Assembly: GCA_038087875.1 (NCBI GenBank)
Contig: CM075991.1
Coordinates: 10,728,001 to 10,792,000 of the forward strand
DNA from: Malacoraja senta
Lineage: Eukaryota
Direction: 5' to 3'
DNA length: 64,000 nt
In this document: positions 1 to 64,000 of the stretch, one piece after another
How the letters are laid out: every line of letters begins with the position of its first letter
Position numbering within the stretch: position 1 is the stretch's first letter
Made by a program: the position numbers and the translations under genes
The notes under the pieces: model-generated
Told to the model about the DNA's origin: nothing
Databases searched by the model: none
The model's input: the letters and a program-made list of their open reading frames with translations, nothing else

Positions 1-75
1 GATGACGCTGGCCAATGGGAGGCGAAGAATGAATGGCAGGGGAGGTGACTAGTTCAGAAGTAGCACTGATCATTA

Positions 76-304
76 AGGGCCTATACCACTTACGCAATTT
101 TTTCGGCGACTTGCCGGCACCCGTCATAGTCCCAGCAGGTCTCTGAAGATTTTCAATATGTTGAAAATCCAGCGGCGACCAGAAAAAAGTACGACTCTTT
201 GGGCGACTTCTCACGACCAAATAGGCGTCACCCCCGCGACATGTTGCCTGTATGGTCGTGAGCCGGCAAGTCGCCGAAAAAATCGCGTAAGTGGGACAGG
301 CCCT
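76..304. mobile_element. Harbinger/PIF-type MITE
   Basis: TIR AGGGCCT(A/G)T(A/C)CCACTTACGC; relative at 33701-33990. Confidence 0.7.
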
Positions 305-445
305 TTTACAGTTCCCCTGCCTCCTAGTTGTGTTGAAAGCTTTTAACTCCAGGGTCCCTGGAGCTATGTGGCAGCAACACTATGCAACATAGGAGACGCA
401 TGTACCGCTAAAGTTACTTTTATTGATCCTTAAGGAGATCACTGA

Positions 446-462
446 TCAATTGAGCAAAGTGT
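446..462 (-). CDS. slc4a5: Candidate terminal coding exon: (N)TLLN-stop
   Basis: CACTAAC branch site (546-552), long polypyrimidine tract, cctcag acceptor, TGA at 448-446, AATAAA at 424-419. Confidence 0.45.
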
Positions 463-736
463 CTGAGGATTTGCACAAAGCAGAAAGAAAAAAATTGGAA
501 GGAAGACCAAAGAAATGGTTCAAACACCATAAAGACTGCCCACTGGTTAGTGCGTGCGTTAAAGGCTTCAATAGTTAGTGAAGCGTGGAGATGGTTAAGA
601 TGTAGACTCAAGGAACTGCAGATACTTTAGAGATAATTAACTTGTTAAAAGGTTTAATGAATGAATCTGGTTGTTGGCATTAAATGCTTGACGGAGACCA
701 GTAGATTAGTCTTTAGAGCGTCCGGTGAAAACATTA

Positions 737-966
737 AGGGCCTGTCCCACTTGGCGATTTTTTTCGGCGACTGCCGCCATCATTGACGGACGCATCAGGT
801 CATTGAAAAATACGTGGCGTGATGACGTATTGACGCGCGGTGTTTTTCCAAGTGTCGCAACATTTTTTTTTGTCGCCGCTGGATTTTGAAATGTTCAAAA
901 TCTTTTGGCGACACTGATATTACACCGGCAGTCGCCGAAAAAACCCCGCCTAGTGGGACAGGCCCT
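737..966. mobile_element. Harbinger/PIF-type MITE
   Basis: TIR AGGGCCTGTCCCACT, flanks TTA/TGA. Confidence 0.75.
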
Positions 967-1004
967 TGAGTTAATAAGCCACCGTTGCCGGACATTTTAC
1001 TCAC

Positions 1005-1101
1005 TAGATGGGCCCTGAGAGCCATTTTTCTGTGTTTCAATTAGTTCCATAGGGATCTTTACTGGAGCTGGGCGAGTGCAAGTCTTGCGCTGGGAGGAAA
1101 C
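1005..1101 (-). CDS. slc4a5: slc4a5 97-nt C-terminal exon: [32 protein letters not shown]
   Basis: ttccag acceptor, A|GTGAGT donor; VKIPME motif as in NBCe1/NBCe2 C-termini. Confidence 0.85.
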
Positions 1102-4100
1102 CTGGAATTTTGGGAAAAAACATTTCGGTCTTCAACGGACAACTCTTCAAACTGGCGGCAATGTATCAAACAGAACAACGAGTACGACAATGTGGAACAC
1201 TGTTCTCAAAGCATCGTACCCAAGTGCAATGGTTGCAGAATACTATCTTTTAATTTAGTTTGAGTTTAGTTTAGTTTAGTTAGAGGTACAGCATGGAAAC
1301 GGGCCCTTCGGCCCACCGAGTCCGCACCGACCAGCGATCCCCGCACATGAACATAGAAACATAGAAAATAGGTGCAGGAGTAGGCCATTCGGCCCTTCGA
1401 GCCTGCAGCGCCATTTGATATGATCATGGCTGATCATCCAACTCGGTATCCCATCCCTCCTTCTCTCCATACCCCCTGATCCCTTTAGCCACAAGGGCCA
1501 CATCTAACTCCCTCTTAAATATAGCCAATGAACTGGCCTCAACTACCTTCTGTGGCAGAGAGTTCCACAGATTCACCACTCTCTGTGTGAAAAATGATTT
1601 CCTCATCTCGGTCCTAAAAGTCTTCCCTCTTATCCTTAAACTGTGACCCCTAGTTCTGGACTTCCCCAACATCGGGAATAATCTTCCTGCATCTAGCCTG
1701 TCCAACCCCTTAAGAATTTTGTAAGTTTCTATAAGATCCCCCCTCAGTCTTCTGAATTCCAACGTGTACAAGCCGAGTCTATCCAGTCTTTCCTCATATG
1801 AAAGTCCTGCCATCCCAGGAATCAGTCTGGTGAACCTTCTCTGTACTCCCTCTATGGCAAGAATGTCTTTCCTCAGATTAGGAGACCAAAACTGTACGCA
1901 ATAGACACCTCCTCATCCCTACCCCCTTCACCATGATCGCACAGACGAACACCAGACCATCATCTGTTTCTGATCTTATTGTCTCTGGCCATCTCTCACC
2001 TCCACAACCTCCAACCTTATTGTTCCCCAGCCCCCTGTATTACCCGCTTCTATCTCCTCCCCAAACCCACGCAGTCACAGGGAGAATGTGCAAACTCCAC
2101 ACAGACAGCACCACAGGTCAGGATCGAACCCGGGTCTCTGGCCGCTGTTGCTGTTGGTACGTAAGCAGCGTGAAGTGGTTCGACAAAGGGAGGGACTGGA
2201 TGGGGCTAACTCACACCTCACGAGCGCTCTGTCCATCTCGCAGTGTTGCAGAGTGACCAGCAGGGTGCAGTGATGCTGCATTTACCGAGGGAAAATCTCG
2301 CAATGGGATTTTCCTCTGCCAATCTCATAGCCCCATCCCAAACCCTCTATTTGGTTTACATCCATGTTCCTGGGACATGGAATAGTCCCCCTCTGCTGTT
2401 CCAGAATTCAATGAATGTTCCCAAGCTGTAGTTTAATTTTTGGACTGGAGTAACTCAGCGGGACAGGCAGCATCTCTGGAGAGAAGGAATGGGTGACGTT
2501 TCAGTTCGAGACCCTTCTTCAGACCGTCACCCATTCCTTCTCTCCGGAGATGTTGCCTGTCCCGCTGAGTTATTCCAGTGTTTTGTGTCTAACTTCGGTT
2601 GCACACACGGTTAATTTTTGGATTCACGACCCATCATTCAAATAAACCCAGGAAATTGTTTAATATTCTCGAAATAAATCAGTGTTAGGCTGAAGCGAAT
2701 ATAGATTTTTATCTTCACTCATGTTGATTGCCTGTAGACTCTGCAATATACACCGAAGAATTAATGGGCTCCATAAATCCAATTCGGCCAACGTTCGGTT
2801 TATCAGATCTTCCGGGCTTTTAGTTTCTATATATAGCAACACACCGGCATTCTTGCAATTCCATTTGTTTAGTTCTTGTACAGCAAGGAAATTTAGCTTA
2901 GGATGATAAATGTCACAGGGGACCAGGCAGGTTTAAAGGGAGAGTGGGTAACAGAGCGAGACCTTAAAGGATGCTTAAGAAGGTACTGCAGATGCTGGAA
3001 AAATCTGAAGTAGACAACAAATGCTGGAGAGACTCAGCGGGTGAGGCAGCATCTATGGAGGAAAGTAGTAGGCGACGTTTCAAGGTCAAGACCCTTCTTC
3101 AGACCCCCAAAACGTCATCCATTCCTTCTCTCCAGAGATGCTGTCTGACCCCATGCTCTCTGAGTTACCCCAGAGTTGTCAGAACTATGATGGAAGTATC
3201 AGAAATTCAATTCAGCAGCCCTGTTAATGTAAACGTCAGCGCACAAACTCCGTACAGCCAGCACCCGTAGTCAGGATCCAACCCGGGTTTCCGGCGTTGT
3301 AATTGTGTATTGTTGATGTCCCTTCTCCTTCTTTATTGTTTCATTTTGTTAAAATGTTTGTCATTTGCTTGTTTTAATCTGTAAGGTGTCCCTGAGAGTC
3401 CTGAAAGGCGCCATAACCATATAACCATTACAGCACGGAAACAGGCCATCTCGGCCCTTCAAGTCCGTGCCGAACATTTTTTTATTAAAAAAAAAAAAAA
3501 TACTTCCCATCTACCTGCACTCAGACCATAACCCTCCATTCCTTTCCCGTCCATATACCCATCCAATCTATTTTTTAAAGGATAAAATCGAACCAGCCTC
3601 CACCACTTCCACTGGAAGCTCATTCCACACAGCTACCACTCTCTGAGTAAAGAAGTTCCCCCTAATGTTCCCCCTAAACTTCTGTCCCTTAATTCTCAAG
3701 TCATGTCCCCTTGTTTGAATCTTCCCTACTCTCAATGGGAAAAGCTTATCCACGTCCACTCTGTCTAACCCGCTCATAATTTTAAAGACCTCTATCAAGT
3801 CCCCTCTTAACCTTCTGCGCTCCAAAGAATAAAGACCTAACTTGTTCAACCTTCCTCTGTAACTTAGTTGCTGAAACCCAGGCAACATTCTAGTAAATCT
3901 CCTCTGTACTCTCTCTATTTTGTTGACATAAATAAAATGTATTATTGTTATTATTATTATTAATGCAGCAACCCTACTACTGTGCCAGCGTGACTGCAGC
4001 TTTAGATGCGTTGGTAAGATATTGAATCATTGGGCAGATGCTGCACAGTTTTAGATCCACCAGAAGATTGAAAAGACTAGAGTATCAATAAACTGGACAG

Positions 4101-7100
4101 CATTCCCCCCTCCGTTAGTTGCTCACCTCGTCAGCGCTGTTTCTGTCCTGGTCTTTCCTCTTCATCTTTTTCTTCTTCTTGTCTTCCTCTTTCTTCTTGT
4201 CTTTCTCCGGGAGGATGTCGTCCAACCAGGCCAGGTCGTGCTGGGTGAAGACTAGATCCAGCATCTTCCGCACGAGGATGAGTGCAAGGATCTAGCGCAT
4301 GGGTGGGAGTCGGGGTGAGACCTTGCAGATGAACAGTGTCCAACAACGCTGCCCTCGCTGAAGCAAACCCACCCGCAACCCTATTCCTTCCTCATAAAAG
4401 AATGAACCCGGGCCCTAAGGGCCTGTCCCACTGTACGAGCTAATTCAAGAGTTCTCTCGAGTTTCCCCCGATTCGAACTCGGAGAATTACGGTAATGGTC
4501 GCTCGTAGGTACTCGGGGCTCTCGTGGACATTTTTCAACAAGTTGAAAAATCTTCACTAGCTTACCGCGTTTCCCCGAGTACCTGCCGTTAGCGTTACGA
4601 GCCGCTAAGAGACGCCCCCGAGCTCCGACTTACCCGCTACGTACATTCTACGTGCTTACCACAAGTTTGATTTTTTTTTAAACTCGGGAGAGCTCTTGAA
4701 TTACCTCGTACAGTGGGACAGGCCCTTTAGAGAAACTCTTAGAACTTGTCAGAGAGTCAGAGCGTCGTACAGCACGGAAACAGGCCCTTTGGCCCTTCGG
4801 CCTAACGCCCACGCCAACCAAGATGCCCCATCTACGGTGGTCCCACCTGCCCGTGTTCGGTCCATATCTCTCTAAACTTTTCCTATCCATGTACCTCATT
4901 GAGTCCTGGAGTTATATAGTGTGGAAACAGGCCCTTCGGCCCAACTTGCGCACACTGACCAACATGCCCCATTTACACTCGTCCCACCAGCCCGTGATTG
5001 GCCCATAACCCTCCAAACCTATCCTATCCATGCACCTGTGCAAGCTTCTTTTAAATGTTGCTTTAGTTCCAGCCTCAGATACCTTCTCTGGCAGCTCGTT
5101 CCATACACCCGTCACCCTCTGTGTGGAAAGGTGCATGCCCACCCAGGATAGAAGGCTCTGTGCATTCACCCTATATATGATTTTGTACACCTCTAGAAGA
5201 TCACCCCTCAGCCCCCTAGTACTTATCCTCATGAGTGTCTGATGCAGATTTGAGACTTTTTCCAATACAGCTCCTTAATAAATGTAGGTAGGCAGAATCT
5301 CTGGAGAGAAGGAATGGGTGACGTTTCGGGTCGAGTCCCGTCTTCAATCTGAAGAAACGTCACCCATTCCTTCTCTCCAGAGATGCTGCCTGTCCCGCTG
5401 AGTTACTCCAGCATTTCATGTCTCTCTTCGGTCAAAACCAGCATCTGCAGTCCCTTCCTACACATAGAAACATAGAAACTAGGTGCAGGAGGAGGCCATT
5501 CGGCCCTTCGAGCCAGCACCGCCATTCATTGTGATCATGGCTGATCGTCCCCAATCAATAACCCGTGCCTGCCTTCCTCCCATATCTCTTGATTCCACTA
5601 GCCCCTAGAGCTCTAACTCACTATCTAACATAATAAATGCAGGTTGTTGATTGATATGAAGTCTACTCCCCTCATGAATGGCTGCAAAGTATTGACATGT
5701 CTTACCATAATGGGGAAAATGATGGCAGCCACGGTGGACTTTAAGATCCAGAGGACAGATAAGCAGATGACTTGCACCAAGGTGAATAGGTGGACCCGTC
5801 GAAGGGGCACGTGGCGAAGGTAGATGTAATCAGGCTGGTGCTTCGAGGGCATGAGGAAGAGTTTGCAGCGATCCCAAAACTGTGGAGGTCGGCACGGACA
5901 TAGAGCACAGGTTTAAAGATGCAAACGAGAACTTGAAGGAGACATGAAGGACTATGCTGAACATGGTAACGTGAGAAAGGGGCAGCTAAAATAAAAGACG
6001 TCTAAGGACAGAGAAAGAAATAGATAATGATAAAGGATGAACATACCTGAATACCATTTAATGAGGCCACGCCCATGTAAAGGAAGACTCCATAAAGTAC
6101 AGCCATTGGAATGTACTGGGGATAAACAAAGGACACCATGAAGATATTGCTGTACAACACTTTCCTGCACATGCTTAGTTGGTTTAAGACCCTTCTGAGT
6201 AGCTACAAAGAGATATACCACCGATCTCACAGTACAGTTCCCTATTTCTCTCCTCATTCACTGTGTTTAAGGTGCTAGCCAGCATCTTCAGGGCTGATAA
6301 CCTCCATCAATTGTGTGACTTAAAAAGGGCCTGTCCCACGGGCATGCGACTGCATGCGGCAAGCGCGACCTAACCGGAAGCGGGGGCCGTGCGGGGGCCG
6401 GTCCCACTTCGATCGCCGGAGCCGCGTGGAGTTGTGCGGAGCTGGTCCCGACATCGCGCGGGGCTCCGAAAAAATGACCGTGTTCAAAAATTCCGCGCGG
6501 CAACGGCCTGCCGCCCCGCAGCCGCATCGAGGCCGTGCGCGCCGCATCGACGTGTACGCGCCGTCTTGACGTCACACGACCTCCGCGCGGCCCCCGCTTC
6601 CGGTTTGGTAGCGCTTGCCGCACGCAGCCGCATTCTGGTGGGACCGGCCCTGTACGGGGATCACTCGACCTCCGCGCGGCACCCGCTTCCGGTTAGGTCG
6701 CGCTTGCCGCATGGAGTCGTATCCCCGTGGGACAGGCCCTTTTAATGGTCTCAGGACAACACAAAGTAACATCACCAAGTAAACTTTAGCCTTTAGGGAT
6801 ACAGCGTGGAAACAGGCCCTTCTGCTCAGCTGACCAGCGATCACCTCGTACACTAGCACTATCAATAGACAATAGACAACAGGTGCAGGAGTAGGCCATT
6901 CGGCCCTTCGAGCCAGCACCACCATTCAATGTGATCATGGCTGATCATCCCCAATCAGTACCCCGTTCCTGCCTTCTCCCCATATCCCCTGACTCCGCTA
7001 TCTTTAAGAGCCCTACACACTAGGGACATTTCACAGTTTACAGAAGCCAATTAACCGACAAATCTGCATATTTAGTTAAATTTAGTTTAGTTTAGAGATA

Positions 7101-10100
7101 CAGCGCAGAAACAGGCCCTTTCGGCCCACCGGGTCCACTACGACCAGTGATCCCCACACATTAACACTATCCTATACCCACTAGGGACAATTTTTACATT
7201 TACCGAGCAAATTAACCTACAAATCTGCACGTCTTTGCAAAGTGGGAGGAAACCGGAGCACCCGGAGAAAACCCACGAGGTTACGGGGAGAATGTACAAA
7301 CTCCATACGGACAGCACCCGTGGTCAGGGTCGAAGCCGGGTCTCTGGCGCTGTCAGGCAGCAACTTTACCGCTGCGCCACCATGCCGCCCTAACATGCAT
7401 CCTAGTGCAAAATGCAATGACTAATCTTTGAAAGTAAGGGTCAACTTCCTTCCTGTTAAAGGCAGCGAGATTCTGAAGTTTCCAACACGGATTAAGGTCA
7501 TAAGTGATAGGAGTAAAATTAGTCTACACTTAGGCTTGGGTAGAGTGGATGTGGAGAGGATGTTTCCACGAGTGGGAGAGTCTAGGACTAGAGGTCATAG
7601 CCTCAGAATTAAGGATGTTCCTTTAAGAAGGAAATGAGGAGGGAATTCTTTAGTCAGAGGGTGGTGAATCTCTTTGCCACAGAAGGCTGTAGAGGCCAAG
7701 TCAAGTCTACTCCGCCATTCAAACATGGCTGATCTATCTCTCCCTCCTAACCCCATTCTCCTGCCTTCCCCCCATAACCTCTGACACACATACTAATCAA
7801 GAAATCTAATCAGGATTGTTGCTGTTTAGCCGGAAATCTGACCTTCAGAACTGGAGCGAGGAAGACGGAGACTCCCGTGAGAATGAAGACCACGAGACCG
7901 GTAAATCTTTGTTCCCTGGAGAAGGAAAATAGACATTCAGAAGCCATTCAAATTAAAGAAAGTTGCTCAATAAACCTACCTTAGCGTCACAGAAACCAGA
8001 GAGAGATACAGCACCGAAACAGGCCCTCAGCCCATCAAGAGTGTGTGTTAGTACGGGTGTCAGGGGTTATGGGGAGAAGGGGAACATTAATCGCCAAAAG
8101 ATCTATTTAATTTAAATGGAAAGACTCTAACCCTCCGACCACACTCCAGTGGTACTCTGAAACGATATCATGTTTAAATTTAGAAAAAATCAGGAGTGAC
8201 ATTGTTGAACCCTTGGTTAAATTTGATAAGACTTGGGGAAAATTCATTCAACACTTTCACACAACATAAACTGCTCCCTCTCTAACTGTTATAAAAATTA
8301 TTTTACCTTTATATGGTGGAACGGACTTGACGACAAGCAGGGACTTAAATTGTTGAAATTCTCAGCTTAGATTTCTGCTTTGCTTTTTTTCCCCTCTAGT
8401 TTAGGGGGGGGGGGGGGGGTTTCTTCCTTTTTTCTCTTTTTTTCTTTTTTTTTCTTTTTATCGTCTTTGTTTTCCTACATATATAAGTTTTCTTTTAAAC
8501 ATTTAACTATATTTACATAGAGACCGGGAGGTCTATATTCAATGTGTATTTTGATACTGGACTCATATTTAGGTTATACCTGTTATTAATGTAATCCTGA
8601 TCCCTATGTATCAATATCATTGTTGTGTTTATCGTTATTCTTTTTGTTTTGTTTTAGTTTTCTTGGAAAAAAGCTAATAAAAAGATTTTAAAAGAAAGAA
8701 AGAAAGAATGGGGTTGAGAGGGAAAGGTAGATCAGCCATGATTGAATGGCAGTTGACTTGATGGGCTGAACGGCCTAATTCTGCTCCTAGAACTCATGAA
8801 CAGCCATCACGCTGTCTGTACAGTTTGTACGTTCTCCGTGTGACTGCGTGGGTTTTCTCCGGGTACTCTGGTTTCTCCCACATTCCAAAAACGTAGGTTG
8901 ATTGACCTCTCCAAATTGTAAATTGTCTCTCGCGTGTAGGATAGTGTTGGTGAACGAGGTGATCGCTGGTCGACACAGACCCGGTGGGCTGGACAAGCTG
9001 TGTCACTAAAGTCTAAAGTATATTTCCAAACTCTAACAGTTAGACTGGCCAATACTCCTATGGTCATTTGTCAAGTTGAGGATGTCAAACCCAGGACCTG
9101 TGTTGTGTACGAAGGAGCTGCAGATGCTGGTTTAAACCGAAGATAGACGCAAAACGCTGGAGTAACTCAGCGGGTCAGGCAGCTTCTCAGGAGAAAAGGA
9201 ATGGGTAACGTTTTGGTTCGTGACCCTTCTTCAGACTCAGGGGTAAGGGAAACGAGAGATATAGATGGTGATATATGATGAGCGTTTGATGGCACTGGGC
9301 CTGGAGTTTAGAAGGACAAGGAGGGACCACATTGAAACTTATCAAATGGTGAAAGGCTTGGATAGAGTGGATGTGGAGAGGATGTTTCCACTAGTGGGAG
9401 AGTCTAGGACTAGAGTTCATAGCCTCAGAATTAAGGATGGTCCTTTAAGAAGGAGATGAGGAGGAAATTCTTTGGAGGGTGGTGAATCCCATTGCTACAG
9501 AAGGCTGTGGAGACCAAGTCAATGGATATTTTTAAAGCAGAGATGGATAGATTCTTGATTAGTATGGGGGTCAAGGGTTATGTGGAGAAGGCAGGAGAAT
9601 GGGGTTAGGAGGGCGAGATAGATCAGCCATGGCAGAGTAGACTCGATGGGCCGAATGGCCTCGTTCTGCTCCCATCACTATGACCTTATGAACTGCAGAA
9701 GGTAGAGAAAAGTGCTGGAGGAACTCAGCGGGTGCGGCAGCATCTATGGAGCGAAGGAAATAGGCAACATTTCGGGCCGAAACCCTTCTTCAGACTGATA
9801 GACAACTGCAGACACTGGTTTTGACAAAAAGACAAAGTGCTGGAGTATCACTTATGATATTGAGAGATTTTAAACAAATGAATGAAAGATATGCAAAAAC
9901 GTAACTATGACAAAGGAAACAGGACGTGGTTATCTTGCTGTGCGAGCGAAAACATGTATAGCCGGCGGCGTCGCGAGCACCTACCTCACCCCGAGGAACT
10001 GCGGCTGCTCTCCTGGTGCGCTGGTTTCGGTTTCCATTTTCAGACCGTCAATGTGGGCGATGGAAATCACGGTGGCCGCCACGTACCAGGGCAGCCCCAT

Positions 10101-13100
10101 GAAGGAGCAGGCGCCCATCAGCAGACCAACCCAGAACAGGTCCAGGTGGTAACCGGCGCCTTTCTGCAGTAGAAGTGGAGGAATATTGTCAACCCAAATG
10201 CCAATCCGCTTCTGGACATCTTTAACACAAATACCATTAACGAGGATGTCGCCAGGGCTAGAGGGTCTGAGCACTAACTCCAGCCATGCCATGCAATTTT
10301 GTCTACCATTGTCCTTAACATCAGGTCTTTTACAAGACCTGATGTTAAGGACAATGGTAGACAAAAAATGCTGGAGAAACTCAGCGGGTGAGGCAGCATC
10401 TATGGAGCGAAGGAATAGGTGACGTTTCTGGTCGAGATCCTTCTTCAGACTGTCTCGACCCGAAACGTCACCCATTCCTTCCCTACAGAGATGCTGCCTG
10501 TCCCGCTGAGTTACTCCAGTATTTTGTGTCTATCATATGGAGTGTGGCGGTGCTGAGTATATGTGTGGGGGGTGGGGGAAACCGTTAGTCTCTTCCCTGT
10601 ACGGGGATCCGACTTTTTCCCTGTCGGGTCCCCGGTGTCGTTGGGCCTGACATCGAGGAGGCCTCCAACCTGAGGGCTCCAGTCGCGGAGCCTGCGGATT
10701 CGCCATCGCGGAGCTGGTCGACTTCGGAGCGGGGAGAGTTGTGGTGGCGCGCGGCTGCGACCCGACTTCGGAGCTTCGGAGGCTCCGGCCGCAGGCCAGG
10801 TGGACGGGAACATCGGGAGCTCGCAGGTCCCTGGTGGGAGACCGCTTTTCGGGGCTCCCGCAACGGCAACTTCTCCCGCCGGAATCGTGGGGTTTAAATG
10901 ACTCGGAGCAGGGACTAACATCGCCCGGCGCGGCTTAAACGGCCGCGGGACTTACCATCGGCCGCCGGGGGGCTTTAACATCATGAGCCCCAGTCGCCTC
11001 GACGTTGGACTGCTGGACCGCGGGAGATGAACAAAGGGAAGAGATAAGACTTTTGCCTTCCATCACAGTGAGGAGGTGTTGGAGATTCACTGTGATGGAT
11101 GTTTGTGTAAATTGTGTTAAGTGTGTGTCTTGGTTTTTTTGTAATGTCAGGTCTGCAGGAATGAAATTTCGTTCAAGCCTTGCCTGTTTGACTGACAATA
11201 AAAGGCATTCTATTCTATCTTATGACCTTTAGGTATGTTACTGAGGGGCTTGATGTTCACCGCCTTTACCAGCAGTTGCTACGGAGACGAGGCAGGTCAG
11301 GGTGCGGAGGCGGTGACCTGTGACCTGTGACCTGTGACCTACCCTCAGCTTGTTCTCCTTCCTGTTTATAATCACTCCGGTGATCTGTTGGTCCATGAAG
11401 ATGAGGATTGTGACGAGGAGAGCTGGCAGAGCGCTGGCCAGGTAGACCCACCAGGGGTTTTTCCCGAAGGGAACAACAAACCACCCTCTGTCTGCACGTG
11501 TCGGCTACAGGGGGAGGGGTGAAAGAGATGGACATTCCGTTAGTCTGCACGTCACTCAGTCCTGACCACAGCGCGCTTGCAGAACAATGGCAGGGCATGG
11601 TGGTGAATCGGTGTAATTCTTTGCCACGGACGGCTGTGGAGGCCAAGTCAATGGATATATTAAAGGCAGAGATAGATAGATTCTTGGTAGGTACGGGCGT
11701 TTGGAATATTCTGAGCAATTTTTTGGCACGATATTTGAGGAGGGATGTGCTGGCTCTGGAGAGGGTCCAGAGGAGGTTTACAAGAATGATCCCAGGAATG
11801 GGGCCATTAACTCCAACCTATGATGAGCGTTTGTCGGCACTGGGCCTGTACTTTCTGGAGTTTAGATGAATGAGGGGGGAACTCACGGAAACATACAGAA
11901 TAGTGAAAGGCTTGGATAGAGTGGATGTGGAGAGGATGTTTCCACTAGTGGGAGAGTCTTGGACTGGAGGTCATAGCCTCAGGATTAAAAGACGTTCTTT
12001 TAGGAAGGAGATGAGGAGAAATGTCTTTAGACAGAGGTTGGTGAATCTGTGGAATTCTTTGCCACAGAAGGCTGTGGAGGCCAAGCCAATGGATATATTA
12101 AAGGCAGAGATAGGTAGATTCTTGATTAGTGCGGGTGTCAGAGTTTATGGGGAGATGGCAGGAGAATGGGGTTAGGAGAGAGAGATAGATCAGCCATGAT
12201 CGAATGGCGGAGTGGACTTGATGGGCCAAATGGCCTCCTATCACAAGACAATGGACCCTGTTTTAGTTTAGAGATACAGCGTGGAAGCAGGCCCTTCGGC
12301 CCAATGAGTCCGTGTTGACCATCAATCACCATTCACACCAGTTCTATGTTGCCCTACCCTCTCGTCCACTCCCTAGGATCCCCCGCACACGAACACAATC
12401 CCACGCACACTGGGAACAATTTACGGAAGCCAATTCCACGCAGGTCACAGGGCGAGCGTACAAACTCCGCACAGACAGCACCTACAGTCAGGATCGATCC
12501 GGGGGCAATTTTCAGGGGGCCAATCAACCAACAAATCCACGAGTCCTTGGGATGTGGAGCACCGGAAGAAACCCACGCGGTCAAGAGAGAGAACGTGAAA
12601 ACTCCGCACAAACAGCACCCGAGGTCAGGATTGAACCTGGATCTCTGGCGCTGTGAGGCAGCGGATTTACCAGCTGCACCACCATGCCGCCGTATTCTTG
12701 TACCATAGGATGGATGAGAGAAGAGGACCTTCCCAACTAGCCACTTAGTTTGGTCATTTCTCTACACAATATATTCAAGTTAAGAAACTAAACACTAAAC
12801 AATTTTTCCCCTCATTTCTTTAATTTGGTGGCCACTATACTGTTTTATTTCCCTCCTGCAATAAGCATCACATGTGACCTGATCACTATCTTGAGGTTAC
12901 GTCATCCCTTATTCATTTAAAACTTTCCAGCATTCACACAGTGGAGTTGAACGATGGCTATGATTTATCAGCAAGACCTATCGTAAAAAGAATAAAATGA
13001 TTTTCTCCCCTGAAAATGGATTGTTCTCAAAATAAAATCCAGACAAAAAACGGACAGTGTTTTGCTTTTAATCTGGTGGACAGATTAACCTTGGCATGGC

Positions 13101-16100
13101 ACCTTTGAGACTTGACTGGTTTCTGACCCAAACCAGTGCATTGTGCAGTTTAGGTTGCTCTTTGGACTTTACCCTTTAGAGATCTTCTTTTTGCGTACGG
13201 CATGCACAGCTTAAAGTTGTCGACAACTTGTTCTATTTGATTGTGCACGCCGGGTTGATTGCATTCGTCGAAACATGGCGGACCACGTGAAGGTTGCAAT
13301 CTCCCACCCCAACCCTTTAGAGATATAGCGTGGAAACAGGCCCTTATCCCACTGAGTCCAGCGATCGCCCCGTACACGAGCACTGTCCTACACACTAGGG
13401 ACAATTTATAACTTACAGGAGCCAATTCACCTACAAACCTCCATGTCTTTGGAGTGTGGGAGGAAACCGGAGCACCCGGAGAAATCCCACGCGGTCACAG
13501 GGAGAACGTACAAACTCCGTACAGAGAGCACCTGTAGTCAGGATTGATCTCAGGTCTCTGGCACTGTAAGGCAGCATCTCTACAGCTGTGCCTCCGTGCC
13601 GCCCATTATAAATTCCTAACATGACTACATTGAAGGGGCACCAACTTTCTCCTTCACCGACAAACAGATTGCAAATGGAAGTAGGGTCATTATAACCAAC
13701 ACAAAACAAAAATCTGCCTCCACATTTGTCTCATGATCTGAGAGACCCTTTGCAGATCCATTATCCAGTACAACATTCAAAGTTAGCTAATGACTTTAAC
13801 TTACCACCTTGCAACGGCAAAGTTAAAATGCTTTGGATTTTACCTTCAGTTCCGTGGGCACTTGGAGTTTTGGTGTGTTGAGTCCAAAAAGCATATCAAT
13901 CCCAACAAAAATCAGAATAGTCGCGAAGATAGAAAAGTCGCTGATAAGTTTGCGGAGCTTAGAGAGAAGGACCCAAGAGTTGGGAAATCATCCAGAGACA
14001 GGCAGTGCAGAAGAAAGGAGGATGGATGGATGGATGAGGAAGAGAAAGAGGAAAGCATTAGAATAAACATTTTCAATGTCGGTTCGTGGGAAGACGTTGT
14101 GCTTCACCTCAAATAATGTCTTTCACATCAAATTTCCCCAACTGGAGAAGAGTTTCGTTTAGTATAGAGATACAGCAAAGAAACAGGCTTTTAAGCCCAC
14201 CGAGTCCACACCAACCTTCAATCACCTGTGCAGGAAGGAACTGCAGATGCTGGTTTACACCCAAGATAGACACAAAATGCTGGAGTAACTCAACGGGACG
14301 GGCAGCATCTCTGGAGAGAAGGAATTGGGTGACGGACGGTCTCGACCCGAAAGGTCACCCATTCCTTCTCTCCAGAGATGCTGCCTGTCCCGCTGAGTTA
14401 CTCCAGCATTGTGTGTCTACCAGGGTTGGGTTAGATGTCCATGCACCCTTCCTCTGCTCATTCCAGGCCAACCATGGTATCAGATAATGCCACTGCTTTT
14501 CAGATGGTCTTGAGAGACTAGACTTAAGGAGTAAAGTTGAGCGTTGAGAGTAGCCAAGTTTGGCTTGAAAATGATTGTGAAAGCAGTGTAAAAGAGGCGG
14601 GAGAGAATAGAGAGGCTACCTCTTCAGCGTGACACCATGCAGCACTAAGTCGGTCAGACCTGCGGGCACGGATGTAGTTTAAAGGGTGAAGAGTAGAAGG
14701 TGTACAGGGGGGGAGGGGGTGAGGGGGTGGGGGGTGGGAAGCAGCCAAGTGCTATTCAGACCTTGATTCTGCTGGGGACATGCAGCTTGGGGGTGTCCAG
14801 TCCGACTACAGCATCGATCCCACAGAACACAAGGATGGAGATAACCGTGGAAAAGTCAGTGATCAAGCCCCGGATCTAGTGGAAAACAAAGGGGTGAGTA
14901 GAAATGGGGAAGGAAGGAAGGAAGGGAACAAACACATGCACTGTTGTGGGCCCCGTGCAGGAACAGGGGCGAGGGGAATTGGTCTGTTACCCCTGCAGAG
15001 TTAACTCAGCAGAAACAGAGAGGCTACAACAACAAACTCAACAAGGGCACTGAGGAATATATGCATTCAGTTCAGTTCAGTTTAGTTTTAGTTTAGTTTA
15101 GACAATAGACAATAGGTGCAGGAGTAGGCCATTCGGCCCTTCGAGCCAGCACCGCCATTCAATGTGATCATGGCTGATCATCCACAATCAGTACCCCGTT
15201 CCTGCCTTCTCTCCATATCCCCTAACTCTGCTATCTTTAAGAGCCCAATCAAGCTCTCTCTTGAAAGTATCCAGAGAACCTGCCTCCACCGCCCTCTGAG
15301 GCAGAGAATCCCACAGACTCACCACTCTCTGTTTTAGTTTAGTTTGGTTTAGTTTAGCTCAGGAATGAACTGCAAATGTTGGTTTATACCGAAGATAGAC
15401 GCAAAATGCCGGAATAACACGGTCAGACACATCTCTGGAGAACATAAATAGATGACGTTTCAGGGTTTTTGAGTGGGTGCTGACCCAAAACATCATCTAT
15501 TCCTTTTCTCCAGAGATGATGTCCAATCTGCTGAGTTACTCCAGCATTTTGTGTCTATCTTTAGTTTAGTCTGCTGTCCCGGTGAGTTTTATTGTCTGTA
15601 TAACTCGTTATCATCTAGCACACAACCAATAAATGTCCGTTTCCTTGATCATTGTTACTTTGTTGTATATCTTTAATTCATCTATTCTGTATCTCCCTAC
15701 ATCATTGCCTATATCTCTCATTTCCCTCTCCCCTGACTCTCAGTCTGAAGAAGGGTCTCGTCCTGAAAGTTGTAAACCTATTCCTTATCTCCAGAGAAGC
15801 TGCCTGACTCACTGAGTTACTCCAGTTTTTTGTCTCCCTTTAGTTTAGTTTAAGGGCCCGTCCCACTTTCACGACCTAATTCACGACCTTTTTTGACTCG
15901 TGGACATTTTTCATCATGTTGAAAAAACGCCCCGACCTACTTGATGCCACGAGTACCTACGACTAGCATCACGGCCTGCTACGACCTACCTACGACCTCG
16001 TGACAACCATGCTGCGAGTATGAGTCAAGGGCAAACTCGGCAGAGGTCGTGAATTAGGTCGTGAAAGTGGGACAGGCCCTTTAGTTTAGCTTAGAGATAC

Positions 16101-19100
16101 AGCGTGGAAACAGGCTCTGTGGCCCACTGAGTCCATGCCATCCATCAATCACCCATACACTATCACTATCCTATACACCAGGGAGAATTTACAGAGGCCA
16201 ATTAACTTACAAACCTGCACGTCTTTGGGATCTGGGGGGGAAAACGGAGTTCGTGGAGAAAAGACTTGCGGTCACGGGGAGAATGTACAAACTCCGTACA
16301 GACAGCACCCATAGTCCGGATCAAACCCGGGTCTCTGGCGCTGTAAGGTAGCAACTCTACCGCTGCACCACCGAGCTGCCGCTAAGGTCGTGGACCAACA
16401 ATGCCTACTTCTCTCACGGGAAGTTGGATGTTGCGGATCCATCAGACAGACCAAGCTCTGGACCGGGAAGGGACTTGACGCTGCCGAACCAGTGGGCCCA
16501 CTTACCTTGGTTGGGAAATAACGACTGGACTTGAACTTTTTGAGGGTCGTGGTCAGAGAGTAGGTGCCGAAGAAGAGGATGAAGGACATGAGGGCCAGGT
16601 CTGGGACATACTTGCAGGACTTGCCAACCAGGCTGCCACCGTACTTCAGGCACTCCTTCTTGCTGAGCTGGCTCCAGTCGAGGGCTGTGTTGTTGCCAAC
16701 ATTGTACTTGGGACAGAATGGAAAGAGTCAGTGTTAGCGCGTGGGAAGGAACTGGTTTACACTGAAGATAGACACAAAATGCTGGAGTAACTCAGTGGGG
16801 CAGGCAGCATCTCCGGAGAGAAGGAATGGGTGACGTTTCGGGTCGAGACCCTTCTTCAGACTGATGTCAGTCCTACTTTCCCTCATCCCATCTCTCCGGA
16901 GATGCTGCCTGTCCCGCTGAGTTACTCCAGCATTTTGTGTCTACATTCGAGTCAGTGTTAATGCTCGGCCGACCAAATACACTGGGGCTGACTGCCAGAC
17001 CGGCTCTTGGACCCCACTGTGAGCCCAGAGACCTGCTCTGTGAAGTCTACTCCTAACTAAGCAACCAAACAGTAATGGCATGCAACACCAAGTAACCGCA
17101 TCAGTAGAGGTGGGATGAAGGCTCCCAGAACCTTTTAGGTTTGGGTTTAGGTATATTATTGTCGTGTATACCGTGAGGCACAGTGAAAAGATTTTTTTTT
17201 TAATTAAAAAAAATATATATATATTTGTTAGAAGCAGTGTACAAAAATATAAGCAGTGGCATATGACATAATACAGTTATTGTACAGCTTCAGTTTTAAT
17301 TTTTAGCTAAAGTTAAGAGAAAAGAAGAGAGAGAAAGCAAGAGAGAGAAAAAGTGGAATGTGTAAGGATAGAACCCCTGGACTGGCAAACTGGTGTCGCC
17401 AAAGAGTGAGTAAGTAGAAGAAATAAGGATGACGTCGAGAAATAAAAAGACAAAAACAGAAAGAAAAACAGAAGGTGATGATATACCTGCCTCGTGTCCC
17501 TCCCCACCCATCACCCAACCCGTAATTAGATTTAACTCCAAAATTGTGTTGCATCATACTATCCTTGTAAGTGAAAAGCTTTGTTTTGCAGGCTCTTCCA
17601 AAGCATGGATTTGGATAAACCATCGAAATGGGTAATGATCAGATATTATACATAAAACAATCAAGTCCAACTCCAGTACAACAGATAGAGCAAAGGGGGA
17701 GATACAGAGTGCAGAATATGGTTCTCAGCATTGGAGCGCACCAGTTCCAGAGACAAAGTCCAATGTCCGCAGTGGGGTAGAGGTGAATCGGACAGTACTC
17801 TTGCTACACAAGGGTGGTTTATAACCCTGATAACAGAGGGGAAGAAGCTGTTCCTGAGTCTGGTGGTGTGCACTGACAAGCTTCTGTTCCTTCTGCCGGA
17901 CGGGAGCGGGGAGAAGAAGGAATGGGACAAGTCTTTGATTATGTCGGCTGCTTTTCCAATCAAGTGTAGATGGAGTCAATGGTGGGGAGTCTGGTCTGGG
18001 TGATGGACTGGCTACATCTACAACTCTCTTGAACTTTTGTCTCGTTTAGTTTGGAGATAGGAGCGTGGAAACAGGCCCTTCGGCCCACCGTCTATACTGA
18101 CCAGCGATCACCCATAGACGAGTTCTATCCTACCAATTTACAGAAGCCAATTAACCTACAAACCTGCACGTCGTTGGAACGTGAGAGAAAACTGGAGCAC
18201 CCGGAGAAAACCCAGGCGGTCAAGGGGGAGAACGTAGAAGCTCCACATACAGACAGTGCCCGTAGTCAGGATCGGACCTGGGTCTCTGGCGCAGTGAGGC
18301 AGCAACTCTACCGCTGCGCCAACGTTCCGCGGAACTCAGTGACCCAAACATTTGGGAATGTGACTGAAGAGAACAACTCTTGCTGGGCTGAAGATAGGAA
18401 AACTGAAAAAAATTGTGGAAACTGCAAACTTACCAAATAAATATTAGTGTTGTTAAACGCCAGTGATTCTGAAGCGTTGAAGAAGGTTGTGTTCACTGCG
18501 AGGCAATAAAAGAGAGTCATTAGTTTGATGAACTACATCTCGCCAATATAGATTTGAAATTTCCCAACCCCATTCGCTTTCTATAGACAATAAACAATAG
18601 ACAATAGGTGCAGGAGTAGGCCATTCGGCCCTTCGAGCCAGCACTGCCATTCAATGTGACCATGGCTGATCATCCACAATCAGTACCCCATTCCTGCCTT
18701 CTCCCCATATCCCCTGATTCCTTGATGATGCTGCCTCAAAAAGGCTGGCAGCATCATCAAGGACCCACATCATCCTGGCCACACACTCATCTCCCCGCTA
18801 TCTTCGGTACAGGAGCCTGAAGACTGAAACGTCCAGGTTCAGAAACAGCTTCTTCCCCACAGCCATCAGGCTATTGAACTCAACTCAAACAAAACTCTGA
18901 ACATTAGTTGGTATGTCCCATTTGCGTAATGCTCATAAAAAATATTTGTTTCTCCCTTTTTCCTCTTTCTCTTTCTCCTTCTTTTCTAGGGTTTATTTCT
19001 TAACTCTTTTTCTTTTGTTTTTAATTTTGTTCTTATAGGGTCTTCGTCCTTTTTTGTTGTCACATTTTCTACACTCTCACTTTTTCCTTCACTTTCTTCT

Positions 19101-22100
19101 TTCTTTCAATCTTATCCTTTCCTTTTTCTAGTGTAAAAAATAAATGGAGTACATTAATTGTAAGAAGACATAAGTGACGAGTACTAATGTATGTGGTTGT
19201 AATGTAATGTACTTCTAATAAATTAAAAAAAAAAAAAAAAATACTCTGAACATTAATAGCCCATTATCTGTTTATTTGCACTTTATCAGTTTTTATTTAT
19301 TCATGTGTGTATACATTTATATAATGGTATATGGACACACTGATCTGTTCTGTATTCATGCCTACTATGTTCTGTTGTGCTGAAGCAAAGCAAGAATTTC
19401 ATTATCCTATCTGGGACACATGACAATAAACTCTCTTGAATCTTGACTCCGCTATCTTTAAGAGCCCTATCTAGCTCTCTGAAAGCATCCAGAGAACCAG
19501 CCTCCACCGCCCTCTGAGGCAGACAATTCCAGACTCACAACTCTCTGTGTGAAAAAGTGTTTCCTCATCTCCGTTCTAAATGGCTTACCCCTTATTCTTA
19601 AACTGTGGTTTGAGATTGAGATTGATATTATGCACTGAATTTGTTTTTCTTTATATCTCTTCTCTCCACAGCCATTTTTTTTCTGGAGAAATTACCTTGC
19701 TTTTATCGGGAGAAGTTGTTTCTCTGCTCTGTCTTTGGACCAAATCAATGGACTGCTTTACAATTGACTGTTCTCTCTGAACCCAGAGGCCTACCCTGCC
19801 TCAAGTACCATGGCTGGTGTCGATAAAATACTTGGTTGTGTAAAAAGAATAATCCTCCATTAAAACTCTCCATCTCCAGTGTGATCACTAATCATTTTCT
19901 TCCGCTCCTCCGTGAAGGGACCGCATCACCCCGATCCTGGCCTCTCTCCACTGGCTCCCTGTGCGGTTCCGTATACATTTCAAGATCCTCCTCTATGTCT
20001 ACAAAGCCCTCAATGGGCTTGCCCCCACCTACATTAAAAGTCTTCTCACCCACCACTCCACCTCCAGGTCCCGCAGATCGGCCGACTTGGGGTTGCTGAA
20101 TATCCTTCTTGGCATAAGCTCAGGGGCGACCGTGCCTTTGCGGTTGCAGCTCCTAGACTGTGGAACAGCATCCCCCTTCCCATCAGAACTGCCCCCTCCT
20201 TCAACTCCTTTAAGTCAAGACTAAAAACATATCTATACTCCCAAGCCTTTCTTGACGTCCTCTGAGTGAGGGCTACATGTATATATGTATGTAGTTTGTT
20301 TGTTTATATTATTCTTATAACAATTGTAAAGCACTTTGGCCAACGAGAGTTGTTTTTTAAATGTGCTATATAAATAAATGTGACTTGACTTGACTAAGCT
20401 GGGGGGCAGTGTTAGCTGTGAGGAGGATGCTAGGAGACTGCAAGGTGACTTGGATAGGCTGGGTGAGTGGGCAAATGTTTGGCAGATGCAGTATAATGTG
20501 GATAAATGTGAGGTTATCCACTTTGGTGGCAAAAACAGGAAAGCAGACTATTATCTAAATGGTGGCTGATTAGGAAAAGGGGAGATGCAGCGAGAGCTGG
20601 GTGTCATGGTACACCTGTCATTGAAAGTAGGCATGCAGGTGCAGCAGGCAGTGAAGAAAGCGAATGGTATGTTAGCTTTCATAGCAAAAGGATTTGAGTA
20701 TAGGAGCAGGGAGGTTCTACTGCAGTTGTACAGGGTCTTGGTGAGACCACACCTGGAGTATTGCGTACAGTTTTGGTCTCCAAATCTGAGGAAGGACATT
20801 ATAGCCATAGAGGGAGTACAGAGAAGGTTCACCAGACTGATTCCTGGGATGGCAGGACTTTCATATGAAGAAAGACTGGATAGACTTGGCTTATACTCGC
20901 TAGAATTTAGGAGATTGAGAGGGGATCTTATAGAAATGTACAAAAATCTTATGGGGTTGGACAGGCTAGATGCAGGAAGATTGTTCCCGATGTTGGGGAA
21001 GTCCAGGACAAGGGGTCACAGCTTAAGGATAAGGGGGAAATCCTTTAAGACCGAGATGAGAAAAAACTTTTTCACACAGAGAGTGGTGAATCTCTGGAAC
21101 TCTCTGCCACAGAGGGTAGTTGAGGCCAGTTGATTGGCTATATTTAAGAGGGAGTTAGATGTGGCCCTTGTGGCTAAAGGGATCAGGGGGTATGGAGAGA
21201 AGGCAGGTACGGGATACTGAGTTGGATGATCAGCCATGATCATATTGAATGGCGGTGCAGGCTCGAAGGGCCGAATGGTCTACTCCTGCACCTATTTTCT
21301 ATGTATCTATGTATCGATGTTTGATCTTGTTGTCACAATAAATGATAAAGACTGGGTCAGAATATGAAACTAATCCATCTTATCAGTGGAGAAACAAGGA
21401 ACTGTAGCTGCTGGTTTACAAAAAAACAACAACAATGTGCTGGAGTAACTCAGCAGATCAGGCAACGTTTCTGGAGGATGTTTCGGGTCGGGGCCCTTCA
21501 TCGGATTCAATCAGACTCTTAATTATTTTTTATACATTTATGTGTCCAAAATTCATTTTTTATACAGTGGTTATAGACTCTGTGGAAATTCACATGATCC
21601 ATTCCCCTCGTGATTTTCTACACCTCTATAAGACCACCCTACAGCCTCCTGCGCTCCAAGGAATAAAATCCTAGTCTGGCCAACCTTTCCCTATAGCTCA
21701 GGCCCCCAAATCTCTTGCAGCTCATGAAATTTCCGGCGACCTGCTGCGACTATGACGGGTGAAAATGCTGAAAATGCCACCATGCTATTGGACTTTGCCA
21801 CCAACCCTGCCAGCACGCCCCACACTCTCAGTGTAAAAACGTTTTAAAACTTTGCGCCTTTTTGGCTTTTGGCTCTGCCCTCTGATATTTGACATTTCCA
21901 CCCTGGGAAAAAGGTTCTGAATGTCTACCCTATCTGCGCCCCTCATAATTTTAGAGATTTCAATCGCATCTCCCTTCAACCTCTGGCATTCCAGACAAAA
22001 CAATTCAAGTCTGCAGCATGTAGAGGCAACTCAAAGTGGCTGGTTAGTCTACTGAAGGCCTATTGAAGTTCAATGGTTTCTTTACCATCACGTGTACCAA

Positions 22101-25100
22101 GGTACAGTTAAATATTTTTTTTGTACAAAATTAGCCCTGTACATAAAGACAAACCCTCTGGTTAATACCGAATGTACAGGACAGCCCATTGAGTCAACAT
22201 GCAAGAGGCACCATTTTGACACCATTTCACACCTAGGACAAAGGTCTTTCGCAGTTGCCACCTCCACACATCTTTAGGAAGTTGGGAGGAAACCTACACA
22301 CAGTTACAGGGATGTAGATACAAAATCTGGAGTAACTCAGCAGACAGGCAGCAACTCTGGAGAGAAGGATTGGGTGACGAAGGGTCTCGACCCCGAAACG
22401 TCACCCATTCCTTCTCCCCAGAGATGCTGCCTGTCCCGCTGAGTTACTCCGACCTTTTGTGTCCATCTTTGGTTCAAACCAGCATCTGCACGGTCACAGG
22501 GGGTACGTGCAAACGCCGCGCAGTTTAGCACCGGACGTCAGGGTTGCTGAGCCGCGAGGCAGCAGCTTCACTGGACCGCACCCAACGCAACGCTCTGGGA
22601 GCAGTGAGGCTTCTAACATGCAAAGCAGCAAGCCATGCGAGGGATCGAAGGTGTGGTGATCAGAGGTGCCCTTTAGAATGGAGGACTTTGATTGCAAAAG
22701 CCCCCATTCTCAACACTTGTGCGAGGCAGCCATCTACCATCTACCCAGTCTCAGTCACTAGTCTAGACAAAGCATTGGGAGACATCAGAGACGAGGAGAG
22801 TCCTTATTGATTACTTACTCAGATGTGAAAGCACCAAACAGTGTTTGCAGCAAATATGAAAGCAGTTAATAAGGCGTTACAATAGTTAAATTAACAGAAC
22901 TTGGAAAAATCATATTCATCATATAGTTCATAAAATCTTAGGAGCAGAGTTAGACCATTCAGCCATCAAGTCTACTCCGCCATTTTGATCACGGCTGATC
23001 TATCTTTCCCTCTCACCGCATTCTCCTGCTTCCTGAAGGGTGTGGATGACTTTCTGAAGTCAATGGATATTTTTAAGGTAGAGATAGATAGATTCTTGAT
23101 TAGTACGGGTGTCAGGGGTTATGGGGAGAAGGCGGGAGAATGGGGTTAGGAGGGAGAGATAGATCAGCATGATAGGGTAGCAGAGTAGACTAGATGGGCA
23201 GAATGGCCTAATTCTGCTCCTATCGCTTATGATATAACCTTCTCCCATAACCCTCGACACCGTTATTAATCACGAATCTGGCAATCTCCGCCTTAAAAAT
23301 ACCCAATGATTTGGGCCTCCACAGCCGTCTGTGACATTGAATTCCACAGATTCACCACCCTCTGACTAATAGCCCTGTCCCACTGTACGAGTTCATTCCA
23401 AGAGCTCTCCCGAGTTAAAAAAAAAATCAACTCGTGGTAAGCACGGAGAATGAACGTAGCGGGTACGTCGGAGCTCGGGGACGTCTCTTAGCGCTAACGG
23501 CAGGTACTCGGGAAGACTCGCTAACGGCAGGTAAGCTCGGAAGACTCGTGAAGATTTTTCAAACATGTTGAAAAATGTCCACGAGAGCCCCGAGTACCGA
23601 CGAGCGGCCATTACCGTAAATCTCCGAGTTCGAATCAGGGCAAACTCGGGAGAGCTCTTGGAATGAACTCGTACCGTGGGTCAGGGTTAAAGCTTCAAAG
23701 AAAAGTCGCTTGGAGAGGAACGTTGCCAGTGGTCACCACGGGAAGGGGTAGGATTTTTACAGATTCATAAAAAGGTGCAGCACAGAAGTGGGTCCTTTAG
23801 CCCACCGTATCCGTTATGCCTCTCCGCGCTACTTCCATGGGCCCTGCATTAAACCCGTATCCCTCTTCACCTAGCCTGCTGAGTGACTCCAGCACTTTAT
23901 GTCTTTCTGTTGTAGACCAGCACCTGCAGTTTCCAATGTCTACATTTTACTGCTCCACCGAGAAATCTCCTCAAGGTACGCCTACTCTGAAGAAAGTCAT
24001 AGAGCGGGAGCAGTGAGAAAGGGTTTCACAGAACTGCCAGAGAGAGGAGAACTTCTTCAGTGGAGGAAGGAACTGCAGATGCTGGTTTAAACCGAAGATA
24101 GACACAAAAAGCTGGAGGAACTCAGCGGGACAGGCAACGTCTCTGGAGAGAGAAGGAATGGGTGATGTTTCGGGTCGAGACCCTTCTTCAGAATACAGTT
24201 CAATCATATCGTATCGTACCTGTGTCTGGAGCCTCACACTCACACTTGTACATGGTCACATAGTCAGGTTTGTAGAAGGGGTTGATGGGGTAGTACTTGA
24301 AGGCTCCGATCATCTTCTTGATGGCGTCGTAGATGAAGATGAAGCTGATGAGCATGGAGAAGCCTCTTCCGTGAACGCGTGATGTACTTGATAATGAAGC
24401 TGGCGTCCGTGGCGACCAGAAGAAGGCATTGTAAGGCGGAATGGAGGCCAATCCAGAGCCGGAATTCCAGGTAGTCTATGCCATTACTCCTGCAGGACAG
24501 AGACATGACATTAGTCATAGAGTAATTCGGAGACACACCACAGAACAAAGCCCTTGGCCAACTATCGCAATGTTTAAGAAACATTTAGACATACATGGAT
24601 AGGATGGATTAGAAAGATATGGGCTAAATGCCAGCAGATGGGATTAGTGTGGATGGGAGGTACACAAAATGCTGGAGAAACTCAGCGGGTGCAGCAGCAT
24701 CTATGGAGCGAAGGAAATAGGCAACGTTTCGGGCCGAAACCCTTCTTCAGATCCTAGTGTAGATGGGACCTGTTGGTCGGCTTGGGCAAGTTGGGCCACT
24801 GTATGACTCCTTGACTCAAGTCCGTGCCAAACCATTAATCACCCATGATACATTCACATCCTTTAATCCTATTTTCTATAGACAATAGACAGTAGGTGCA
24901 GGAGTAGGCCATTCGGCCCTTCGAGCCAGCACCGCATTCACTGTGATCATGGCTGATCATCCACAATCAGTACCCCATTCCTGCCTTCTCCCTATATCCC
25001 CTGACTCCGCTATCTTTAAGAGCTCTACTTCTCATGATCCCTTCAACTCTGCCCGAATCCTACCACTCAACTACCAATTTACAGAGGGCCATTGAAGCCA

Positions 25101-28100
25101 CCAACCCGTACGTCTTTGGGATGTGGGAGGAAATCAGAGCACCGGGAGGGAAACCCATAGGGCCACAGGGAGAAAGGTGGAAATTCCACACAGACTGCAC
25201 CAGAGGTCAGGATCGAACCCGGGCCCTCTGGCGCCATGAGGCAGCAACTCTACCGCTGCGCCAATGTGCCCCCACGCACACCCCTTCCGCTCCCTACACA
25301 TTTGGGGCAATCTCTACAAACCTGCATTGTTTTTGGGAAGTGGGATGAAGCCAAATGAAACACGCGCGGTCACATAGAAACATAGGAAACATAGAAATTA
25401 GGTGCAGGAGTAGGCCATTCGGCCTTCGAGCCTGCACCCACCATTCAATATGATCATGGCTGATCATCCAACTCAGTATCCCGTACCTGCCTTCTCTCCA
25501 TACCCTCTGAACCCTTTAGCCACAAGGGCCACATCTAGCTCCCTCTTAATATAGCCAATGAACTGGCCTCGACTACCCTCTGTGGCAGAGAGTTCCAGAG
25601 ATTCACCACTCTCTGTGTGAAAAAAAGTTCTTCTCAGCTCGGTTTTAAAGGATTTCCCCTTATCCTTAAGCTGTGACCCCTTGTCCTGGACTTCCCCAAC
25701 ATCGGGAGCAATCTTCCTGCATCTAGCCTGTCCAACCCCTTAAGAATTTTGTAAGTTTCTATAAGATCCCCTCTCAATCTCCTAAATTCTAGAGAGTATA
25801 AACCAAGTCTATCCAGTCTTTCTTCATAAGACAGTCCTGCCATCCAGGAATCAGTCCTGGTGAACCTTCTCTGCACTCCCTCTATGGCAATAATGTCCTT
25901 CCTCAGATTTGGAGACCAAAACTGTACGCAATACTCCAGGTGTGGTCTCACCAAGACCCTGTACAACTGCAGGTCACAGGGAGAACGTGCAAACTCGCGC
26001 GGACAGCACCCGCGATCAGGATTGAACCTGGGTCTTTGGCGCTGTAAGGCAGCTACTCTACCGCTGTGTCGCCCCCCTACGGTCTTGGAATTGCAATGCG
26101 TACATTCCTCATGTCGCTGCCGAGTCATAAGGCACACAAACAGGCTCTTCATGTCAGCAATGGAGCGACTTGAACACTTACTTGCTGAAGTCAAACAGCA
26201 GCTTTTCGAAGACGAGGATGGGGCCAGTGCTGCTCAGGATGGTGAGCGGCTGCCCAGCGAACAGACAGAAGATCGCACCGTAAACGCAGTGCCCAGGAAA
26301 CTCTCAATCACGCCCTGCACGGCAAAAAGCAAAGTCTTGTTATCCTGAAGTTTTCGTCACTTGGTTGGTGTTGACATGGCTGATCATCCCACACTCAGTA
26401 CCCTGCCCCTGCCTTCTCCCATATCCCCTGGCTCTATCTAACTCTCTCTTGAAAGCATCCAGTGAATTATCCAGTGAATTGGCCTCCACTGCCTTCTGCG
26501 GCAGAGAATTCCACAGATTCGCAACACTCTGGGTGAAATCATTTTTCCTCATCTCAGTCCTAAATGTCTTACCCCTTATTCTTAAACTGTGGCCCCTGGT
26601 TCTGGAATCCCCCAACATCGGGAACATGTTTCCTGCCTCTAGCGTGAGGTCAAAACCTAGGTTTAAAGTGAAGGCGGGAAAGATTTAATAACTTTTTTAC
26701 ACAAAGGGTGGTGGGTGTATGGAATGAGCTGTCAGAGGAGGTCGTTGAGGCTGGGACTATCACAATGTTTAAAAAACATTTAGACAGGTACATGGATAGG
26801 TCAGGTTTAGAGGGTTATGGGCCAAGCGCGGGCAAGTGGGACCACAGAGTAACGGCATGGTCTGAAGGCTTGGTCTGAAGACTTGAGGTGCACACTTGTC
26901 CCTAAACCCTGTCTTCCTAATGTAGACAAAAATGCTGGAGAAACTCAGCGGGTGAGGCAGCATAACTTTAAAGGCGAGGCCCCTGTTGAGAACAGGAGTG
27001 AGTTCTGTGTGAGGAAAAGGGGTCAGAGCGGATGGTAAAAACACAAGAGTGGGGTTGAGATCACCCTCCCCGACTCTGTCTGATGAAGGGTCTCGACCCA
27101 AACGTCACCTACACATTTTTGTCCAGAGGTAGACACAAGTGCTGGAGAAACTCAGTGGGTGCAGCAGCATCTATGGAGCAAAGTAAATCGGCAACGTTTT
27201 GGGCCAAAACCCTTCTTCAGACTGATGTAGGGTTGGGGCGGGGAGAAGAAAGGAGAAAGGAAGAGGAGGAGCCCGAGGGCTGAAGGAGAGCTGAGAAGGG
27301 GAGGAGACAGCAAGGGCTACCGGAAATTGGAGAAGTCAATGTTTATGCCGCTGGGGTGCAGACTGCCCAAGCGGAATATGAGGTGCTGCTCCTCCAATTT
27401 CCGGTGGTGCTCACTCTGGCCATGGAGGAGACCCAGGACAGAAAGGTCGGATTTGGAATGGGAGGGGGAGTTAAAGTGCTGAGCCACAGGGAGGTCAGGT
27501 TGGTTAATGCGGACCGAGCGGAGGTGTTGGGCGAAGCGATCGCCAAGCCTACGCTTGGTCTCACCGATGTAGAGCAGCTGACATCTAGAGCAGCAGATGC
27601 AATAGATGAGGTTGGAGGAGGTGCAGGTGAACCTCTGTCGCACCTGGAACGACTGCTTGGGTCCTTGAATGGAGTCGAGGGGGGGAGGTAAAGCGACAAG
27701 TGTAGCATCACCTGCGGTTGCAAGGGAAAGTGCCCGGGGAGGGGGTGGTACGGGAGGGAAGGGAAGAATTGTCCAGGGAGTTACGGAGGGAGCGGTCTTT
27801 GCGGTAAGCAGACAGGGGGGGGAGATGGGAAGATGTGGCGAGTGGTGGAGTCACGTTGGAGGTGGCGAAAATGACGGAGGATTATGATAGACTCAAAATG
27901 CTGGAGTAACTCAGCGGGTCAGGCAGCATCTCTGGATAGAAGGAATGGGTGACGTTTCGGATCGAGGCCCTTCTTCAGACTGAGCCTGGAGCTGAGGACT
28001 CGATATTCCAGTTGACAACAATGAGAACAAACGTGAGTCTAAACAATTCATGCATCACCCACCCAGCGCATACTATGGCATCTGATTCTGTTCATACTTC

Positions 28101-30923
28101 AAGCACTGCGGCTGAATGAAATGGAACATAACGTTCATTTCCAAGGCCACTTCTTACAGTTGAGGAAGGCCACATGCCCACTCAAGATATCCTTTCGGTA
28201 CAAAACCTCCCGCCCTCACACAGAAGCACAAAGTGAACCAGGATAACACTCAATCCGCCTCCTGAGGGAATGACGACTGAACACCAGATCAGTTCAGTTT
28301 ATTGTCACGTGTACCGAGGTGCAGTGAAAAGCTTTTGTTGCGAGCTAACCAGTCAGCAGGAAGACAGTACATGATTACAATCGAGCCTTTTACACTGTAC
28401 AGATACATGATAAGGGAATAACGTTTAGTGCAAGGCAAAGCCAGCAAAGTCCGTTCAAGGATAGTCTGAGGATCACCAAAGAGGTAGATAGTAGTTCAGC
28501 ACTGCTCTCTGGTTGTGGTAGGATGATTCAGTTACCCGATAACAGCTGGGAAGAAACTGCCCCTGAATCTGATGGTGTGCGTTTTCACACTTCTATACTT
28601 TTTGCCTGATGGGAGAGGGGAGTAGAGGGAGTGGCCGGGGATGTGACGTCCTTGATTATGCTGCTGGTCTTGCCGTGGCAGCGCGAGGTGTGAATGGAGT
28701 TGTGCAGAAGGCAGCATCTCTGGAGAGGAGGAATGGGTGGCGTTTCGGGTCACGACCCTTCTTCACGCCCACACTTGCCTCACCCCACCTCACCCCCATG
28801 CCCACAGTCGCTCCCCATTCACCACGTACATGTCTCTCACCCATCTCATGCCCACGCTAACATTGCGGCCACCTCACCACCAGCCCTGACCCCAGGACCA
28901 TGGTTCCAACCGGGCTCTCTACATCCCCACGAGGGACGTAGAGCGTCCTTGTAGCCAGGGTCCGGAGGGCAAGGAGCACCGCCACTCCACCTGGGGTCTG
29001 CAAGGGGAGGAGTGGCTGCTGTCAGTGATCGAAGGACTGGTGACGGGATCTAGGGAGTAGGTAGGGCTGGTTGGGTTGCTCCTAGTCCTGGCCAAGCTGA
29101 CCATCCGCGAGTCATGGCGCCAGGCAGTAGAGGGCTTTGCCCGAGCCCTTTACCGGGGTTGTATAGTAGTTATTAGTATATTTGTAAAATAGTTGTTTGA
29201 TGATGTAGATAGGGTGGTAAAGAAAGCTTTTGGTGTGCTGGCCTTTATAAATCAGAGCATTGAATATAAAAGTTGGGATGTAATGTTAAAATTGTACAAG
29301 GCATTGGTGAGGCCAATTTTGGAGTATGGAGTACAATTTTGGTCGCCTAATTATAGGAAGGATGTCAACAAAATAGAGAGAGTACAGAGGAGATTTACTA
29401 GAATGTTGCCTGGGTTTCAGCAACTAAGTTACAGAGAAAGGTTGAACAAGTTAGGTCTTTATTCTTTGGAGCGCAGAAGGTTAAGGGGGGACTTGATAGA
29501 GGTCTTTAAAATTATGAGCGGGTTAGACAGAGTTGATGTGGATAAGCTTTTCCCATTGAGAGTAGGGAAGATTCAAACAAGGGGACATGACTTGAGAATT
29601 AAGGGACAGAAGTTTAGGGGTAACATTAGGGGGAACTTCTTTACTCAGAGAGTGGTAGCTGTGTGGAATGAGCTTCCAGTGGAAGTGGTGGAGGCAGGTT
29701 TGATGTTATCCTTTAAAAATAGATTGGATGGGTATATGGACGGGAAAGGAATGGAGGGTTATGGTCTGAGTGCAGGTAGATGGGACTAGGTAAGAAGAAA
29801 GAAGGGGAAAAAAAATAAAAATTTAAAAAAAGTGTTCGGCACGGACTTGAAGGGCCGAGATGGCCTGTTTCCATGCTGTAATGGTTATATGGTTTTATAA
29901 CATGGTGGTGGGTATGTCACCACAATTTTGTTTTTTTGGGTTTTTGCATCATGTTGAAATTAAATAAATGACTTTTTGATACAAAAAAAAAAAGGGAGAG
30001 ACCCACAGTTCATTGTTACGTTCCCTTGTTTAGGACCTGGTGGGCTTCTCTTAACCACTAGAGATGATCATCTCCTTGTTAAGTAGCATCCTCAAAAATG
30101 GCCAATGTTTAAATAAAATTGCCAGGGATCTTGTCAAAGGGAGTTGGTTGCACATCCTCCAGTTGGATATCTGCTCGGAATGCTACTGTTCATAGTTTGG
30201 GTTAGTTGAGGTTAGAGATCCAGCACGGAAACAGGCCCTTCCGGCCCACCGGGTCCGCGCCGACCAGCGTTCCCCGCACACGAGCATTGTCCCACACACA
30301 CCAGGGACAATTTGTAATTTTACCGAAGCCAATTAACCTACAAACATGCACGTCTTTGGAGTGCGGGAGGAAACCGAAGCACCTGGAGAAAACCCACGCA
30401 GGTCACAGGGAGAAGGTACAAACTCCGTACAGACAGCGCCCGTAGTCAGGATGGAACCCGGGTCTCTGGCGCTGTGAGGCAGCAACTCTACAGCCGTGCC
30501 GCCCGTGTTTGAGTGGTTGGGTCGGGTGAGGGGCGCGGCGCCCACCTTACCTGGTAGCTGTCTGTGGCATCGCCCAGTAACCCGCCAAAGGTGATAGCGT
30601 TGGTGATGCAGCCCAGGTAGATGAAGAGGATGGTGGAGATGGACTGGATGTGGAAGCCGTCGTAGAAGTCGCTGGACATCCAGGGTAGCTTCCTCTTGAT
30701 GTCCAGCAGAAGACCTCCACAGAACCTGCGCCCAAGGAGAAGGAAGGAAGGTGAGGAAACAGGTGCACGAGTTGGGGTAATCATGTTCAAAAGTGATAGG
30801 AGCAGAATTAGGCCATTCGGCCCATCAGGTCTACTCCACTATTCAATTATGGCTGATCTATTTCTCACTCTAACCCTATTCTCCTGCCTCCTCCCCATAA
30901 CCCCTGACACCCGTACTAATCAA

Positions 30924-30964
<41 letters not shown>

Positions 30965-31235
30965 CCCATCCACCCATCCACCCATCCACCCATCCACCCA
31001 TCCACCCATCCACCCATCCACCCATCCACCCATCCACCCATCCACCCATCCACCCATCTACCCATCCACCCATCTACCCATCTACCCATCTACCCATCTA
31101 CCCATCTACCCATCTACCCATCTACCCATCTACCCATCTACCCATCTACCCATCTACCCATCTACCCATCTACCCATCTACCCATCTACCCATCTACCCA
31201 TCCACCCATCTACCCATCTACCCATCCACCCATCC

Positions 31236-31282
<47 letters not shown>

Positions 31283-34200
31283 CATCTATCTATCTATCTA
31301 TGTATCTATCCACCTACCCATCTATCCATCTATCCATCTATCCATCGATCCATCCATCCATCCATCCATCCACCCATCCACCCATCCGTCTATCAGTCTA
31401 TTTGTCTATTTGTCTATCTATCTATCTATCTATCTCTGCCTTAAAAATATCCATTGACGGCCTCCACAGCCTCCGAGGCAATGAATTCCACAAATTCACC
31501 ACCCTCTGACTAAAGAAATTCTTCCTCATTTCCTTCCTCAGGGATCGGCTCCTCCAGCCAGCTCTGCCCTTCAGTAAGATCAGGGCAGATCGGACATTGG
31601 CCCTAGTATCACCTACCCACACCCTCCACATGTCCCAGACTCCCCTGTAGCTCAAATGTCTGACATAGACATAGCCTTAAATAAACATAGAACGGTAGAG
31701 CACAGGAACAGGGCAGCCCAGTGGTGCAACGTTAGAGCCGCTGCCTCACAGAGAACCCGGTGCGATCCTGTCCACGGGTGCTGTCTGTGCGGAGTTTGCA
31801 CGTTCTCCCTGTGACCGCGTGTTTTTTTTCTCCTGTTTCCTCCCACATTCCAGAGGTGCAATGGGATAGAAACAAGAAACCGCAGAAGCTAGTTTACAAA
31901 AATAGACACGGCTGGAGTGACTCAGCGGGTCAGGCAGCATCTCTGGAGAAGATGGATAGGTGACGTTTTGGGGTGGGATCCTTCTTCGGTGGGGGAGGGG
32001 AAGAAAGCTGGAAGAGAAGAGGGACAAGTGATAGGTGGATACAGGCTGGGAAGGGGGGTTGATAGGCAGATGGTTGGACAAAGGCCAGCGAGGAAAAGAC
32101 GGAATGTGCGAGACAAAAGGATCGAAGAGGTGCAAATTGTGAAGCTGGAGGAAGGAATCATAGGTGGAAGGGGAGGAGGGAAATCGATGCAAGTCCAGGT
32201 GGATTTCAGGGAAGCGAGGGGGGAGGGTAAAAAGAAAGGGGCGGTGAAGGAAGAAGTGGGAGAAGGGAGTTCTTGTGTAGTTACGTACAATTGGAGAATT
32301 GAATGGTCATACCTTAGGGTTGTCAGCTACCAGATGGTGCTGTTCCTCTAGTTTGCGTGTGGCTTCACTCTCGATGCGTGCCTTGTGAGATTCCTTCAGG
32401 AGGTTATGGACTTCCCCAAGTCATTCCCCCTCCCAGTTAATAGACCTCAACTAACGCAACGATTGGACAGGAGTGTTGGCGACCGATGTACGAGGATGTT
32501 GCCAAGTCTCGAGGGCCTGAACTTTTGGGGAGAGGTTGAGCTAGCTAGGACTCTATTCCTTGGAGCACAGGAGGATGAGGGGTGATCTTATAGAAGTGTA
32601 TAAAATCGTGAGAGGAATAGATCGGGTAAACGCACAGAGTCTCTTGTCTAGAGTAAGGGAATTGAGAACCAGAGGACATAGGTTTAAGGTGAAGGGGGGA
32701 AAATTAAAAAGGAATCTGAGGGATTCATGCAAAGGGTGGTAGGTGTATGGAATGAGCTGCCGGAGGAGGCATGTTTACGAAACATTTAGACAGGTACATG
32801 GATAGTGCAGGTTTCGAGGGACATGAGCCAAACGCAGGTAGATGGGACATGTTGGCCGGCGTGGGCAAGTCGGGCCGAAGGGACTGTTTCCACGCTGTAT
32901 GACTGTCTGAGTCAGCCATGATCATATTGAATGGCGGTGCAGGCTCGAAGGGCCGAATGGCCTACTCCTGCACCTATTTTCTATGTATCTATATCAGTGC
33001 ATGGAGGGAGAGGCACGGACAACCTAACCAGGACGACTGAGTTAAATACCTTCCAGTCCACATCAACTCTTCCCCGAGCTCATGCGGTACAGGCATCTCC
33101 TCATCATCGCTTCCCCCGCCACATCCCGCTGATCCGTTCATCTGGCCCGCTTCGTTGAGAGAGTAGACGGACTTCCTGTGGCAGAGACGGAGAGGCAACA
33201 GGTCAGGCAACACGAGGGAATCAGGCTTGGTGGAGAGGCAGCACGGTGGTGCAGCGGTGGCGCAGACTTACACCGCCACAGACCCGGGTTCGATCCCGGT
33301 TTCATCCCAAACTCCAAAGACGTACAGGTTTGTAGGTTAATTGGCTTGGTAGGGTAGTGTGTGTAGGGTAGTGTTAATGTGCGGGGATCGCTGGTCGGCG
33401 CGGACCCGGTGGGCCGAAGGGCCTGTTTCCGCGCTGTATCTCTGAACTAAACGAGACTAATGAAGCCCATACCTCTTCTCGGCTGGTGTCACTTTCTTGG
33501 GAGGCTCGATCCGGATCTTGGGGTCCCATTCACCAGGAGGAAGGACGATGACCTCATCGAGGAACTCGTCAATGCCTGCGATCAAGTCATCTCTGTCTCT
33601 TGCCTTGTAAGCCACGTCACTGAAGAGCTAGAAACCAACACAACCATGGTGGAGTGTGAACATCAACCAGAATAGACCGCAGGAGATGTATTCAAGAGAG
33701 CCCCACTTACGCGACTCATAGGTCATTGCAGGTTTGCGGAAAATGTTGCAAACTCAGCGGCGACCAGAAAGACGCTACGACTCTTTGGGCGACTGAGGAG
33801 ACGACTCACGACCATACAGGCCACATGTCGCGGGGTGAAGCCTGTATGGTCGTGAGTAGTCGCCCAAAAAGTCGTAGCGTCTGGTTCTGGTCGAACATTT
33901 TGTTCATGTTGAACATTTTCTGCGACCTGCAACGACCTAGGTCAGGTGCTGGTAAGTCGACGAAAAAGTCACGTAAGTGGGACAGGCCCATTAGATATAG
34001 CTCTTGGGGCTAACGGAATCAAGGGATATGGGGAGAAAGCAGGAACAGGGAATTGATTTTAGATGATCAGCCATAATCATATTGAATGGTGGTGCTGGCT
34101 CAAAGGGCCGAATGGCCTTCTCCTGCACCTATTTTCTATGTTTCTATGTTTCAAGAATGCAATATGTTCCTGCACAGCAGAGGTCCACAACTCGTATCCA

Positions 34201-37200
34201 TCACACACATACAAGTTAAAATATTGGGGCGTTCATTGGGGCGATAGGATATTTTTTATTCTTTGGGATTTGGAAGGAAACTGGTGCACCTGAAGGAAGC
34301 CCAGAGGGGGATCATGCAAACTCCACTTAGACAGGGCTGGAGGTCAGGATTGAACCCTGGGTCACTGATGCTATGAGGTAGTGGTTCTACCTGAGCATCA
34401 TTGTGCCGGCTATCCACAAGTGCAGGACGGACAAAGGTTTGGCATGTTGCTGCAAACCCCTTGCTTTGTCCTCTCTTGGACAACCATTGCTCTTTTCTAA
34501 CATCGTCAGGCAATTCCCTTTGGACAAAATGTCACCCTCCAATTCCCGTTGACCTTGGACAAAATGTCACCCTCCATCCGCATGACACGAAGTCTGTAGA
34601 AATTACCTTAAAACATCGGCTAAACCCATTGAGAAGGCCCTGTGAAGTGACTCAACACAGATTGACGAGGTTGGAATGTCTGCCTCTCTCTATTCACCCT
34701 TTCCATAAGTCTATAAGTTCTAGGAGCAGAATTGGGCCATTCGGCCCATCGGGTCTACTCCGCCATTCAATCTATCTTTCCCTCTCAACCCCATTCTCCT
34801 GCCTTCTCCCCATAACCCCTGACACCCTTACTAATCAAGAATCTATCAATCTCCGCGTTAACAATATCCATTGACTTGGCCTCCACAGCCATCTGTGGTA
34901 ATGAATCCCACAGATTCACCACCCTCTATTCCTTCTCCTCTCATTTCTAAAGGTAGGTCATTTTATTCTGAGACTATGGCGTCTGGTCCTAGACTCTCCC
35001 ACTAGTGGAAACATTCTCTCCGCATCCAATCTATCCAGGCCTTTCACTATTCGGTAAGTTTCAATGAGGTCCCAATTCATCCTTCTAAACTCCAGCCCGC
35101 AACTCAACACTCGACGCTCCAAACTCGACACCATTTCTTACGGAGTTTAGGTCGATCACTCACATCATCCACCATAAGAGTGGCCATAGCTCTTCCAATC
35201 TCGCTGTAAGATTTGCCTTTTCCTTGGGGGCCCAGCAGAATAAAAATAAACCTGTTTGCAAAAAGAGGTTAATAAGTTAAAACCATGACCATAAAACCAA
35301 ACAATTTCATTGCGCTGGGAAGAGGAGTTAAAGGGTGACTATTATGGGCTGCATAACCATTGGACTGAGTTTGCATTTGGCTCGACACCATCTAAAAACT
35401 CCTCAGCGAGAGCGAATTGCTTTCCCAATACTGTTGACCTGTGGGTAGCCACTGAGTGAGGTCATAGGTTAATTGATGCTTGTGTCATTGGCTCAGCGGC
35501 GAATTAACCTTGCAATCAGATGTGGTGACTACTGGGGAGATGGTGCTTTTTGGGACCAAATTATTGGCTGCTACGATGCTGGAAACTTTGGATGATCAGC
35601 CATGATCAAGTCAAGTCACTTTTATTTATATAACACATTTAAAAAACAACTCTCGTTGGCCAAAGTGCTTTACATTGGTGGAGGTACTAATGTTATACAA
35701 CAGTGGTTCATAGATTAAGTACATACATAAATACATACATATAGCCCTCCCTCAGAGGACGTCAAGAAAGGCTTGAGAGTAAAGATGAGTTTTAAGTCTC
35801 GACTTAAAGAAGTCGATGCAGGGGGCAGTTCTGATGGGAAGAGGGATGCTGTTCCACAGTCTAGGAGCTGCAACCGCAAAGGCGCGGTCGCCCCTGAGCT
35901 TATGCCTAGACCGCGGGATGTTCAGTAACCCCAAGTTGACCGATCTGAGGGACCTGGAGGTGGTGTGGTGGGTAAGCAGACTTTTGATCATATTGAATGG
36001 CTCGAAGGGCTGAATGGCCTACTCCTGCATGTATTTTCTATGTTTCTGTGTTTCTATATTCTAATTTAGTTGTTTCCTACTAGTGTGGTGTTGCAATGGG
36101 ATTCACTGACTGCTCCCTATCTAGAGCGATACCTTGTTGGTACGGCCACCTCTGTCAGCCCACCCAACATGGTTGGTTGCAGGAGACGGACAAAAGCGAC
36201 AAAGGGTTTCTCCAGGAAGTCCACTTCTCCCACCAGGATGTTTGAGGCTTCCGAGTCGCGAGGTATCTTCTTCTTGAACTTGTTCTTGAGCTGTGAGGAA
36301 TGAAAGGTGTTAATGAGTGGGAGTTTGGACTTTGTATGAAGAAGAAGGGTCTCAACCCAAAACGCCACCCATTCCTTCTCTCCAGAGATGCTGCCTGTCT
36401 CGCTGAGTTACTCCAGCTTTTTGTATCTGTCTTCTGTAAGAGAGAGACATGCTTGACTCTCAAGCTGCTGAACGCAGGGAGCCAAGCCTATATCATCGGA
36501 GTCTCTGGCAAGCTTTGCACAGATATTGGCCTCTGCGAAAGGATTTTAGTATAGGAGCAGGGAGGTTCTACTGCAGTTGTACAGGGTCTTGGTGAGACCA
36601 CACTTGGAGTATTGCGTACAGTTTTGGTCTCCTAATCTGAGGAAAGACATTCTTGCCATAGAGGGAGTACAGAGAAGGTTCACCAGACTGATTCCTGGGA
36701 TGGCAGGACTTTCATATGAAGAAAGACTGGATAGACTCGGCTTGTACTCGCTAGAATTTAGAAGATTGAGGGGGGATCTTATAGAAACTTACAAAATTCT
36801 TAAGGGGTTGGACAGGCCAGATGCAGGAAGATTGTTCCCGATGTTGGGGAAGTCCAGAACAAGGGGTCACAGTTTAAGGATAAGGGGGAAGTCTTTTAGG
36901 ACCGAGATGAGAAAAACATTTTTCACACAGAGAGTGGTGAATCTGTGGAATTCTCTGCCACAGAAGGTAGTTGAGGCCAGTTCATTGGCTATATTTAAGA
37001 GGGAGTTAGATGTGGCCCTTGTGGCTAAAGGGATCAGGGGATATGGAGAGAAGGCAGGTACAGGATACTGAGTTGGATGATCAGCCATGATCATATTGAA
37101 TGGCGGTGCAGGCTCGAAGGGCCGAATGGCCTACTCCTGCACCCTATTTTCTATGTTTCTATGTTTCTGCTGCGCTCCATAGTGTCCCATAAACAGCTAG

Positions 37201-38520
37201 CCGGCTTGCCATGGTGCGACAGCATGGAGCGTGGTCAGGAATGTGCATGCAGGACTAAGCCCCATCCTCGTGATCCCAGTCAATAGCAATCTGCTGCTTC
37301 ATAATCTGATTAACAATTTAAAAATGCAGCATAATTTATTGTAACTAAACAAAGGTGAATCAAACTTCAATCCGTTGTTTTTCACACCCAAGGTATGCAG
37401 TGGGCAGGGGCTATAGACCTGCACGGGAAGGTAGACGCTCCCGCCCCCACGAGTCTCGGGCAGATGGGGCTCGTCAGCCTGGGAAGGCAGTCCATCTCGG
37501 AGAGAGAAAACACTGATTTAAAACCTCCACTGCCTTGTGGCCATATCCGGTCATGGAAAAGGCCCCAGGAGTAAACCTCAAGAAAATCCGGAGTCGGAGC
37601 CCCTAAGGCAGTTCGTCGCTGGTGCCAAACTGTAACGGCCCCGCTGTTCCTTTGGATCGATCAACGACGTGGAGAGGGGGAGACGTGCTGCATGGGCAAC
37701 AGCCTGTCCTCCATATGACATCGCCCATGCTTGCATCCGACCAGGATGCATCACCCACGGTCAGTCATGACCGAGAGGGGCCTACTAAAGTATGCAAAGA
37801 GTGGCCACATAAAGGGCGCCGACTAATTTACAACATATCTCACGCCAGGTCCTCCTTTGTTGTAACCCCCCCCCTCCCTCCCTCCCACTGAGTAATGGTC
37901 TCTGTTCTCAGTCTCGGTGAGTAACTGCGGGGTATTAAATAATTTAACCGAAATGGGAATGAAAGTGCACTTCCTTAAAGTTGAAAACTATTGAAGAATT
38001 GAGGGGGAAAAAACCCCATTGCAGGATACAAGTTAACTCGCCACGCTTGGTATTTACCTGGTCAGTGCTGGGAGTGTCTGCGATATCATTCATGCTTCTG
38101 CTTTGAGCATGTCCTATAATGATAAAGAAGGCACAGAGGTTAGTTTGAAATTCGAGGGACAATTGAGGATAAGGAACCATCGTAACACAGGAGCTTGGTG
38201 AGGGTGGGGGGGGGGGGGGGGTTGGAATTGGGGAAGAGGCTTCAAGTTGCCGGAGAGCGGCACAGTTTCGACATCAACCAAAGGAGGGGGGTGCATGCAC
38301 GGGAGCTGCATGCAACGCCTGCATCTTGGTTACCCGGCCACCGGGTGAGGTGGGCTGGTGACTTACGTAGCCGGCCATAACTGGAAGATTGCCTCATCCC
38401 CAAGTCCTCAGTGGAGCGGTAATTGTTTGCCCGAGTGCCGGGTGATCGGCTGGGGCTCCGAGCTGCAGGTCACTCAATAATTCAAGCAGTTAGTAAGGGA
38501 AGAAATACACATATATACAG

Positions 38521-38596
<76 letters not shown>

Positions 38597-41500
38597 TAAC
38601 AAACTGACTCAATGCACTGTGCAAAGGGAGACAAAAATGCTGGAGAAACTCAGCGGGTGAGGCAGCATCTATGGAGCGAAGGAATAGGTGACGTTTCGGG
38701 TCGAGACCCTTCTGAAGAGGGAACAGGATGAAGTCGGTGATCCGAAACGTCACCCATTCCTTCTCTCCAGAGACGCTGCCTGTCCCGCTGAGTTACTCCA
38801 GCATTTTCCTATCTTCAGTATGTTTACTGCATCTGTTTCCTCTACTGGAGAAAAGGAATAGGAGACACTTCGGGTCGGGACCCTTCTTCAGTCTGAAGAA
38901 GGGTCTCGACCCGAAACGTCACCTATTCCTTCTCTCCATAGATGCTGCCTGTCCCGCTGAGTTTCTCCAGCATTTTTGTCTACCTTCGATTTTTCCAGCA
39001 TCTGCAGTTCTTTCTTAAACAATGCACCGTGCAACATCACTGCAAGAGAATGAGATCTCACCACTGATCTTATACTTATATTTCTGGGACCACCTGGTGG
39101 TGGGGGTGGGGAGGGGCGTGGAATATGCACCCTTAATAAGAATGGGGGAACTCGTTGTTTAATTATATATTGGATATTGAAGAATATTTGTTGCTTGTAT
39201 TATGGTGGAGGGCTCCGTTTTGAATTATTTCACATTGTACGTATTCTTGTAAAATATTTTTGGTTAATAAAAAGGATGTTTATGTTCATGAGGACTCATA
39301 ATGGAATGTGGAGAGACTAAAGGGCCTGTCCCACCTGGCCGTCATTTGCGCGCCATTTACGTGACCTTGTAGCGTGTGGGTAGCGCGGGACGGGCGCATG
39401 GAGTGGCGTGGAGGAGTGTGGAGTTGCGCGCGGTATCGCGCAGCGCTCCAGGATTTTCGTTCCGCATGAAATCTTCGCGCGCCACCGGCCTGTCGCGTAA
39501 ATGACGGCCAAGTGGGACACCCTGGCACGGCGCAACGTCTCACCTCCAACAGCAGCAGAAGCAGGCAAACGATCGGCGAGCTCGGCCCGGGGCTCACGGC
39601 GGCTGCGGATCCGGATCCGCCCCCACTCCTACTCCCAGAGCGGGGCCAAGACGATTGGAGATAGACACAAAATGGAGGAGTAACTCAGCGGGACCGGCAG
39701 CATCTGACTGAAGAAGAGTCTCGACCCGAAACATCATCCGTTCCTTCTCTCCAGAGACGCTGCCGGTCCCGCTGAGTTACTCCTCCATTTTGTGTCTAGC
39801 TTCAAATGGCGTCACGCGCTCCAGACGGCTGTGCGGGCGCATGATGACGCGCGTCAGTCACTACCGGCCTGTCGCGTAAATGACGGCCAAGTGGGACAGA
39901 CCCCTAACAGGGCCAACGTGCTGGGGGATGTCTTGTACAAATGAGAACATCACACACCTTGTAAACAGAATGGTATGCGTCTGACATTGAACTGATTATT
40001 GTGATAGAGTCATATAGTGACACAGTATGGAAACAGGCCTCATGTAGATGGTCTTCCTCGCTCACCTGACGATGTTGTGGATGACTTCCCAATGTCCACC
40101 AGGGAGCGATGGATAGGCTTCTTTGTTTGGTGTCGGTGCTTCCTCAGTAGGATGAACGAGATCTGTTCCCGTACATCAGGTTGAATAAGTCCATCTTCAA
40201 TCTGCTTGTCGATTATATCATCTGTAATTAGAAGCACATCGGTCATTTTCTTACCCGAGTGGACCTGATGGACCTTTCTTTCTTTAGCTCATCGGGATTA
40301 ACGTTTCGCCTTCTTTTAGTTTAGCTTAAATTGGTTTCGAGATACGGCGAGGAAACTGGCCCTTCTGCCCACTGAGTCCACGCCGAACAACGAGCACCGT
40401 ACACTAGCAGCACCCTTCACACACTCGGAAACGCCTGTAAGTGTTTGGAGTGTGGGATGAAACCAGGACACCCGGAGAAAACCCACGTGGTCACGGGGAG
40501 AACGTACAAACTCCGTACAGACAGCACCCGTAGTCGGAATCGAACCTGGGTTTTGGAGGCTGAAGGATTGCGGCCAAGCTTGCCTTTCCTCCACGCACGG
40601 TTGTAGTAGCGTCAGATTTAATACCATTACCGGTAATGTTGGCACGTGGATTTGCTGGAGGCCACGGTGGCGCAGCGGTAGAGTTGCTGCCTTACAGCGA
40701 ATGCAGCGCCGGAGACCCCAGGTTCGATCCCGACTTCGGGTGCTGTCTGTACGGAGTTTGTACGTTCTCCCCGTGACCTGCGTGGGTTTTCTCCGAGATC
40801 TTCAATTTCCTCCCATACTCCAAAGACGTACAGTACAGGTTTGTAGGTTAATATGCTTGGTAGATGTAAAAAGTGTTCCGAGTGGGTGTAGGATAGTGTT
40901 AATGTGCGGGGATCGCTGGTCGGCACGGACCCGGTGGGCCGAAGGGCCTGTTTCCGCACTGTATCTCTAAACTAAACTAAACTAAATCAAGAATGTTATT
41001 TCCTTTCAGCTAAACACATTCTCATGCGGATTACAGTCGGAGTCATGTGCATTCACTTACGTGGTGTTGGAGACTTTGAATTAGCTCAGCAACAGCAGAG
41101 AAGGGGAAACGGTTTCCTTACCTATGATCTGTGGTAATGAACATCCATCCAAGTCCAGCATCACGGTATCCGTCTGCAGGCATGTCCGCAGCTCAAACAG
41201 ACTATGCAGGGACAGCGTGGAGACGTGGGGCTTGCTCCAACGCTCGCCACCCTCCTCCACCTTCTCTTCAAATTTCACCCATCTAGGAACAAAGGGCAAA
41301 GAGAAGCTCTAGTGTTACAGCACCTCACATTCCGCCTGGTAGCTGACAAACCCTACGGTGGTCTTGGAGGGGAGGATGCTCCTCAAATCGCCGGGCGTCT
41401 TGGACAATACAGCTCACCCCCTCCATGACACACTGGTCAACGTGAGGAGCAACTTCAGCAACAGACTAGTTCCACCAAGATGCGGCATAGATTATTTTCC

Positions 41501-44500
41501 CCTGTGGCTATTAAACTGTACCACTCCACCCCCTGCAGTCGTGGGTAAACTGAGACTGACTCCCCCCTACCCCCCACCCCCCCATCCTTTCCACTCATCA
41601 CTTTAATTTCACGTTTGCTATCTTTTGTGTTTTTCATCACTGTTGGCAGATCAATTTCCTTCCTGGGATAAATAAAGTTCTATCGTATCACATCGTATCC
41701 ATTGAACCATTTTAACTCCCCCTTCTAATCCCATTCCAGGACCTCTGGAGAAAAGGGATAGGTGATGTTTCGGGTCGAGACCCTTCTTCAGACTTCAGTC
41801 CGAGGAAGGGTCTCGACCCGAAACGTCACCCATTCCTTCTCTCCAGAGATGCTGCCTGTCCCCGCTGAGTTACTCCGGCATTTTGTGTCTATCTTCACGG
41901 GAGTGTTATTGGACAAAGCTTCTCACTGGCCCAAAGAAACTGGTGTCAGGTACCTAGGTGGCCTGAGTGGTAGCATTTAATCTGAGTCTTAAAAGGAGAT
42001 TCCTCCCCACCTTCACAACTCCTACATGTTGGCATCCGAAGACCTCTCTATGGTCCGTATAGGCTGAAAACCCTCCCTCAACTTTACCCCACCTACCCTC
42101 CCGGCCCACTCTGGGATCAACCTTGGCATGAGGGCTGTGGATGCCAAGTCAAAGGGTATTTTTAAGGCAGAGACAGATAGATTCTTGATTAGTAATGAAG
42201 ACTCTGTGGTTCAATGTAATTGAGTTTAGAAGAATGAGGAAGGACCTCATTGAAACAGAATAGTGAAAGGCTTGGATAGAATGGATGTGGAGAGGATGTT
42301 TCCACTAGTGGGAGAGTCTAGGACTGGAGGTCATAGCCTCAGAATTAAAGGGACGCTCTTTTTGGAAGATGAGAAGAAGATTCTTTAGTCAGAGGGTGGT
42401 GAATCTGTGGAATTCTTTGCCATAGAAGGCTGTGGAGGATAAGTCAGTAGGTATTTATAAGGTGTGGAAGAAAGAACTGCAGATGCTGGTTAAAATCAAA
42501 GGTAGACACAAAATGCTGGATTAACTCAGCGGGTGAGGCAGCATCTCTGGAGAGAAGGAACCCGCTGAGTTGGAGATAGATAGATTCTTGATTAGTACGG
42601 GTGTCAGGGGTTATGGGGAGAAAGCAGTAGAATGGGGTTAGGAGCGAGAGAGAGATAGATCAGCCATGATTGAATGGCGGAGTAGATGGGCTGAATGGCC
42701 TAATTCTTCTCCTATTACTTATGAACCTATGAACTAATGAAGACTAAGTAGTTCATTGTGACGGTAGGCACTTGGCTATCAGTGGAGGTTATCAATGGTG
42801 GATCAATGGGGATTGGCACCATCCTGTTCCCTTCCAAAATACACACCACAGTGCATGAGACAACCCCTCTGTCTCTTCACTGCACGTAGCAACATCAGGT
42901 CAGGCCAAAAATAAGGTTGAGTAAAAGTTCACCAATTGTAGGTCAAGGCTGATGGCGAAAAATTGCGAGATAAAAGCAGAAAGAAACAACAGTTTAATTA
43001 CAGCACAATTTCTTTGTTGCCTTGGTGGAGAATAGCTTCTTTGTGGTTTATTAACGTACATAAGTAACGGAGTAAAATATAATTAAACCGGGCACAAAGA
43101 GTTCTTTCTAGAAAAACAAAAATGTTAATCCCAAAGTCTAAATGATATTTTAATTCTAGATGCAGATTTAAAGTTATTATTGACTTCAAATGCTTGCGTC
43201 TGGAAAACATAATTGGAATTAAAGCACAGTGTTTGGATAAGATTCCATTCTCACGACATCTATAAACTGGTTCCGCAGTTTTATGAATTAGGAATTTCTG
43301 GAGCAGCGTTAATGATGTTTTGAAACCTTGTACAGTTTAGTATCGTGGGATTCTTGAGGGAATATACAGTATTGCCCATTCATGTCTCTTATACTCAATG
43401 CCCTGATCAACGAAGGCAAGTATACCATTCGGCACGATGGCGCCACGGTAGAGTTCCTGCCTTAGAGAGCGGCAGAGACCCGGGTTCGATCCTGACCACG
43501 GGTGCAGTCTGTACGGTGTTTGTACATTCTTCCCGTGACCTACATGGGTTTTCGCCAAGATCTTCGGTTTCCTCCCACATTCCAAAGGCGTAGAGGTTCG
43601 TAGGCTCATTGCCTTGGTATAATTGTAAGTTGTCCCCAGTGTACTGTAGGATAGTGTTAATGTGCGGGGATCGCTGGTCGGTGCGGACTCGGTGGGCCGG
43701 AGGGCCTGTTTCTGCGCTGTATCTCCAAACTAAAACTGAACTAAACATACTCCTGCTTGACCACTCGATCTCCTTGTGTTGCCACTTGTATGGAGCTGTG
43801 GATTTGGACTCCAAGGTCCATCTGTACATTAACACTCTTATGGATCTTCCATTTTGACCAGCTGCATCTCTGTCTGGTTTGGGGGACTGCAAAGCCTCCG
43901 ACTGGAAGCCCGTGCAGAGAGTGGTGAGGACGGCTGAAAAAATCATCGGTACTTCTCTTCCTTCAATCCGGGGACATTGCGAGCAAAGGTTGCTTGTCCA
44001 AGGCCAACAGCATTATAAAGGACCCCACACATCTCCATCATGGACTGTTCACTCTGCTGCCCTCGGGCAAAAGGTATCATAGTATAAGGAGCAGAACGGC
44101 CAGGTTTTGCAACAGCTTCTTCCCCCGAGCCATCAGACTCTTGAATTCCACCACTATTATCTATTTCATCTTTTTATCCATTTTACCTTTTTATCTATTT
44201 TATCCTTTTGTTATTTTATGTTGCACGGTGAGCCAGATGCAACGAAATCTCGTCCAGACTTGCATTTGTTGGTGTATTTTTCAGTGACAATAAAATCCCT
44301 GACTGATTGATTGATTAACAAGACTATTGTTGTACTTATCACAACCTTGGTCGAAAATGTGGACAAATAAGTGAAATTCCAGAGAGCAGATGAGGGTGAA
44401 AGTCCTTGGCATCGAACGCCATTTGACTGAGTGGAACATCAAATGCCTATTAATATATTTTAGTTGATTTAGTTGAGTTTGTTAGTATTGTCACATGTAC

Positions 44501-46454
44501 CGAGGGATAGCGGAAAGCTTTTTCGTTGCGCGCTATCCAGTCAGTGAAAAGACTATACCGTACATGATCACAATCGAGCTGTCTGCAGCGGACAGATACA
44601 AAATAAAGGGAATCATGTTTTGTGCAAGATATAGTCTGATAAAAGGTCATCTGAGTCTCCACTGAGGTAGATGGTGAGTCTCACATTGGTGATAGGATGG
44701 TTCAGTTGCCTAATCTCTGGAACTCACTGCCACAGAGGGTAGTTGAGGCCAGTTCATTGGCTATATTTAAGAGGGAGTTAGATGTGGCCCTTGTGGCTAA
44801 AGGGATCAGGGGGTATGGAGAGAAGGCAGGTACGGGATACTGAGTTGGATGATCAGCCATGATCATATTGAATGGCGGTGCAGGCTCGAAGGGCCGAATG
44901 GCCTACTCCTGCGCCTATTTTCTATGTATCTATGTATCTAATAGGAGCTGGGGAGAAACTGTCCTTGAATCTGGAGGTGTGCGTTTTCACACTTCCGTAC
45001 CTCTTGCCTGATGGGAGAGGGGAGAGGGGAGAAGAGGGAGTAACTGGAGGTGAGACTGGTCCTTGATTGTAGTTGTGTTGAGACCAAGCTGGTATGTTTC
45101 ACTGGATTGAATCATCCCTTTGTGGCATCAGCTGATACACAGACCACTTATGGTCGAACCCTCATCAGTAGGTACGAGGGCTGGCACGTGACGTCACGGC
45201 CTAGCGGGGGGGTGTCCTGCTACTTAAGCTTATCTCACCTCTAGACCTCGGGAGTCAACAGGTAGCTGAGCCCGAGAGAACAACCTCGCTCAGCTACAGC
45301 AGCAATGATAATTACGCTAGCGGACCAACTTAACATGTAACACCTGAATAGAACTACTGTTTGAACCTGCCTGACGTCTGGCCTTATTCTCCACGTTTGG
45401 TGCCGCTACATCTTAAACAAAGATGCTTGTGGCTTCATTCTCCTCATTCTAGGACAAGGACTTTAAGACTTTTGCCTTCAATCACAGTGAGGAGGTGCCT
45501 GGTAGACTCACTGTGGTGGATGTTAAACTGTGTTCAGTGTGTGTTCTGTTTTTTTTTCCGTTATGACTGCAAGGTACGCAATTTCGTTCAAATTGGAGAC
45601 AGTTTAACCATATAACCATATAACCATATAACCATAACAGCACGGAAACAGGCCATCTCGGTCCTTCAAGTCCGTGCCGAACATTAAAAAAAAAAAATTT
45701 TTTAATTAAAAATAAATACTTCCCCCTAGTCCCATCTACCTGTACTCAGACCATAACCCTCCATTCCTTTCCCGTCCATATACCCATCCAATCTATTTTT
45801 AAAGGATAACATCGAACCTGCCTCCACCACTTCCACTGGAAGCTCATTCCACACAGCTACCACTCTCTGAGCAAAGAAGTTCCCCCTAATGTTCCCCCTA
45901 AACTTCTGTCCCTTAATTCTCAAGTCATGTCCCCTTGTTTGAATCTTCCCTACTCTCAATGGGAAAAGCTTATCCACGTCCACTCTGTCCATCCCGCTCA
46001 TAATTTTAAAGACCTCTATCAAGTCCCCTCTTAACCTTCTGCGCTCAATAAAGAATACTTTATACTTATACTTTAATGTGTAGGAAGGAACTGCAGATGC
46101 TGGTTTAAACCGAAAATGGGCACATGATGCTGGAGTAACTCAGCGGGACAGGCAGCGTCTCTGGAGAGAAGGAATGGGTGGCGTTTCGGGTTGAGTCTGA
46201 AGAAGGGTCTCCACCCGAAACGTCAACCATTCCTTCTCTCCAGAGGCGCTGCCTATCCCGCTGAGTTACTCCAGCTTTTTGTGTCTGTCTGAGGAATGCG
46301 TCTTGTTGAGCCTCAGTCACTCACCTGGCTGACTCCTTCCATTCCGGCTCGTCCCCGTCATGTTGCAGGGTGTCCATCTCCGTGAACAGGGTGGGCGTGG
46401 GGCCATCATCGTCTTCACCAAGGATGTATCGCAAGCGCTCAGCTGCGGGGGAAA
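1005..46454 (-). CDS. slc4a5: Electrogenic sodium bicarbonate cotransporter NBCe2 (SLC4 family), multi-exon gene span; the extreme N- and C-termini are not firmly located
   Basis: 22 GT-AG exons join in consistent phase (after correcting three 1-bp deletions) to about 1000 codons. SLC4A5-type motifs include [48 protein letters not shown] and [11 protein letters not shown]. Confidence 0.93.
1351..1903 (-). mobile_element. CR1-clade LINE 3' fragment (family A)
   Basis: ORF2 C-terminus [26 protein letters not shown]...RTRGHSL...[14 protein letters not shown]; (TTCTATGT)n tail. Confidence 0.9.
3412..3929 (-). mobile_element. CR1-clade LINE 3' fragment (family B)
   Basis: [23 protein letters not shown]; (TTATATGG)n tail. 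Confidence 0.9.
4127..4291 (-). CDS. slc4a5: slc4a5 exon, 165 nt: [55 protein letters not shown]
   Basis: gctag acceptor, GAG|GTGAGC donor. Confidence 0.95.
4418..4726. mobile_element. Harbinger/PIF-type MITE; same subfamily at 23370-23689 (inverted) and 48119-48406
   Basis: TIR AGGGCCTGTCCCACTGTACGAG. Confidence 0.78.
5706..5879 (-). CDS. slc4a5: slc4a5 exon, 174 nt: [17 protein letters not shown]...[11 protein letters not shown]
   Basis: cacag acceptor, ATG|GTAAGA donor. Confidence 0.96.
6047..6115 (-). CDS. slc4a5: slc4a5 exon, 69 nt: [23 protein letters not shown]
   Basis: cccag acceptor, CAG|GTATGT donor. Confidence 0.96.
6324..6742. mobile_element. GC-rich Harbinger/PIF-type MITE
   Basis: TIR AAAGGGCCTGTCCCACGGG, perfect TAA target-site duplication. 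Confidence 0.82.
7078..7388 (-). mobile_element. tRNA-derived SINE, near full length
   Basis: Same family as 40659-40986. Confidence 0.85.
7843..7915 (-). CDS. slc4a5: slc4a5 exon, 73 nt: [24 protein letters not shown]
   Basis: tccag acceptor, AAG|GTCAGA donor. Confidence 0.95.
8081..8707 (+). mobile_element. L1-clade LINE 3' end inserted in a CR1 fragment
   Basis: [21 protein letters not shown]...LEKIR...[11 protein letters not shown]-rich UTR, AATAAA, (AAAG)n tail. Confidence 0.7.
9985..10163 (-). CDS. slc4a5: slc4a5 exon, 179 nt: [13 protein letters not shown]...[11 protein letters not shown](R)
   Basis: tgcag acceptor, AG|GTAGGT donor. Confidence 0.96.
10540..11220 (+). repeat. CpG-rich interspersed repeat of unclear class; its 3' end recurs at about 45455-45600
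   Basis: Shared GACTTTTGCCTTC.ATCACAGTGAGGAGGTG segment; AATAAA and ATTCT tail. Confidence 0.5.
11343..11504 (-). CDS. slc4a5: slc4a5 exon, 162 nt (EL4-TM8): [19 protein letters not shown]...[20 protein letters not shown]
   Basis: tgtag acceptor, AGG|GTAGGT donor. Confidence 0.96.
11715..12240 (+). mobile_element. Older CR1 fragment (family D); relatives near 9270-9690, 34710-35095, 42120-42730 and 48760-49320
   Basis: [16 protein letters not shown]...[17 protein letters not shown]. Confidence 0.82.
13844..13957 (-). CDS. slc4a5: slc4a5 TM7/EL4 exon copy b, 114 nt: [38 protein letters not shown] (putative mutually exclusive exon)
   Basis: ctctaag acceptor, AAG|GTAAAA donor; same length and phase as copy a, 21/38 aa identical, no stops. 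Confidence 0.88.
14440..14940 (-). promoter_or_regulatory. Cluster of four UGCAUG (RBFOX-type) splicing motifs around exon copy a
   Basis: CATGCA on + at 14440, 14636, 14779 and 14935. Confidence 0.55.
14762..14875 (-). CDS. slc4a5: slc4a5 TM7/EL4 exon copy a, 114 nt: [38 protein letters not shown]
   Basis: actag acceptor, weak AAG|GTCTGA donor, phase 0 to 0. Confidence 0.92.
15853..16080. mobile_element. Harbinger/PIF-type MITE inserted in a SINE (TTTAG)n tail
   Basis: Long TIR AGGGCC(C/T)GTCCCACTTTCACGACCTAATTCACGACCT, perfect TTA target-site duplication. Confidence 0.85.
16506..16706 (-). CDS. slc4a5: slc4a5 exon, 201 nt: [24 protein letters not shown]...[12 protein letters not shown]
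   Basis: Non-YAG acceptor cccaag, AAG|GTAAGT donor, 67 codons. Confidence 0.93.
16832..16859 (-). ncRNA. Minimal type I hammerhead-ribozyme motif (Penelope terminus), sense to the slc4a5 pre-mRNA
   Basis: CUGAAGA-A-GGGU(CUCG)ACCC-GAAA-C-GUC. Confidence 0.65.
17660..18030 (-). mobile_element. Rex1/Babar-like LINE 3' fragment
   Basis: [34 protein letters not shown]. Confidence 0.7.
18434..18495 (-). CDS. slc4a5: slc4a5 exon, 62 nt (extracellular loop 3): (V)[20 protein letters not shown]
   Basis: Polypyrimidine tract plus cgcag acceptor, TTG|GTAAGT donor; phase 1 to 0 fits; N-glycosylation sequons NTT, NAS, NNT. Confidence 0.9.
18721..19443 (+). mobile_element. Rex1/Babar-like LINE 3' end containing a poly(A)-tailed L1-like insertion (18907-19242)
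   Basis: [13 protein letters not shown]...[14 protein letters not shown]; inner insert flanked by 13-bp ACTCTGAACATTA direct repeats. Confidence 0.75.
19921..20394 (+). mobile_element. L2-clade LINE 3' end
   Basis: [36 protein letters not shown]...APRLWNS; (GACTT)n tail. Confidence 0.85.
20395..21315 (+). mobile_element. CR1-clade LINE 3' fragment (family A, longest copy)
   Basis: [11 protein letters not shown]...[19 protein letters not shown]...; microsatellite tail. Confidence 0.92.
24220..24489 (-). CDS. slc4a5: slc4a5 exon, 270 nt observed (272 expected): [14 protein letters not shown]...[35 protein letters not shown]...CECEAPDT, two 1-bp deletions
   Basis: tgcag acceptor, G|GTACGA donor; adding single bases near 24374 and 24363 restores RFTEEGF. 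Confidence 0.92.
24723..24750 (-). ncRNA. Minimal hammerhead motif, variant subfamily
   Basis: CUGAAGA-A-GGGU(UUCG)GCCC-GAAA-C-GUU. Confidence 0.6.
25373..25972 (-). mobile_element. CR1-clade LINE 3' fragment (family A)
   Basis: [13 protein letters not shown] motif and tail. Confidence 0.9.
26182..26314 (-). CDS. slc4a5: slc4a5 exon, 133 nt observed (134 expected): [44 protein letters not shown](K), one 1-bp deletion
   Basis: tgcag acceptor, AA|GTAAGT donor; adding one G near 26278 restores the frame. Confidence 0.92.
27128..27885 (-). mobile_element. Penelope-like retroelement 3' fragment: Cys-rich linker, GIY-YIG endonuclease and 3' UTR with degenerate hammerhead motif
   Basis: ORF 27317-27643 contains [30 protein letters not shown]...PVAQHFN...[19 protein letters not shown]. 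Confidence 0.9.
28290..28700 (-). mobile_element. Rex1/Babar-like LINE 3' fragment; relatives at 44450-45067 and 49335-49552
   Basis: [27 protein letters not shown]. Confidence 0.65.
28930..29190 (+). mobile_element. Degraded Tx1/L1-like ORF2 C-terminal fragment
   Basis: [23 protein letters not shown] resembles the Tx1-type C-terminal motif. Confidence 0.4.
29199..29895 (+). mobile_element. CR1-clade LINE 3' fragment (family B)
   Basis: ORF 29193-29789, [19 protein letters not shown]... Confidence 0.92.
30200..30503 (-). mobile_element. tRNA-derived SINE, near full length, just downstream of the TM1 exon
   Basis: Same family; other copies near 8811, 12260, 13315, 16081, 18043, 33237, 40316, 48408, 52021 and 54160. 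Confidence 0.85.
30551..30725 (-). CDS. slc4a5: slc4a5 exon, 175 nt (TM1): [15 protein letters not shown]...[15 protein letters not shown]
   Basis: cgcag acceptor, CAG|GTAAGG donor. Confidence 0.96.
30925..31432. repeat. Compound microsatellite (TCTA)n/(CCACCCAT)n/(CTACCCAT)n expanded inside a CR1 fragment
   Basis: Direct inspection. Confidence 0.95.
31900..32370 (-). mobile_element. Degraded Penelope-like 3' fragment
   Basis: Same terminal motif, purine-rich UTR and decayed endonuclease end. Confidence 0.6.
33050..33175 (-). CDS. slc4a5: slc4a5 exon, 126 nt: [41 protein letters not shown](R)
   Basis: cacag acceptor, AG|GTATTT donor. Confidence 0.94.
33473..33627 (-). CDS. slc4a5: slc4a5 exon, 155 nt: [51 protein letters not shown](R)
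   Basis: tctag acceptor, AG|GTATGG donor. Confidence 0.96.
35164..35251 (-). CDS. slc4a5: slc4a5 exon, 88 nt: [29 protein letters not shown]
   Basis: aacag acceptor, GAT|GTGAGT donor. Confidence 0.95.
35607..35985 (-). mobile_element. L2-clade LINE 3' end inserted in a CR1 tail
   Basis: [21 protein letters not shown]...[10 protein letters not shown]. Confidence 0.85.
36133..36290 (-). CDS. slc4a5: slc4a5 exon, 158 nt: [26 protein letters not shown]...EVAVPT(R)
   Basis: cacag acceptor, AG|GTATCG donor. Confidence 0.96.
36538..37167 (+). mobile_element. CR1-clade LINE 3' fragment (family A)
   Basis: ORF 36577-37071 plus tail. Confidence 0.92.
37400..37786 (+). mobile_element. Non-autonomous RTE-like short retroposon
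   Basis: RTE-type 5' UTR-like motif (GGCAGTCCATCTCGGAGAGAGAAAACACTGA); 10-bp near-perfect flanking direct repeat AAGGTATGCA/AAAGTATGCA. Confidence 0.55.
38058..38113 (-). CDS. slc4a5: slc4a5 exon, 56 nt: [18 protein letters not shown]
   Basis: tatag acceptor, CAG|GTAAAT donor, phase 1 to 0. Confidence 0.93.
38367..38462 (-). CDS. slc4a5: slc4a5 exon, 96 nt: [31 protein letters not shown]
   Basis: tgcag acceptor, C|GTAAGT donor; resembles the SLC4A5 STEDLRMRQS..YGRL segment. Confidence 0.92.
38522..38594. repeat. (TA)n microsatellite
   Basis: Direct inspection. Confidence 0.97.
38893..38920 (+). ncRNA. Minimal hammerhead motif
   Basis: CTGAAGAAGGGTCTCGACCCGAAACGTC, back-to-back with a degenerate minus-strand copy. 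Confidence 0.65.
39321..39904. mobile_element. Harbinger/PIF-type MITE carrying an internal fold-back Penelope terminus (about 39659-39800)
   Basis: TIR (A)GGGCCTGTCCCAC.TGGCCGTCATTT, TAA target-site duplication. Confidence 0.8.
40066..40221 (-). CDS. slc4a5: slc4a5 exon, 156 nt: [10 protein letters not shown]...[24 protein letters not shown]
   Basis: tacag acceptor, G|GTGAGC donor, phase 1 to 1. Confidence 0.95.
40659..40986 (+). mobile_element. tRNA-derived SINE (HE1/V-SINE-like), full length
   Basis: Pol III A box TGGCGCAGCGG, B box GGTTCGATCC, V-domain-like core, CR1-like 3' tail, (CTAAA)n end. Confidence 0.88.
41122..41282 (-). CDS. slc4a5: slc4a5 exon, 161 nt: [20 protein letters not shown]...SLPQII
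   Basis: cctag acceptor, G|GTAAGG donor, canonical SLC4 N-terminal motif. Confidence 0.96.
43430..43745 (+). mobile_element. tRNA-derived SINE, full length
   Basis: A/B boxes and family tail. Confidence 0.85.
43855..44315 (+). mobile_element. Rex1/Babar-like LINE 3' end
   Basis: [18 protein letters not shown]...[26 protein letters not shown]; (TGAT)n tail. Confidence 0.8.
45068..45410 (+). mobile_element. Putative solo LTR
   Basis: TGTAG...CTACA termini, 343 bp, CRE/E-box palindrome CACGTGACGTCACG, TATA-like TACTTAAG; target-site duplication not evident. Confidence 0.45.
45606..46046 (-). mobile_element. CR1-clade LINE 3' fragment (family B)
   Basis: ORF 45726-46022 plus tail. Confidence 0.9.
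46197..46224 (+). ncRNA. Minimal hammerhead motif
   Basis: CTGAAGA-A-GGGT(CTCC)ACCC-GAAACGTC. Confidence 0.6.
46325..46454 (-). CDS. slc4a5: slc4a5 exon, 130 nt: (V)[42 protein letters not shown](R)
   Basis: ccatag acceptor, AG|GTGAGT donor, phase 1 to 2. Confidence 0.95.
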
Positions 46455-46638
46455 CTATGGACAACGGGGGAGAACAGAGAAACCGCGTCACATTATCCGT
46501 TACACATCCCTCGAGGAGACCAGCACCCACTCAACATGCCTTAGTGTCTGAACATACTCTTGGCTCTTTCAATGGCTGGATGGTCAACAAACCTCTTTCA
46601 TAAAAAATTTGGACACAAAGTGCCAGAGTAACTCAGCA

Positions 46639-47003
46639 GGTAGACAAAAATGCTGGAGAAACTCAGCGGGTGAGGCAGCATCTGTGGAGCGAAGGAAATA
46701 GGCGACGTTTCGGGTCGAGACCCTTCTTCAGACTGATGTGGGGGTGGGGGGGGGGGGCGGGAAGAAGAAGGGAAGAGGTGGAGACAGTGGGCTGTGGGAG
46801 AGCTGGGAAGGGGAGGGGGAAAGAGGGAGAAAGCAGGGACTACCTGAAATTGGAGAAGTCAATGTTCATCCCGCTGGGGTGTAAACCACCCAAGCGAAAT
46901 ATGAGGTGCTGCTCCTCCAATTTACGGTGGGCCTCACTCTGGCCATGGAGGAGGCCCAGGACAGAAAGGTCGGATTCGGAATGGGAGGGGGAGTTGAAGC
47001 GCT
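46639..47003 (-). mobile_element. Penelope-like 3' fragment (end of GIY-YIG domain plus intact hammerhead motif)
   Basis: High similarity to the 27128-27885 element. Confidence 0.85.
46704..46731 (-). ncRNA. Minimal hammerhead motif in Penelope 3' UTR, sense to slc4a5
   Basis: CUGAAGAAGGGUCUCGACCCGAAACGUC. Confidence 0.65.
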
Positions 47004-47704
47004 GGGCTCAGCAGGTGGGGCAGCATCTCCAGGGAACTTGGGTAGGTGATGTTTCGGGTCAGGGCCCTTCTTCGGTCTGAAAGACCCGAAATGTGTAGGA
47101 AGGAACTGCAGATGCTGGTTTAAAACGAAGATAGACACAAAAAGCTGGAGTAACTCAGCGGGTCAGGCGGCATCTCTGGAGAAAAGGAATAGGTGACGTT
47201 TCAGGTCAAAACCCTTTTTTCAGACTGATAGTCAGGGGAAAAAAGGGGACATCTGAAATGTCATCAATCCACGTTTCCTGACCCACTGAGTTGCTCTTTG
47301 TGTCTCTTTCCTTGTAAAAATACAAAATAAATAGAGTTCTTTGTATCTAAATCTCTCCCACAGTTGGGGATGTGAAGTTAAATACTCAGGTGAACTTCTG
47401 CTTCATAAACTCAGTCATCTTTTGACAATGCTTGACAGGTGTGTAATTTCCATTCAACAATCTTTATGCCAATGTTGTTATCAGTAGACTCACATCGTCA
47501 GTAAGCAAATGGAACAGTGCTCAAAACACGAGCAACCTCAGGTAAATGTCCTGTCCATTTACCGGGCAAGGGACAATAGACAATAGGTGCAGGAGTAGGC
47601 CAATCGGCCCTTCGAGCCAGCACGAGGGATGCGCAGTGTTGTGGCTGTGTTTCGGGCATTCTCAACTTGACACTTCACATGCCATGGTTTGCGTTGGTTT
47701 AATG

Positions 47705-47903
47705 CCGGGTTCCCAACCTGGGGTAAATTTCGCCTACCCAGGGGGTAAATCTGTTGATTCTGGATCTGAACATATCTTTTCTCATTGACTGACTGTGTTT
47801 GGTTCTGTTCATCATTAGTTGTTGATAAATGAGTGAAATAACATTGTGATGTGCTATTAAAGTTGCCGGGGGTAAACGGGACGAAAAAGGTTGGGAACCA
47901 CTA
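47705..47903. mobile_element. hAT (Charlie-like) MITE
   Basis: TIR GGTTCCCAACCT...AGGTTGGGAACC, GGGGTAAA subterminal repeats. Confidence 0.65.
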
Positions 47904-48890
47904 GTTTAGTGGGCTGAGACATGAGGGAGAACATGAGATTTAAAGATGGGTTGGAACGATGATGCCAGATAAATGAACCTTGCCTGCCTGGACTGCACTT
48001 TTTGGAGATGGAATCAAATCAGTAATACCCTGTGGTCAATGCAACCAAATTATATGTCAAGCCTCTTCCAAACTGCTCATGATAATTGCATCAGAGGCAA
48101 CATGAGCGGTAGAGTTGATGGGGCTGTCCCACTGTACGAGCTTCCCTTGATTCAAACTCGGAGAATTACGGTAATGGCCGCTCGTTGGTACTCGGGGCTC
48201 TCGTGGACATTTTTCAACATGTTAAACAATCTTCACGAGTCTTCACGAGCTTACCGCGTTTCCCGAGTACCTGCCGTTAGCGTTACGAGCCGCTAAGAGA
48301 CGTCCCCGAGCTCCGACGTACCCGCAACTACTTGCTACCCACGTGTTTGATTTTTTTTTAAACTCGGGAGAGCTCTTGAATTAGCTCGTACTGTGGGACG
48401 GGCCCTTTACAGTGTCAGAGACCCAGGTTCGATCATGACTACATGAGCTGTTTGTACTGAGTTTGCACATTCTCCCTGTGACCCTGTGGGTTCTCTCCAG
48501 GTGCTCCGGTTTCCTCCCACATTTCAAAGATGTGTAGGTTCGTAGGTAAATTAGCTTCGGGGAATTGTCCCCAAGGTACGTAGGATGGAGCTAGTGTAAG
48601 GGGTGATCGCTGGTCAGCGTGGACTTGGTAGGCCGAAGGGACTGTTTCCTTGCTGTATCTCCAAAGTCTAAAGTAAAGTCTAAAGTATCACTTAAGCATT
48701 GTGCTGCAATGCCTGGCTCCATTTACCCAAATCATTAAAGTGAGTAACTTTAATGTCTGCAATGATAGGAGCAGAATTAGGCCATTCGGCCCATCAAGTC
48801 AACTCCGCCATTCAATCATGGCTGATCTATCTTTCCCTCCTAACCCTTTTCTCCTGCCCTCTCCCTGTAAACCTTGTCACCTGTACTAAT

Positions 48891-49136
48891 TAAGAAGGAA
48901 CTGCAGATGCTGGAAAATCGAAGGTACACAAAAATGCTGAAGAAACTCAGCGGGTGCAGCAGCATCTATGGAGCGAAGGAAATAGGCAACGTTTCGGCCC
49001 GAAACCCTTCCGGGTTTCGACCCAAAACGTTGCCTATTTCCTCCCGAAGAAGGGTTTCGGCCCGAAACGTTGCCTATTTCCTTCGCTCCATAGATGCTGC
49101 TGCACCCGCTGAGTTTCTCCAGCATTTTTGTGTACC
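48891..49136. mobile_element. Fold-back non-autonomous Penelope-terminus insertion inside a CR1 fragment
   Basis: Inverted arms, tandem partial hammerhead motifs in the centre, flanking CTAAT direct repeat (48886-48890 and 49137-49141). Confidence 0.7.
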
Positions 49137-49741
49137 CTAATCAAGAACCTAACTACCTCTGCCTTACAAATATCCATTGGCTTGGCCTCCACAGCCGTCT
49201 GTGGCAATAAATTCCACAGATTCACCACCCTCTCGCTATAGAAATTCCTCCTCATTTCCTTCCCAAAGGAACGTCCTTTAATTCTGAGGCTGTGACCTCT
49301 GGTCCTAGGCTCTCCCACCTCCGATAGGGTCATAGTCAACGAGGACAGTGAAAAGCTTTTGTTGCGTGCTAACCAGTCGACAGAGAGACAATACATGATT
49401 ATAATCGAGCCATTCACAGTGTACAGATTCATAATAAGGTAACAACGTTTAGTTCAAGGAAGCCAGCAAAGATCAAAGATAGTTCGAGTATCACCCATGG
49501 AGTAGTTAGTAGTTCAGGACTGATCTCGAGGTGGTTCTGTTGCCTGATAACAGCAAAATGTCCCCAACATGTCTGGCTATTTGACAAACCTCCAGGAACA
49601 GACCAGTTGGAATTTCCTCCCCCCCAAACATTGTGAGGACAGAAGCCCCTCAGAAAATCTTCCCAACCCCCCTACTCTACCTCCTCCTGTATCTGAGACA
49701 CAGCCATTTGCAGCCCTAGTCAACCACACAGAACATGAAAC

Positions 49742-50235
49742 TAGGGTTGCCAACTATCTCACTCCCAAATAAGGGACGAAAAGTCAACATACGGTACAAA
49801 TTCCCGACTCGGCCGTGGCTGGGTGAATGATGAGTTGGCCCGGGTGCTGGACTGCACACAAAGCCCAGCCGGCGGGGCCAGCTGAGGAGTTTGGGCCCAA
49901 AGTCCGGCTCTCCATCCGACTCATGATCGGCCACGAGAAGGAGGGGTGGTGGTGGTGTCTGCGGTAAGCGAAGGTCCGAAGGTCGGACAGCTGGCCGGGC
50001 TGCCAACCGACGGACGGGGCCACGGGCGAGGCGCTGCTGCTGCTGCTGCTGCACTCCATGGGCTGCACTACGTTGGGATGGGTGAGGCGGGGCCGGACGC
50101 GGCACTCCGACCCGACAGCCCCCTCGACACGAGTAGTAGCGGTCAAATACGGGACAAGGGCGGTCCCGTACGGGGCAAACCAATTTAGCCCAATATATGG
50201 GATGTCCCGGCTAATACGGGACAGTTGACAACCTA
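49742..50235. mobile_element. hAT-like non-autonomous element
   Basis: TAGGGTTGCCAACT...AGTTGACAACCTA imperfect TIR, GGGAC subterminal repeats; no clear target-site duplication. Confidence 0.6.
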
Positions 50236-50321
50236 TAGTTGGTCTCGCCTCCAACCTTATTGTATAAATCTCTCAAACGATTTGTTGGTCTTCAATCGGT
50301 CTTCGAACAAAAACACCTTAC

Positions 50322-50418
50322 CCCCATCCCTACTATAATGGTCCGTTGTGTAGCATCTCTGACACTCACTCCAGGGACCACAGCTGGGCTTTGGAATCTG
50401 TCTCAGCACAAGCGGCAT
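50322..50418 (-). CDS. Candidate alternative first coding exon: MPLVLRQIPKPSCGPWSECQRCYTTDHYSRDG
   Basis: ATG at 50418, open to G|GTAAGG donor; phase 1 matches the 46454 acceptor; non-repetitive sequence, but no recognised homology. Confidence 0.3.
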
Positions 50419-52884
50419 CTGCAGGTGACCGGGGGAACCAGTCCAGCAGCTTTGGTGGACAGCAACCAAGCCTTTGGTACTCCGCTTCCGTTTTCTGTTG
50501 GCTTACCACCACAGTGCTGGGCTTCTGCCTAGAGAGGGTGATCCCATGAAACGGACTCTTAATGCCTGCCAGCCTTCCCCTGTGCAGCTCGGACCTGGGT
50601 CAAATGAAAGCTTTGTCACACACCCGGAAACAAAGTATTTTTGCCGGGCCCTCTTTCTCGCTGTTCGCAGTACCTATCATTTCCAACACTGCTGGATCTT
50701 CTAAGCTGCAAGTGAAACATTCTGACTGTGAAGCAATTGTAACTAATTCTTCTGGGCTGGAATTTCAGTTCCTATGGTTACTAAGCAATTCTACAACTCT
50801 GCTGTCTTGTAGAACGCTCTCTTAAAGCGGTGACAGAGGGCAGGTCCGACAGCTCGAAGTGCTTTATTCTCTTGCAACCTAGTCAAAGAACTTTTAACTC
50901 AACGTAGATGCGACGGGATTGTACGGGGGCTACCTTCTGCTGTGAGGAGTGTGGTTGATGTTTGCAACCAACCAGAGACAATAGACAATAGACAATAGGT
51001 GCAGGATTAGGCCATTCGGCCCTTCGAGCCAGCACCGCCATTCAATGTGATCATGGCTGATCATCCCCAATCAGTACCCCGTTCCTGCCTTCTCCCCATA
51101 TCCCCTGACTCCGCTATTTTTAAGAGCCCTATCTAGTTCTCTCTTGAAAGCATCCAGAGAACCGGCCTCCACTGCCCTCTGAGGCAGAGAATTCCACAGA
51201 CTCACCACTCTCTGTGAGAAAAAGTGTTTGCACTCTCTGTGAGAAAAAGTGATCCATTGACTATTGACCTTCTGTTGGAATAGTGTCCAGGCCAAAGGCA
51301 ACACGCAGACACTCTCGTGCAGGAAGGAACCGCAGATGCTGCTTTGAACCGAAGATAGACGCAAAATGCTGGAGTAACTCAGCGGGACAGGCAGCATCTC
51401 TGGGGAGAAGGAATGGGTGACGTTTCGACCCGCAACGTCACCCATTCCTTCTCAAGAGTTCAAGAGAGTTATTATTGTCATGTGTCCCTGATAGGACAAT
51501 GAAATTCTTGCTTTGCTTTAGCACAACAGAACATAGTAGGCATGAATACAGAACAGATCAGTGTGTCCATATACCATTGTATAAATATATACACACAGGA
51601 ATAAATAAACTGATAAAGTGCAAATTAACAGATTATTGGCTATTAATGTTCAGAGTTTTGTCCGAGCCGAGTTTAATAGCCTGATGGCTGTGGGGACGAT
51701 GCTGTTCCTGACCCCTTCTCTCCAGAGACGCTGCCTGTCCAGCTGAGTTACTCCAGCTTTTTGTGGCTACATGCATACTCCTTGGAGTGATAGAGTCATA
51801 GAGAGAGACACAGCACAGAGGCAGGCCCTTCGGCCCACCGAATCTGCTCCGGCCCATTTACACTAATCCTACCTTATTGGGTGGGAGGGGGGGGGGGGGA
51901 GGTCAAGTATGTAGTGGATATGGATGATAACATTGCAATTTGATAATGATTTAATTGATGTTTGCAGATTGCTGGGCAGTTGTGAACTTTCCAGTACATT
52001 GTAACTGCGATTATGGATTAGGGGTGACACAAAGGCACAACGGTAAAATTGCTGCCACACAGCATCAGAGACCCAAGTTCGATGCTGACAATGGGTGCTG
52101 TCTGTACGGAGTTTGTACGTTTTCCCTGTGACCACGTGGGTTTTCTCCGGGTGCTCCGGCCTCTTCCCACGCTTCAAAGACGTGCAGGTTTGTGGGTTAA
52201 TTGACCTCTGTAAATTGTCCCGAGTGTGCGGTATAGAGCTAGTGTACGGGGTTGATCGCTGGTCCGCGCGGACTCAGTGGCCCGAAGGACCCGTTTCCAC
52301 CCTTGGCGGTCGCAGGAACGGCGGCTAAGTTTGGTAACTTATTGTACTCTCAAAATAGCTTCTTAGCTCACAGGTTCTTACAACACGTCTGGCCACAACG
52401 GTGGTCGGCTCTCAACTGCCGCACGAAAGCGAAACCGCGCGAAAACTAGCAGCCCGTCACGAGTCACGTGACCGCAGCTTCCGAACGCCGGGTTCGATAC
52501 CTGCGTGTGCTGCTACACCATGTTGTATCTTTCAAAGTCTAATACAAGCAGGCCCTTGGGCCCACCGAGTCTGCACTGACCACAGACTGCCCATTTACAC
52601 TAACTCTACATGAATAGGGAGCAGGGTAATGGACATTGGTGATAACATTGCAATATGATGGTTGACTGATTGGTGTTGGCAAACTGCTGGGCAGCTTTCC
52701 AGTGATCTAACTGTGATTATGAAATAAAACCTCCTTGTTATGGATAAAAAAATTCTCCCCACATCCTCAAGAACTCACCCTGGATTCCACCTCTCACCGA
52801 CACACTAGGGGACGTCGACAGTGACCAATTAATCTACAAACCCACTCGCCTTTCAGATGTGGGAGGAAACCCAAGCACCCAAGG

Positions 52885-53365
52885 TTAATACAAGATTAAT
52901 TCCCGGGATGGCGGGACTGTCATATGCTGAGAGAATGGAGCAGCTGGGCTTGTACACTCTGGAGTTTAGGATGAGAGGATTTTTGAAACATATAAGATTG
53001 TTAAGGGTTTGGACCACGCTGGAGGCAGGAAACATGTTCCCAATGTTGGGGGAGTCCAGAACTAGGGGCCACAGTTTAAGAATAAGGAGTAAGCCATTTA
53101 GAACGGAGACGAGGAAACACTTTTTCTCACGGAGAGTGGTGAGGCTGTGGAATTCTCTGCCTCAGTGGACGGTGGAGGCAGGTTCTCGGGATGCTTTCAA
53201 GAGAGAGCTAGATAGGGCTCTTAAAAATAGCGGAGTCAGGGGACATGGGGAGAAGGCAGGAATGGGATACTGATTGGGGATGATCAGCCATGATCACATT
53301 GAATGGCGGTGCTGGCTCAAAGGGCCGAATGGCCTACTCTTGCACCTATTGTCTATTGTCTATTG
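52885..53365 (+). mobile_element. CR1-clade LINE 3' fragment (family C, CTATTGT tail)
   Basis: [18 protein letters not shown]...RTRGHSL. Confidence 0.88.
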
Positions 53366-54460
53366 GCTATTGTTACCCGGAGGAAACCCATGCGGTTGCA
53401 GGCAGAACGTTTAAACTCCGCACAGACAACGCCCGATGGCAGGATTGAACCCGGGTCTGTGGTCTCAGAATTGAAAGCAGCCCTACTAGCCGTCCCACTG
53501 TGCCGCCCTTAGCAACACTTTCTGGTTTCTCCCCCCCTAATCCCAAAGACATCCCAGTTGGCAGGATGATTGGTCACCATGGATTGTCTCAAGTGGGTGG
53601 GTGAGGGGGCAGAATTGCAGGAAAATGGAGGAACGTGAAAATTGTATGAAGATTGGTTTAGTCTTCATGAGTTGTGATGGCTAGCACGGACTCAGTGGGC
53701 CAAAAGACCTGGTTTACCGCTAAGTCTCGGCGGACATCTTATAGAAACATATAAAATTATAAAAGGACTGGACAAGATAGATGCTAGGAAAAATGTTGGG
53801 CGAGTCCAGAACCAGGGGCCACAGTCTCAGAATAAAGGGGAGGTCATTTAAGACTGAGGTGAGAAAAAACGTTTTCACCCAGAGAGTTGTGAATTTGTGG
53901 AATTCCCTGCCACAGTGGGCAGTGGAGGCCAAGTCACTGGATGGATTTAAGAGAGTTAGATAGAGCTCTAGGGGCTAGTGGAGTCAAGGGATATGGGGAG
54001 AAGGCAGGCACGGGTTATTGATAGGGAACGATCAGCCACGATCACAATGAATGGCGGTGCTGGCTCGAAGGACCGAATGGCCTCCTCCTGCACCTGCTTT
54101 CTATGTTTCTATGTTTCTATGACTCAATCACAAATTAAACTGCAATTGCAAACTCTGTCTGGTTTGTAGGTTCTTCCTGGGACCGCGTGGGTTTTCTCCG
54201 GGTGCTCTGGTTTCCACCCACATTTGTAAAGATGTGCAGGTTTGCAGGTTAATCGGCTTCTGTAAATTATCCCTAGTGTGTCGGATAGAACTAGTGTATG
54301 GGTCAGCATGTACTCAGTGGGCCGAGGGGCCAGTTTCCACACAGCATTTCTGAACTAAACTGCACTAAACTAATCTAATCTAAACTAAACTAAACACCCA
54401 CACAGCATCAGTCAATGGCTTTGTGCGTATACGTTGATCAACATATATGCACAAAGCCAC

Positions 54461-55020
54461 AGAAACATAGAAACATAGAAAATAGGTGCAGGAGTAGGCC
54501 ATTCGGCCCTTCGAGCCTGCACCGCCATTCAATATGATCATGGCGGATCATCCAACTCAGTATCCTGTACCTGCCTTCTCTCCATACCCCCTGATCCCTT
54601 TAGCCACAAGCGCCACATCTAACTCCCTCTTAAATATAGCAAATGAACTGGCCTCAACTACATTCTGTGGCAGAGAATTCCACAGATTCACCACTCTCTG
54701 TGTGAATTTTTTTTTTCTCATCTCGGTCCTAAAAGATTTCCCCCTTATCGTTAAACTGTGACCCCTTGTTCTGGACTTCCCCAACATCGGGAACAATCTT
54801 CCTGCATCTAGCCTGTCCAACCCCTTAAGAATTTTGTAAGTTTCTATAAGATCCCCCCTCAATCTTCTAAATTCTAGCGAGTACAAGCCGAGTCTATCCA
54901 GTCTTTCCTCATATGAAAGTCCTGCCATCCCAGGAATCAGTCTGGTGAAAATTCTCTGTACTCCCTCTATGGCAAGAATGTCCTTCCTCAGATTAGGAGA
55001 CCAAAACTGTACGCAATACT
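54461..55020 (-). mobile_element. CR1-clade LINE 3' fragment (family A)
   Basis: ORF 54557-54928 plus tail. Confidence 0.9.
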
Positions 55021-57117
55021 AATATATTGACTAATATAACTGTTCTAATGCATATAATATAACATAATCATTGCATTATTTTGAAGATAGACACAAAAAG
55101 CTGGAGTAACTCAACGGGTCAGGCAGCATTCTTGGCGAAAAGGAATAGGTGACGTTTCGGGTCGAGAACCTTCTTCTGAAGAATGGTCTTGACCTGAAAT
55201 GTCACCTATTCCTTTTCTCCATAGATGCTGTCTGACCCGCTGAGTTACTCCAGCTTTTTGTGTCTACCTTCCCGCACATTGCATTATTTTGAGTTGCCTT
55301 TGACTCTTCGCCCAGTGACCCACCATACAAAGACATGCTCCTGCCCCATGCGGCAATCCCATCGGTCACAGAAATCCCATCCACCGGCCCACCCCATCGA
55401 TACTTCACGCTGCCTCGGGAAAGCAGCCAACAAAAGCAAGGTCCCACTCTCACTCTGGTCATTCGCTCTTCTCCCCTCTCAAGATACAAAAGCTTGCATT
55501 TGCTTTTGTGCCACTAGATTTAAAAAACAGTTTCTTCCCTGCTGCTGTCAGACTCTTAAACCTGAATTCCTGATCTTCCAACCTTCCCCCTTGTGGCCCA
55601 TGCACTTTAAAAAAAATCTTCACTTTCCTACATAGCTGTACCAGTTTGTTCTACACTCTGTTTATCTTCTCTTTTGCTCTGTCCATGTACGGTATAATAG
55701 ACAATAGACAATAGGTGCAGGAGTAGGCCATTCGGCCCTTCGAGCCTGCACCACCATTCAATGTGATCATGGCTGATCATCCCCAATCAGTACCCCGTTC
55801 CTGCCTTCTCCCCATATCCCCTGACTCTGCTATTTTTAAGAGCCCTATCTAGCTCTCTCTTGAAAGCATCCAGAGAACCTGCCTCCACCGCCCTCTGAGG
55901 CAGAGAATTCCACAGACTGTCTAGAAAGTTGGCAAAACAGGGCAACGTTTTTCGTTATGCATGTATGCAGTAATAAACCTCTGGTGACATGAATAGCTAC
56001 ACAAATACCAGGCTTTGGTGGGCAGCAGGTGAGTCGACTCCTTGTCTTCATGGGTTGACCTTAACTGGACGCACCGAATCATCCCACTGCAGCGAGGAGC
56101 CTTTCTGGTGAAAGACGTGCGACTTTTAAAATCTGACCACCACCGTCGCCCCCCAAGGTGGGCTCCAGCCTCATGCCCGGAGAACGCCCTTGACGCCGAG
56201 AGCTTCCTCCTCTGTGCCACAGAGGCGAGGGTGAACCATTCGCCCGGCGGTCGTGAAACCAAAACTCTCGGGGGGGGTAGAGTCCCGGGCGAAAACAAAA
56301 GCCTCGAGTTGAGCAAACACTCACCCTTTCTTGCAGTGACCCAGTTACAAGCAATCCCTCTGCTGAAGCGATTCAGTTGCAGCCTCTGTGGCGCAAAGCG
56401 TTAACAGCCCAGCTGAGTGAAACTGCTTGCATTACATCAGTTCTGTTCTGGCCACAACACAAACACCCCATTGCTGGTTGCTAGAAGCACATGATAAAGT
56501 AACGACAACCACCACCACGGTTTCACTCCTACCTGGTTCGCTCTCACCCATTTTGCGACACACACACACACACACAACAACAGCAGGCCTCTCTCTATGT
56601 GCTCGGGATAAGTTGCGGCTCATTCAAGAGTGTGTGTCAAAGTCTGTTACACAGAGCCCCTGGCCCTGGAGATTAAACGGAATAGCGCGCTCTTTGCTGA
56701 GTTGAGTCCTATTGATGCCCATGCCAAACACAGCGGAGCTTACCCATTTCAATTCCGAGAAAGCTTTGACCTTAACTATTCCCAAGCCTTCCCTCAAGGG
56801 CTATTCGGCGCACTGATAAAAAAATGCCCCAATGTGAAAAATGAAACGGGTTTTGCCATTGCCTTTGAAACCGTCAGGGTGACACTTGTTGAAATCAAAG
56901 TTTGGCATGGCATTAGATGAATCTTATATCTTAAAGTAATTTTGCACCCTATGTTTGTAATAATTCTATAAATGCAGCCCACGTCAGGTGGAAGTGATCT
57001 GGTTTACCTGCTAGGAGGAGTCTTATCTCTTCTAGGTGTAATGTTTCAAACATATTTGAAATCCACATATTGAATCTTATATCTTATCTGGATTATACCC
57101 CATGGAGGGAGAACGAG

Positions 57118-57846
57118 AGGACATTATAGCCATAGAGGGAGTACAGAGAAGGTTCACCACACTGATTCCTGGGATGTCAGGGCTTTCATATGAAGAAAGA
57201 CTGGATATACTTGGCTTATACTCGCTAGAATTTAGGAGATTGAGAGGGGATCTTATAGAAACGTACAAAATTCTTATGGGGTTGGACAGGCTACATGCAA
57301 GAAGATTGTTCCCGATGTTGGGGAAGTCCGGGACAAGGGGGTCACAGCTTAAGGATAAGGGGGAAATCCTTTAAGACCGAGATGAGGAAAAACTTTTTCA
57401 CACAGAGAGTGGTGAATCTCTGGAACACTCTGCGCGCTATCCAGTCAGTGAAAAGACTATACCGTACATGATCACAATCGAGCTGTCTGCAGCGGACAGA
57501 TACAAAATAAAGGGAATCATGTTTTGTGCAAGATATAGTCAGGTAATCTGAGTCTCCACTGAGGTAGATGGTGAGTCAGGCCTGCTCTCACATTCGTGAT
57601 AGGATGGTTCAGTTGCCTAATCTCTGGAACTCTCTGCCACAGAGGGTAGTTGAGGCCAGTTCATTGGCTATATTTAAGAGGGAGTTAGATGTGGCCCTTG
57701 TGGCTAAGGGGATCAGGGGGTATGGAGAGAAGGCAGGTATGGGATACTGAGTTGGATGATCAGCCATGATCATATTGAATGGCGGTGCAGGCTCGAAGGG
57801 CCGAATGGCCTACTCCTGCACCTATTTTCTATGTATCTATGTATCT
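57118..57846 (+). mobile_element. CR1 family A fragment interrupted at about 57431-57617 by a copy of the 44.5-kb segment
   Basis: CR1 ORF2 motifs on both sides of the foreign segment. Confidence 0.85.
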
Positions 57847-58300
57847 GTGAGAGGCATTTGGCAGGGTAGATGTTCCCTTGATCATTTACCCTCAGAAGGG
57901 CATCGAGAAGCCGGGGGTTTAATTTCAGAACGGGAGGCGCGTTCATTTAATATGGGGATTGTGATGGAGTTCTTCTCTTGGACAGCGGTGACCCTTTTGT
58001 AATTCTCCAACCCAGAGAACCATGGAGGTAGAGTCATAGAAGCTATCCAAGGCTGTACCGAGGAGTCAAGGGTTATGAGGTGAAGAATCCAAACAGCCAT
58101 AGTTTTATTGAAGTGTGAAGCAGACTAGAGGGGCAGAATGGTCTCCTTCTGCTGCTAAATCTTTATGCTTGTGGTCTTATCCAGGACTGAACCTTGCTCA
58201 GGGGAGCAAGGGTGCTCAACTTCGAACAGCATGAGGAGGGAGCAATTTCGAGATGTTTTTCCATTCCTCTGAGCAGAACAGCTCTGACTGTTTTGAGTAT

Positions 58301-58931
58301 AGGATTTGAGTATAGGAGCAGGGAGGTTCTACTGCAGTTGTACAGGGTCTTGGTGAGACCACACCTGGAGTATTGCGTACAGTTTTGGTCTCCAAATCTG
58401 AGGAAAGACATTCTTGCCATAGAGGGAGTACAGAGAAGGTTCACCAGACTGATTCCTGGGATGTCAGGACTTTCATATGAAGAAAGACTGGATAGACTCG
58501 GCTTGTACTCGCTAGAATTTAGAAGATTGAGGGGGGATCTTATACAAACTTACAAAATTCTTAAGGGGTTGGACAGGCTAGATGCAGGAAGATTGTTCCC
58601 GATGTTGGGGAAGTCCAGGACAAGGGGTCACAGTTTAAGGATAATGGGGATATCCTTTAGGACCGAGATGAGAAAAACATGTTTCACACAGAGAGTGGTA
58701 AATCTCTGGAACTCTCTGCCACAGAGGGTAGTTGAGGACAGTTCATGGGCTATATTTAAGAGGGTGTTAGATGTGGCCCTTGTGGCTAAAGGGATCAGGG
58801 GGTATGGAGAGAAGGCAGGTACAGGATACTGAGTTGGATGATCAGCCATGATCATATTGAATGGCGGTGCAGGCTCGAAGGGCCGAATGGCCTACTCCTG
58901 CACCTATTTTCTATGTTTCTATGTTTCTATG
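58301..58931 (+). mobile_element. CR1 family A fragment, tail-to-tail with a short inverted CR1 tail (58935-59025)
   Basis: C-terminal part of ORF 58194-58832 plus tail. Confidence 0.9.
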
Positions 58932-59450
58932 ACTGAAACATAGAAACATAGAAAATAGGTGCAGGAGTAGGCCATTCGGCCCTTCGAGCCTGCACCGCCA
59001 TTCAATGTGATCATGGCTGATCATGAACTACTTCCATCTGGAGGGCAAAGCTGGGTCTGTGTTCTGAATGAGAACGTGACCTAAGTCTACCTTCAGCCAA
59101 CTCGCCCCCTCTTCCAGACTCCTGATGAACAGCAGTAACTCCAGGGACAGAAAGTGCTGGAGTAACTCAACGGGTCAGGCAGCATCTCTGGACAAAATGG
59201 ACATGTGACGTTTCAGGTTGAGGCCATTCTTCAGACTCAGACTCAGTAACTCCAAGGTTACAAAGGGCTGGAATAACTCAGTGGGCCAGGCAGCATCTTT
59301 GGACAACATGAATTGGAGACCCTTCTTTAGACTCAGTAATTTAGACAATAGGTACAGGAGTAGGCCATTTGGCCCTTCGTCTGAACATACTCCTGGCTCT
59401 TTCCATGGCTGGATGGTCAACAAACCTCTTCCATAAAAAAATGGCCACAA

Positions 59451-59980
59451 ATAGACAATAGACAATAGGTGCAGGAGTAGGCCATTCGGCCCTTCGTGCC
59501 AGCACCGCCATTCAATGTGATCATGGTTGATCATCCACAATCAGTACCCCGTTCCTGCCTTCTCCCCAAATCCCTGGACTCCACTATCTTTAAGAGCTCT
59601 ATCTAACTCTCTCTTGAAAGCATCCAGAGAATTGGATCCTGAATTGGATCCAGAGTCTCCACTGCCTTTGGAGGCAGAGAATTCCACAGATTCACAACTC
59701 TCTGGGTAAAATTTTTTTTACTCATCTCTGTTCAAAATGGCCTATCGCTTATTCTTAAACTGTGGCCCCTGGTTCTGGACTCCCCCAACATCGGGAACAT
59801 GTATCCTGCCTCTAGTTTGTCCAATCCCTTAATAATCTTATATGTTTCAATAAGATCCCCTCTCATCCTAAATTCTTGAACGTACAAGCCCAGCTGCTCC
59901 ATTCTCTCAGCATATGACAGTCCCGCCATCCTGGAAATTAACCTCGTGAACCTACAATGCACTCCCTCAATAGCAAGAAT
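59451..59980 (-). mobile_element. CR1 family C fragment
   Basis: ORF 59732-59989 plus CTATTGT tail. Confidence 0.85.
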
Positions 59981-60854
59981 TCTGGGCATTACTAAAACTT
60001 TGTGGGGATGGGAGAGGGAGAGAGAGAGAGGGAGGGAAGGGTGACTAGGAAGCGAGCTGCTGGAAGGATAGGCGACGGGTAGTTTATGTCTTTGTAGATG
60101 GTTGTTGGGTGGGTGGGGAGAGAAGTGCCCTTGGCTGGTATCACAACCTTACTCATTGGGCAGGGGAATGACCAAGCGGAGGTGTGGGTCAACATGGCCA
60201 GGGTGAGTTTGGACAGGCTGGAGGAGCAGAAGGACTTCCTCCTGCTGCGATCTGCTCCGTAATTGAGTTGTGGGGGATAGTAGACAGCAGTCAGATTAAC
60301 ATCATGCACAGAGGGGACTTTGACTTGCTCCAACCTAGTATTGAATGAATGAGTGAATGAATAAGTTTATTGGCCAAGTATTCACATACAAGGAATTTGC
60401 CTTGGTGCTCCACCCGCAGGTGACAACATGACATACAGTGACAGTTAGGAATGCCAGATAAAACATTAAACATTAATAATAAAACATTATTGATTAAACA
60501 TGTGATCGGCAGGCAAGGTTTGATGCAGAGCTGTGTTGTGTGTAAGATGTTTAGGAAGGAACTGCAGATGCTGGTTTAGGCCGAAGATAGATACAAATAG
60601 CTGGAGTAACCTAAGCATCTCTGGAGACAAGGAATAGGTGACGTTTCGGGTCGAGACCCTCCTTCAGACTGGGTCAGGGGAAAGGGCAAGATATAGGTAC
60701 ATAGAACAAATGAAGTACTCCAACCACATTTCCTTGATCATCGGTGCTTTTTTCATATCTTTCATTCATTTGTTCTATGTACCTTGTCTTTCTCTCCTTT
60801 CCCCTAAACCCTCAGCCCAAAGGAGGGTCTCGACCCAACGATTCCTTTCTGGAG

Positions 60855-61147
60855 GTGCTGCCTGACCCACTGGGTTACTCCAGCACTTTTATACCTATCC
60901 ATGTTCTCCACAGATGCTGCCTGACCCACTGAGTTACTCCAACACTTTGTACCTATCCATGTTCTCCACAGATGCTGCCTGACCCACTGAGTTACTCCAA
61001 CACTTTGTACCTATCCATGTTCTCCACAGATGCTGCCTGATCCACTGAGTTACTCCAACACTTTGTACCTATCCATGTTCTCCACAGATGCTGCCTGACC
61101 CACTGAGTTACTCCAGCAATTTGTACCTATCCATGTTCTCCACAGAT
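60855..61147 (+). repeat. Tandem array of about five 58-bp units derived from the Penelope terminus
   Basis: Unit starts at 60893, 60951, 61009, 61067 and 61125. Confidence 0.9.
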
Positions 61148-62346
61148 TTGAGTATAGGAGCAGGGAGGTTCTACTGCAGTTGTACAGGGTCTTGGTGAGA
61201 CCACACCTGGAGTATTGCGTACAGTTTTGGTCTCCTAATCTGAGGAAAGACATTCTTGCCATAGAGGGAGTACAGAGAAGGTTCACCAGACTGATTCCTG
61301 GGATGGCAGGACTTTCATATGAAGAAAAACTGGATAGACTCGGCTTGTACTCGCTAGAATTTAGAAGATTGAGGCGGGATCTTATAGAAACTTACAAAAT
61401 TCTTAAGGGGTTGGACAGGCTAGATGCAGGAAGATTGTTCCCGATGTTGGGGAAGTCCAGAACTAGGGGTCACAGTTTAAGGATAAGAGGGAAGTCTAAG
61501 ATGGTATCTGGCCGGCCAATCAGGATGGGAAGTGTTAACAGATTAGCATTCGCAAGGCTGAGAGTTATTTGTACCTTGAATTCCCGACTGAAAACAATGT
61601 GCCTTTAGTTCCCTGCGACTGTCACTGCTTTCAGAAGCTGGCAGTGGGCGAGGAGCTATCCCGGCGCCCTTTGTGCGCGCTCATCGGAAGCTGACCTGGA
61701 CGCTGGTGGTGACCCTTGGGTGACCCTAGCGGGAAGCCAAGCCACAAAAGGCGTGCGGCTGTAACTGAGACCAGGCAGGAGGGGTCAGAGTGCTGGTGGA
61801 TCTCACAAAATACAACGTCCCACTGCAGGGAGGAGAAACAACATGTAGGGAGGAACTGCAGGTGCTGGTTTACACCGAAGATGGACACAAATTGCTGGAG
61901 TAACAATACAACACCGTTTATTGTATTCGCTAGAATTTAGAAGATTGAGGGGGGATCTTATAGAAACTTACAAAATTCTTAAGGGGTTGGACAGGCTAGA
62001 TGCAGGAAGATTGTTCCCGATGTTGGGGAAGTCCGGAACAAGGGGTCACAGTTTGAGGATAAGGGGGAAGTCTTTTAGGACCGAGATGAGAAAAAAAAAT
62101 TCACACAGAGAGTGGTGAATCTGTGGAATTCTCTGCCACAGAGGGTGGTTGAGGCCAGTTCATTGGCTATATTTAAGAGGGAATTAGATGTGGCCCTTGT
62201 GGCTAAAGGGATCAGGGGGTATGGAGAGAAGGCAGGTACAGGATACCGAGTTGGATAATCAGCCATGATCATATTGAATGGCGGTGCAGGCTCGAAGGGC
62301 CGAATGGCCTACTCCTGCACCTATTTTCTATGTTTCTATGTTTCTA
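61144..62346 (+). mobile_element. Two CR1 family A fragments (61144-61496 and 61921-62346) separated by mostly unique DNA
   Basis: ORFs 61180-61608 and 61921-62118. Confidence 0.85.
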
Positions 62347-63519
62347 TTGTCATTTGAACGAAATTTGGTTTCTGCAGTCATACAAACAAGACAAAAAACA
62401 AGACACGCAATTATTACAATTTACACAAACATCCAGTAACCCGCGGAACTCAAGATTTAATAGCAATCTGAGGGGTAACTTTTCCCCACAAAGTTGACGG
62501 TGGGTGTATGGAACAAGCTGCCAGAAAAGGTAGTTGAGGCTGGGACTATCCCAACGTTTAGGAAACAGTTAGACAGATACATGGACAGGCTTGGAGGGAT
62601 ATGAACCAAACGCAGGCTGGTGGGACTAGTGTAGCTGGGACATGTTTGCCGGTGTGGGCAAATTGGGCCAAAGGGCCTATTTCCACGCTGTATCACATGA
62701 CTCTAGGCGGGACACTTCTCAACAAGTCCCTGAGATTCTAGTGGGAGAGTCTAGGACTAGAGGACATAGCCTCAGAATTAAAGGACTTTCTTTTAGGAAG
62801 GAGATAAGGAGAATTTTATTTTAGTCAGAGGGTGGTGAATCTCTGGGATTCTTGGCCAGGATCGATCCTGGGTCTCTGGCGCTGTCAGGCAGTAACTCTA
62901 CCGTTGCGCCACCATACCGCCCACATATTAAAATAATCTATTAAACATTATATCCACATTATATCCATATCAAGACCATCTGCAGGTCCTTCCTACACAT
63001 GGCACTGCACTGGAATATTTGGGGGATGGATGCTCCTCATTCATCTTATGTCCGCTCCTGATAATCGGGCTTGAGTTATTGATCAGCATGCAAATATGTC
63101 ATAGCTGCACATCAAGGTTGTGGATCAATGAAACAGACCAATAAGCTTAAGGCATGTGACAATTTAATGATTTATAGCGGCTGCCAATATTTGGCACCGG
63201 GGTAAACATCTGCAAGCCTTCATTAGGCATAGATCTTGCCTGGAGTCTGGTCATTGTAATTTACAGGGGCAGGATATACCATAACTCAGGTCAAAATGCA
63301 ATCTATTTCAGGAGGCTGAGAAATGCCAGCAACAATCTAAGTGGATTAGCATGAATTACTTTTCAAAGCAATTGCCTGTGTTATGGTAGATGTGGGATGG
63401 GAGTACCAGTGCATGAGAGGACAGCCTGTTGCTTCAGGTCCAGTTAGACCAAGCCTGGTGAATGGCAATAATGGACAAGAGTACGAGATTGGTGGCAACA
63501 CTGAGTGGGGATGTGGCAG

Positions 63520-64000
63520 CCACACTGAGTATTGTATGGGAGTAACACTGGGTATTGTATGGTAGTAACTCTGGGTATTGTATGGTAGTAACACTGGGTA
63601 TTGTATGGTAGTAACACTGAATATTGTATGGGAGTAACACTGAGTATTGTATGGTAGTAACATTGAGTAAGAGCATGGTAGCAACACTGAGTATTGTATG
63701 GTAGTAACTGAGTATTGTATGGTAGCAACAATGAGTAATGCTTGGTAGCAACACTGAGTATTGTATGGTAGTAACACTGAGTATTGTATGGTAGCAACAA
63801 TGAATAATGCTTGGTAGCAAACTGAGTATTGTATGGTAGCAACAATGAGTAATGCTTGGTAGCAACACTGAGTATTGTATGGTAGTAACACTGAGTATTG
63901 TATGGTAGCAACAATGAATAATGCTTGGTAGCAAACTGAGTATTGTATGGTAGCAACATTGAGTAAGAGTATGGTAGCAACACTGATTATTGTATGGTAG
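63520..64000. repeat. 23-bp minisatellite (GGTAGTAACACTGAGTATTGTAT) with a 114-bp higher-order repeat; runs off the window end
   Basis: 63721-63834 is repeated at 63835-63948. Confidence 0.93.

Follow-up and report, generated by a model that had tools for sequence, protein, structure and literature searches.

A tandem pair of TM7/EL4 exons in slc4a5 (NBCe2), apparently ancient and probably used as alternative cassettes

Introduction

The closest described relatives of the locus reported here are tandem duplicated exon substitutions, for which the cited parts of PMC9741552 and PMC8373072 give 236 human events, and the vertebrate-wide exon pair 4a/4b of OGDH, in which, according to the cited part of PMC7969005, the choice of copy is enforced by branch points that lie within ~50 nt of the donor, the intron being short and free of insertions. 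Within the SLC4 family, splice variation is known for the NBCe2 gene itself: the portion of PMC4664831 used here lists variants a–g and a cassette epsilon, an optional 16-aa insert that is there called the sole membrane-domain cassette of the family. Extracellular loop 4 (EL4) has attracted attention for other reasons. Electrogenicity changes when it is exchanged between NBCe1 and NBCn1 (Chen 2011, cited in PMC4664831), in AE2 it influences pH sensitivity (PMC4664831), and it binds carbonic anhydrases (PMC3867943), as far as the consulted portions of these papers go.

In this report we analyse a window of 64,000 nt from the skate Malacoraja senta (GCA_038087875.1, contig CM075991.1, positions 10,728,001 to 10,792,000; all positions below count from the start of this stretch unless another locus is named), in which a first-pass annotation had seen two tandem copies of an slc4a5 exon encoding TM7 and the start of EL4 and had proposed that they form a mutually exclusive switch. 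We find that the pair is real, ancient and apparently undescribed, and that its copies are probably alternative cassettes, predicted to tune an electrogenic NBCe2 without switching its electrogenicity.

Results

The first question is whether gene and exons are what they had been taken for. Coding exons of slc4a5 were mapped by tblastn from 46488 to 4127, the last ones not being found inside the window, and apart from frameshifted or intron-padded alignments they are 82–100% identical to the NBCe2 model of Leucoraja. This identity runs through both the cytosolic and the membrane domains and bears out the assignment to SLC4A5/NBCe2. The exons needed below are the following.

4127..46488, minus strand: slc4a5 (NBCe2) coding exons mapped in the window (tblastn)
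16506..16706, minus strand: upstream constitutive exon of 201 nt, end of EL3, TM6 and cytosolic loop, donor AAG/GTAAGT
14762..14875, minus strand: copy a, TM7/EL4 exon of 38 codons, type kept in placental records, weak donor GTCTGA
13844..13957, minus strand: copy b, TM7/EL4 exon of 38 codons, type kept in marsupial records, donor GTAAAA
11343..11504, minus strand: downstream constitutive exon, second half of EL4 and TM8

Elsewhere in the gene, an exon of ~34 codons for the cytosolic domain, at 38466–38365 on the minus strand, matches shark and stingray models and is missing from the Leucoraja and Rhinoraja models used; it is probably an optional cassette.

Copies a (14875–14762) and b (13957–13844) are each 114 nt long, flanked by AG and GT, in phase 0 and free of stops, and the intron between them measures 804 nt. 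Identity between the copies amounts to 21 of 38 residues and 66 of 114 nt; 8 codons are identical, 13 synonymous and 17 changed. Coordinates, frames and peptides all agree with the first-pass annotation, as do the flanking donor at 16506 and acceptor at 11504, between which a and b are the sole coding exons detected by tblastn. With 38 aa each, 21 of them identical, and no exon between, they fall under the definition of consecutive homologous exons that asks for at least 7 aa. In a search of the 1.94-Gb genome each peptide retrieved the other copy at E ~5e-6, and just two further places matched, both of them single TM7 exons of paralogues (on C1 and C22), so that the twin match is not a matter of chance. 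Copy a aligns to residues 680–716 of human NBCe1 (chain 6caa_A), and the reading of the pair as TM7 plus the first half of EL4 of NBCe2 holds. Of the 70 matches of a search with b, one was labelled S4A4; the others bore the name NBCe2 or SLC4 anion exchange protein, or were hypothetical or unnamed.

The slc4a4-like paralogue, located on C1, served as a control. No second TM7 copy was found in the 30 kb of skate genome scanned there, a control that is incomplete because a 200-N gap lies 0.9 kb before the TM7 exon and the TM6 exon was not found. In the same gene (L002:2929-3114, G000:C1) the exon after TM7 stops after ~16 codons and its start is repeated ~160 nt later; this locus is likely misassembled locally.

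Two one-base frameshifts in coding exons upstream of the pair, at 26279–26278 and 24375–24374 on the minus strand, raise the possibility that one copy is a relic, or the skate gene a pseudogene, with no functional alternative. However, because both sit in short homopolymer runs (GG, TT), they are likely assembly errors, the other mapped exons are as similar to Leucoraja as stated above, and the same assembly also has its slc4a4-like paralogue locally misassembled. Moreover, copy b is identical to that of Leucoraja erinacea at 38/38 residues and copy a at 36/38, b being also the better conserved of the two across vertebrates, which makes loss of function a highly improbable explanation.

The splice sites had been called weak, which holds for the donors of a (GTCTGA) and b (GTAAAA), both weaker than the upstream GTAAGT, but not for the acceptors, with 16–17 pyrimidines of 20. 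None of the hard blocks that enforce mutually exclusive exons (steric, frame/NMD, U2/U12) was found: 114 nt preserves the frame whichever copies join, all sites are GT-AG with no U12-type donor by comparison with the U12 consensus, and b is not blocked sterically, since the 804-nt intron holds 38 internal AGs and a repeat insertion and the branch candidate of b lies ~700 nt from the a donor. The intron carries four elements.

14662..14752, minus strand: pyrimidine tract just behind the a donor, candidate splicing regulatory element
14654..14661, minus strand: AG and second copy of the a-donor hexamer, 101–108 nt into the intron, possible cryptic or recursive site
14258..14428, no strand assigned: inverted-repeat insertion (dispersed repeat, long hairpin) with 71-nt arms, 89% complementary
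13960..14101, minus strand: AG-free zone of 142 nt ahead of exon b; a branch-point-like CTAAT lies ~101 nt upstream of b

The 91 nt behind the a donor are 77% C/T against 37–64% behind 16 other donor-like sites of the gene, the highest share among the 17 measured, several of which were located just roughly. In read-through proteins the share of F/S/L/P behind a (0.49, n = 21) exceeds that behind b (0.32, n = 12; p = 1e-4) and that behind the slc4a4 exon (0.40, n = 28; p = 0.013), a proxy on related sequences that hints at a conserved element behind a. The AG with the donor-hexamer repeat (14661–14654) closes a 90-nt AG-free pyrimidine tract. In a pipefish model (P0497) a is joined to b via 22 extra residues, intron-like at their start, which suggests a second donor 66 nt behind a. 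A conserved mechanism based on competing RNA structure seems unlikely: the intron folds strongly (z −9.9), but this fold is that of the inserted inverted repeat, and the long inverted repeats sit in dispersed repeats. Repeat copies in opposite orientation also flank exon a (14256–14333 with 15430–15836; 70 nt at 84% and 65 nt at 80%); they could loop the exon out in competition with the local hairpin and are probably lineage-specific.

The second important result is the age of the pair. NBCe2 records came from three homology searches, three look-ups of clusters and a profile search; unrelated or fragmentary cluster members, such as tetraspanins, short metagenome proteins and partial records lacking the region, were not counted. 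Records with both copies, a before b, come from sharks, rays, gar, teleosts, frogs, turtles, lizards, one snake, birds and platypus. In a tree of 51 segments and 38 columns, whose bootstrap had not settled, 23 a rows stand together on one side of a branch (support 98/89) and 23 b rows also group, weakly (78/84); label shuffles on this tree require ~16 changes. Counted over 113 distinct a and 72 distinct b segments drawn from 509 records, mean identity per 38 positions is 26.3 within a, 30.9 within b and 22.1 between them. The split of sharks and bony fishes lies more than 400 million years back, and the simplest reading is that the pair likely arose once before it and that both copies have been kept since. 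Lamprey, hagfish, chimaera, coelacanth and bichir were not among the named matches, and the duplication is dated no further than jawed vertebrates. Selection on both copies, suspected from codon differences, fits their conservation across this whole range, each with fixed residues of its own, and functional single-copy transporter isoforms are likely, as predicted from the sequences, for a and for b. The age of the pair, together with the marsupial records described next, is what the first-pass annotation had missed.

Among mammals, placental records carry a alone in 108 of 109 cases (58/58 and 50/51), human NP_001373065 and mouse NP_001159539 included, and neither copy in one. Marsupial records carry b alone (31/31; 24/24 and 7/7), and five monotreme records give a, b and a+b. 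The human segment matches skate a at 27/38 and skate b at 22/38, that of opossum b at 29/38 and a at 20/38. Placentals were first found via an a-directed search (best 120 of 244 matches) and marsupials via a b-directed one, among whose 70 matches there was no placental; cluster members, which were not picked by twin exon, show the same split. Judged from protein records, a reciprocal loss is likely, placentals and marsupials having each lost the opposite copy. The claim that mammalian SLC4A5 resembles a is right for placentals.

Do a and b exclude each other? Models of the same length with a only and with b only exist in Rhinoraja (1030 aa), Xenopus tropicalis (1126), Leptodactylus (1129), Corvus kubaryi (1140) and Solea solea (1102), which is the pattern that a substitution pair predicts and which favours the proposed alternative use of a or b. 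Co-inclusion was counted over the cluster members of multi-isoform model sets, mostly named 'isoform Xn', models of that name resting on RNA reads. Both copies are joined in 20 of 34 models of cartilaginous fishes (single-copy 14/34), 12 of 32 of teleosts (20/32) and 4 of 20 of non-therian tetrapods, all four from turtles (15/20, one turtle model skipping both), and in none of 11 from amphibians. Single-copy models amount to 49/86 overall, in a sample that leans towards a+b because the clusters were seeded from matches of exon-directed searches, many of them a+b.

Of 24 rows of sequencing runs 18 were RNA by guess, with small shares; four runs were mapped to 11300–16750, where dispersed repeats dominated the tables. 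Run X1 (RNA by guess, from a related organism, and picked for holding words of the slc4a5 stretch) gave a 181-nt contig at depth 3.27, whose bases 66–181 span the whole of copy a and end at the donor of a. The mean depth of the b bin implies 64.8–65.4 bases at depth 3.27, 65 contig bases remain, nothing falls in the flanking-exon bins, and cross-mapping is precluded by the dissimilarity of a and b, so the contig likely joins a to b, a DNA origin being possible. Runs X6 and X7 cover flanking-exon bins at depth 1–2 and neither copy, and X2 covers no exon. Strictly mutually exclusive exons are never found together; with a+b models common in fishes and turtles, and this one contig likely joining a to b, the proposal of strict exclusion is not supported, and the pair belongs among tandem duplicated exons, not among strictly exclusive ones. 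The 20/34 models and the lone informative contig also mean that single-copy transcripts are not established as dominant.

An a+b protein had been judged improbable on the argument that an extra helix would invert the downstream topology, which is not compelling. The start-transfer activity of TM7 is only weak in band 3, where TM8 behaves like an internal type I signal anchor that draws upstream segments into the membrane, according to the cited part of PMC3784385, and an a+b chain could insert b as TM7 and leave a outside the membrane. AlphaFold2 models of the ray proteins had too low confidence for use (mean pLDDT 35.5 for a+b and 44.1 for b-only). Another reading takes a+b as a third isoform and regulated major product in fishes and turtles, with b as TM7 and a as a 38-residue cytosolic insert, or acting as a dominant-negative dimer partner. 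The model counts given above, the preserved frame, the behaviour of TM8 in band 3 and the fact that the only exon cover seen in X1 is the likely a–b contig all agree with it. However, the a+b share is inflated by the way the clusters were seeded, annotation retains rare junctions, the 11 amphibian multi-isoform models have none, X1 was selected for its slc4a5 words and has a depth of 3, and copy a retains full transmembrane hydrophobicity and is the only TM7 that placentals have. We consider this explanation unlikely.

The third result concerns what distinguishes the copies. All 113 a segments have C at position 18, where all 72 b segments have V; position 11 carries I/V in a and, in 71/72 segments, F in b; position 3 is K in 71/72 b and 6/113 a; position 32 is H in 107/113 a and I/Q/R, never H, in b; and position 37 is mostly I in a and F/L in b. 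Of the EL4 charge swaps stressed earlier, H/Q at position 32 holds across vertebrates, but D/N at position 27 is merely a tendency and R/E at position 36 is lineage-specific, E being the commonest residue in both copies. Position 28 is T in 185/185 segments, as in NBCe1, in contrast to the P27-S28 of NBCn1 and NDCBE. This invariant T28 and the NBCe1-type loop start of both copies argue against an electroneutral form, and a switch of electrogenicity between a and b seems unlikely on sequence grounds. Copy b nevertheless agrees with the electroneutral NBCn1/NDCBE at positions 11 and 18, where a agrees with NBCe1, with which it shares C18, so that a and b may differ in transport mode.

These residues bear on the original proposal that the copies form a strictly exclusive switch and yield transporters of different electrogenicity or Na:base stoichiometry. 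It draws on the NBCe1/NBCn1 loop swap (PMC4664831, cited part), on the F11 and V18 that b shares with NBCn1/NDCBE, the C18 of a, and on the frog and bird multi-isoform models examined, which are all single-copy. Both copies nonetheless have T28 and neither has P27-S28, the exon covers just half of EL4, two of the three charge swaps are not conserved, marsupial records have b only, co-inclusion is seen and no steric, frame or U12 block exists, so we rate this proposal as rather unlikely too. Nor can the pair explain the variation of NBCe2 stoichiometry by cell type (PMC8534249, portion consulted), since it was shown in the human protein, which has a alone.

The fixed differences lie mostly in TM7, with one loop histidine, which suggests regulatory tuning. 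According to the cited part of PMC13263692, the rigid gate domain includes TM7 and is connected to the core by an extracellular arm, and below the cytoplasmic ends of TM6 and TM7 there is a PIP2 site with its tails on TM7; from this gate role, the PIP2 site and the known effects of EL4 we propose tuning by lipid, outside pH or turnover. Residue 3 (NBCe1 K681) is not named as a PIP2 contact in the main text of 10.1101/2023.06.26.546592, whose supplements may bear on it.

Discussion

The reading that we favour, and consider probable on isoform evidence consisting mostly of automatic gene models, is that a and b are alternative cassettes, one per working transporter, of an ancient tandem pair. 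The choice would be made by trans-acting splicing control, with weak donors, the pyrimidine tract behind a and the distant branch point before b, and in the absence of a hard block a+b transcripts would leak in fishes and turtles. With TM7 in the rigid gate and EL4 connecting gate and core, the fixed differences would change turnover or the response to lipid or to extracellular pH; they comprise basic residue 3, close to the described PIP2 site at the cytoplasmic end, TM residues 11 and 18 and loop histidine 32. The placental and marsupial lineages would then have lost opposite copies. A bolder version, which we regard as doubtful, holds that most jawed vertebrates switch by tissue between two NBCe2 transporters that differ in pH/PIP2 control or in stoichiometry, that in fishes a working a+b form exists as well, and that placentals and marsupials fixed opposite versions. 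If so, the single NBCe2 proteins of placentals and marsupials differ in function by exon sorting, and nature has performed an experiment on how TM7/EL4 sets SLC4 transport mode.

These cassettes matter for several reasons. First, by exchanging an entire helix the pair provides two natural variants of TM7 and half of EL4, both able to fold; chimeras have tied this region to electrogenicity without resolving it to residues, and the four near-fixed differences form a short, testable list. Second, the pair bears on acid-base physiology in fishes, frogs and birds, where it matters which isoform was cloned, and on annotation, as many a+b models may be non-functional. Third, it probably exemplifies the reciprocal loss of exons in placentals and marsupials. 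Published surveys of SLC4 variants draw on placentals, which have a alone on record, and list one membrane-domain cassette. The exons are present in automatic annotation; no printed description of an NBCe2 twin exon was found in literature searches, Parker and Boron 2013, which was beyond reach, being a place where it might be mentioned. SLC4A5 is absent from the supplements searched for PMC5740500, PMC9741552 and PMC8373072, a control gene being found in the last.

Set against the known systems, the pair most resembles tandem duplicated exon substitutions (PMC9741552 and PMC8373072, cited parts): in both, homologous exons of equal length follow one another, are ancient, lie in an ion transporter and keep key residues. 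SLC4A5 is missing from the human table, which fits the retention of a alone in humans, and the skate pair differs from the events listed there in its frequent co-inclusion models in fishes and in the opposite copies carried by placental and marsupial records. With OGDH 4a/4b, as described in the cited part of PMC7969005, it shares vertebrate-wide distribution, a pyrimidine tract behind the first donor and an extended AG-free zone; unlike that of OGDH, however, its intron is long, rich in AGs and interrupted by a repeat. Like the NBCe2 variants of PMC4664831, in the portion used here, it is splice variation of the NBCe2 gene inside the membrane domain, but epsilon is an optional insert and the pair, which is not listed in that portion, replaces a whole helix. 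Finally, the exon spans the first half of the loop swapped in the NBCe1/NBCn1 chimeras, from which it differs in that both natural copies keep an NBCe1-type loop start and most of their fixed differences lie in TM7.
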